Source of the DNA: Narcine bancroftii
Lineage: Eukaryota
Assembly: GCF_036971445.1 (NCBI RefSeq)
Contig: NC_091478.1
Location: forward strand, 10,354,001 to 10,418,000
DNA length: 64,000 nucleotides
Reading direction: 5' to 3'
Shown here: positions 1 through 64,000 of the stretch, piece after piece
Numbering within the stretch: the stretch's first letter is position 1
How the letters are laid out: the number at the start of each line of letters is the position of its first letter
Translations under genes and position numbers: made by a program
Notes under the pieces: model-generated
What the model saw: the letters and a program-made list of their open reading frames with translations, nothing else
What the model was told of the DNA's origin: nothing
Databases searched by the model: none

Positions 1-159
1 CTATTTCTCCTTTTTCATACATGTATGATGATGCTATTGCAATAGCAGAGCCATCAATGCTGAAAGCAAGTGATGCAATGCTGGTTGGGTAGCGGTGGAA
101 CTGACACAATCTTTTCTTATTGAAAGGATCCCAGATATTCACAAATCCATCAGAGCCAC
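1..159 (-). CDS. BUB3: BUB3 coding exon 7 (partial, runs off the window)
   Basis: AG acceptor at 161-160. Reads (G)[52 protein letters not shown], the C-terminal WD40 of BUB3. Phase matches exon 6. Confidence 0.96.
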
Positions 160-269
160 CTAAGTTTTAAAAAAAAAATGCTAGTAAAAGGTCGTCAAAA
201 TACACATACCATATGCAGGCTCAAGAGAGGGCAGGTGGGCAGCTTTTGTTTGGATCTATAACACTTAAC

Positions 270-360
270 CAATGCTCAAAACGTACCTGGGGTTATAGGT
301 TAATTGGGTAGCACATACTCATGGGCTGAAATGGCCTGTTACCGTGGTATGTGTCTACAT
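270..360 (+). mobile_element. HE1-like SINE / CR1 3' tail fragment
   Basis: ggttaattggg...catgggctgaaatggcctgttaccgtg, a CR1-derived tail. Confidence 0.45.
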
Positions 361-1011
361 TTTTAAAAATTAAACCCGTTCAAATTTATTGCTTAATATG
401 CTGTTCAATTACCTCAAAACTACCAGCAATCACATACCCATTTATCAAGAAAATTTGAGTTTCAGAAACCCCCCCCACTCAAAATTTATTCACAACTGTT
501 CTGTTAAAGTGACCGCCTTCTTTGCTTGCTCAGATAAAAGTTCTAGAAATGTAACATTTCTAAACTTAAATACCACATTTATAGCATGCTCTGTTCACAT
601 TTAACTTTTGAGATTAAAATGCTTCAAAATTTTTTTTTAAGCAAATTTCACATCGAGGATATTGTACTTCATAATTGAGATTTCACAGTGGAAATAATTT
701 TTTTTAAAACATCAAGCGTTAAACTCTCCATCACTAGAAGCACAGCAGACATGTGGTGGAAAGTAACACTTGAAACTAGTTTTCAGTTAAACCAATTCTG
801 CCACAAGTTATTAAAAAAACTAGTTATTGAGTCTAAAGAAAATAAGAATTAAAGTCTGCATTTATAATGCTCTTGCATTGAGATTGCACTGATATAAAAA
901 TAAAATGCTTACTTTTTTAACTGGGCACAATCCATCCAGGTCAAGACCAAAATAAGAGTACACATTTTAGCAAAGTTCACTAATACAGAACCTTTTCAAG
1001 TTGCATCTCAC

Positions 1012-1189
1012 CTGTAGCGAATGTATTATGAACGCTGTGGAATGAAATGGCATTGACGGGATAGATTTGTTCAAGGTTGTTCTCTTTCAATCGATGACAT
1101 TTAAAAGCATATTTTTTCTTCTGAACTTCTGGGTTAGGATCAAGGTACTCCACTGCAACACGTCCTTCAATTGAACTCAGCACATAGCC
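1012..1189 (-). CDS. BUB3: BUB3 coding exon 6 (178 bp)
   Basis: AG at 1191-1190, GT at 1011-1010. Reads GYVLSSIEGRVAVEYLDPNPEVQKKKYAFKCHRLKENNLEQIYPVNAISFHSVHNTFAT(G). Confidence 0.97.
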
Positions 1190-1840
1190 CTAAAAAGGAG
1201 AAAATAATATTTTTTAAAATTTATAAATTACACAAAAATAGCTTTAAAATCTTACTAATCAAAAGCCGTTAATCCTCCCAATGTCCTTATGATTTAAAAA
1301 TACATAAGAATCTATTCATAATGTATATCATCCAATGCTGTACATAGCCAAATATAAATAGAGAAATATTAAAAGTACAGGGAACAGACTACTTGTAAAT
1401 GTGAATGAGGAGTAGAACTGCTTTATTTTGATCTTGATATTAAGTTTACTACATGCCCACAGATCTGATAAGGGCCTTACTCAAAATATTGGATGCCTCA
1501 TACCACATTTAAATAGAGATAAAATGAGAGTTTATTACCAATTACACAAGTACATACATTACAGATACACCAAAATTCTCACTTGCTGCAGCCAAAAACT
1601 ACAATATGCCAAGGCAGAATAAGAAAAATGTGTAATTTAATAAGATCATGACTGATCTAGTCATGGACTAAGCTCTAGCTTCCTGCCTTTTCCTCTACTT
1701 TGAATACATTGAAAACACATTTTTTACATATTATGTATTTGTGTAACCTCCACCATTTCCTTGGACAGAGAATTCTATAAATTTGGTACTCTGGGGAAAA
1801 GCAGTTTCTCATCCCCATCCAAAACTTACTTTTTCAAATC

Positions 1841-3030
1841 TACATTGGAGATACTGAGCGCAGACTGGGAATCACTTCGCTGAGCACCTTTGCTCCATCC
1901 ACACCAGAGAAAGGAACCTCCCAGTGGTTAACCATTTCAGTTCGGTATCCCACTCCCATACTCACACATCTATCTATAGCCTCATGTATTATCCCACCAA
2001 GACCACCCATAAATTAGAAGAACACCACCTCCAATTTTCCGATTGGGCACTCTCCAGCCAGATGGCATTAACATAGACTTTTCCGGTTTCTGCTAACCTG
2101 CTTTCCTTTCCCCCTCGCTTCCTCCCGTCTTATTTCCCCCCAGCTCTCCACCCCCTTCCTTCTCTATTCACCTAGCCATCCCTCCTCCCCTTGCTTGCTG
2201 CTGTGCTCTCTCTCCCTCCTCCACCTATTACCCCTGCCTTTGCGACCATGACTCCACCTTTAACAAAGGCCGAACAAATCCTCTTGTAGGGTCAATGGCC
2301 ACCTCACAAACACGTGCCATGAAGCGCGGAAAGGGCATCCCTTCAAAGTTTGGTCTGGCCATTCACTCCAGCAAAGCTTCCCCCAGCCATCTTGAACCTC
2401 ACCATGCTGCTGGATCCAGGAGGGGATGTTGAGAGGGTGGATCTGGACCTGTGCAGCCCTTAAATCCATTCACTCACACCGTGTTCCTTTCTGAGAAATG
2501 GGGTCTCCTCATATCAAACCCCACAAACTGAATGAAAGGAACCATAATCATCCTATAGGATGGATAGCAAGAAGAAGAAAAAAAATAACATTTTATACTG
2601 GAATGAATTGCATCCCTGTTCTGCAATTGATTTTCTAAGAAGTAAACTGGGCAAAGTACCTCAGGAAAGTTGTGGGACAAGAGATTTACTTATAAACACA
2701 CAGTGTAATGAAGATGAAAAACAAATCTCAAAGAGTTTGGCTGATTTCATTTGCAGAGCTGATATGCTCAATCTCCTTCCTATCTCCCAGCTTAGTCCTC
2801 CTCTTATCATTTGTCTGCATCTTTCTCTTCCACCCTCTCGCCTGTGCCCACCCAAAATCTCTAGCCTGTGCTCCTTCCCTCTCTCCCCCTTCCCAATCTT
2901 TTTATTTAGGTGTCTACTTGTTTGTTCCTAATGAAGGGCTCAGGCGTAAGATGCCGATTATCATTACTTCCTATAGATACTTCCTATTACTTCCGCCGAG
3001 TTTCTCCAACACATCTGTGTATTCAACATA
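1841..3030 (+). mobile_element. Penelope-like element 3' part (GIY-YIG endonuclease, pyrimidine tract, hammerhead-like end), interrupted
   Basis: Frameshifted YIGDTERRLG.HFAEHL...VVNHF...LEEHHL.FRLGTLQPDGINIDFSGFC* (1841-2096). C/T-rich tract follows, then other sequence at ~2260-2760, then ctaatgaagggctcagg at 2928 and the conserved tail. Confidence 0.7.
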
Positions 3031-3086
3031 ACAAGGGAAGCTGGAAAAGTGTGGGTATTCAGAGGTTATACAAACTGCTGGATATA

Positions 3087-3287
3087 CAGGTAGTTTCCAA
3101 CTTACAACTTATGCGACTTAAGGCCATCTATACATACCACCAAAAAAAACAAAAATACAGCAACCTTACACTACAGCACATGCCCAACTGCAGGAGACCA
3201 GAGGTTAACATACATCCGAATTGCATCCATTTCTAGATCCGACTGGTCCGTCAAAATGGAACACAGATGTATGTCAAGGACTACCTG
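3087..3287. mobile_element. Tc1/mariner (Tigger-like) MITE
   Basis: TA-CAGGTAGT...ACTACCTG-TA: imperfect ~20 bp TIRs with TA duplication. Confidence 0.65.
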
Positions 3288-3434
3288 TACTGATCTTAAA
3301 TGGTCAGAAGGTTTTTCATCCTTTTCCTAAGATTTCAGATGTTGAATATTCAGTGTACATTCAACTAAAATAATGACAAAACAATTAAATTCAATAATTG
3401 AGTACCAATAGCACTGTTAAGCATGTAATATTAC

Positions 3435-3593
3435 CTGTTTATTTGGAAATGCCCTAATGCAACGGGTCTGATACTTCAGACTGGATTCTCTCCTTTGCTG
3501 TACGTAACCCATGTTCCTCAAGTCCCACACCAGTACACGACGGCTAGCTGTTCCAACAATAAGACGATCTCCAGACACAGAAAGCGTGTACAC
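3435..3593 (-). CDS. BUB3: BUB3 coding exon 5 (159 bp)
   Basis: AG at 3595-3594, GT at 3434-3433. Reads [53 protein letters not shown]. Not in the ORF track in this frame. Confidence 0.97.
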
Positions 3594-5819
3594 CTAAAAG
3601 TGAAAGGAAAGGGACAAAAGACAAGAGCTGAACTATCTTCCCTTACAATCATGTGCAACAAGAATGAGAATGTTTTCACTCTTTTTGCTGGGTAAAATAC
3701 AAGCCCAGAAAGATAGGACAATTGAGCAAGCTTTTGACTTAAACTTGGTGGCAGCCATCTTTAGTTGATTAGCTTTTACCAAGACTTCAAATGAGACTCA
3801 TCACATGAAGTAAACCATCTTTATTAATTTAAACTCTAAAAATGCTGTACTCCATTCAAATGTCTCAAGCCCCACATCTGTACAAATTATGTACAGGCAA
3901 GAAACTGCATATAACCCATATTTAAAGTAACATTTGATTATTCAGCAAACAAAATTAGAAGTTTCCTTCTATGCAGTCATAGTTCATTCATAAAGTTTTT
4001 AATTTAAAACAATGGTTAAATATTAATGTTTAAAATTTTTGACGTTAATGAATTCACCTTGCTCGCAAAATTTTCAGAAATAAATTGAAATACATGTCTT
4101 TAATAGATTCACATTCCACTATTTACTGCCATATCTGACAATATTTGAGTAAAAATTCCATTCCTTGTTTCATTTTATACCCTCAAGTGAGAGCATCATT
4201 GCAAAGCACTGCTTTAATGATAAAAGTTTACCATGTAATTTCCTGGAGATTAATTTTGCAGAACAATTTTTTTTCTTCAATGATGCTTTTAATTCTGCAT
4301 TCCTCCCAGGAGATTGCATAGTTGATTGGCAGTCGCATTCTGGAGATTATGAGGAGCAACATGCTTGTCAACTCAAGATAATCTCCTCCTGACTACCAAT
4401 GTTACACATTTGTAGGAAGGTATGAGACAGGATCCTGAAGTCAGAGAGAAGTCTGCCTAGACCACAAAGGTAGTACAGGGGCAGCTACAGCACTTTCTAA
4501 GCCTAGAATTTTAAACATCCACCCCTTGATCTTTTTTACCTTTTCCATTCACTCTCCTGATGCCATTAAAACCTTCCCCACATACAAGGGCTGAGAATAT
4601 CAAGCACTCACAGTCAACTAAATGGGTGAGGAAGAGTCCAGGTCAGTAAGGCAATCAAAAGAAAACCATAAGCAAACCATAATCCATTCTAATTGCCTTC
4701 TCGATGCTTTTTCTGACATTTTGTCAGAAATCAATGAACATTCATTGAGCAAATATCTAAAATTATTCAAAATGGTGTTAATGATGCAGAGCTTCAATCT
4801 TCCAAATTATCAACACAATTTGATGTCTTCTGTGAACTATACAAATAATCTCCTTTCATGCCCTCTAAATCATCAAGATTGGAAACCCTAATTATTGACA
4901 TCTATCTTTTCACTTCCTTTATGTTCTATACAAAAACCTCAACTTTTTCAAACAATCCTGAATGTAGCAGTTTATTCATTTTAACCAGTATAGTTCCACT
5001 GTTGAGTGAAGATACTGGGAGGCCCTATTACATCGTTGAAAAGATTAGAAATCTAATAAACAGGATGTACATGAAAATAAGATGTGTGATGATCAAACAA
5101 TGTTTCAAAAAGTCACTCATTACTTTTAAAATAGAGATAAGCAAAACAATACTGCAGAAGCATAGACATTCCCAAACGTGGATGTGCAAGGAATCAAAGC
5201 TTAGTGATAGATAATGAAGAGCAAATATTTTTATTAAAAGTTCAAACTTAGTTTTAACACTCGTAATTACTGCACAGAAAAACTACTGGGGATTGGAGAA
5301 AATGACATTAAAATGACCAGAGCAAAGAAGATTAAAACAGTTGATTTCATGGACCTTGATGAGTCTCAAAAATGTACAACACTTACTTTCAATTAAAGAA
5401 AAACAGAAATGGCAAAGACAACAGCAGGAGAGTAACTTGAATGTTGCCAATAAATATGGAGAAATAGCCTTCATGCTTCCAGATGTTGACAAGTAGAGCA
5501 TAAAAGTTTGGAATGCACATAAAGCAAATTTAAGTTCATCCTTGTGGCTACGGAAGTCATAACAGAAAGTATTTTATTTTTAAATCAAAGTAGAAAAGTT
5601 CAATTAAAAACCACCAACATGCAGAGCATAGAGTGTAAACAACGTCAAGAGACTGGAAACTTTACGAAGGTTGGAAGACAACAGAAAGGACAGAGACATA
5701 GTATCTGCCTGTGGCAACAAGGTCCACAGACCCTCTGGTTGAAGAAATTTCTCCCTGTCTCTGTTTTAAATTGGTTCTTTTACCCTGAAGATGTGCTCAC
5801 AGTTTTGGTCGCCGAACTA

Positions 5820-6250
5820 CAGGAAGGAGAGGGCAGAGGAGGTTGACAAGAACGTTACTGGGGTTTCAGGGTTGGAGTTACAGGGAAAGGTTGAGGAGGC
5901 TGGGACTTTATTCCCTGGAGCGTAGAAGGTTGAGGGATGATGTGATGGAGGTATTCAAAATTATAAGGGGGAAGGAGAGAGTCAATGGGAATGGGCTTTT
6001 TCCACTGAGAGTGGGCAGAGATTCAAAAGGGGAAAGGTTTAGGGGAAACATGAGGGGGAATTTCTTCACGCAGAGGGTGGTGGTGGTGTGGAACAAACTT
6101 CTGGCAGTGGTGGTAAAAGCGAGATTGGTGTTAGCGTTCAAGGAAAGGTTGGATAAGGTGTATGGACAGGAGAGGTGTGGAGGGTTATGGGTGGGAGGAG
6201 ATGTTCAGCATGGTCTAGAAGGGCCAAACTGGCCTGTTTCTGTGCTGTCG
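5820..6250 (+). mobile_element. CR1-type LINE 3' end
   Basis: ORF2 C-terminus SYRERLRRLGLYSLERRRLRDDVMEVFKIIRG...GNFFTQRVVVVWNKL, followed by the gggcc..tggcctgtttctgtgctgt tail. Confidence 0.85.
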
Positions 6251-7813
6251 AGGGTTATATGGTTATGAATCAGAGTATGAAAGGATATCACACATATCCA
6301 ACTCTTGTATCCAAAAAGCACAAATGCCTTTCTTACTGATCTATTTCGATGTAATAGAGTCAGCGTTCCAAATTTAAAACCTGAATAAACATGGCAGCTT
6401 TTATTTTACTATTTTCAAATAGTGACTCATTTACCTGATATTGATGAGCCACAATAACAATTGTACAAAACTAAAGGCAATACAACACTTACGCCAGAAG
6501 GAAACAGAGCAGTATGCTCCACATGCACAAGGAGTGTTAAGGAATAGAGTGAAGGCCGACAAACCAATCTCCATTCTGACCTTTCACGCTCACATGCCCT
6601 GGGAATATAATTTGCCTCAGTTAAGTAGAACTTCAATTTTTTTTTCAGTGAAAATTGTGTGCTTCTTCATTCAATCACTGTGAAGGCCTCAAGATACTTT
6701 TTTTCCCCCCAGTATAACCCCTGACTAAGCTGATCAACATGGCCCAACAAGGACTTGGACAACTCTGATTCCAGAAAGTCATTGACAATCTGTGAAGCCC
6801 CATCCCAAGATTTACTAAGTGTTAAAGCTGTCATCAAGACAATGTTTATGATCACTGGAAATTCAAATATTTAGCACTTGGGGTACTTAAAACAATTGCA
6901 TATAACAAATTAAAATAATCCAAAATTAAATCAGTAAGTTCATGAGATAGCCATTTCTTCCTGTTGATTTCAAGGTGACAGGGCACTTACACTGCTCTAG
7001 TGCAAGATCAGTAAATAAGATGCCCCACTGGAAATCTAAGGAATTCTACTATAGTTTTGTTTGCTGGAAATTTGTTAATGCATAAAATTTTAAAGAACCT
7101 TCACAGCTAAAGCCAATTAATGCACTCTAGTGAAGACACCATGCCATGCCATTCCAGTTGGAAAGCCAACATCTCAATGTATATTCACACATTAGCAGTT
7201 TTTGCTGAATTCAAACTTATAATCTAAACTATTGATATAAATTATATACAATGCATGCGCTTCTTTGAATGACTGGCTGTCGGGTATTTTCCGCATTGCA
7301 AGTTTGATATTCCCAACTCCTATGCATTCATAAATCAAATGAGAGAGCTGATAGGTCATGCAGATTCTGCCAGTCTACTCTGCACACATTCATCAGGAAC
7401 AGTATTACTCAATCAGATAAAAGAAACTGATGCCATAATGAATTCCAGTGAACCAATAAACAGTTTCATCGACAGTGCCTGTCTGTTCCACTCCATTCTG
7501 TCATAGATTCATCACTGGCTCTTGGAACTGAACATGCTATAAATCATATCCTCATTCACCACAACCTATTTTTGCTAAACAAAGATCTCACTTAAAAAAA
7601 ATAGACCAAGGATAATGGAATAGCTTCATAACCAGTTAGTAAATATTGCAGTAAATAGCAATGTAATAACAGAGCTTAGGCTACGAGGTTATTTTTCAAC
7701 ATTGTAACGACAAATTGGAACCTTATTCATATGATTGCTTGGAAAAGATGAAAATTACTTAGACAATGAAAAATATCCCTCCCTTTCTGATAATATTTAA
7801 GGTTCAACTAAGC

Positions 7814-7943
7814 CAATGTTTTTCAAACTTTTTCTTTCCACTTACATACCACCTTAAGTAATCCCTTACTAATCACAGAGCACCAATGGCATATGGATTA
7901 TTTAAACTGGTATTTAAGTGGAAAGAAAATTTTTAAACCACTG
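7814..7943. mobile_element. hAT (Charlie-like) palindromic MITE
   Basis: Long imperfect TIRs (caatgtttttcaaactttttctttccac ... gtggaaagaaaatttttaaaccactg). Degraded 8 bp TSD aactaagc / cactaagg. Confidence 0.7.
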
Positions 7944-8649
7944 CACTAAGGAAATACAAAACTAATTTTCCACATCATACCCGCTTTCAAAAAGAAAACA
8001 ATAAATAAAGAACCAGTAATTTACTCTATTTTCATTGTTGGTCAAATGCATGTAGACTCCACTTGGAGTTGAATCAACTTCCCCCTTCCAAAACAAAGGG
8101 ATTCTTAAAATGTTAGGTCGAATAAAATTCCTCAGTGCTAAGGAACACACAAACCATCTCATCTTTTTTCCTTTAGGATGATGACTGTTACTGCAGCTGC
8201 ACCGTTTTCTGGACATGTTCAAATTCCTAATACTTTAACCCCCACGAGCAGTGAGAATGAACAACCAAAGGAACTGCTCATACTAACCATCCAAGACTCT
8301 CATTTCTATATACAAATACTTGACCTGCATATATATGGTTTGTACGTGTTCTATGTCTGGCTGTGTCTGCCTGTTTTGCCCTGAGGACGGAAGAACACAG
8401 TTTTGTTGGGTTGTATTTGTCCTATCGGATGACAATAAACTTGACTTAACTTGAAAATTATTCTACAATAGGAAACAAGCCTTTACATTTATTTGTTTTT
8501 TTTAATACATGAAATCGGAAACATAATCCTATTATACTCATTACTTTATGCAAAGATATGATGAACTTTCAATGTACCAAAGCAATTGTACTTTCATAGC
8601 AAAATCTACACAAATGCAGAGGAAGATCAATCAGTCCATGTAGAGAAAC

Positions 8650-9150
8650 ATGAAAGCTGCAGATGCTGTAATCTCGAGCAACGAATAGCCAGAGGAACTC
8701 AGTGGGTCAGACAGCATCTATGAGTAGAAATGGGCAGTCAACATTTCAAATCTGGGCCCTTTATCAAGACTACAGGGAAGAGGATATTACATAATGGGGG
8801 GGGGCGCTGGGTGTGAAGAAGCTGGGCGAAAGACACAGAGGTAGGGCAGTAGGTGTGAGAGGTAGAGGGGCAGACCGCCAGGAGAGGGATTGAAGTTAGA
8901 AAGAGGGGGAAAATACTGAGTACAGAAGTAGGTTAAGAAGAGATTGAAACAGTGGACTAGGTGGGAGTTATGTTTAATTAGTTTTTAAAAAATCAATATT
9001 CAGGTCATTTGGTTTAAGGCTAAACAGGAGGAATACGAGGTGTTGTTCCTCAATGTTACATTTAGACTCACCCTGATAATGGATATGGTCAAGACAACAT
9101 GTCACTGTAGGAATGGTGGAAGGGTTTTAATAGTTGGCTAAAGAAAGTTC
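8650..9150 (-). mobile_element. Penelope-like element 3' part (minus strand)
   Basis: Minus strand reads EEQHLVFLLFSLKPNDLNIDF (GIY-YIG tail), then a pyrimidine tract, a hammerhead-like motif at 8773-8734 and the conserved tail. Confidence 0.65.
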
Positions 9151-9194
9151 AAGTTTAGGCTCACCAAACGTAGGTTGACGTCACAGATTAAGGG

Positions 9195-9715
9195 GATCAC
9201 TTTGCTGAATACCTACACACTGCCTATGGATATAAACTTGAACTTACTGTAGCCAGCCATTTGAACACCCCCACCTCCTTACAATCACATTTCTTTCCTT
9301 GGCCTCATCCTTGTCAGGTTGAGGCCAAACACAAATGTGATATTCCTCCTGGATAGCTTTATAAATCTAAGGGCATGAAAATTACTTTTTCTAATTTTAG
9401 GTAAACCCCCCCCCCCCCCACCCCACATCAATCGAGATCCGCTGCTTTTATCTCTTTATCTGCTCCTGAACTTAATTATTTTTCTCCATCTTTTCTTCAC
9501 CCAGCAACCCCTCCCCATGGTCTTTCACTTTCCCCACTTCTCCAACTTCTGACTTCTGTCTTTATCACCTCGTAGTCCCTTCTCCAGCTCCTTCCTACTT
9601 TATCACCTTCTTTCTTTAAGTCTTATCAATAAAGGGTCCAGACCGAAACAATAACTGACCATTTCTACTCAGCTGCTGTCTGACTTCCTGAATTCATCCA
9701 GCAATTTTTCATATC
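9195..9715 (+). mobile_element. Penelope-like element 3' part (plus strand), head-to-head with the previous copy
   Basis: cactttgctgaatacct (HFAEYL), gtagccagccattt (VASH), C/T tract, agggtccagaccgaaac at 9633-9649, conserved tail. Confidence 0.6.
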
Positions 9716-10191
9716 GATCATGTTTTGCCATTTCATCACTGTTGATCATTAAGAGTATCCACAATCCCTAATAAATTTGCTAAAGACTGTTTGAAAAATG
9801 TCTTTTCGAGGTAAAAGAAATTTAATTTTTCTTCACCATGCAAAAAGAAACTTTGACATCATTGCTGAATAACCCAGCTCTAATTTCAAAATTATGCCTC
9901 TTTGTTAGACAAATTAAGATGGCTTAATTTGTCAAACAAACGTTTGAAATACTTTTATGAATTTACCTACACTGGGGGAAAATACAGCTTGGGATCAAAA
10001 GATTTATTATGCCTAACAATCCAACCCACTTCTAAAGTCAGGCTTAGATCATTACAGCACAGAAACAGCCCCCTTCAATCATTACATTTTAAATAACTTG
10101 CATTTTTAATATTAAAAATGTTACAATCATACATTTGGTTGTATGGTCTTCAAAAGCCAGGTTTTATGTAAACTATAATGACCCTCCATAC

Positions 10192-10343
10192 CCTTTCTGG
10201 TTGTGCGAAGGTCCCAGCATTGCAAGGTGTTCTAGGATCCCACAGCTTGACTGTTTGATCCCAACTTCCTGTGACCATTACGTTCACTTCTGGACAGTAT
10301 TCAACACAACGAATTGAAGCATCATGGGAACCAACAACTGATT
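10192..10343 (-). CDS. BUB3: BUB3 coding exon 4 (152 bp)
   Basis: AG at 10345-10344, GT at 10191-10190. Reads (E)SVVGSHDASIRCVEYCPEVNVMVTGSWDQTVKLWDPRTPCNAGTFAQPER. Confidence 0.96.
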
Positions 10344-11319
10344 CTATATATAAAAAAAAGAAATTAACTGAACCATGCTTTGCATGAAGTGAAACATTGA
10401 AAGTTTGCAGATGCTGTGATTGAAGTTAAAAACACAAAAAAGCTGGAGGAACTCAGCAGGTCTTGGCTTCCAAAGCCACATGGCCATGAGACCTGCTGAG
10501 TTCCTCCACCATTTTTGAGTTTTTACTATTTGCATCAATGATCCAAGGTTTGCCCCTTGTCATAAACTGAGCATATAGTTGTAAGGAAAGCAAACATTAA
10601 AACTTCACTTCTGTCATGGTTCACATTTTAAAAGGTTCTTGAGATAAAACATAGTGATAAAATATGCAAGGAACATTTAATTTTTCCATTACAGTAATAT
10701 ATCATGGAATCTCAAAGCACAAAACTAGTATAAATAGTCATCCATTAATTTTTAATCCATTCCAATCTGCCAATACCTGGAGTTATTCTTATTCACAATT
10801 TGTTTACCCAGAAAATTCAAAGGCAAATCAAATATTTTTTTTTAAAATAAGCATCAAATATGATTTGCAGGTGAAAGATGAAACTGTTTATGGTTTGGAA
10901 TTTAACTAATCCAAATAATTTTTGAAATATTCCTTGCCTTATGCATGTTAAAGAATAATCTCATAGGAAATGCACTCATTAAATTTACTTTAAAAAAAAC
11001 TATGAGCTTTGTTGAGCTCATACTGATTCAGTGACATCAATGTTAGGTGTTTATAAATTAAACTAGAGAGAGTTCAAAAGAAACTGAGAATCTGTGGCAC
11101 TAATGTTGCTAACTTCACCACCTTAATGGGAGTCAGACTGGAAAATCTGAGGGATTTTATTTGGAGCAAGTTTAAGAGATGGTTTTAAATAGGATAAAGT
11201 GAGAAAACCTATTCATGACATTCAAAATTCCTTTATTGTCATGTAATAATACAGAACATCTAATAATTCTATCACATTATGCATCTCTAAGGAACATGAT
11301 TAACGTAAACATTTCTCAC

Positions 11320-11389
11320 CTTGGTCTGTGTTTAAATCACGCATTTTCAGTGAAAGATCCAAACCTCCACTCCATGCATGAGTTGGGTC
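11320..11389 (-). CDS. BUB3: BUB3 coding exon 3 (70 bp)
   Basis: AG at 11391-11390, GTGAG donor at 11319. Reads DPTHAWSGGLDLSLKMRDLNTDQ plus 1 nt; phase 1 fits exon 4. Confidence 0.95.
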
Positions 11390-12189
11390 CTATTTGCAGG
11401 GAGCAAAAATAATTAATTGTTGCCCAATCACAAACCAAAAACCCTTCGGTATTGCAAATCTGAAATAAAACAATGCTGGGAATTCTTAGCAATTCAGACA
11501 ATATCTGCGACGAGAGGAAGAATCAAAATTTCAGATCAATGATGCTTCAATACGATCAGTAAACAAACATATTTTAGATGAAAATGGAATGGCTGGAGAG
11601 AGAAATACAGAATCTTGTGACAGAATATTTTTGTCTCTTTTGAACTACAAAGGTATTAAAGAGGGTAATTTTTAGTTGCAGATTATATTAATGGCAGATG
11701 GTAACAGAAAATAAAAGAGAAGGTGGAGGTAAGAGATGAGAGAGATAAAGAAATTAAATGTTGCAAATCTTCAAAATGAGATAAAAGAATTGCAGGATCT
11801 TTGGAGAAAGGACAGTTAAGACCTCTCCAAATAGGAAGAAATTATACTACAGTAAATGAAATGGCATTTAAAAAATACTAATGTGCAAGATGTCACCATT
11901 AGATATGTTGGGGCTGCTCAAACCATGAAAATTGAAGAGAAATTGAGGGGGGAACCCCACCCAAAGCATTAAAAAAAAGAATTGCTCCCTCCAGTAACTC
12001 CCTGACCTGCATTCTGCAAGTTCTATTTCTAAATTGGCATACAAGTTAAATTTTAAAAACTGAACACTTTCAATAAGCCACCACCATCCATGTTGTATTT
12101 GTTTTAAAACTTTCCTTACATTTTTTAAAATGCACCTACTTAAATTTAGCTAAAAGATCATAATACAGAATAGTCACTTTTACAGACAA

Positions 12190-13070
12190 TAAGTGCAGGA
12201 GTAGGCCAAGTGGCCCTTCGAACTAGCACCACCATTCATCCACAATCAGTACACTGTTCCTGCCTTCTCCCCATAACCCTGGACTCTGCTATCTTTAAGA
12301 GCTCTATCTAACTCTTTCTTGAAAGATCCAGAGAATTGGCCTCCACTGCCTTCTGAGGCAGAGCATTCCACAGATCCATAACTCTCTGGGTAAAAAAGTT
12401 CTTCTTCAACTCAGTTCTAAATAGTCTAACCCTTATTCTTAAACTATGGACTCCCCCAAGATCAAGAACACACTTTCTGCCTCTAGCATGTCCAATCCTT
12501 TAATCAGATCCCATCTCATCCTTCTAAATTGCAGTGGCTTCAATCTTTCAACATATGACAGTCCTGCCATCCTGGGAATTAACCTCATGAACCTACACTG
12601 CACTCTCTCAATAGCAAGAATGTCATTCCTCAAACTTGGGAGACCAAAACTACACACAATACTCTAGGTATGGTCTCATCAGGGCCCTGTACAACTGCAG
12701 AAGGAACTCTTTGCTCCTACACTCAACTCCCCTTATTATGAGGGCCAACATGCCATTAGCTTTCTTCACTACCTGATGTACCTGCATGCTTACTTTCAGT
12801 AACAGATGAACAAGGACCCCTAGATCTCATTGCACTTCTGCTCTTCCTAACTTGACACCATTCAGATAGCAAACTGCCTTTCTGTTCTTGCCACCAAAGT
12901 GGATAACCTCACATTTATCCACACATTAAACCGCATCTGCCCACTCACCCATCCTGTCCAAGTCGCCCTGAATTCTCATAACATCCTCTTCACATTTCAC
13001 TCTGACACCCAGCGTTGTGCCATCTGCCAATTTACTAATGTTACTTTTAATCCCTTCATCTAAATCATTA
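12190..13070 (-). mobile_element. CR1-type LINE ORF2 3' fragment
   Basis: LRNDILAIERVQCRFMRLIPRMAGLSYVERL, with the typical CR1 3' end near 12190-12260. Confidence 0.85.
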
Positions 13071-15769
13071 ATTTTGATGTCTGGTAAAGGATTCCATGAA
13101 AACTTGGTTTATCTTTAACATTTTTCATCTCCTACTAATTCATGCACTAAGAATTCAAAAACAATTATTTATATTTAAATTACAGTTGCTAACGCTGCAC
13201 TTAGAATAATTGGTAAAGAACCGCAAAGCATTCGATTCATTATTGAAACCCTATTTTAACCACACCATTTGCTCTAAATAATCTTAAAAATTATGACCTG
13301 CTACAGGAGAAAATTATAAGTCATACTGATGTCAGTTACCGGGAGGCACACAGGAGCAGCACAGGGATATTTTTAGTTCCCCAAGGCCTAAAACAGACAC
13401 TGCAGCAGAGAATGCACAAAGGAATAAAAGAAGAGAATGAAATGTGAACTTGTGCTGCTCCAGAGAAAATGCAACCACCTAAATAACAATCATTAAAATT
13501 TTCAGGCACAAACATGTACGGAGTGAAAATGAATGAACATGATTGCTGTATGTGTAAAAACAATGTCTGTGCAATCCTCTTGGGCAAAACAAATTATTTT
13601 ACAACAGAAAAACAAGATACAAGTACATATATTCAAAGACATGCTAATTATAGTTTTTAATTAATAAAATAGTCATGCCGATTCTTTTGTTACAGGCAGT
13701 ACCCAGGATGAAGACAACCGATTTACGAACAACCCATAGTTATGAACCAGCAAGTCAACTGGAAGTAGAATGGTGTCAACTTCGGGTTTGAGCATGGTTG
13801 AGTACAATTTAAATTCAAGTGGCACCTCCCACCCGTTCTTTCCCACACAGTCCCCATCCCACCCCCGCTCACCCGGATGTGATCCCCCCGCTCTCCGCTC
13901 CGACGCAGTCCCATCCCCACTCGCTGATCGGACGCAGCCTGGCCGCCATCCTGACATGGTGTTCTTTTCCCCCCACCCACCCACCATCTATCAACTTCCA
14001 AAGGTTCACTTCTCCTGTTTCATTCTTGGATTTTTTCTAAATATAGTGAATACTAAACAGAATATGATCCATATATACTCTCCCTCCCCCACTCACTTGC
14101 CAAAGTAATCCTTTATAAAGTAGCTTCCAGCACTTATAGGTGAATTTCCAATAAAACTGATGTGACAGTGATATGGTAGTCAAAGACTGGCTATAGAATT
14201 CTAATTTGCTTTGCTTAGAGATCAATCTTTGATTTTCTTATGTACTGTATTATGTTTTCAAAAGTGTTTTATATGCATTGAAAGGTAAAAATATATACTT
14301 TTCTAAATATGCTATATAACAAGATAAACATTTGCCTAATTGACACTAAATATGGACCATATGTACTTTTTCCATCTTACAAATTCAAGTTAAAGACAGA
14401 CCTAGATAACAGAACACGTATTTAACCCAGGGGCTACCTGTATCTTGGTGAATTCACAAACACACAATGCATCATAGGTATCAAGCTGTAGATATGCACT
14501 TTGTAGCTTCAAACTAAATTCATGCATGGGACATTCCTCTCCTTCTAGAGGTCAAATTAAAAATGGATCAAGTACAAAAAACTTCATAAACAACATTGAA
14601 TCATTAATTATATTGTAAATATATTTAGAACAGAGACACAGGAAGGAGTTTCAATGCTCAGCAGAAAAATAATCAGTAAATGAAAATCTGATTGGATTAT
14701 CAGAAAACCACTTAACTGAAATTCTCAGTTATTCGAAAATGTTTTAAGTTGAAAAAAATATTTTCTTAAATTTATGCATTTATCTTATTATGAAAGCAGA
14801 GATCACATTGTTTTTGGTCAGAATTAAATATTACTTCATGCTTGAAAAACCTGTTGTTTTTTCTTGTTTTTTTTAACCGCTGATATCTGCTGATACCACT
14901 GGGCTACTTAAAGCAAGTTATCAGTTATCCGAAAAATCCAGTTAACCAAAACACATCCTGTCCCAAGCATTTCAGGTAATTGGAAATGTAGTGATTGATG
15001 AAATAAGAAAATGCAAAAAGCAGTCAACACATTCGGGTAGAGTTGCTGACGGTTCTTCAACCCGAAACACAGTTTCCCTTTCCACAGAAGCTGCATGCTT
15101 CAAGCATTTCATTTTTATTTTTTCCATTTTGCATCTTTCAGGGTACTTCACAGACAAAAAAAAATTCATCTTTTGAAATGTAGTTATTGTATTGTTGAGA
15201 ACCAAATTTCAACAAAAACATCCAAAAAATAATTGCTTTACATAATAAGATGCCTATATTTATCTCAATAACATTTTGTTTCTTTTGCCATGGCTCCCCT
15301 AAGCTACTGCGAAAATGTAAAATTCTCAAAAGCACAGGCACAATTTAACATTTCATCCAAATTAAAAACCTCTTTGCATCATGTCTGCACTGTATAAAAT
15401 ACCAGTTTATATTTTTGTACTCTAGTCACTACATCAGAAGAATTTCAAAGGAAAGAATTCTCAAAAGTGCTCCTAATGCATTAGAAAGATTATACTGAAT
15501 TAAATAATTAAAGGAATTAAATAAAGGATGACAGGATAAAGAAACGATAAATTTTGGAAGTCTAAAATGTACTTGCACCTCAAATCTTAATCTACTTCCC
15601 AGAAGTGGAATTCAATATGTGGGTGAAAGATGAAGAAAACAGAACAGCAAAATGATGGCCAACAAATGGAACAGAAAATAAATCAGAGGGCAGAGGCAGC
15701 ATAGATTCTGGAAGGGCAGGACATGTTTCACAAATTCAATGAAGTTCTTCAGACAGAATGAGCACAATG

Positions 15770-16130
15770 GCCGAGAGGTGCTTACATTTTCAAACCTGCT
15801 GCATAAAAGATAAGGATCATAAAGTTAAGTGTAATGTATTAGAATGGAAGGCAGAGGCTTCAGGACAATGGATGTTTTTTTGCTTGGCAATCAGTAGGGA
15901 GCAGAGTGCCGTAGAGTTCAGTGCTAGGCTCATTACTGTTCACACTTTCATGATTTGGAAGAGGGGACTGAGTGTAGCGTATCCAATATACCAAATGGGG
16001 AAACTGTGTGGAAGATGTGGAGAATCTGCAGAGATACAGATAGTTTGTGAGTGGGCCGGAGACTGGCAGATCGAGTACAATGTCAATGTCATCTACTTTG
16101 GAAGAAAAACAGTCGATGAGATCATTATTT
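15770..16130 (+). mobile_element. Decayed CR1 reverse-transcriptase fragment
   Basis: Remnants of SVLG, DLEEGTEC and EWAGDWQIEYNV motifs across frames. Confidence 0.6.
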
Positions 16131-16355
16131 AAATTAATGATTCCCAAAGTGGGCACTGCCACCCCTCCTCCTGTGGGCAGTGGAAAGACCAAGGAGTCGG
16201 TGAGGAAAAAGGGGACTGTCCGAACATTCCATCTTGTTATTTTTGTTTGCTGCAAAGTTTAACCACCAAAAGCATTTTTTTTCCACTCAAAACTAGTAAA
16301 CATTTTCCAAAGGTACTAATCACGATTCAAAGATGACATAAGAGATAGATCTTAC

Positions 16356-16550
16356 ATGAAAAGCACAGTCCAGGACAGCTGCTGAATGTTGGTACTTTAG
16401 GCGCATATTATTCGATGAGATATCATACAAACGAACGGTGCTGTCCCAGGATGACACCAAGAGGAACTGCGAGGTGTTTGGGCTGAACTTAATCGCTGAT
16501 ATTCCATCCTCAGGACATTGGTTTAGCTTGAATTCATTTGAACCAGTCAT
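16356..16550 (-). CDS. BUB3: BUB3 first coding exon (exon 2, 195 bp), mitotic checkpoint protein BUB3
   Basis: CAG acceptor immediately before the ATG at 16550. Reads MTGSNEFKLNQCPEDGISAIKFSPNTSQFLLVSSWDSTVRLYDISSNNMRLKYQHSAAVLDCAFH. GTAAG donor at 16355. Confidence 0.97.
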
Positions 16551-17589
16551 CTGAAAATAAACAATGACATTTCTCAATAAAATCTTTACTGAAATTTATC
16601 AAAGAGGGATGCAGAAGAAATTGGCTACAAATACATGACATGAATGTGAAGATTTTGAGGCAAAAATGTTAACTTCACAATAAAAAACTCAATTAGATTC
16701 CACTTTACAAAGTAAAAAATCCAGAAATGGCATAGCAAACAATTCTCAGCAAAGAGCCAAGCAACTGGTGAAACATTGGAAATAAAATTTGAAAAATAGC
16801 TAAACCATTGCAATTGAACATTGTGCAAGATAAAATGATCTCCATGGAAATAATATTATGAAAATTGTAGTATTGGTCAAATATATTCAGAATATAGTCA
16901 TGTTAGTTCCCCTTTATCCAAATATTTACAATTTCAGGGCTCCTGCAAAGTAGCGCTGTACGCATTTGCTTCACGAACAAACATCAGCGTAGACTTGCTG
17001 AGCAGAAGAACCTGTTGCAGTACTGTGAACATGGCCGAGCAGCTAGATTATACAGATAAATTAATTAGTTCAAGTATTCACAAATTAACCAGATCCAGCT
17101 CTGTGTTACGCAAACCATTGGAAGCACTTGCTTAGACCAACATTTGATAATATACTAATGTACTCAATGGCTGATGGTCCATAACAAAATGGAAGTACTG
17201 ATTCAATAATTAGATTAACTGTGTGCACTTCTCTGGAAGCCACAGGATAATTTTCCAATAAAATTGACAAATGAGCTTCAAAAGAAAAATCATGCAATTT
17301 CTAATAGCTCAGCTTTTTATTTCATTATGAAGTACAATATTTTACTTTCTTTGATTGCAATTTCGAATTTCCACCCTTTTCTAGTCCTTTATCTTTCTCC
17401 AAGGTTAACATCATTTAATTGTACTGAAAATTTAGAAACGTTCAAAGAATTATGTACAAACTTCTACGTCCACTTTTTCTTGGCATCATGTGCCTCTACT
17501 GAAAGATGGCTACCTCTGGATATAAAGGGGCATGGACTAATGCTACAGATGGGTGGTAACAGCTAATAGAATTATGTATGATGTTATCC

Positions 17590-17900
17590 ATAGCACCTTA
17601 GGTCATTATAGCACAGAAAACAGGCCCTTCAATCTTTCTAATATGTGCCAATCTTCCTAGTCCCACTGACCTGCACCCAGTCCATAGCCTTCCCTACCTC
17701 TCCCATCCGTGTACCTATCCAAATTTTGCTTAAATGTTAAAAATGAGCCCACATCATCACTTCAACTGGCAACTCGTTCCATACTCCCACTACTGTGTGA
17801 AGAAGTTTCCCCTAATGTTCCTCTAAAATTTTCCCCTTTCACTCTTAGTCCATGTCCTCTGGTTTGTATTTCACCTAACCTCAATGGAAAAAGCCCCAAA
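17590..17900 (-). mobile_element. CR1 3' end fragment
   Basis: Reverse complement of the CR1 tail (acagaaaacaggccctt...gaagaagtttcccctaatgttcctc), homologous to 5820-6250. Confidence 0.7.
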
Positions 17901-18897
17901 GATCAATAATTTACTCCTTTATCAGATGCTGCCGCCATCACATTATCTCAACTTTCCCACCCATCCAAAGTCACCAAAGCATCTAGTCCAGTGGGTCTCA
18001 AATTATTGTCACCCACAAATCTTTAAGTATTCCTTTATTTATTGCAGACCACCTATAACAAATCCAGACCATGAACGATGGTGGTAGGGGCAGAAGGAGC
18101 CCAAGTCTTATATATTACTTATTTATTATATTTGGTAATATTTCTTATTACCATGTCACTTTGAACCACCTAAAACAAACCATGGACCACAGGTTTGTAA
18201 ATAATGATCTAGTGCAGCGGTTCTCAACCTTTTTCTGCCTATGGCCCCTTAAGACTCTGCTCAAGATTTATGGACCCCCTTCCCTGTGAAGCAGTCAAGT
18301 TTTAATTTCTTCCATACTTCTTTCCTACCAACTACTTTAAAAAAAAAATTATGTTACACGAGGTGAAAAGAAAACAAAGCTCTTACTTAAATGTGTTGTG
18401 GCCCCTTTTGAAAATGACTGATCTAGGCATTATCCCTCTCTATACAGGCAGTTATATATTAAATTATCCATATCTACTTTTTGTCCACATCTACCATCGC
18501 ATCACCTCTTCATTTTTGTCTTGTACCTCTGAAGCATCAAGATATATATCTCATTATATACATAAGACAGGAAAATGTACTTTAGCTATCAGGATCCACT
18601 TCACTCAAGAACCAGCCCTCTACTACAGAACATGCCATAAGGCAAATATGAAAGTAGACCACCATACCCCTCAAATATGCCCTGCCATTGAATATAATAC
18701 CACGGATTGGAGTGGATTCAGGAAAGCTGCCATCGACAAAGACCACATTGATGAGTAAACAAGAACAGTGACTAGTTACATAGACATTGCAGTTACATAA
18801 ATTCATAAAAGATATTGCAGTGATCAAATGCTACACAGTCAGGACAAATCAGAAACCATAGCTTGGCATGGAGGTTCATGCATTGCTCAGGGCTTGT

Positions 18898-21800
18898 TGT
18901 AAGGGTTAAAATGACTTGCGAACATATTTTACAAAAAGTCGGAGAATATGGTTTACAAATTCCATGAATGTTTCCTAGCAACAGCTAATTCCAAGGTTAG
19001 CTGGCTTTTGCATGTTTAAAATAAATATTCCATTTGAGTTTTGCTTTTGTACTGTTTAGAACCAGGGAGCATAGATTTTTCTTTTGACCATACTTTTGTA
19101 TATATATTAACATTTTATTGTCCATTTTATTAAATGTTTTAAGTATAGTTTTAACATAGTTCTTATCATATAAAGTTCTAATAAACAGTGAAAAACTCTA
19201 CACTACAGACTTTTCATTTAACGAGTCAAAACAATGGCATCTCCATACTATCCAACCAATTATATAGAAAGATAGTTGCAATATTTAGTCAAAAGAAGAC
19301 AGAATTAAATACAAAATTTAAAATTGGATTTGGAAGAGAAAACTTGATCAATTGGGCTATTTAGAGCAGATTGATAAAAGAGGCACAAACATCAACAGTA
19401 TCAAGACCACTGAAGAAGCAGTAACCTTGTTGGAAGTTTCTTCTGTGTGTTTATAAATTAGAATACAATTTGGTGAAATTGCCACTTGTCCTATGAGGAC
19501 TGTTATGGTTTTGGAGAGATTGCTGTCCATGCTTGGTGTCTGAGTGTGACGATCGACTGAACAGAAGATGGCAGCTGCCACCGAAACTGCCACACCAATG
19601 GAGCTATCTGTCAACAAGATGAAGAAAAAGGAACAAATGGAAACAAAGCAACTCTTCAAGCAAGACTGAGAGAGGATATAGATAAGAAGGTTAGTTGTTA
19701 GGGATATAAATCCCACAGAATTAATGCAAAAAAAATATTAATAGAAACTAAGATCAGCCATTACCTATATGGTGGTGTAGAGGATGAGCAACCCAAAATG
19801 AAGATTAAGGCAACATCTGACATACAGGATGAAAGAGGACCAAATGATAGTGTGCCAAATACTTCCAGGAGGAGAAGAAAGATGAGCTCGAGAACCAGCT
19901 CCAGAGTTTCAAGTACTGAATTAAAGATTCAACCAACCATACACTGCAGTCCTTAAAGCGGAAAAAAGCAATGTTTCGGTTTAAATTGGATAAGAAGGAG
20001 CAGATAAGAATGACATGGATGTGGCGACGACAAGAGGAGCTACAGGAAGTGCAACAATGGAGAGAAGAGGAGCAGCTGCAGATGGAAAAGGAGCTTCAGG
20101 AGGTGCAAGGACGAAGAGAAGAGGAGCTACAGAAGCAACTAAGAATGGAGGAAGTGCAACTAAAAAGGCAAAAGGAACTGGATGGAAAAAATTGCTGTCA
20201 CAGGCACTAGAAGTCTCAATGGTATGTGGAGCTTTAAGTAAATTATCAAAAGCATCAAATTTTGAGGAAGGACTTCAGAAAAAGAAAATACAATCACAGG
20301 ACTCTCTTGGTCCTGAAATAGAGAGGTCTTGGCATAGGGCTGAACCAGTGATAGAACCACAGAACGTGTTTGGTCATGAACCAGACAGGTTAAGGCACGG
20401 AACTGAGACAGTCCCGCAGATGAGAAATCCCGAATTGATTAGGTTGATGCAAGGACCCAGATATCAAATCCTAATGATGGCCGCATTGGACAGAGATGAG
20501 AGCCAATGCCATCTTATGGAGGGTTTGCCCCAGAGAGAGATTCCACTTTTTGATGGTGACCCACTTGAACACCAATCATTTATAAAAAGTTTTGAATTGG
20601 GTGTCAATACCAGAATTATTTATATTTGCAGAAGTTCACAAGAGGACCACCACAGATCTTGTAAAGACTTGCCAACATATGAATCCTAATGTAGTATTCA
20701 AACAGGCTAAGTGGTTACTGGAAAAGAGGCAGGTGAAAACAGTGCTGAATCCTCAGTATTAACAGGTGGTTTTATTAGGGCCGGTGCAGATAACTTCAAA
20801 CTCTCATAAGTACCTGTACAAGACCAAGAATGGGACATGGTATGTGCAAATGCATTTTTTGACCCAGGTCGCATTACATCATTTTGCACAGTGACACTTA
20901 AGAAAAGTTTAATCTTGAAGGAAGAAAGTCAAGGATTCTGTTGAAAACCATGGGACAAAAAAAGGCAATTGAAACTAACATCGTTTCAAGGTTAGAAGTT
21001 TGTGGAAAACAAAGCGTCAATTTTTGTGATCTTCCAGGCATATACACACAGAAGACTATGCCCGTGCATAAAGGAAATGTCCCACATCAAAAAGATGTGG
21101 ATCAGTGGTCATATCTGAGGAACAAGATAGCTCTGAGATAGAGATGTTAATTGTTTTAGATGTACCAAAGGCTCTGGAACCAATAGAAGTAATACAGAGT
21201 GTGAGAGATGGACCTTACGCTATCAAAACTGTGCTTGACAATCAATGAGCCATTAGAAAGATAGAATGATATTGCTCAGAAGCCGATATTCTGTTGTGAA
21301 ACTCAACAAACCATTAAAACAACCATTCAAGACAGAATTTCCTGACCGCCTCAATAACGACCAAAAACCTTCAAAAAAATACAAAGTTTTGGGAAAATCT
21401 TGCTGACAAAAGTAAATCAAGAGCACCTAAACAAGTTAAAAAAAAAAATGTTTTCATCAAAAAAATGGATGAAAATGAAGAGGCCACAAATACTGCTGGT
21501 GATTTATTCCCACGAAGCCAAATCCGAGGTAGGAATGAAACGAATGTCTCGGAACAAATCTGAAAGTAGCTTTTGTAGCCTAAATGCACCAGCAGACAAG
21601 ATCAACAAAGAAGTTTTGCAGCAGGTTTTAAAAACGGGCAAACAAAAAAAACTGGATTAGTGGTGCAACTGCCTTCAGAGTACAAATGTTGAAAAGGGAC
21701 TTAGAAATATTAGATATTCCAGAAAACAGTGACCAAAATGGTTTTAACTTTGTACTTGGAAACAAAACGGATTTTCAGAAAAATGGCAACAAATCTGATG

Positions 21801-23322
21801 ATTTTTCACTTTTGAAAGTAACCGAGAGAGAAAATCCAGAGCAGTTGACAAGTAAGAATTGTAAATAAATTCGTAAAAACAAGCGGAAGAATAGCAGCCA
21901 AAGAAATGAATGCAGTTATTGAAGAAAGGGATGTAGCCTTATGAAAGAGGATATTGATTTTTCTTGAATATTTTATTCATGATTTTCTAGTCTTTAACTC
22001 CAACCGTTACCAACATCAATTTACAGTAATCCATAATATACAGTTTCTGCAGAGTGTTCAAGCACCTTATATCCCCCTTCCATCCCAGCCTCCATTTAAA
22101 CACTGAACATATAAGCAAGCACACGTACACAGGACACTAAAAACAAAGGGAAGAAACGTATGGGAGGATTTGGTGGGTTTGTCACAGGCTGTTTCAGTTT
22201 CTAGACTTTGCCTGGTCTGGACAAGTTGGACCACCCACAAACCCCCCCCCCCACTGCCCCCAAAGCAGTGGAGGGGTGGGCAGGCGAGGCGGGATAGCAG
22301 GGAGGAGATTCACTTTTTGAAAGAGAATGTCATTGTTTAATGACACAAGGCAACTGACTATGAAAAACAATCAAGAATGGACCTTGAAGACCCAGTTAAT
22401 AATAATGCAGAGAAAAAATTACATTTCACCAATGTAAGAAGGTGAAAAAAACTGAAACATCTTGAGTAAACTACAGAAGGACTGAAATCAGAGGTACCAC
22501 TCCATCAAATAACCTTTTTAACTCCAAGTCAAGTTACTAACTTCTCAGAAGATAACGGGAAAATTACTTTCCAATTGAAAGAAATGCAGAGAAAGAATCT
22601 AATAAAAAAAATTTTCAGAAAATGAGACTGAATTGGAAGCTGCAAAATTGGATATGGAATTACAAGAAGAGACAATAGAAGTCAGAATGGCTGTTAATGA
22701 ATTTGAGGGACCAATCTTGTTTGAGTCCTACCTTTTCTATAACCAACTGCAAAAGAGAAAGTAAAGGTGGACAAGCCCGTTGCTGTGAAAGTTAAAGAGA
22801 CTCATCCATTCATATCAAGAGCATCAGAAGTTACACTTAACCAAAGTTAGATGATGAAGCTGCACAAGAGATAATAAATCATATCCAAAGCTTCAGCAAA
22901 AGAAAAAGAGAAAAGGTCCATCTTGTGTCCTCAAGAAAGTGAATACCTTGGAAATCATGTTCAAGCACTGGATAGAGTTGGGGCCAACTTGCAAATGGAT
23001 GTACAGACCAATAATCAAAATCCGTCTTCTACAAGAAACAGAAACTTTTAATGATTGTCTTTCACTTGATTTTGAATATTTACCTGATGTATTACTATGT
23101 TTGATTTTTTTCTTTGTAATAGTAATTATTTTTAGAGACAATTAGGGGCTTGCTAAATGACTTGCTAAAATATTTTGCATGAAGCTGGCAAATATTGTTT
23201 GTGAATTCCATGAGTGTTTCCTAGTAACAGCTAATTCCAAGGTTAGCTAGCTTCTGCATGTTTAAAATAAACATTCAGTTTGAGTTTTGCTTTTGTACTG
23301 TTTAGAACCAGGGGAGCACAGA
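18898..23322 (+). mobile_element. Degenerate BEL/Pao LTR retrotransposon (internally deleted)
   Basis: ~165 bp direct repeats at 18909-19074 and 23155-23322, with a PPT-like ttagggg before the 3' copy. Gag-like coiled coil and EIPLFDGDPLEHQSF, protease-like AFFDPGRITSFCT (~20850), LEPIEVIQSVRDGPYAIKTVL, and integrase C-terminal RPIIKIRLLQE. Confidence 0.75.
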
Positions 23323-23359
23323 GATGGTCTAGATAATTAAATGTGCATATAAAGGATGG

Positions 23360-23860
23360 CCAATCCTTATTAGTCAGGAAGGCGGAGCAGCATGCAGCCC
23401 CATCTTGACACCTTTTCAAAGGACCACAACTGAGAGTGTCCAGTTTGGCTGTATTATTGCGTAGTATGGTAGCTGCAAAGCATCGGACTAAAAGTCAATA
23501 CAGAGGATCACCAAAACAGCTGAAAAGATCACTGGTGTTTCCCTTTCCTCTTTTGATGGCATTTACCAGGACCTCTGCTTAAATAGGGCTCAAAGAATTA
23601 AAAAAGACCCCTTCCATCTAGCACACAATATTGTTGAACTATTACCATTTTTTTAAAAATCAGGTCTGCCAGGCTGGGAAATAGCTTCTTTCTGCAGTCT
23701 GAGATTGATGAACCATATCCTGTAACCGAGTAAATAAACCCCAAATATTAAAATATATTTATTTTAAATGTTATCATTATGTACTGTGTGCATACAGTCC
23801 AGAGAAATGCTATTTTGTGAGGATGTACATGTACATTCAGGTGATAAACTTGAACCACTT
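23360..23860 (+). mobile_element. Rex1/Babar-like LINE 3' end
   Basis: Remnants of ESV..GCII..YGSC, QRITKTAEKITG, AQRIKKDPFH and RLGNSFF, plus a short-repeat tail. Confidence 0.7.
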
Positions 23861-24324
23861 GAGCTGATCTATGCTTGCCTCTATTCTTCTGTGCCAGTTC
23901 CTCATAACATTAAACTCGTTAAAATTTCCACCTTAAATATATCCAATGATCTGATCTCCGGCAAATTTGGAGGCAGAGAATTCTAATAAATTTCTACCCC
24001 AAGTAGACTTTCATTAATAAGCCCCCTTTGGATATTGAACAAGGTTATCAATCATCCTCCTTAACTCCAAGACCCAAATTGTCTAGCCTATCATGACAGG
24101 ACAACACTCTCATCCCTAATATTAGCCAAAATCCCCTCTCAACTCATTTAAATATCATTTAATTTCTTAGTTACTTATTATATGCTGCTAACCTTTTGTG
24201 ATTGGACATTATTCCCCGACTGGCCCCTTTTAGCCTTTCATTATTATCCCAGCCATCTCGCCTCTAAATGTGGCAAAGTCCAGAGGGTTGTAAATTTGCC
24301 CTGTGACATCAAGGGAATCAATGT

Positions 24325-24641
24325 TCACTCTATCGAGAACATCAACAAGAGGTAGTGTCTTAAGCAAGCAGCCTCCATCCTCAAGGACCCCAACACTCAG
24401 GCCATGTCCTCTTGTCCTCTTCACTGAGCTGCCAGAAGACAAGCAACCCAGCAGCACAGGACAGCTTCTTCCCCTCCGCCATCAGATTTTTTTTTATAAA
24501 TGAACAATGAATCACTTTGTTTTTTTTTCCTTGCACTATTTTATTTATTTTGAAATGTGAGTTAGAGAAATGTTTGCACTGTGATGCCGTTGCAAAACAA
24601 CAAATTTCATTACACGTTCGTAACAATAAATTCTGATTCTG
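24325..24641 (+). mobile_element. Rex1/Babar-like LINE 3' end
   Basis: AASILKDP...SFFPSAIR remnant; ends in aataaattctgattctg. Confidence 0.6.
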
Positions 24642-24759
24642 CACTCAATCTTCATGAAGGGTTCTAATTCAAAACGTTGACCATTCTTTCTCTCTCCACT
24701 GAGTTCCTTCAGCAGAGTTTATCTTAATTCCTGAATTACAATTCTAAGATCCCTCTGAA

Positions 24760-25416
24760 CTTTATTCATTGGTAGCCTTTCTCCACTTTTTGATTCCTTT
24801 TACCGCATTACATGACATTGCACTTACCTACATTAAACTTTATATGCCAGGTTTTCACCCAATTACTCAAATTTGTATACAATTAAAGTCAATGCTCTCA
24901 ATCGCAACATGACCTTCTCTCTATTTTAATTTTATCGTCAAAATTTTTAAAACTTTCAATTTTGTTTCCTTCTCTAACTTATTAATATAAATAAACAACT
25001 GAGAACAAAGAACTAATCCCTGAGGTACCCCATCCTGAAAAGGGCCCATTAATTTCAACTTTTCTTTGTGACAGCCAGCATCAATCCATGCAAATAACCT
25101 TCCTCCAGTATCTTGAGCTCCTAATTTATGCATCGCCCTAGTACCCTGTAGAACACTTTTTGGAAATCTGATAAACAACATCTACAGTTCCCCTCAATCA
25201 ACTCTGCCTGTCTCATCTCCAAAAAAATTTATACAAACATTAAAAACAATTCATCTTTCATAACCTCGGTGACGAGGTTTGATATTTAGCTTTCCCAAAT
25301 GACTAACATCTGACTAAAAATAAAGTAACTGGCTTCTGGTTCCCCACCCAATTTCCCCCTCTTTAGGACAAGGAAGTCACATTGGTTGCTTTTAAGCAAA
25401 TGTGGGAGGGTACCAG
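24760..25416 (-). mobile_element. CR1 RT fragment, split by the Gypsy insertion and continuing at ~27734-27900
   Basis: Minus-strand GVPQGLVL.SQLFIYIN motif. CR1-like sequence resumes after the 3' LTR. Confidence 0.6.
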
Positions 25417-27729
25417 TGTAGCAGCTCACCGGAGGCTTAATCGAACCAGCTTGGGAGGTTCCGAGTGATGTCATGATGTCACACTGTGATGGCATCGTTT
25501 GGAACACACAGGATTTAAAAAAGCTGCATGTGACTGTTTGAAAAAATGACTTTTACTTTTCTGTTCTTCATTTTGCACTACAATACAGTTGCTACTTTGG
25601 TGACCCTGACAGTCCAGATTTTGGACCCAACATAAAGAACACAGTGGTTTTGCTCAAGCTGCTTGCCTTTTGGACCACTCAACCAGACGTTTGGTTCGGG
25701 CAGGCTGAGGCACAGTTCCACATTCGCAAGATAGAAGTGGACGCTACTAAGTACTAAAATGTGGTAAGCGTCCTCGACTGGACACGGCCAGTCGAGTAGT
25801 GGGTTTCCTTTGGGACCCAGCGGCTCTCGGCAAGTTCAAAGCCCTAAAATCCCTCCTTCTCCGGTTTTATGGTCTCTCCCGACGCAAGTGAGCTGCACTG
25901 CTCCTCCGTATTGATGGCCTAGGGGACCGTACCCCTTCGGAGTTATAATGAATGACACGTTGTTTTAAGAGCATTCGCCAGAAGACATCCACCTCATGTT
26001 GGCTGACTAAGACTTTCATAACCCTCAAACAGTGGCTGCCCATGTAGATTCTGTGGTGCGCAAAACAACAAGACACAAGGCCCACAGAATTAGTGCTGCA
26101 TCACACCCAAAGGCCCAGGCTCCACGAGTACCAGCGACAAGGTCAAATGTTCCCTCAGACAAGCATGACGATGGCTACGGCGGCTCGCCACCGTAATAGC
26201 CTACTCCACGTCTGGGACAAACTCTCCCAGCGATAATTTCTAGACGACATGGGTGCCAAAGTTAGTGTCCTTCCTCCTTTGGGCTTTGACGTCCATACCA
26301 GGAGCACGGGTTCAGTACTCACTGCAGTGAATAACAGTCTAATTCATATATACGGCACTCAGACAATACCCTTGAAATTCAGCAACAAAAAGTTCACATG
26401 GATATTCATTCTTGCTGCTGTGTCCCAGCCGTTGCTCGATGCTGATTTCCTCAGAGCCCACTCACTGATGGAGTACGAGAACAAAGAAATTGCCAAACTT
26501 CTTGGTGTTTCTGGACAATTTCACTCCCAGGTTCTCTACTGCCTCACCCAAACATGGTGTCGCACATCCAAAAATGGCATTGCACACCACATCCTCACCC
26601 AAGGATCCCCTCTACATGCCCGAGCCCAACAAGTTGCAGCTTGCAAAACAAGAGTTCCACAAAATGGAGCAACTTGGTATCATACTCAGGTCTGATATCC
26701 TGTGGGACTCATGGTCCCCAAAGCCATGGGAGGATGGAGACCTTACGGGAATTACAGGCGTCTCAACGAGACCACCACTGCAGACTGCTACCCTGTGACC
26801 CATATACAGGACTTTGCAGCTAATCTTCATGGGGTTAGGATATTCTCTAAAATTGACTTGGAATGTGGATTCCACCAAACCTGTAAACCCAGAGGATTTG
26901 CCCAAGACCTCTATCATAACACCATTCGGCCTCTACAAATTTTTGAGAATGCCTTATGGGCTCAAAAATGCTGTAAACATTCCAGCGACTAATGGACACA
27001 ACAGGGCATGGCATGGACTTCCTTTTTGTATACATGGATGACATACTCGTCGCCAACCCCTCCCACAAAGAGTACCTGCAGCATCTGCGTTTACTCTGCT
27101 CCCGCCTATAGGAGTTCAGGCTAACTGAATCCTGCCGTACAAATTCGGACAGTCCTCTATAGAGTTCTTGGGACATCAGATCAGCATTCAGGGTGTCGTT
27201 CCATTGCCTAGCAAGGTGGAGGCTATCCTCAAATTCGCGAGGTCCGATACCATCAAAGGAGTCCAGGAATATGAGAGTATGGTCAATTTCTATCGTCGCT
27301 CTCTACCCTCTGCAGCTCATATTATGAAACCCCTCTTTAACCTCATGTCCAACAATGCCGAAGAACTCGAGTGGACAAAGGAGACATTTACGATTGACCG
27401 ACTAAAGCCCACTCATCTCGACCCTGATCAGCCCTTGCTCCAACCCCCAATGCGAAGGAGCAGATGACTGACAAGAGTGGTAGACAGTAATGGTGCCAGA
27501 GGTTTAGCCTCCTATCGCTGGTTCTTGGGGGACATGTAGCAGTTCACCAGAGGCTTAATCGAACTGACTCGGGAGTTTTGAGTGACTTCATGACATCACA
27601 AGGCGATGACACCATTTGGAACACACAGGGTTTTAAAAAGCTGTGTGTGACGGTTTGAAAAAACTTTTACTAAACTTCGACTCTATTCATTTTCTTGTTT
27701 TTCATTTCACACTGTTGCATAGTGCATCA
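25417..27729 (+). mobile_element. Ty3/Gypsy LTR retrotransposon, internally deleted
   Basis: LTRs at 25417-25596 and 27535-27729, both starting TGTAGC. PBS TGGTGACCCTGAC, G-rich PPT, CCAG target duplication. Gag FWTTQPDVWFGQAEAQF, protease-like LDDMGAKVSVLP, RT motifs WRPYGNYRRLN, FSKIDL, ITPFGLYKFLRMPYGLKNA and YMDDILV, integrase tail IDRLKP. Confidence 0.92.
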
Positions 27730-28062
27730 CCAGAAAAATTTCAAACCAAGTTCCACTACCTCACTAGGCACTTCCTTCAAAAATCGAAGCACACAAGGTA
27801 TTGCATCCAATAATTTGACCCCATGGGATTCTTTGATGTCCTTTATCCCTTGTGGTAAGGATTTTAACAAAGTAGTCCATCTGCTTTCTGAAGAATGTTT
27901 GCAGTGACCTCTAGAATGAAGGCAGATGGGCACGAAAAAAAGGTAACACATCTGTCACGTCCTCCTTTTCAAGACCCCCGATTGTCTCGGAAGAAGTTTC
28001 CAGTCATTGGTGCAAGAAAAATAAACACCAGTAGCAGAGAAAGAACGCTAATGGACTTTGTA

Positions 28063-28693
28063 CAGTAAAACCCCTAGTATCTAGGAATCAAGCAACCAGC
28101 AAAAAAAAAAAGAAAAAGAATTTTTAAAACTTAAATAAATATTAAATAGGTAAAAATACAGAAATTTAAAACTGTAAAAGTAAATGTTCTCTGAAGATGG
28201 AGTTTGGTAAAGATAGGACCAAATATTCAACCAGCAGAGCTTCTTGCTTGTGCTTTGGTCATAGCAGCTGTTTGAATACAGCTGTGTGAAACAGCAATGG
28301 CCTCATCCAGGATGAAGAGCTGGTTGATCCCACTCACCATTGGGGTGACTATTTTAAAGTGTTTCCTTATCCCTGCTTAGTAAGAGTCACCCTGGTCAGA
28401 GGCTTTATCTGTAAATATGGGGGAAGGCTCCAAGGAGGAAGAGGAACCTTCAGAAGCAGCGACGGTTAAATGTTTTCAAAGAATCTGACTGAAAACAAAT
28501 ACAATGCTTTAAGGTTTATACATTCATGCAAGTAAAATATGTTCAGTGTAAATATTGTATTTTTGTCTTTTAAACTGTTTATACTTAATGCATGTATTAG
28601 TTAGGCATTGTAAGAGCCATTCTTAGACAACCAGATAATACTTATCCAGCATCTTCCAATCCCCATAGGTGCCAGATACCAGGGGTTTTACTG
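28063..28693. mobile_element. Tc1/mariner (pogo/Tigger-like) non-autonomous DNA transposon
   Basis: TIR CAGTAAAACCCCT(A/G)GTATCT at both ends, flanked by TA (28061-62, 28694-95). Confidence 0.85.
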
Positions 28694-28779
28694 TATTATG
28701 TATTTACTTTTGAGGGAAAGAACAAGTTGTTGCACTTGGTTGGTTAAACCAGGTCATGACTTACATAGGGCCCAAGAGT

Positions 28780-29300
28780 GTTGTAAATGTAAAAAGAGAT
28801 ACAGGTGCATAATTCCATGAAAGAAGCAACACAGGTAGACAGTGATGAAGGCAGCTTTTGACACCATTGTCTTCATTAGTCAGGACACTGAGTATAGGAG
28901 CAGTTACATGTCACAACTGTACAGGATATTGGTAAGACCACAAAGCATATTGTGTGCAGTTTTACTCACCCAATTAAATTGTTAAATTGGAAAAGATACA
29001 GACATGATTATAAGAACACTGCCAGGACTGTTAGGTTTCAATTATAAGGAGAGGCTATGTTTCTCCTTGGAGAATTGGCAAAGAGGGACCTTATGGAGGT
29101 TTATAAAATCATGAAGTGCATAGATAGGTATACATTTATAACATTAGCCCCCAGAGTAGGAAAACTTAAAACTGGAAGCCACACTTTTAAGGTTCACCAC
29201 ATAGGTGGTGGGTACATGGAACAAACTGCCAGTCTGGGGACAATTATAACATTCAACAGGCATTAAGTCAGATACCCAGATGGGAATAATTTACAGCAGT
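28780..29300 (+). mobile_element. CR1 ORF2 3' fragment
   Basis: Remnants of LYRILVRP, YKERL and DLMEVYKIMK. Confidence 0.7.
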
Positions 29301-29619
29301 GGATTTCAAACTGCCCCCTAGACTCACATTCTACCTTAAGCAATCCCCATAGCTGCTTTCAGGTGGCCAGAATACCCGACTGTAAAGCCGCCTATTCTCC
29401 CCCAATGCGGCTATCGGCTGGCCACCTGAAAGTGGAGAACCAGGCCAGGTTCTCCCGTAGGGGGGGGGGGGGGTTCTCTGGCTCGGAGAATCCCCCGTTG
29501 GACCTGAAAGCAGCAGTGGGGCCACAACCCACAGGAACCGCGGGTCTCCTTCAGGTGACAACAGAAAGGCATGTTCTCCGCAGCCGCGTCGGCCGGCGCC
29601 TCATCAGCGTCCAAGCAGC

Positions 29620-29825
29620 TTATGCCACGAGTGCTCTGATTGGCAAGGGATTGCTTAAGGTGGTAAGGGAAGGTCGAGGACCCCATTGTCACTGAAATAT
29701 TTTTGCTTGACGAAATATCATTGGCCCGTTTCCTTTGGAGTTCTGAAACCGTGCACATGACGAGTCAAACGAGGGTCGAATAAAACAGGGGTTTTCAAAC
29801 TTTTTCTTTCCCTTACTAATCAGAG
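29620..29825 (+). mobile_element. Partial copy of the composite hAT MITE
   Basis: Colinear similarity to 59185-59410 (MITE arm, ~100 bp spacer, second MITE arm). Confidence 0.65.
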
Positions 29826-29999
29826 TAATAATTAATGGGGGGGGGCGACGACACTGATTTAGAGGGAGATGGCCCGAATGGTCTGCATGGGCAAGTTGGT
29901 CCGAAGGGCCTTGTGTGAAAGCCCATAAAGGGGGAACCCCCAGAAAGAAATGGCTTGAAACAGCCGCGTGATTAAAGACCACGCTGAGCCCACAAAGGG

Positions 30000-30450
30000 A
30001 ATAATCCAGCGGCCCCTGATCAGTGAAGAGAGGCCCCGGCATCAAGCTCGGGTCTGATCGGCGTTCGTGGGCCGACCGAACCCTGAACGGCGCCGGCGCC
30101 TCCGGTCACGGGGTCTGCTCCGGGCCGCAGCGACGCGGCCTACACCGACCTCAAGCCCCCCTCCCCCCCCGCTGCGGCCCCGACGCCACGGAGACCTTCC
30201 GATGCCTTGGCCTCCCCCTCCCCAACCCTCCGCCCATGACCTTACCTTCGCTGCTTCTTTCTCCTCAACCTCCCCTCTCAAAAACGCGACGCCACGGTGC
30301 CGAACCAGAAGCCTGGCAGCGCGCTCGCAATGCTGCCCCCTGATTGGCCCGTTTGAAACGGGACGCTCGTACGTCACTTGGCACCAGGGTATGACGTAAG
30401 TCCCTCTACCCGCTGTTCACGTGACGGGAGCCTTGTCAGGGTTTCGGCTG
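30000..30450. promoter_or_regulatory. CpG island / BUB3 promoter
   Basis: GC- and CpG-rich island. CCAAT box (ATTGG 30343-30347), CHR TTTGAA (30352-30357), CRE-like TGACGT sites (30371-30376, 30392-30397), E-box CACGTGAC (30418-30425). Confidence 0.75.
30246..30320 (-). other. BUB3: Putative non-coding exon 1 of BUB3 (5' end approximate)
   Basis: Strong AAG|GTAAG donor at 30246/30245 inside a CpG island, just downstream of promoter motifs. Exon 2 starts at the ATG, so an upstream UTR exon is required. Implies a ~13.7 kb intron 1. Confidence 0.7.
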
Positions 30451-32704
30451 CAGGATGTCAACTTGAGCAGGAGAAATTGCAAAGGGTAGATTTAATTTTA
30501 GACTTTTTATCTGTCCAGTGCAATACTGCACAGGAGAAAGCCGTTAGGTCAGTTAGAGTTTTCCGTTCAACTTTATATTTTGCAGCTTTGGTGGTTAATA
30601 TTTGTGGAGCTTTAAGACTGATGGAAAGCTGCTACATTTCGAGTTCGCCTCCGGAGGAAGTTTTAATGAAATTGAAACAGGGAAACAAGGATGGTGTCAA
30701 CAGTATTAAAATTAACATTTAATGCATTATAAATGGAGATTTTGGTGTTATCTGGTATAATCAGGGCCTCTGTGCATTTTAACCACGTTACGTTATTCAC
30801 AACGCAGTTCATAAAGACGTGTTGGAAGGCAATGCTCATTATTTGAATCGGACCAAAACCTGCACCTTTCGTTTTAAGTTACGCATTTTTGGGGTATCAG
30901 TAATAAATGGATGATGTATTTGTGTGATACTCTCTCAATTCTGCCAATAAAAGGCGCTCTCCTTACACCACATTTTTTTTCTTGCTCTCCACATGCAGTG
31001 AAATATTATTTGCAAATAGAACGTTTCAAGATGATATCAATACCGGTTGCGATATTTTTATTTAAATGGAGGTTATGTTCCTTATTTCAAAAACTTACCA
31101 TTTTGCATATTCAGTTCCACTCCGATCTGAGGATATTTTTTGATTATTTTGGGAATAGTAACGAGTAATAGTCGTTACTTCTGTCATTCTGTGACGTATA
31201 GACACGTTACAGCTCAGGATGGGACTGTTCAGCCCATTGAGTCTGTGTCAGCTTCCAGTCAAACCATCTCACGAGTTTTACTCCCCACTCCTACGTTACT
31301 TTTTAATTTTGATTTTAGTGTATTCGATTTTTAATAAATGTTACATTTAAGCAATAAATTAAATATATAATGGTGTGTTGCAGCATTTAACTTGATTCTG
31401 AAATATTTGATTTATTACTGGTTTCGGAGATCATAGCAAAATTTGAAATTATGATCGAATAATCTAACAGGAGACAATAGTTAATTAAATGAACATTTGG
31501 TGCGCAATTACGCAGCATATAGGTGGGAGTTCACACTAACTTCTTGGCAAAGATCAAAACATGCTTAAGGCATTTCATAATATGGTAAACATTCAGCAGT
31601 ACTTCCTTCCAACTGTTAATTAAACAATATTACATTTCATTTAGACGATAAATGTTGTACCAGTTTGATTTATGCTAGTGAAATATATTTCCATCGCATA
31701 AGCAGGTACAACGTCCAGTAACCAGTCATTTTTAAATGATCGCACCTCATGATTTCACTGGCAGTTGATGGCATTGAGATAGTTCATTTAGAATTTTTAA
31801 GTGAACTGTACCTAAATAAAATGGTTATGTGTGAATTCTAGCTTGTCATATAAGCGTAAAATATACGAAAATATTTTCAAAGTTACTCTGGCAGTATCCA
31901 TGATTGCTTGCAGGATCAAGAAATTGTATACGTACTGTTAATAAACTGTTATAAAACATATCTCGAAGTTATTTTCAAGAGAGCTGCTACATTATATTAT
32001 TTATAGCCTATCTGGGACAATTGATTCCAGTCCATATGGTTACTTCAACAATGCAGACATTGGTTTTGTTCTATTAATTAAAATTGTCATTTAGTTAACG
32101 TAAATAATGAAATGGATTTGAACATGTTTGCAGCCGGATTAAGTAGCGTCAATTTTTGATTTTATAGATTGAATTACCGTTTTCTAACCGTTTAATTATA
32201 CCGTAAATTAATCTTTGCCCAAAATTGTTACTTCGAAAGTGTGCCAGAATTTATTTATCTTTAAAAAAGGTACCAGACTTAAAACCTTTTAAAAATGTTT
32301 TGAATGTCTTTAATTGCGTTACTGACTTTTCTCTCAATGTTGTTGGTTTGTGGTTAATTGCTTGAGATCTCGAGTCAAGTGATGAGATTCTGAACTGTTA
32401 GCTATAAAAATCCTTGGTACAAAACGCCACGGTTAGGTGATAACATTCAGATAATGTTGTCTTAAGCAGCCTTTCACCCAATGCTCTACTTCAACTTTAA
32501 ATTTCATGTTTTCAATTTATTAATGTTCCCTTGGAACAAAATATCCTTAAGTAGAATTATACGTGCCACACACACCTGCCTGTATTTCCTGATGCAAAAC
32601 TATAACAACCGTTATTCAATAAATGTTGGTTTCTTTCCTGCGAATAAAATAGCACTGAAGTTTTGAAAGCCAACCACGCACAGCGTCAGCCTGCACTTTA
32701 TTCG

Positions 32705-32830
32705 TTCTCTGCCCTGATGCAGGGTCTCCACAAGAAAAGTAAACTGTCTCTTTCCCTCCACAGACGCTGTCTGTCCTGTTGATTCCTCCATCAGATTTTG
32801 TTGCACCAGATCGCAGCATCTGTTTTCTGT
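32705..32830 (+). mobile_element. Short Penelope-derived (hammerhead-tail) repeat
   Basis: ccctgatgcagggtctccacaagaaaag...gctgtctgtcctgttgattcctcca...cagcatctg. Confidence 0.55.
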
Positions 32831-33240
32831 TAACTCCCTCATCATAAAAATAATTGGTGCTCTGGCTAAAATACGAAATTCAAGCAATGCGTTCACGCCA
32901 GATGAATATATTGTCGTTCCCTGCTGTATTAAGAAATATTTGGAGGGTGACTATAGTGCGTCATCGTCTTTTTGTTTTTCTATCCAGAAATAACTATTTT
33001 GGAATGCCCATTTTAATGTAATGAACTGTATTTTCATTTATAAGGAAATCATCAAATAAGAAACTGCAACTTTATCCATATATACACTGTATATTTAATA
33101 CATTTTATAGAGAAGCACATTGTCTTTGTAATTATGCAAGTGGTTGCATATAAGAAAGATATATTTTAAACAGGTACGGATAATATATAAATATACAATT
33201 TAACTGTTAAACAATTATAAAGAGACCTGGAGGGAAAATG

Positions 33241-33776
33241 TCAGTATTCAATTTTGTTGTAGAGATTGTAGAAGGGGAGAGTTGTAACGTTGCTGCCTGG
33301 ATAGTACAAAGGAGCTGGGAATGCAATTGATCTGGGAACTGGAACCCTCAAAAGGGAGTTGTCTCTGAAAACTAGAGGCATTCCTACAAGAGTCTGCGCT
33401 GATGCGTGGGCCATATTAGCTGCCTCAAGTTCTGCTGAGAGCTGCCTCTTCCACTTGTTCCTGCGGTTCTGAAACCAGGTTTTGACCTGGGTCTCTGTGA
33501 GTTGGAGGCTAGTGGCGAGGCAGGCTCTTTCCGAGCTGCTCAGGTAACGTTTCATGTCGAACGTAGATTCTAGTTGGTAGACTTGGCTCCGGGAGAACAC
33601 CGTACGTGTCTTCTTTTTGGCCGGATTCCCTTGTCTGTCCGTCTCCCTCTGTCTGTCTGATGTCTGCATGCAATTTTTCTCTTTTTCTTCCTTGTAAATC
33701 TGACCATCTTGCGACAGGTACTGCTGCCTTCTCTCCGTGTTTTCCTGCCCAGCGGTGCCAACTCCTTTAGTATTAT
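33241..33776 (-). CDS. HMX2: HMX2 (Nkx5-2) exon 2, homeodomain
   Basis: AG at 33778-33777, phase 1. Homeodomain [59 protein letters not shown], then SAELEAAN and the HMX2-type C-terminus [10 protein letters not shown]. Confidence 0.97.
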
Positions 33777-34780
33777 CTAAAATGTAGAAAAATGAGACTT
33801 TTCAGATATTATTTCACTGGTGTTGGACTACTCACATTTTCACTATATTTATGTTAAAATTAGACTCTTGCTGTTCATACGCCAAGAATAATGGGACAAC
33901 ACAGTACGTTGATTTAGTTTTTTTTTTCGTTTGAATGCAAGGACGCCTGACCTACACTTTGCTCAAAACACGATAAAAGTGCAATTAAATATAATTTTAA
34001 AATATTATGGGGTGTCATAGGTGGACGGAGTTTGAAATATTGGGCGGCAAAAAAACAGTTTCCACTCTGAATTATCGCCTATAGGCCAACATAGTGTAAT
34101 TTGTTTCTACATTAATATACAACCTTTAATATCTCACCTGTAGACGCAACGTGCGCTGTCATAATTTTGCTAGTAGTTGATTCCTTTGTTCATACTTGGC
34201 GAACACCTTTCCTCATTTGTGTAGTAATTTACAAAATAACTACTAGTCTTGTAAGTACATTATAGCCTGAAATCAACGCAGCGTGAACGGTGTCAAGGCT
34301 GCTGTCCTTGTCTGGTACCTGGGCTTCCGTCATAACGTATCTACTGCAGTCAAATCTTTGCATTCTTTCTCCCAAACTGTCATATGAATTTATGAAATAC
34401 CAAATTGCAGGCTTCAAAAATCAATCATGTGAATGCTTCCTATCCGCAGCAAAATCTGCGGTTATTGCTTTTTATATGCATTTAATATACCTCCACTGAC
34501 TACATTAATCCAACGTGTCAGCGTGTACGAATGATCCACCAAATTTTTTCATTGTTTGGTTTTTGATATAATAAGTCAATAAAATATTGGTCTAATTCGT
34601 GGGCGTTATCGTGCAAGAGACGTTTATGAATGGACTACGGCACTATTTTAAACGTTTCAATTTAAATACTATATTAGAGGTGAACAATATTTTTCAAATA
34701 AAATTACTCTCTAAAACTACATATAAAAATATCAGAGGTGACGAGTGCTCGATACGCTTAAAATATTTTGTTTTACTTAC

Positions 34781-35045
34781 TCACACACGTGTAGCTGTTG
34801 GTCTGATGCGTGCGACAAGGTTCTCCGGGGCCAGAGTCCGAACAGAAGCAGTCGAGATCTTTGTATCCTTCCTCGGTTAACTCTTCCTCCGAAGAATCCG
34901 ACAAACACCGCTTCCTCGCATTTACTTTTGCATTGTCTTTGCAACCTGTGCGTTCTTCCTTCGACGAGGTCCCAAGTATGGACTGTATGGTAAAGCTGGA
35001 GATCGGGGCTGGGGGACACTTTGTAATGTCGTCTTTGTTGCTCAT
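34781..35045 (-). CDS. HMX2: HMX2 exon 1
   Basis: MSNKDDITKCPPAPISSFTIQSILG (eh1/TN motif). A|GTAAGT donor at 34781/34780 gives phase 1, matching exon 2. Total CDS 801 nt, 266 aa. Confidence 0.94.
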
Positions 35046-35214
35046 TCTGGGTTCATAAAAAAAACCACCAACTTAATTGCCTGACTGGCGCTTGAAGAAG
35101 TGTGAGTGAACGTATATTCTTCTGGCTTTGTTCTGCGGTCGTTTTCCCTGAGCATGCACGGACTGAATGCATTCTCTGTGTCCCGTAAACCTGTATTGAT
35201 CTCCTGCCCAGCCC

Positions 35215-35270
35215 CTGGCGTTGGCTGATTTGCATGTAGGTTTGAGTTGCAGCCAATCAAAAACAGCAGT
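35215..35270. promoter_or_regulatory. HMX2 proximal promoter motifs
   Basis: Octamer ATTTGCAT (35228-35235) and CCAAT (35253-35257), about 190-210 bp upstream of the ATG. Confidence 0.45.
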
Positions 35271-35949
35271 CAGTGCGGAAATTTTGAACTTTACACAAGC
35301 GAAGGGATGATTAGGTTAAAGTAAGTACCTGATTGATTGTTGTTGTTTGTAACATTATAAACATATTCTTACTTTAGAAGAAAATGATGCCGTACAGTGA
35401 GACAATAGTTACGGCCCAATAAGCGCACGTGGTGACATTCATGGGTTTGGTGGTTTTATGTTTTAATGAACGATAAGGCTGCAGTATAGGTCACTTGACT
35501 CTGTGAGTGTCTTCTGAAGCACTAAGTAGTTGGTGCTCAGTGGAAATCAGCAAACGGGGCCATTAATAACGACAGCATTGTAAAGGGAGTTCGATTAAGT
35601 TGATAAGGTGGGATAGTCACAGGTCAGAACATTTGGAAAATCTTTATGCCAAAATTTAAAAGAAACTAATCGAAAAGGAATCTATATTTCAAATATCCTT
35701 CCGATTGTATTTTTGATCATGTGAAAATTGGGAGAATTTTTCATTCCAGTCTGACAGATCTCTCTCGGTCTGAGGCGTTCCTTCTGTTTTTACAGTGTCA
35801 ATGCGAACATTCGTGGCTCTGGCTGTGAATGGAGCAGTCGTGTAATCGGCAAATGTTACGTTTCAATAATGGAATTGATTCATAGAATGGTTATTTCTGG
35901 GGGGGGGGGTGGATGGGAATGCAAATTCTATGGGGGTGGGAAAGGATAA

Positions 35950-36075
35950 GCCACGTTTCGGGCCTGAGCCCTTCAGTGCCTCTTGCTTCCCCTGTAGATG
36001 CTTCGTGACCTGCTGAGTTTCTCCAGCCCCTTTGTGTATTGCCCGAAAATCACAGCGTCTGCAAAGTTTCTCCTT
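35950..36075. mobile_element. Short Penelope-derived repeat with an internal inversion
   Basis: Minus-strand tgaagggctcaggcccgaaacgt fused to the plus-strand tail gacctgctgagtttctccagc. Confidence 0.6.
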
Positions 36076-39000
36076 TAACTGATGGGTCTTCCAAGACTAT
36101 AGTGAAAACTGGTTGCACATTGATCAGTAGAAGAAAGATATTTAATGTTTTGAATTAATTCCCCCGCCCAGGTTACCAATACTTTGGATTAACTCTGGTC
36201 ACTGGTCTGTTAGGTCATTAGGCTTAGACTAACAATAAACCATGATTTATTTCGGATGGTGATCATTTCTGGTTGTTTAAGCTTCTGGTGGAGCCTGGAA
36301 ATTACTGGTAATTTTTTTAAATAGTAGAGTTTGGAGATAAATCTATGCAATAATATTCACAAAACTTGAGCAAAATCTGTACGCGCGATGGGAGTTACCG
36401 GAGTCACTTGATGTGAAATTTGAACAATTGAAGGTTGCTCGCGTTTCGTTTGTGAGTTTGACACTAGAGTTTTATTCGCCCGCGAGACGAAGTTGATTTT
36501 TAGTTTCAAATCGGCCAAAAAAAATTAAGGTCAAGTGCAGTTGGATGGGTCCATGTCCACGTGTAACCGACCACACAAGGATGCTCAGTTCTTGGCGTCA
36601 GGCATAATGACGACGACGAAAGAGACGCAACACGAGATCGCTGCAGACATTCCACAAATTATTGATATGACAGAAATGGAACTAAGATAAACAACTTAGT
36701 AAACGTAATTGAACGTAATTAAACTTTGCATCAGTATTCAATCGAGCTGTGATCACCAGTACCCAGATCCCATTACCGGACGTTCCTATTGGAATGGGCA
36801 AAATGAAATAATGCCTATCGAATGATTTTCCACCCCCCCCCCCCCTTCCCCCATCACCTTTATCCTTAAATCGATCGTCAATGCGCCACAGACGTGGGAT
36901 CAGGGATAAAGAGAAAATGGGTTGAATTAAGTTTCTGGGAGATGAGGAACCATAACAACATTTGGAAAATATGTTGAATAAAAAGTACGTACTTTGAACA
37001 TCTCTCCGTTCAGTGAACGCTTTGTCAAGAGTTGTGGCCTCTATATGCCGACTGTAATTAATTATGTTTGAAAGAATACAGCATAGCCCCACGTGTACAG
37101 GAGCCAACACATTCATGCAGGTAAAGTACAATTTTGTTAAATATCCATGTCTCTTTATTGTTGCAGTACCATAAATATAATTAATGTTTTACGTTGTGCC
37201 ATATATGCAGTTGTGGGCCGAGACAGGGAACATCTCTTCAATTTGTTTATCAACCACTAACAAGCGTGAGTAACATATATTTCGCGTTCATTGAACCGAC
37301 GGTTAATTAATGAATAAATTAATCAATTCCTCGATCAATGACGAAAAGTCGAACATCGCTGCAAGATTAGTTGAGGTAAGAAATGGATTAATTTATGACT
37401 GTCTAATTGAATCCTGGGTTTAATTAAGGGACTAGTCAGTTAACTAGTTGATCGAAGTAAGATGCAGCTGTCTAGTTTTTCATGATATGTTGCCAGTGAG
37501 CGAAATAAAAATAAGGCATCAACATGTGACCATTCAGAAAGAAAAAGACGTCCGATTTGGACAAGTAATTAAAGTAACTGGTTAAAGGAAGCTGAACGTT
37601 GGAGGGAATGTTGGTACGATCCTTCCCAAATCACCAAGCTGTGATTTAAATGCCAGTGTCGGGTTCACTTTAAGATAATGAGGTTGTTGAAATATTAGAA
37701 TATCATTTCCATCAATTACGCGCTGACTCAAATGGAGCCTGGAAGGCAACAAACTTCTTGAGCCGAAGTACAATTTTAGTTCGGATTTCACGACTGTTTT
37801 CCATTGAATATCCCAACTAAATAAACATTTGCAAAAACAAATGCATCTCGATTCATAAAAACGGATCGATTGGCCGCGTCCTTTTTATATTAATTCAAAT
37901 ACAATTGTTATTTTAAGGTAACTCTAATAAGATTGCTTCTTCCCTATTAAGTATATCAAATTAAATGTTACTTCGACTGATACTTTTGCTCTTTCAAAAA
38001 ATGCTTTCCCTGACAAAGCGGAATCGATTTTATTGGAGTTCGACTGCGTTTACTCGATTATTTTGCTGGCAGCTGAAAGCTCTCCGTGGAAAGGGTTGGT
38101 TAATTGATTGATTGGCAGGGGCTGCGCTCTTGTCCTGCTCTGGGAGGCAGGTGTGAGAGTCCTGCTCCGTTCTACCACATTAACCTTTTCATGCTTTCAC
38201 AGGGTTGCGACACATTACAAATGGTCAGCTTTAATCATAGTGTCAGCTCGTTAACGTGGCGCGCCCCTGCAAAGAGAGCTGGATGATCAGTCTTCATTCA
38301 GCTCGTAGTCAGGCGCTGGGGCTATTGAAGCCACCCAAAGAAATAGGAGCGGCTTCAGAAAGTTACAAACTGGACCTCGTTATTCTGCGTGTTCCAAATG
38401 TAGGCATGAAGCACGGATGTGACACAACTTGTTGGGGACTGGTGTCAGGTGCCAGGATTTAACGTAATCCATTTGGAAATTCCAGATAGTGCAATTTGCA
38501 AAACAAAGCACATTTCGCCAAATATATCTACATCCACCTCTTCTATCCATTTGTTTCAACTATTGACATCAAGTGATCATTGCCCGTGGGAATTGTGATC
38601 CTATTGGACAAACTCAAGGTGTTCTTGTACAGTCCCGGTGATTAAGTTTCCTTTTCAGTTACCCACCTAAAATCCAGATTCGCTGGGCCTATGTGCACAG
38701 AAGCAAACGGTTAGCGATCTGATAGATTGCCGACAACCAAGCAGGACCCCGTGTTTGAGGCAATAAAGATAAGGCGTGAAATCTACATTGACGTATTAAA
38801 TAGGCATATTTTACGAAGCTTAACTGTTTAGGAGCCTGTTAAATGACCGCATCTGCTCAAAGAGAATTCTCAAGATTATAAAACGAATCCGTGATGTTCT
38901 TAATTATGCAGGATCACGCCCGTGGAGCTGAGGGGCTACCTGGTATTTTCTTTTGTAATCCGGTTAGAGAAAACGCACCTCAAATAAATCTGGGCCTGTC

Positions 39001-39709
39001 ATCACTGCCACTGTATCATGACTTTAATGCTTTATAAGCACAGTTTGTGAGAGCACAGAAAATGGAAGCATTCTTTCCCCACTCCTCTCCCCTACATATC
39101 TCAAAAATGTATAGAAAATGTCAGGCGCGCATTGTCCCTAATGAAAATTGATCTTTGGTAGGTTTATGCTCCTCGAAAATAGCCTCCTGACTGCCTATAA
39201 TATTGCAAAGGTTCCACCTACAGTGACAGATGAAGTCATAAACAAGTTTGATCTGTGAATCAAGCTTCGATAAATATTAAACACAGTCCTTTACACGTGT
39301 GTATTATGATGTATGGCGCGTCGAACTTTAAAATAAGGAAATTACCAAAGAAAATGATATCAATAAATTTTCTAAGTATAAACGTTGATTATGTTTCGAT
39401 TTTCATTCAAAATCTTGCTGTTTCTGGTACAAATGACATCTCACAATGGGCTGCAAAAGGCTCCCTATTCCACGGGAGCCTGGAGGTGTACAATTTATGT
39501 AATCGTGGCTGGAAAATGAATTGTGTAATTTATTGGAAAACAGAAGTCATCGAGATTAGATCAGCATAGCCCATCAAAGGGCCACAATCCATCAAGTTCC
39601 AATTAACAACCTAAGACGCGTAAACCATAGAGCGTTAATGGGTTTCCAATCTACTGGACTGATAGACTCATCAATTCCTCGGGGATGAATTAAGAAAATC
39701 GACCGCCCC

Positions 39710-39848
39710 NNNNNNNNNNNNNNNNNNNNNNNNNNNNNNNNNNNNNNNNNNNNNNNNNNNNNNNNNNNNNNNNNNNNNNNNNNNNNNNNNNNNNNNNNNN
39801 NNNNNNNNNNNNNNNNNNNNNNNNNNNNNNNNNNNNNNNNNNNNNNNN
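39710..39848. other. Assembly gap (139 N)
   Basis: Run of N. Confidence 1.
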
Positions 39849-42800
39849 CCATCACTAAGGCGAATGGGACTCAGAGGGTGCAAAGGATTCTTTAAACCGC
39901 ATTTCTTTAAAAAAAAGACCCAAGTGATGTACTGCAAGGGGTCACACTTCCACCAGGTAGAGCGAGGGACTGGTTACCTATCGAGAAGTATATTCTTTAA
40001 ATCTGCTGTTTATTGTGGACAAGTGATGATGTTGGCGAAAACGTTGCCAACAGCGAATCAACGTTAATTGCTGAGTAAACTGATTTTGGGGCTGTCTTTA
40101 CAAGATACGAGGGACCACGAGACACACTGCCAATGAAGCTATTTAGTATCTCTGCCGCATTCTTTTCACCAAGTACGTCGAGTCTCACCGTAAATTTAGA
40201 GTTTTCGGGTGAAGTTTGAAGATGTCCTAATTTCATCGAAACAAATCAAGGTCACAAAAATCCAGGAGCGCGGGACGAACAATGCATCACATTGAAACAA
40301 TATTTTGCAGACATTTTGCGATCAATACGAACTAAAGCATAATGCTATGCCAATCTATTAATGCTCTTTAATGGCCCCTCGGTGCGTTTGCATCGCTCTC
40401 GTCAATAAAGGACAGCGATCGTGTCGAAGATATGTTTTCGTTCGTCCGCTTTATTAAATATTTTTTTCCCCGAAAAAAATAAGTTTTCAAACGCATCGTA
40501 CTGACCTGCTAAGTGTAGATTCCTTTCGGAAAGTTGCGAGATATCTTTAGAAGAATGGAACAGATCAGTGCCAGAGTTAAAGGGTTAGGGTTATTGGGAG
40601 TTGACGCAAATTAGTGCAGTTGTTAAACTGTAAAATAGCCGCAGGCGGCTGGAGCCGTGCTGAGCTCACATATAACTGATCTGTATGGTGGGGCTGCTGT
40701 AGACCATTCTTGGAAGGGATTGAAAGGTTATATCTGTTTGGAATGATTGGAGTGTTTGCTATACAAAAGTTCCCCGTGTTTTGACCCAAATAAAAGAAGT
40801 ACATGTGTGTGTCGGGTAAAAACAGGGCAGCAGCCATATTTACAGAAATGAGCAGAGTTCACAATATACCAAATAAAAGCAGAGATTTGGAAACTGGAGC
40901 GCTTAAGTGTTAAGCAGGGACTGTTCAAATTTATCTTTAGTCTTTGCACTGTTAGTGATCTCTCATTTCTGAGACGCCACTGAATGACAATGGTTTCTTT
41001 GTCCCAAGTACACATCAGCGTGGTCTTTAAAACTGGATGTTGTTTGATTATAAACTACATATTACATGCTTTTGCAATATAATGGTATAACTAGTCTCTT
41101 ACTTTACATAAAACAATGAATTAAGCCACCTCCCATCTTTTTTTATTTCCTGTTACAAAAAGTTTGGCAAAATAACATAATTTTTTAAATAGCAATAAAA
41201 AGGTATTCGCTTTGAATGGAAGGTGTGGTAAAAATTTAATGCTTTCTAATCTCAATGTTCGTCTGTGCAGGATACTAAAGTCGCTTTTCACATCAAAATA
41301 CTATTTTCCCTCGATCGTTCTACCTGGCCGATGGTTTACCTACCGATTCAGCAAAATTACTTTTATGGCTGGGAAATATAATTAGTATTTACACACTGAA
41401 GGTATATTTTAACTATTCCAATTTATGCAGACAGTCATCGATTTACAGACCAACAACTCGGCGGAAAAGAGAAGTAAAGTCTAACAGGGAGGAAAAAAAA
41501 TCAGCCTACTGGCTTTTCTCTGTTTTGGTTGGATTGTAGAGCGGCGAGTAATAAAAGATAAGGAAAAATAATGGACTTACTTCAATGGTGTAGAAATGTG
41601 AAAAGTCGGATTCTTGTGAAAATCAAAATGCGCCCATGTAAAAGGAACACGGCGACGCGCAAAAAAATTATTCAAGACACACTTTAAGAGCGGGGCATTG
41701 CTGTAATATTTTTATTCTAATTGGCTTGGGCGGTTTAAGCCTATGTGAAGTGGCCCCTATATACAAAAGCGTGATTAAATCTTATCGCATCACATTGCTG
41801 TGTGTCTTAACAAGCTCATTGTAATTTAAAACATTATCGTAATGGCTACAAGTTTATTTTTTAAATATTGTCCGGACTAAAGAGGTGAGAGAGGGTGAAG
41901 CATAGTGGTAACTGGAAAGCTCATGTAGCCAACAGATTCGAAATCTGCACCAACAGAACAAAATTAAACTGATGGGGAAGTATTGTCGAGTTTTTTTGGA
42001 TGAAGGAAACATCAGATGTGGAACTGATTGTATTAGTAAAGTCCAATTTGTAGCCGGTACTCCGCCTTTTTGTGCAGTTTAGTGAGAAAACGTTTTGCAA
42101 CTATGACATTTGAAATACTACCCAGATATTATATAATTTTGTTTATGGGTCTGATCAGCTTTTGGCAGAGAACAGATTAAGATGGACAGTCCTTTCATGA
42201 TATTCAATATAGAATGAAAATACTTTTGAATTTTTGCTGATAAAACTGGTTCATGTTTACTGTATAAACGGCATGAAAGTCCATTGTGACAATATCACAA
42301 AGTTAGTATCACCAACAATGCAAGGTACGATTTTGTTGCATCTTTATACAAAGGGGAACATATTTTGGCTTTAGCGTTGTGTTTATTTTCAGCTTCTGTG
42401 CATAACAAATTAAAGCAAATCAAAGCACAGGAACAGCTATTTAGCGACTTTTCACTTGCGAATCATCTGGCAAAGGATTTCAAGCGATAAAACTAACAGC
42501 AGCCCTATCTCGAAATCAGAATAGCCGCTACTGTTTTTTTACATCAACCATAAAAATACAAATTGAATTATTTTGAATTGTTCGACTGTAAAGGACTTTA
42601 ATCTGTGACCTTCTGCAAAAGTTGGAATAGTTAAAATATATTTTCAGTGTGTAAACAGATGGATTTATCTGTCCAATCAAGGGGTTATTAAACACGGGCG
42701 GCCCGTGCTTGATTCAGTAATGCAATCTGACATTGTTTAGAATCTGCCATTGAAATTTCGCACTCTTGTTAGATTAGAAACTGTCCTCTTACTTTTGGAG

Positions 42801-43448
42801 CTCCGCTTTCAATAGCAATGACTGTCACTTAACATAAAGAGAATTATTTGATGCATAATTAAATATATTCTTATCCTTTGTGTGTACAGGCACTTAACAG
42901 TGAAGTGTCTCGCTGCTCCAACTATTGCGACAGACATTTATCCACAGGTGATTCTTCTAACAACCACTTACAGTTTCAGTTCCGCAAGCCCTTGGCTAAT
43001 AAATCAATACCTCCTTGCCTATCACCCACTCCTCCTCTCCAGCATCCCCCGTTTTAAAATAAACATTCTAATTGCAGGGAATTTAATTAAATTTCAATAT
43101 TGTGAAGATTACAATTTTAAATGGGATTTTGTTGCAAAATAAAAGGACTACAGTCAGCGGCGAACATAAAATATAACACAATAAACGTCGGGTAATAATT
43201 AATGATCAATATGAAAGACTAGTAATAATTATTCAAAAGTTGAGATAGTATTTCGTCTGCAAGACACAATGAAGTATTTTTCCAGATAAGAGAACAAGCA
43301 CATTGTCTAAAATACCAGTCTGGCTGGTTTCCCTTTAAATTGTCTTTAAGTACGGGCGCCTTGATATATTAAGCCTATCATTTCATCGCAATTCAACATC
43401 TGAGAATGTATGTGGGGTTTTTTTTGGCCATAAATGGAACTTGTATGC

Positions 43449-43458
43449 TTTATTTACA
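43449..43458 (-). terminator. Candidate HMX3 polyadenylation signal
   Basis: Minus strand TGTAAATAAA (AATAAA at 43454-43449) about 850 nt after the stop, at the end of an AU-rich UTR. Other AATAAA hexamers lie nearer the stop. Confidence 0.4.
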
Positions 43459-44307
43459 AAGACTGAGTTTCACTCTTGAGCCAGTGGTTGTATGAAACAA
43501 CACAACTGAATAACAAGGAATGCTCACATTTTATTTTAGTTCACAACAAATCTGTTCAACAAAATCCGGCATTACAATATCAAAAAAAAACGCCAATATT
43601 TTATTTCTTTTTTTTTGCTAAAACATACAGAACATCCATTATTTTCGCAGCAAGTAACTATCTTCCAGCTGGGGAAACAATCCAAAATTATATACACAAA
43701 ATATTGCCTGGGAAAGATATTTGAACCTAAATCTTACGACCTCTATCAATGAATTTACAATCCAGGTAAGTTAAAATACGTCGTCACCACATAAAGGGTA
43801 CATTTGTTAAATAAATAAACAGACCCTTAATTTTTTTTTCTGATTGTCCTTCGGTTAAAGCGCCTTGCCATCAGAACCTGGGTAATGTTCACTATTCCCA
43901 GTGCTATTCCTCATATGCTTCTCAGCTTTGGCCAATGCAACTTGCAGTGATCTCCCTCTCAGCAGTGCTTCAGCTTCTATAGTACAATATTGCACAGGTA
44001 CGTGAAACCAATATAAGGAACAACATTTTTCACGACTCCTTTTAGTACTTACAAATAAAATTTAAAGAAAAAACATTTACAGCAGATCCTCCTCCAGGAA
44101 TAATCCCTCAAAACTACACAGATTGAGCTCACAAAATTAAAACGTAAAGTTAAATAAAACGTTAAATAAACCAAGACTGAGGTAATGAAGCAAGAGGATA
44201 TGGGCAACCTGGAAATATACAGCTGGTCTTGTGGCTCGTTACTTCAAAACGACACGGTCTCGTCTTACAATAAAAAAAAGTAATGCAAGATTAATATTAA
44301 AATTAAT

Positions 44308-44967
<660 letters not shown>

Positions 44968-45015
44968 TTAGACCATCGTACATCAGAAAGAACAACGTGG
45001 TTAAAGACCCCTTAC

Positions 45016-45310
45016 CTTCTGTCCTCGGCAGGTGGACTCCCGGTGACAGCGTGCAGGGATACCACCAGGCGGGCGACCTCTCCAGATAGTGCGCCGGGAG
45101 CGCAAACCTCTGCGCCGGGATTTCAAACCTTGGGAAACCAGGGTCTCTGCAGTGAGGCAAGGAAAAAGCGGCACCTTCGACCACCCCCTTCACCGCCGAG
45201 AGCAAAGTCTTGGGCTTCGAAGGCTTTCGATCACAGTTCAGCAGATTTTTGATGGAGAAAGAGGATTCTTTGGGAGGAGAGGGATTCTCCTGCGCTGCTG
45301 TCTCGGGCAT
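45016..45310 (-). CDS. HMX3: HMX3 exon 1
   Basis: ATG in good Kozak context (GTCACCATG). Reads [25 protein letters not shown] (eh1)...[18 protein letters not shown]|GTAAG donor at 45016/45015, 103 bp intron. Total CDS 900 nt, 299 aa. Confidence 0.95.
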
Positions 45311-45659
45311 GGTGACCTGGCTCCGATCATAAACAGGGCGAACCTCGTAGAGGCTGGTAGGAAAACAGTAGTGTTGAACAGAATCCCGCGAGTTCAGAAA
45401 AACGCCCCAAACTTTTGCATAAGGGTACAGTGGAAATCCACGGCAATTTGGAACAGAATAGGAGGCATTCAGCGTCAATCTGACGGCGGATGATAATGAT
45501 GAAATAAAAATGTCATACAAGTTAAATGCAGAAAGTATACGCGATTGGGCACGCACAATGGCAAATGGGATTACCGAAGGAAAAAAAAAGATGGCATATA
45601 ATGAGTCCACCTCCCTATACTTTGCGCTTCGCTTAAGGCTTTAAGAGCTCGCCTGTTAT

Positions 45660-45780
45660 TGGCTTTATATAGTCCAATTAGGCAGCAAATGAGGACGAGA
45701 CTAATACCACAAAAGAAACTCGTCCTGCAAACCACCACTAGACGACCAGTAGGCAAATGACTTACTCCTGTCCATTGGCA
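45660..45780 (-). promoter_or_regulatory. HMX3 core promoter (TATA and CCAAT)
   Basis: TATATAAA on the minus strand at 45671-45664. CCAAT motifs at 45674-45678 (+) and 45777-45773 (-). Suggests a TSS near 45635. Confidence 0.55.
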
Positions 45781-48700
45781 CAAAGCGCTATTTCATTTCC
45801 ATCTATGGGGGAAATTTGTTTAAAGCGCAGAGGTTTTTGCTCCTGTCATTTCGACCGCCTCAACACGGTTGCCTATTGAGGCAACACATTTTACAATGTG
45901 AAAACAGCCTTGTTTCTTAAAAAAAAAATGTTTTACAGACTGTTTTTCTTAAGTCAAATTTCTACCTTGGCTGGTAGGTGCAACACAGAAAATAAAGCTT
46001 ACCCGCGTATGAAACAGCCAGATGCAGAAAGAGATGTCTGCAATGTGCCATGCGATTTTAAACAGAGCCGTTCAATTTGTGAGGGTTTCATGATAAAGTA
46101 TTATATGCCAGGGATATATTGCACATTAAATCGCGATTTTATGAAGTGTAGCACTGCAAGAAATAGCAATAATTTTATTATTGAAGCCCAATTTGTATAT
46201 GAAGATTTATAAGTAGAACGGATATGCTGTGACACCTCCGATTCAAGCAGGATTTCGCATAAGTCATTTTAATGTTGTATTGTATTTCTCATGAGTTCGT
46301 TTAATAGCGACGAACCATTCTCACTTATTGCCTGATGGGATTTAACCGTCATTACCCCATTCCATCCTCCTCGACACCCCCTTCCCCCCCCCCCCCCCAA
46401 CGAAAGTCGTGAAGCTTTGGAGCTCTTACCATTTATGACAGAAAACACAAACACACCGAATATATTGAAATGTGATTTTATATACCGTCCTCAATAATAG
46501 AAAAATTGCAATTTAAACACTTGCAAATGTTAGAGTTAATTTAGAAGAACCACGATTCAGGAAGAGGAGAAAATCAGACTGCAAACCAAAACCCTCTAAA
46601 TGTTGCACGAACACTTTGGATGTACTTGTATACTTTTATATCACTTCGGCAAATGAGAGTCGAAGGACTGACATTTTTCTTCCTCCTCCCTCCCTCGACA
46701 CTGCAGCAATCTCAAAACAACCCGCTTATTCCATGGACTCGCCGGCCCATTTTAGTAAACGTCTCACCAGATGGTTAAGGGAACTTTGAGCAAATTTGGT
46801 TTAGGAAGATTTAATTAAGGCTTCAAGTCAGTTTACCTTTATTTTCACTCTGTTAGTGTAGTTCAAAACTGAATTCATTGCACCATGTTTAGTTATTTAA
46901 TCAGACTGAAGTCGTCAAATTGGCTGTTTGGTCCTTCAAAATATAATAGGCAATGATTGCAACCGCCCAGCTCTTCTCTATAATACGGATAATTTATCCC
47001 ACTAAGAACTATTAACACAATTGGATGAGGGTGCGTGGACATTGAACCACCCATCTTTATTTCCCTGTACATTTTTTTTTACCTCTGACCTTCGCTGTTT
47101 ATCCATTGTTACCGTCCGTTTCATTCAATTCAATGACAACACTCCACCTTCGTCTGTCTTAGTGTTAGTGACCAGCCTCATGAGCCAGGTATCTATTGAC
47201 CGGTTTAACAAGATGATTACTGGGTCCATATATCAATAACGGGTTACGTAATATCTTTCAGCACGTATTACAAATTCTTTATTGCCCATTCTAATCGACT
47301 CAAATGAAACAATACTACGTGGTATGACATCCGAGAGAAAAATAACATTTTTTCATATATGTTGGGGGGGGGGGGGGGAATGAGTCATAGGTACATAACT
47401 TTAGATATAAACATACAAGTTAACGATGCACAGGGCAGTAAAAGGTAGCCACTGCAACGATAATTCCAACTACAATTCACTTCCCTACAGGTTCCGGAAT
47501 AATTCATGATTTGCATCTGTAATTAATTTGTCTTTCATAAAGAGAATCACCTACACGCACAGAGGACAATGTCGTATTTATACTCATTTTAAAAGGGAGT
47601 GGACGTGCTTCTAAAGTTCAGGTTCCATTACTGTAACACTATAACGCTCTTTTGTTCTACAGTTGCACAAATTTGCCTGCCGAACTGAAAGAGGATGGGT
47701 TCCGTTCATGAGATTACATGCAGGGAGAAAAAAGAGAACACCAGGCTTCAGTCAGTTATTTAAAGCCAGTCGTCGCTGAATGAATAGAGAAATATGCAAT
47801 AGGCACTAATGGACAAAATGAAAAAAAAATGGATTCAGTTCATTTTGAATTGTTTTCACTTTAAAGAAAAAGGCCACGAACTTACCGATAAAAAATATCC
47901 AACAAGTTTCAAATCTGAAATATTGACGTTCTCTTCCCATTATTTATCCAAAGCTGCAAGCCAGAAAGAACTGTTGAAAGCAAGGAATTTCATCGTTTTA
48001 TGTACGTTCGTGATAGAAATAGCGAAAATAACTAACTTCAAAATATTACTCAATTTGCAAAGACACACATGGATTGGTTTGGGAATAGTTTGGTTATTAC
48101 TTACATTTGGTAACTTCTCCATAATCTATATTTTGGGCGAATAAATCATTGTTATGTTAAGAAGAAAATATGTTTTTATCAGCATTAACGTATTTGTGCT
48201 GAGAATTATTGGAATGAACAATTGTTTTAATGTAGCATCTCGGACAATACCGAAGGGAGTAATCTATGATTTAATGAATGCTATGAAACAGATTATTTTG
48301 GAAACATATTAGCGGAAAAATCTACCCTAGAGTTTCGATTCAAGTTGCTCTCAAAGTGTTATTTTCTCAGACGTACAGTTTATTTTAGATTCTAATTAAC
48401 GTATACTTATGCTTTCAACTGGTGTAACTCCTTGACCCTAAACGGGTGTATTGTTTAAGTTTTGTAATAATTTACATAACTTATCAAGCGATCTTCAGTG
48501 ACTATTTATTGATGAAACAATTGTTGCTAAATGACCACTGAGAAGAACTTGTTACTTTTAAGTCACCGATACTCATTGGCTCATTTTAATGGTTCATTTG
48601 TATGCTTATATGCTGTTTAACGTCACCCCAACGATTTATATTGGTAGACACCCAATGCAAAATTCTCAAATCACCTGAATCATTCTCTTCGAAAACGCGG

Positions 48701-51700
48701 ATTCAGACGTCCAGCTTAACGTTCGCCACAATCTTGCACTCGCCATTAAAGGAAATACAAGTTACGTTCGTTGTGTGAGAACTTTAATTTAATTTCGGAT
48801 ATAAAATGTTGAGTTGAACCATATATTTTTTAAATGTTACGCAAATTCCATAGAAACCCCCTAACATAAATGGAACAACTCCGTTAAAATGCACAACTGG
48901 ATGACTTTGATTTGATTTCTTCGAGTGTGGCAATGAGCACCTAAAAATACTGCGACTTGTCCAAATGGAACAATATAGTTTTTTTCCCCCTCAAACAGCG
49001 AATATCTTATTAGTTACATGACTTTCACTAAAGGAATGCAATGTCGCTCTGATATCGCTTGGAGATCAGGTTCTCCCTCTCCTGTGTTACAAACTGATTT
49101 TCTTTTTGCTAATTATTCCCCTTTAGGTTATAAGAAGACAGATCAGAGAGGTACACATTTCGAGGTCATAAAACAACCCCTGAGGAGAAGACATCAGAAA
49201 CCGCGAACATGTCCATCAGGGCAGTCAATCTCTCTGACGGCAGATGCTTATCATCGGGGAGCTCCTTTGTAATATGAAGTCTTGCAACAAGAGATAAACG
49301 AGCTGCTTGATACTTTAGGTGTTGTCACTGAATGTTGAAGACTTATATCGTTTTAGGGAATGATTCTTTATCCCTCTTTTTTTTAATGTTTCCCTTTAAA
49401 GAGATGACGCCGCGTCCCTGAACAGACACAGAAACCGAAGCCAATGGCAATTAACCTTTTGCCTGCCGCAGTGAGAGTTTGAAACCGTACCCAGGAAGTT
49501 CATTTTTCTTTACTGTTTAGTTGTCTCACCGCACCCTCCTCCTTCGGCCTATTCAATCTACGATGATTCGGCAGTCACACATTGGTTGGCAAAATCGCGG
49601 GTTGGGAAAAGGTTAATAGTTTTCAAAGTTAAAGTTTGCAAATGGTAAACACTTAACTTCTCTATTAATTTTAGTGAACACATTGTTCTTGAACAGCAAG
49701 TTGCTGAATGCAGCAACCGAAAAATAATTCTACTTTGGGACGGAGTAAAATTCATTCAGAACTAACTCCGGATGTTTTTATAAAAACCATGGTTTTTATA
49801 CAGCACCCCCTGTCGATATATGTTTATTGTATCGCCATCTCTTCAATTGTAAGTTACCAACGCGTACTTCCCTGTCTTTTACTTTATCTGACATTGCGTG
49901 CAATAGGGACGAAAAGTTTTCCCACGGAGTACTCAGAATAATATCGGAACATCAAAACAAGTTCATGCATTGCTACGATGGCTTAAAAAAAATCAAACCA
50001 GAGCCTATTATATTTCTTGTATGGAAGGGCTCTCCAACTCCTAAATTTGGGATGAAATTAAAAAGTTTACACCACTTTTGAGTAAATGTCGAAACTCCAA
50101 ACCAAGCCAGCTCTCAGCGTTCAAGACTGATGTAGAAAGAGAACTAAATTCTAATAGATTATTAACGCAATATATGCGAGTTGACGATAACAATTAAAGC
50201 ACTTGGAGAAGATCATGAGGGAAATTGGAATTCTGCTTCCCAACTCAATATTATAGATCGACGAAAATGAGGTCGGTATTATTAAACTTGTGAATTATTA
50301 CAAGACTAATTAAAAATTAGAATTAAAAGAGGGAAGGAATAAATTATCCTTCTAATTCTTTAAATGAGCTGTCTTGCAATCGAGATATATGGCTTCTCAG
50401 CAGATGCCTGAAAAAAATATTGAGAAAAATCGCGTTGCATCTTATTTTAACACTGGAAACCTTGACTCATTGTTCAAGATAATGTCGGAAATGCAAATCA
50501 CATCTTAAAACATCAAACGATTGAATTGCAATCTACGTTGGAAGTTTATCTGGTTTGTGTAGAATGAATAAGGCAGTATCAAAACCCAGACTTCAGAAGG
50601 TTTTTGTTTGAACCAACCTTTTTATAAAAGGAATCTATAGCAGAGGTGTGTTTACTTGCCCAAGTTGGAGATGGCTGGTGGAGAGAGAAAAGGTCAGCCG
50701 ACTCCTCCCTTTGTGTCAGTTTGATGAAATTATAGCAAATTAAACTATAATTGATGTTAGAGAAGGCAAGAAAAAAATGGAGGTCTTAAATAAAGCCATG
50801 AAATATTGGAAGAGAACAGCAAGCAATCTAATCTAATTGTGGCAGATACCATGTTGTGTCCATCTTAACCGCTGGATATATTTATACTCCGATGAGCTTT
50901 CTATTTTAGATTTAGTCGTTATTCCCCTTAAAATTTCAGATCTAAACGTTTCGGAAGTGCAATATACGTTTGTAGGCCAACCTGGCATCGGAAAGGCAAT
51001 AATCCCATGGCTTTGCACATCAGCTCTCACTCGGAATGATTATGCGGCGACATTTAAGTAGTTTTCTAAATGGATTTGAGATAACCTATTCAATAATTTC
51101 AGCGGTTATGTTAATATTAAGCCATCTATACAGGCGTGAGCGTTCTGTTAAAGCCACAGTGATAGAAATCTTGATGTCTCCTGATTATCCGCGATGGGGG
51201 TGGGGGTGGGGAATAAAGCGCAGTATGGCTGATATGGTGATTACCAGTCTTGGCAGTCAAGGCAGAAATAAGATGACATATTTTGTCAATAATAGTGGAT
51301 AATTATTCACAATTAACTGTGCATAATTCCAAGTTTATAATAACCATAATCATTATTAGGGAAGGTTCAAAATGCTTGCGATAGCAATGTCATCATTCCT
51401 TTATCCGCAAAAGCCAATATCCGACCGAAACAATTTCATTCCCTGTGAATTATTAAATATTATTTCATTATGTTCCTCAGCCACGATGAATGGTCAGAAT
51501 GAGAGCCTTGAATAAGTAGGAGAATGCATAGAGGAAAAATGTTAACATCGATATTATTTGTCAAGCTCAATCATCAAACACTTGACAGAAGACGGGTTCT
51601 CCTCTTGTTCTCGTGGTGTATTTCGCACCAAAACGCAAACAAGGCGAACTTGGCTGTGAAAGATTAGTTCTATGAAATGACGTTGACGAGGCTTGTTTAT

Positions 51701-52589
51701 TGATGGCCTGAAGACATTCTCCCAAACACTATGGTGAACAGTGCGTACATACATAGTGCGTGACATCGATTGTTGAGTTATTTCTTCAGCGTATAACTAA
51801 CTGGTGTAGTTAGTTTGCAATTTTAAAAAAACCCATAGTATTTATGGTGGAACCTTATTCGCTATTTAGTCTCTCGCTTATGGTACATAGGATTTGAATT
51901 TGGAATATTTCCACTTTTGAATTTATCTCAAAGTATGAGTTTAAAGTTTGGTTATGTTTTGGAAAGAAAAAGACGTTGAAGGAGGACCACAGGAGGAAGG
52001 AATATGGCTTCTGCCATCGTTCCAAACGCTCGCACACCCTACCTCCTCATATTGCTCGATCAGAAGGAAAAGAAACAGATACCCTATTCGTTACCCAGGC
52101 ATTTGGCCAAACACTCAGCACGTGTCATTAATACCTTACTCGCCTGCTTCACTCTTAATGAGAAATCAAACCAGACCCTGTTCTGGCCTCAATTCCCCAA
52201 ATCGAAAGGTTAGTCCTGTACCCAATGACCCGATACCAGGGACACGTATTAATGAATCTCTTTAATGGATCTTTTTAAAATGCAAATAGACAATAAAGAT
52301 CTGACTCTTTTGAACCCTGTATATATAAATTCACATTATCCGTTCACTGCGGCATACATCTAATGTGATGTTGTAGTGTGATGTAAAACTGGCTGAGTAA
52401 ATGATTGGGAAGATAATCATTATTGTGACTGGGGTGTGTGAAAGATTGAACGTCACCAATCAGCATTAAATGCTGATTCCCAATCAATATCATAATAGGA
52501 GGTGCGAATTTCCAGAGGATCATTCTAACCAATACTGAAACGTCAGGGATTGTAACACCTAGTCCTATGTATCAAACCCATTCCCATCT

Positions 52590-53010
52590 CAAGGCCATCC
52601 CTTTGACCTTGTGAGGACGTTGCCAAAATTGAAGAATTACAGTTATGAGGAGAGCTTGCTTAGTGGTGGTTGTTTTCATTGGAATACAGCAGACTGATTT
52701 GAGATGAACTGCATTCTGAGCTGCCTGCACAGGATGAACAGTAACATTCTATTTCCCTTGCCAAAGGAACTAGGAAACAGATTTGACTTGGTTAGAGAAG
52801 AGATGAGGAAATATCTTTACATACAAAAAGTGACTGGGCTGTCATTCCCTAAAGGCATGGTTGAGTCAGAAGTCCTGAAAAGATTTCAAAGGTGTCTGGA
52901 TAGATGAACATTTGAAAAACACATGCATGACAAGGGTAGTCACTGAATAGATGAGAAGTGGGAGAAACTGGAATGGCCCCATTTTCAGATGACTGGACTT
53001 AAGGCTGAAT
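52590..53010 (+). mobile_element. Decayed CR1 3' fragment
   Basis: SYEESL and MRKYLYIQKVTGL remnants, plus a CR1-like tail. Confidence 0.55.
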
Positions 53011-53383
53011 TCCATGTCATAAATATATATGATTCATTTAATCCCTTCTTGGTGTCTGAACACATCAACTCCCCCCCCCCCCCCCACCCCCCGACTTCTT
53101 TTGGTGCTTTTCCTGGAAAGCATTTGTTCTGAATTCCATTAAACACTCACTTTCAAATTCAGTCCTCGAATCACCACAAAATTTCTCCAAATACTTGATC
53201 TGTTCAGATGTATGCTACCTTAAATACACACATTTCTATATATATGGAAAAAATCATCTTACCCTTGCAGCTTCATTTAGATTGGTTAACATCTCCCACC
53301 CCTCAAGTCCAAAGGAGATATAAGGCATGGATGGATACAGTGGATCTCCAGTTTACAATTAGGTCCAGTTGACCAAATCACTA

Positions 53384-53384
<1 letters not shown>

Positions 53385-53458
<74 letters not shown>
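53385..53458. repeat. (CA)37 microsatellite
   Basis: Perfect CA dinucleotide run. Confidence 0.99.
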
Positions 53459-53462
<4 letters not shown>

Positions 53463-53769
53463 GCACCCAATGGTACTGTCAGAAGGCCCATAGTGGAACT
53501 ATTTTTTTTTCTCTATCACAAATACTCCCCTCTCTGCTGTCTCTTCTGCCTCTATCTTGTGTGAAGAGTTCACAAACTTCATTGAGGTTGAGGCTTCAGC
53601 TTTCTACTGCTATTTTTCTCTCTTTATACAGACCACCAAACTAAACTTCCAAGATCCTTCGCTGCTTGATGTAAATTTATGTCTTCCTCAAGTCCCGACC
53701 CTATCTTGCTAGTTCATCTTTCTATTAGAAGTTGTCTGGCATGTTCGACCAAACTTGCCTTCTACTAAA

Positions 53770-53985
53770 GCAAACAATCAGCTGTTGGAGGAACTCAACG
53801 TGCCAGACAGCATGCACGGGTAGAAATGGTCAGTCAATGTTTAGGGTTGAGATTCTATATTGAGACTAAATCTCAGTAAAAGTTCTTGCCTCAAAGTGTT
53901 GAGTGACTGCTTTTACCCATGGATGCTCACTGGCCCATAGAGTTTCTCCAGCAGTTCTTTATTTGCTCAAGATCCCAGCATTTGC
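53770..53985. mobile_element. Head-to-head inverted pair of Penelope-derived short repeats
   Basis: ctgttggaggaactc...agacagcat ... atgctc...gagtttctccagcag. Confidence 0.6.
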
Positions 53986-54279
53986 TTGCTACTTAACTTC
54001 TTTTCTGATTGATAATGTTAACAAGTTTCTTTCTTTAGACTCTGTTCCCTATCTTCTTCAACTCTGCCATTGAAGCTCCTCAAAAACCAAACCACGCAAT
54101 GTGATATAAAAGTCAGAAATTGCTGGAAATACTCAGTAAATCAGGCAATATTTATGGAAAGAGAAACAGAATTAGAATTCCACATCAGAGACACATCAAG
54201 CAATGTGATTTTTATTTTCTATCCAAAGACTTTAAATGTATTGTAGACTCTTAAATCCATACATGCCTTTTCCTGTCTC

Positions 54280-55420
54280 CAGTTTGATTACAGATCTGGC
54301 TCTGTATCAAAATATTTCATCAAAGTCACTAATGAGATCATATGAAATGGTGTCAAAAGTAAAAGTTTTTTCTTCAACCATGGTGTCTACAGTTTTCTTG
54401 ACCTATTTGTAGCCATTGATCCCACTGCCTTCCTCAGACATCATTTCCCTGTCATCCAAATGGCTGGCTCCAGTCACAGGTAAAGAATCAATTGCGTTAG
54501 ATTTTCTTCTGATCCACTCTTTTTACAATGATCTATGAGTTTTAAAGGGGATTTGAGGGGAAAGTTCTACCTCACCATTACCGTCCTGGATCCAGTCACT
54601 ATCTCCAAACCATCAGAATGCTCATCTCACATCTAGAATGGGAGAGGCAGAAATTTCCTTCAACTCAACATCATGAATATTGAATCCATTTTTTAAAATC
54701 AGAAATGCTGTTGGCTAATTCCTCATTTTATTATTCCTCTTATCTGCTATTTGAAACTCAGCTAGTTTGTTCACAGCTCAGCTCTTCTGTTACTGAAATC
54801 ACCAGCAAAAACTTTGTTACCTCTTGACTACACTGAGGGAAGATTATTGACTGGAAATATCACACCCAAGATGCTACACCCTCTGTAAATCTTAGTTCAT
54901 CCAAATCTGCCTGTATCCTAGTGTCGGAATGCAGATAATATAGCCTCATAGCTGCAACACTTCAGGCTCATCATGACTGCCATTGCCATCCACGTGCAGT
55001 GGCTGCAGAGGCTTTGCCAATATGTTCTGTTCCACTTCTCCTTCTTCAAAAGATATACAAGGTGATTATTTAATTGGCCTTATAAATTGTCCCCAGATGT
55101 ACAATCTGGGCAGAGTTAACATAAAACTAGGTCAGATAGAAAAATAGGGGGAGGGTTGCTCCATGAGCTGGAATGGTTTAAATGGACTGAAATAGCCTTT
55201 CTTTGCTACAAGGAAATATGAAATAAAGACATCCCTACTCACCCCTCATCCCTTCACTCGTTAGCCCATATTAATTTCCAATTAAGCAATCTTCATATGT
55301 TAATTGCTTAAAATCAATTTATGGGCTCCCTGGACCCTATCTCCTTATTCTCCTCCATCTCGATAATACCCAGCATATTGACTCCACTCCAATTCTGGCC
55401 TTTTGGTCATGCACACATTT
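54280..55420 (+). mobile_element. Decayed L2-like LINE with an HE1-like SINE inserted (~54940-55220)
   Basis: IKVTNEI..FLDL..AID RT remnant. SINE core ttaattggccttataaattgtcccc and a CR1-type tail. Confidence 0.45.
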
Positions 55421-57359
55421 AATGGCTTGAGCAAAAGTAGTTGTGTCTATAGCAGCAAATATCCTAAACTTGTAAAGTCCTTGCCTAAACCCTCTGTTCT
55501 GCATCTCAAAAATCATATGAACTTCCAAATTTTGGTCATTTCCCTTCAGATTTCTCATATAGTTCAGTGTCAAATGCCGTTTGATTACGCCCAGAACCAC
55601 TTGGGAGCATTTATGTTTCGTTAGAACCACCTCATAAATACAAATTATTCTTGCTGCTATTAGAACCGCACATATTAAACGTTACTTCCAGAGTGGAGCT
55701 CTTTTAGATTAGGTTAGAAAGGTAAATGAGCAAAACTCAGTTGCACATGATTAATGGCACAAAGCACGTCATTTAAAAAGTATAAAATATTTAACGAAAG
55801 TTAAATGGAACATTTACTCAGTTTAATTATAGAACTGAAGCCTCTCTTCCGCTCTTCAGGACAGACAGGGATTATTAATTTCTGATACCTACCTGTTTTA
55901 TTTGATCTTTGCAGATATGCAAATGTAAATATTTGCTCTCTGACAATCTAGCACATTAATTGTTTAGGGAAAAGATTGCTTGCTTTGCGCTTAGCATTAT
56001 ATTTCTGAGATCTTTACTTTTGAAATGCTGCACCAGTTAAGCTGTGAAATGATTCTATCAACCATTTCACATGCCACCTAAAATAACATGCATTTTTCAG
56101 GAATTTTCACTTCAATCTGAGCAGTCCAATAAACTGTTCATCGAGCCCATGACAACACCATCGTGCCCACTGTTGGAATGAGCAGTATGAAGTAACAATG
56201 ATGGATCAAAATAGGTTGAAAATTTTTAAGTTGCCTCCAATTTCCTCATTGTTTGTTCCTGCAACAAATGCCCACAATCCACTCCATAATTTGCTTTTTT
56301 TGTGTAGATAAATCTTACAAATCACCAAAACGGCTCACAGGCTAGGAAATAAGTGCATTATTTTTATTGTGACACTAACGTATAGGAAAAGCTTGAAGTC
56401 CCAAGCAATTCTGAAAATCAAAAACGATGGTTAAATCCAGGAGTATTGACACCAGCTGATGGCGTCACCGTTCTCTACACCACATTCAACCATATTTGCA
56501 TGATTTTGTTTCGAAACAGAGCCATGCTGACTTTCCTCATGGATTGCCATTGGCATTGGTTCTGTGTCATCTTGTCTAATGTGTTGCATTCCTCTTGACT
56601 CTACATCTTTTTTTTTCCTGCTTAAAATGGAACATAAAAATGTCACTATTTTAAAACCAGACTATCCCTGAAAACTGCCATTATCTGTGCGCGTACTCCT
56701 GCCTTTTTTTCTGCTGTCTAATGTAGGTGACTGTAATGAGGGGAAATGGCAACGGGATGGTTTTGAACTATAAAAATGGGGTGATATGGGAATATTGAAG
56801 CCCTGCTGTGATGATAAGTTACTGACAGTAAATCAATTCATTCACTCTGTCCACTCTTGCAGAAGTTTGCTGAACATTGACATCAATGGACATTTTTTAA
56901 ACAAAAATGAAAGATTCAAGAATGTTGATTTCTGATATGATTTTACTTTTTGTTTGAACCTATTTTTCTCTGTCTAAATATAACCAACCACCTGCAAAGT
57001 ATCTGTGAGCAGCAGTTGTCTTCAGAATCTCACTCAAATAGCTGTGCCTCACACACAAGGCTGGTAGTCAGCTGGAAAGGCCAAGCCTAAAGAGTCAAAA
57101 CCATTTGACCAGTCCCAACATGGAGGAAAGACTAACATTTGCCCAACGATGCTCTGTAGTACATTTGATTGTACAAATCAAATTAAGAACAAAAACAGAT
57201 GTCCTATTTACCCCAACACTGAATATTTTCAAGCAATTCTGAGAAAAAATATATAGTATCATTATTTTTTTTCCAACTAATGTCATTAAATTTTATTTTT
57301 TAAATGTAGGAACCTCTCAATGGCTAAAAATACAAACATTTGGAATTTCCCAGGTTTTG

Positions 57360-57470
57360 GTAACCCTGATGAATGGTTTCAACCAGAAACATTGCCTTCC
57401 ATGGATGCTGTCTAGCATGTTGAATTCTTCCAGCATTTGGTGTGTTTCTCCAGTTTTCCAGCATCTCTTT
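57360..57470 (+). mobile_element. Short Penelope-derived repeat with an intact hammerhead core
   Basis: CTGATGA-A-TGG-tttcaa-CCA-GAAAC at 57366-57390, followed by the conserved tail. Confidence 0.6.
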
Positions 57471-58431
57471 ATTCTCTTGCTTACTTCTGCAAAGATGGAA
57501 CCCCTTGACTTGGGGGGGTTGTATAATTCAAACTCAAAGTAATGGGGATGACTCATTTAAGGACTCTGCTCATTATTAACTGCTAAATATTTATACTTTT
57601 GTATTTGAACAGTTCACTTGTTTACAGTTCTTTCTTTCTTTGAGTATATTTTACAGGTACTGATGATTAGAAATTCTGCCTGGCTTGCAGAAAAAAGAAT
57701 CTCAGGGTTGTATACGATGTCATGTATGTACTCTGACAATAAATTTAAACTTACAAGTGAAATGAATATATAATTTGGGCACCAAATATGAGCTGTGGCA
57801 AGTGGGTGAAACAGTGGAGGAGGCATAGGATCATCCTGAACTTCTGGGGAGGGAAGGAGATTCAAGGGCTGTATAACCCACTTCTCATAATGATTGTTCT
57901 TGCATTCATAGCTGTTAAAAAAAAACAAATTATGAAACATTCTTGCACTAAGTACTCCATAGAGCTGAAAATGATTTGAAAAATATTTTGAGGTATACTC
58001 TGCAGATGTACTAATTTTGAATTAATATTTAATTTTGAAATAAAATTCATTGCTGAGTTTTAAATTAGATATTATTTTAATTGGGTAAGGATGGTAGCAT
58101 GCTCTTCTAATTAACCACATTTTTTAAAAAACCAAACTTTCATTATAACAAATGCCTAAGGCTTTTTTTGCAAAAGAGTTGAATATTTGGAAATATTGAG
58201 AAAAGGATTTGCACAATATTAATGAGAAAATGACTGGGAAGGCACCAATTACCATCACATCGAAAGAATACAGCAGAGCACTCCTGATCCTGTGCCACAG
58301 TTGGTTCCAGGAAAGCAGCCAAGGACTAAATGGCTGAAATTTTCTATGAATCGTTTAACATTTAAACCGTGAAAATACTGAGTAAAACCAAAATAGTGCA
58401 AATGCTGGAGTTATGAAATTAGAACAGATCA

Positions 58432-59062
58432 TTCCTGGACCCAACACACTAATGGCAAAGTGAGAAGAAACCACATCAGTACCTCTACTTCCTCAAGAGT
58501 TTCTGGAGGTTTGGTATGGCATTGGAAACCCTGACAATTTTCTACAGATGCTGACTGGCTGTATCATGGTCTGATATGGGGCAGAATGCCCTGTAAAATG
58601 CAGTGGATGCAGCCCAGGACACCACAGGCAAAACCCTCCCCACCATTGAGAAGATCTGCAGGAAACCCTGCCATTGGAGAGCAGCAGCCATCATCAGTGA
58701 TCCACGCCACCCACTGCCCACTCTGTTCTCACTGCTGCCATCAGGAGAGAGACGACTGACACCATCAGGTTCAGGAACAGCTGCTACCCCTCCACCATCA
58801 GACTCCTCAATCAGGGACTTATTTAAGGACTCCTACTTTTGCACTTTAATGCTTTATTATCTGTATTTCAGTCAGTTTGTCTATATTTCTTTATTTGTTT
58901 ACCTGTGTTCATTGAGTACAGTTTTTTTTTGCACTACCAATAAGTGGTAATTCTGCCTCACCGGCAGGAAAAAGAACCTCAGGGTTGTATGTGATATCAT
59001 CTATGTACGCAATAAATGTATGTACACAATAAATTTATGTATGCAATAAATCTAAAATCTGA
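58432..59062 (+). mobile_element. Rex1/Babar-like LINE 3' end
   Basis: LYFL, LTIFYR, DAAQDTTGKTLPTIEKI, AAAIISDPRHP, LFSLLPSG and FRNSCYPSTIRLL remnants. Tail has three tandem ~17 bp AATAAA-containing units. Confidence 0.8.
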
Positions 59063-59133
59063 ATATGAAATGCTCTGTAAGGTAATATTTTTGGGGAGAG
59101 TGAAAGCATACTGCAAGTAATGTGTGGCTAGAT

Positions 59134-59478
59134 CAGTGGTTTGCAATTTTTTTCTTTCCACTCACAGAACACCTTAAGTATTCTCTATGTCATAAATGCT
59201 CTGTGATTAGTAATTGATTACTTAAGGTGGGATGTGAGTGGAGAAAAAAAAGGTTGAGAATCACTGCTCTTGACCCCATTGTTTTGCTTGAGGAAAAATT
59301 GTCTTTGGCCCATTTCCTTTGGAGTTATGAAACCATGCACATAACGAGTCAATTAGGGATGATTAAAACAGGGGGTTTCAAACTTCTACTCGCACAAGTA
59401 ATCCCTTACCGAGCACTTATGGCATAGGGATTTCTTAAGGTGGTATGTGAGTGGAAAGAAAAAGTTTCAAAACCATTG
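59134..59478. mobile_element. Composite hAT (Charlie-like) MITE: MITE - spacer - MITE
   Basis: Palindromic units at 59134-59266 and 59369-59478. Outer 8 bp TSD ggctagat / ggctatat. Confidence 0.75.
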
Positions 59479-59979
59479 GGCTATATTATGGTGGGCCCAG
59501 CATGTTGCCTGTGGTTGCTACCAATGTGTTTGCCCAACCAACCTCACCTTTTCTAGATGGCCACATCAGCTGAGTCTCCATCCAAGAGATGGTCATGAGG
59601 CTGAGCAGGTTCTGAGCAGGGCCCCTTCCTTCGGAAGGCCCCTTCCTTCGGAAAATTCAACTAGATTTTGACAAACGAGGATACATTCTCATTTGGTCTC
59701 CAGCTCATCCAATACCACTGTGTTTGGCCAGTGGAAGCTGAGACATTAATGACTGATAGCTGGCGGTTCCCTGCATAACCAGCTGCTGTCAGTCTGCTAA
59801 ATATTGCAAGTTTGCTCTCCAGCTTTTTCTACTCTCCTTGCCTTCTTATTCTACAGGTACTGCCTGATCTGCTGAGTGTTTCCAGCGTTTTCTGTGAGTA
59901 TGTAAAAAATATTATGTAGGTTAGATAATGCCTAGATAATTGAACTTCCTCTATGTTATTTGGTCATTGATTTCTATAG

Positions 59980-60365
59980 CTAGGAATGTTGGCCATTCAA
60001 ATTTGACTCATATCCCTTTGAACCTTTTTTGTCCATGCACCTGACCAAAAGAATTTTATAGCAGGTTATTCAACAGACCTACCACTCTCTGTGCTGGGCA
60101 AACACCTCCTAGGTCCCTTGGAAATCATTCCCCCCTCACGGTAAAACTCTGCCCTCTAGTTTTAGACACCCGACTCTGGGCAAATGATGGACTATTTTCT
60201 GTATCCATGTTCCTTGTGATTTTATCAGCTCCCCCCTTAACCTTCTGCACCCCAGGGAGAAAAGTACCAGCCAATCTAGCCTCTCCTTATAATTCAAGCC
60301 CAGCAGTTCCAATGACGTTCTCAGGAATCTTCTCTTCATCCTTTCCAGCTTAATGTTACCTTTCC
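59980..60365 (-). mobile_element. CR1 ORF2 3' fragment
   Basis: LLGLNYKERLDWLVLFSLGCRRLRGELI. Confidence 0.8.
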
Positions 60366-61799
60366 AAGATATTATTGTGTTTATCCCTGAAGATTTGATG
60401 GTGTCTCTGAATAGGATTGGACCAAATCAAAGAGGAAGTAGGATTCATATTATGTTTTTATGAGGCAAAGATTGTACTAAATAATCCAAATGAGCTTCAG
60501 TTACATTGAGCTACTCGCATGCTGCCGGGAATATACTTCCTTTCCTGGCTTTTGCCTGAAAATGATTGTGGTAAGTGCTGGAATATTTTCTATTTTTGTA
60601 ACTGGAATATCTGTAAGTGCCACATTAGAACTGATACTAGAGATTAATATGAACAACATAATTGGATAACACGACATTTTAAACACCACTGAGACCTTTT
60701 ATTGGGCTGGTGCAACTAATCATTGCTGCAGATTCAAACAGCAGTTAGTCTTTTGAAATGTTAAAATTTCTGCATCAATGCAAGCTTGTAGGAGATTATT
60801 CCCATTCAATTCATTAGATACATTTTGTGACTGTGTTTTATTTTTGTTAAATATGTATTTTCAAGAAACTGGATAATACATGCAGATGATGTTAAACAGG
60901 AAACCTGACGTTCTTGCACTATACATCAGGATTAGTGTAGTCAAGAACCTAAATGAACTTGTGTCTTTGTTCCCATTGCCTAGATGCAGATTGAATTTAA
61001 ATGTCACATCTGTGTCTATACGTAAGAGTGGTGGCAGTACTGGTAATGGTGTTAAACCTTCTCAGATAAAGTCCGGTTCCAAAAGCTTGCTGTGGTTTAG
61101 AAATACATATTTAACAAAATAGAAGTTCATGGCATATTTTCTTATGACATAGGAGACCATTTCTCAGAGCACATCAGTTGCCATACCTCCACAACTTGTG
61201 ACTTGTATTTCATCACATGGCCTGAGAGTTTCAAGATTCAAGATTATTTTATTGTCATGTAATAAAACCAAAAATGTGATATTACCCAAAAATTCCTTTC
61301 ATCTACTGTAAGGCACTCAAAGATTCCCTATCAGCATAAATTGCCCAGCACCCCTTGCAGCCAGAGAAAGAGAAATCCATGGCTTCACTTCCAGCATTCC
61401 CACAACCTCTGCAACCACACAGCCTTCAGTCTAAACCATCAGCAGCTTGAGCTCCAGATGCATACCTATGACACGAACGGAAAATCTTCAGCATCCTTGG
61501 CACCCTCTCGCATTCCAGTTCTGATAACTGGTACCCCTTCAGCTACCTGCAGCCTGATATGAGTCCCTTGATTGTAGTCACCTATAGCCTATGTGGGTTC
61601 CTCACCTCCAGTCACCAAAAGTCTGGCGCCTATGTGTTCTTCAGCCTCTGAGCCCCTCACTGGTCCGCCGCTGTGGTCACCGTTCTTTGGATTCCTTCCT
61701 CTGCATTGAGGACCCTTTCTACCTTGTCTCCTTTCTCACAGACATGATAAATTCTACCTAATTCCTTATCACATCCAACTAATACCATTTGTTGGTCTG

Positions 61800-61900
61800 G
61801 ATTCCTCCCCCATTGTTTGAATTCTGAGACTTTCTGATATATCCTGGTCCTGCCTTTTGTTATTTTTCCATGAAGAAGGGCTCAGGCCCGAAACGTCAAT
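61800..61900 (+). mobile_element. Penelope-derived repeat end with near-consensus hammerhead motif
   Basis: Pyrimidine tract, then aTGAAGA-AGGG-ctcagg-CCC-GAAAC-GTC (61870-61897). Confidence 0.6.
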
Positions 61901-62199
61901 ATATCGAAATGCACACAAATGCACACCCATTCGATTTCCTTTGTGTATGCACGCAGCATAGAGGGAACACTGCACCAGAGCTTTTTAATTCAGTAGTAAA
62001 ATAAAATGGCAAATAAAAGTTATATTCAAAACAGAGTTATACAGCACAAAAATGGTCCTTTCACCCAATGAGTCTTTGTCAATTATGACAGGAAGGGCAG
62101 ATGTTTGAGAAATTTACTGGAGTTCTTTGAGTGGTGTGAGTAATGAGTACAGTGGATAGAGGACAGGTGGCTATTGTACACTTGGATTTCTGGAAGGTG

Positions 62200-62655
62200 T
62201 TTGATACAGATGCACCATCACAAACATTCTTTCTGGATGGATCACAGCACTGTACGGGAGCTGCTGTGCTCAAGATCAGAAGAAACTGGAGAAGTCGAAG
62301 AATGCAGCTTAGAATATAATGCAAACTTCCTTCCCCTCCATGCACCTCCTGCTGCTGAGAAAAGGAAGCCAACATACTGAAAGATCCATGCACCCCGGTC
62401 GCATTCTCTTCTTCTTCTCATCAGGGAGAAAGTTCAAGAATGTGAAATTACAGCGAAATGGTAAGTTTCTGAATGAACACCATAAGAGTTCCACCTTGCT
62501 GCCTCTGCATGGTACTAATTTTTCACTCATCGTAGCTCTATACTCTGTAATTGGACTCTTATTCTTCTACATTATGTTTGAGTGAGCAGGTTAGACTGTC
62601 TTGCAATAGAGGACGTCACTGTACTAGGTGTACTACGAAGAATAAACAAACTAAA
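62200..62655 (+). mobile_element. Rex1/Babar-like LINE 3' end
   Basis: RCTITNILSGWITALYGSC, CC.EKEANILKDPCT and aataaac tail. Confidence 0.65.
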
Positions 62656-62919
62656 TACAAGGTCAGAATTTAGTCCTCCCTGGCACTGAGGGAATGACTC
62701 TATTAGCCATGCTTTTTCATTGTGTTAGCTGTATACATTGCCCCCTGCTTCTTTCAGGGAAGCCTGTGCTGAACACCATTATTTTTGTGATACCTTTTAC
62801 AAGAGTTTGTCTTCATTCTCATTAATGTGATCATCAAAATCTCTTCCTCAGTGTTGGGTTGGAAATGGAATACTATTGTCAACCAATAGCATTATCAATA
62901 TTCCAAAGTCATTACTCCT

Positions 62920-63250
62920 TGCAATGCAGAGAGATCTCACGGGATTTGACAGGGTGGATTCAGAAGCAGGGCTCACAGTTTCAAAATAAGAGGTCGGCCA
63001 ATCAGGGCAGAGATAAGAAGAAATTAGCGGGTAATTAATCTTTGGAATTCTGCAACCAAGGGGACAATGGAGGCTCATTTAGTGAGTACATTTAAATAAG
63101 AGATGAACAGAATTTTATACGTTATTGTTAATGAGAGTTATGGGGTTAATGCACACAGAGACACTGAATTAAAAGAGTACCCACAATTTTACTGAAAAAT
63201 AGAACCAGCATAAGGAACCAAATGGCCCATGTCTCAATTTATTTCTTCTA
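62920..63250 (+). mobile_element. Decayed CR1 3' fragment
   Basis: gggatttgacagggtggat...aatctttggaattctg...gagttatgggg and tail. Confidence 0.55.
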
Positions 63251-63574
63251 TCATGTTCCATTTTAACAGATTCAAATGATACAGATTTACTTTAATTTAA
63301 TTTACTTTAATTCCCAATATCAAGGAATCACCTTATTTTCCTCTGATTTCTGATTCACTCATCCTACATTGGATGTTATAGCTTTGTGCATACTAAGAGA
63401 GCCAGTTGATGGACAATTAAGTTCAGTGTTGTTGCTTCAGACCACTTAAGACAAGTTACAGATATAAAGTATGAAACTTGTTCCTGATAGAGAGAAGGGA
63501 CATCAAGACCAACACCAAATTGCAACTTTAACATTTTTATAATGTTTTAATGTGGTGAAATCCCCCAAGGAGAA

Positions 63575-63722
63575 TAGCCAAGCATCATCAATGGGGGAAA
63601 GGGAATTGTTGACATTTCGACATGAATACCTTCATCCGTTTTGAAGGGTTTTTACATGAAACATCAACAATTCCTTCCTCCCTGGAGGTGCTGTTTGACT
63701 TGCTGAGTTCCTCCACCAGCTT
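63575..63722. mobile_element. Head-to-head inverted pair of Penelope-derived short repeats
   Basis: ggaattgttgacatttc...ccttca / tgaagg...gaaacatcaacaattcc, then tail gacttgctgagttcctcca. Confidence 0.6.
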
Positions 63723-64000
63723 TAAAAGAGAAAATAAGGGGTGGAGAAGCTGAGGAAGAAAATCTTCATCTTAGGATCCAGGCAGTTTCAGGAACAGCCA
63801 TCGGGGTTCCTGGATGTTCAACAGCCAGAAACGATAAAGTTTAGGTAGCTAAGGATAAAGGACAAGAAAGGCCATGGAGGGATTTGAAAGCAAGGATTTG
63901 GATTTTAAAATATTGTTGCTTAACTTGGAACCAAGTGCTTAACCCACCCAGAGATGATGGATGAGTATAAGAAGTTCAAGCTAAAACCCAAATAGTAGAG

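Follow-up and report, generated by a model that had tools for sequence, protein, structure and literature searches.

Metazoan Penelope-like elements (PLEs) are known to carry minimal hammerhead ribozymes (min-HHRs) in their pseudo-LTRs (pLTRs), described by Cervera and De la Pena (2014, PMC4209133). The motifs in the N. bancroftii genome share with them a type I topology, a palindromic 15.2-16.2 in place of stem III, one additional nucleotide that separates 9 from 10.1, the G10.1-C11.1 pair and the pLTR location, mostly as single motifs in truncated copies. According to the same account, cleavage by PLE minimal hammerheads is weak and requires dimers. It also reported, for Schistosoma, a U3-A8 variant like the smaller lineage found here, which, unlike the published motifs, probably had a C at position 4, as judged from CpG-type decay. 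The available text of that survey neither mentions U3·G8, the dominant core here, nor names cartilaginous fish. In the active hammerhead fold, C3-G8 is a Watson-Crick pair (PMC3884650), and U3-A8 is its natural, active covariant (Perreault et al. 2011, PMC3088659). The C3-G8 to U3-A8 covariation is shared by the copies described here, and a U3·G8 family does not appear in the accessible part of that catalogue of core variants. In the literature searched we found no family with a U3·G8 core, a provisional result since reports of small PLE hammerheads may already describe it, and no dedicated paper on PLE hammerheads in sharks or rays, for which supplements of published surveys may list motifs. 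Provisionally, then, the U3·G8 family core is what is new here, scattered single PLE minimal hammerheads being already known (PMC4209133).

The Neptune-type EN+ PLEs (Craig et al. 2021, PMC8557442) share with the carrier of these motifs an RT followed by a C-terminal GIY-YIG endonuclease, a CX2-5CxxC linker, heavy 5′ truncation, partial tandems, an adjacent inverted truncated copy and a tail extension. The Poseidon element PAc from Anolis (Frangieh et al. 2024, PMC11167929) also has a pLTR hammerhead upstream of the tail, and its insertions also read through the ribozyme. The ribozyme of PAc needs the protein of the element and is dispensable for insertion in vitro, while the protein cleaves and extends both strands with internal initiation. 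Unlike PAc, which has a C3-G8 core and an ORF beginning within stem II, the element reported here has a U3 core and a leader of about 0.9-1.2 kb between the tail and the first match to the RT protein. The non-LTR retrozymes (Cervera and De la Pena 2020, PMC7229834; Li et al., bioRxiv 10.64898/2026.07.22.740005) have in common with our copies a type I hammerhead, an origin from PLE pLTRs and short noncoding copies. However, they are described as tandem units of about 150-450 bp with at least two complete ribozymes and circular RNA, whereas the copies here are single or head-to-head, 3′-nested and broken. We consider the repeats to be the decayed pseudo-LTR 3′ ends of an autonomous PLE with a minimal type I hammerhead (probability about 0.88), likely 5′-truncated and often head-to-head by-products of reverse transcription, and not a separate family.

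The window, meaning the whole 64-kb stretch of DNA analysed, was searched with a profile built from 30 genomic copies. Of the 20 matches found with E values up to 10, 16 had E <0.01, while the reversed window gave six matches with a best E of 1.7. This bore out the dispersed family and layout proposed in the initial annotation. Nine of the ten places that it listed were profile matches; the remaining one (15046-15067) was recognisable by eye alone. They were not ten independent copies, however: the 8.7 and 9.6 kb places belong to one insertion as its two arms, and head-to-head units also lie at 36.0, at 63.6 and probably at 15.0 kb. The tail motif occurred four times in the window with up to three mismatches (expected 0). 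The sequence CTGATGAAGGG, with two mismatches, was found 24 times in the window against 17.9 +/- 4.1 by chance, which is no excess. A descriptor allowing C or U at position 3 recovered no complete hammerhead core in the 64 kb, so the earlier statement that most copies carry core mutations was true but too mild. This whole-window count is independent of the rows of the core table that are out of register through indels (both 53.8 kb rows and the plus-strand rows at 9.6, 15.0 and 63.6 kb). With Rfam covariance models the window gave no hammerhead match up to E 5, and 17 better-kept loci, canonical-core copies included, gave none up to E 10. No tandem array of the motif was found in the window, and its repeats are ordinary transposon debris.

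Three matches in the window keep endonuclease sequence, and two of these form one insertion. The inverted arm (8644..9164, minus strand, E 6.6e-50) includes a remnant of the GIY-YIG endonuclease C-terminus (9166-9000), a pyrimidine-rich UTR, the hammerhead and the tail. Its hammerhead (8734..8773, minus strand) is a decayed minimal form of the U3-A8 lineage with the box TTGATAA. The 6 bp stem I attributed to this copy is indeed there (6/6 pairs), stem II keeps 3/4 pairs, counting wobbles, and the palindrome is broken by CpG decay. The forward arm (9181..9711, plus strand, E 2.2e-46) has an endonuclease remnant (9181-9379), UTR, a broken hammerhead (box TCAATAA at 9626) and tail. The two hammerheads are thus the outer ends of diverging arms. 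The third endonuclease remnant (1839-2071) is followed by part of the UTR (1839..2247, plus strand, E 1.8e-80), and further along the same strand lies a 3′ UTR with a broken hammerhead (box CTAATGA at 2928) and tail (2780..3056).

The other copies are shorter. A head-to-head pair of tail-only fragments without hammerhead (10389..10531) had been missed by the initial annotation; its two arms form a near-perfect hairpin that drew a spurious Rfam plastid match. The very decayed copy without a profile match spans approximately 15015..15110 and is probably head-to-head. On the plus strand, a short copy (24646..24720) begins at the hammerhead and has a broken core (TTCATGA, AAAA), and in an old copy (32698..32824) both core and stem II are broken. 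The head-to-head unit at 35937..36071 has only the tail in its plus arm; in the minus arm (35975-35937) the box is missing its 5′ part, and position 17 is G. Another head-to-head unit, of the U3-A8-type lineage (53765..53985), had also gone unlisted, and both of its arms begin at the hammerhead. Tail-only fragments lie at 54102..54167 (minus strand) and 59849..59900 (plus strand). The short copy at 57358..57459 (plus strand) is the sole copy in the window with CTGATGA; it has 4/4 stem II pairs, as had been noted, and a broken palindrome and stem I. Its TGG/CCA stem II had been read as a compensatory change and is better put down to chance, since by hand count T at 10.1 was matched by A at 11.1 in 11 of 100 copies listed (of 374), against a background of 5/59. 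A 3′ UTR with hammerhead at 61696..61900 (plus strand) has lost stem I, lacks the tail and has A at position 3, but the stem II, GAAACGT and GUC triplet ascribed to it are all present. The last copy is a head-to-head unit (63578..63722) with both cores broken and a weakly matching minus arm (E 3.6).

Several PLE fragments lie inside introns of a minus-strand WD40 gene, which we take to be BUB3 (about 100-16500, exons near 160, 1096, 3527, 10272 and 16451). Two tandem homeobox genes (33241-33801 and 44308-45640, both minus strand, Pfam Homeodomain), presumably HMX2 and HMX3, have 139 N between them (39710-39848), and a promoter-like GC-rich stretch was seen near 30000-30400. A second dispersed family, MITE-like, has long inverted repeats (7800-7937, 29633-29811, 59120-59483). 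Decayed protease- and RT-like frames (26237-27467, plus strand), for which Pfam was blank, lie between direct repeats about 2.1 kb apart (25417-25546 and 27535-27663) and look like a small broken LTR retroelement. Possible transposon ends are a 56-nt inverted pair 1.16 kb apart (41388-41443, 42600-42655) and a 159-nt direct pair 4.2 kb apart (18909-19067, 23155-23313), the latter bracketing a 231-aa frame (19994-20689).

The link to PLEs made in the initial annotation is upheld by the position of the motif, which follows the end of a PLE ORF. Within 600 nt downstream of endonuclease ORF ends, it was present in 37 of 49 cases, mostly at 150-250 nt. We also sampled 60 evenly spaced 10-kb stretches (600 kb) of the genome, which gave 97 core-profile matches (E 0.05; none in the reversed control) and 28 endonuclease matches, and in this sample 20 of 26 endonuclease ends were followed by a hammerhead motif. 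Conversely, an endonuclease was detected within 700 nt upstream of 14 of the 46 hammerhead-spanning matches, and downstream of one. The ORF at one locus (L069) was 40% identical over 92% to an 806-aa protein (P0002) with the precomputed labels PF00078, PF01541 and PF26215 (RT and GIY-YIG). A genome search with P0002 returned 63,629 candidates; among the 56 that were scored are copies that cover residues 74-795, each interrupted by stops, and none has an intact full-length ORF. For this reason the master element is one that we infer from broken copies. Local Pfam scans of 12 broken ORF pieces recovered neither the RT nor the GIY-YIG family, so that the domain names are those of the P0002 labels. 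A longer homologue was found for a 273-aa endonuclease piece, and none for a 123-aa piece. The CX2-5CxxC motif is visible upstream of GIY-YIG in the ORF pieces and in P0002, and points to Neptune or to Nematis, which has it as well, this motif alone deciding the clade call.

A single ORF with RT and C-terminal GIY-YIG, partial-tandem pLTRs, 5′ truncation and inverted 5′ copies, all features of EN+ PLEs, were found. In 21 of 30 leader-bearing loci (hand count) a same-strand pLTR piece lay directly upstream, which makes the unit a partial tandem of the kind usual for PLEs; one locus (L175) has a hammerhead in both pLTRs. It consists of a pLTR (UTR, hammerhead and conserved tail), the leader, the RT and GIY-YIG ORF, and a pLTR again. 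PLE 3′ parts cover 20.7 of the 600 kb sampled, and the 85 tail-reaching matches among them extrapolate to about 4.7e5 fragments genome-wide. Four presumed-RNA contig sets contained many related pieces, contigs that show neither transcription, ends nor strand. At another locus (L265) the 5′ end of a PLE copy, upstream of the leader, abuts telomere-like hexamer repeats.

The initial annotation gave AGTC-CTGATGA as the shared consensus, but only one of its ten copies has CTGATGA. Genome-wide (3.33 Gb), AGTC-CTGANGA-AGGG-N6-CCYRAAAYRT had 63 matches and the canonical core pattern 219 exact matches, while a stricter pattern that leaves positions 3, 4, 7 and 8 unspecified had 2,401. Among the 100 of these 2,401 matches listed (hand counts), position 3 was T in 95, C in 3 and A in 2; the T3 matches had G8 in 83, A8 in 11 and C8 in one, and the canonical box occurred once. 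In random genomic DNA position 3 was T in 45/57 and C in 9/57. Matches with a GTC/GAC stem I differed in composition: by hand count of 100 of 389 listed, 40 were U3-A8, 34 U3·G8, 8 C3-G8 and one C3-A8, with 17 others. The family core is UUGANGA rather than CUGANGA. At the family level a canonical CUGANGA with a Watson-Crick 3-8 pair was not found, and U3-A8 was limited to a smaller lineage. A C3U change lowers hammerhead activity, and the U in place of C at this catalytic position likely made cutting weaker in this family. A separate canonical C3-G8 family was considered and is not evident: the 20 copies retrieved of the 63 with AGTC-CTGA had mixed tails, with an endonuclease upstream in one, and the six C3 copies in the tree described below, five of them picked for C3, were scattered among U3 copies. 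An older C3 family may have existed.

A tail-based subfamily split left 46 of 83 copies without a group, and lineages were therefore taken instead from a midpoint-rooted tree of 79 copies built from endonuclease DNA alone. A 16-copy clade (support 1.0), which includes both the 8.7 and 9.6 kb arms, had T3 in 15/16 and A8 in 12/16 copies. The 63-copy clade (support 0.967) had T3 in 55/63, G8 in 55/63 and A8 in 2/63. The U3-A8 association was visible by lineage only; in unselected copies A8 accompanied U3 no more often than it did C3 (p 1.0). Position 4 of the 16-copy clade was T in 8 and C in 6 copies, and position 5 was G in 7 and A in 6. Since these two positions decay like a CpG, the master of this clade likely had C4, and the boxes TTGATAA and TCAATAA of the window arms are two decay products of its positions 4-5. 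Among 80 long copies, the best nearest-neighbour identity was 87%.

Conservation was compared between four endonuclease-defined lineages, whose endonuclease DNA is 64-85% alike. Columns with the same base in every lineage made up 57% of the endonuclease and 27% of the UTR, and the two strands of stem I had 1/6 and 1/7 identical columns. In the core and first three stem II pairs 18 of 22 columns were identical, the variable four being N7, position 8, position 17 and one CpG-decayed site. The expectation that CUGANGA/GAAA is conserved above its flanks thus holds in the lineage comparison. Fixed across lineages were G5, A6, A9, G12-A14 and U16.1, and position 17 was C or U. A tail motif 40 nt downstream of the ribozyme (model columns 740-761; for example 36007-36027) was identical at 19 of 22 columns. 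Being conserved as strongly as the core, the tail is a candidate second element, perhaps an initiation or protein-binding site.

Covariation was scored in 83 copies chosen without the core pattern. The covariation in stems I and II on which the initial reading depended is present. In stem II pair 4 there were 50 C-G and 11 U-A copies (p 2e-5), and in stem I pair 2 there were 39 C-G and 12 U-A (p 7e-4). Both sides of stem I and of stem II pair 4 change between lineages. Over the whole structure 73.3% of cells were paired against 70.9% after shuffling, a value reached by none of 500 shuffles. The whole-structure covariation score was modest (reached by 35/500 shuffles), and pairs with two-sided change were matched by 482/500. 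The covariation counts reflect few lineage-level events, not many. At the family level, covarying stems I and II, a palindromic 15.2-16.2, the extra base before 10.1 and the NUH site support the minimal type I hammerhead with an ACGU palindrome replacing stem III that had been proposed for these repeats. Individual copies show no selection, core bases being lost through CpG decay. Core CpG sites are gone in about half of the copies, and those at 11.1-12 and 15.2-16.2 survive in 13/83 and 19/83. The canonical core is intact in 0/83 copies and the U3 core in 5/83, with none intact in the random part (0/21).

Conservation of a hammerhead shape need not mean catalysis, since the tail is as conserved as the core. 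A motif that has lost cleavage in the successful U3·G8 lineages and is kept as a protein-binding or initiation signal, or as a promoter, is a serious possibility that we rate somewhat below even odds. The wobble replaces what is a Watson-Crick pair in the active fold (PMC3884650), and ribozyme-dead mutants of the lizard PLE insert in vitro (PMC11167929). In silico, a least-decayed copy adopts an inactive fold with G5-G8 paired to the palindrome, and energy-based co-folding of monomers and homodimers, a method that cannot model the catalytic fold, did not produce an active dimer. That elements begin at the cleavage site was considered and rejected. Only one of 21 partial tandems, the near-full element L186, begins there, while 15/21 extend 5′ of the upstream cleavage site, and the short copies have no 5′-end peak at it (5/97 at columns 697-699). 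Such read-through fits little cleavage, but equally a re-ligated circle, as a cleaved and re-ligated circular template would also yield read-through copies in the model of PMC4209133. Against lost catalysis, position 8 varies only between bases that pair with U3, position 17 is C or U, and the fixed G5, A6, A9, G12-A14 and U16.1 follow the pattern of a catalytic core. That the most successful PLE lineages have long spread with a U·G wobble 3-8 core that still cleaves, slowly or assisted by protein, is a more tentative proposal, less likely than not.

The initial annotation suggested a separate non-autonomous, SINE-like or retrozyme-like family, with short ribozyme-bearing copies that are transcribed by themselves and mobilised in trans by the PLE. 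We find this improbable, as the copies are 3′ pieces of the autonomous element, nested at that end. Their 5′ ends run continuously from inside the ORF to the tail, with most insertions keeping only the last 100-700 nt. Coding sequence is admittedly absent from most copies, 32 of the 46 random hammerhead-spanning matches having no detectable endonuclease upstream, which counts against truncated 3′ ends of an autonomous element. There is also a sharp rise in 5′ ends at the ribozyme. In 97 short unselected copies, left after 79 of 176 matches were excluded (either chosen by a pattern or of low score), model columns 651-690 hold 52 of the starts and 601-650 hold 4 (the core starts at 671), and 27 of the 85 random matches start in one 20-column bin at the 5′ edge of the ribozyme. 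Given this bin and the 32/46 without endonuclease, a short non-autonomous unit would look alike. In addition, non-LTR retrozymes are reported PLE derivatives, also in one chondrichthyan (bioRxiv 10.64898/2026.07.22.740005).

However, the pile-up is a 40-nt hump in a continuum and not a single site, and one defined 5′ end with a lineage of its own, as in SINEs, was not found. Six of 21 long leader-bearing copies start in the same hump (columns 654-676); it would thus be a spot at which reverse transcription preferentially halts or joins, or else a place where transcripts begin. A seemingly fixed start at leader-query position 23-25 was discarded, as a deletion carried by the query copy had produced it. 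The tails found on the short copies are those of several ORF-linked lineages. Retrozymes are by definition tandem repeats with canonical type I hammerheads (PMC7229834), and tandem units with at least two complete ribozymes were not found here, the window having no array and direct tandems making up 2 of the 85 random tail-reaching matches. The orientation of the latter was head-to-head in 19 and tail-to-tail in 3. Target-site duplications of 12-15 bp were seen in about 4 of 34 head-to-head pairs, with up to 12 bp in the control. At one locus (L145:1405-1577) three hammerhead heads follow one another as direct repeats at a spacing of about 47 nt, which may be the seed of a minisatellite. Domestication of the window copies as host ribozymes on WD40 gene or neighbouring homeobox transcripts is hardly credible: copies at 2.9-15 kb do lie between exons of the minus-strand WD40 gene, and intronic hammerheads have been domesticated in amniotes (PMC6155905), but the copies have no complete core, occur in both orientations, decay through CpG and reach a density (16 matches in 64 kb) of the same order as in randomly sampled DNA, where 600 kb gave 97 at E 0.05.

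If the repeats are decayed 3′ ends of an autonomous PLE, the protein of the element would begin reverse transcribing close to the tail, where the target is nicked, and in some cases would do so on both strands. Both-strand priming, as shown for the lizard PLE (PMC11167929), would account for the head-to-head units. The cDNA may often stop, or join a partner, within the self-complementary hammerhead. Master elements would be under selection for a hammerhead-shaped core, with U-A as the tertiary 3-8 pair of one lineage and a U·G wobble in its place in the lineages with more copies. The U3·G8 form is likely a slow, dimer- or protein-dependent cutter, or else a structural element. Neutral decay of the genomic copies would have followed, and we predict them to be inactive.

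Cutting by its hammerhead may not be needed for a PLE to move, as the sole purified PLE inserts without cleavage (PMC11167929). The U3·G8 family, with its estimated 4.7e5 fragments, beside a U3-A8 sister lineage, is a natural matched set for the cleavage requirement. If the wobble core does not cut, the fold is kept for a purpose other than catalysis. If it does cleave, searches that fix C3 or a Watson-Crick 3-8 pair miss very large families, and the family and its U3-A8 sister together would document in nature how a tertiary catalytic pair passes by drift through a wobble state.
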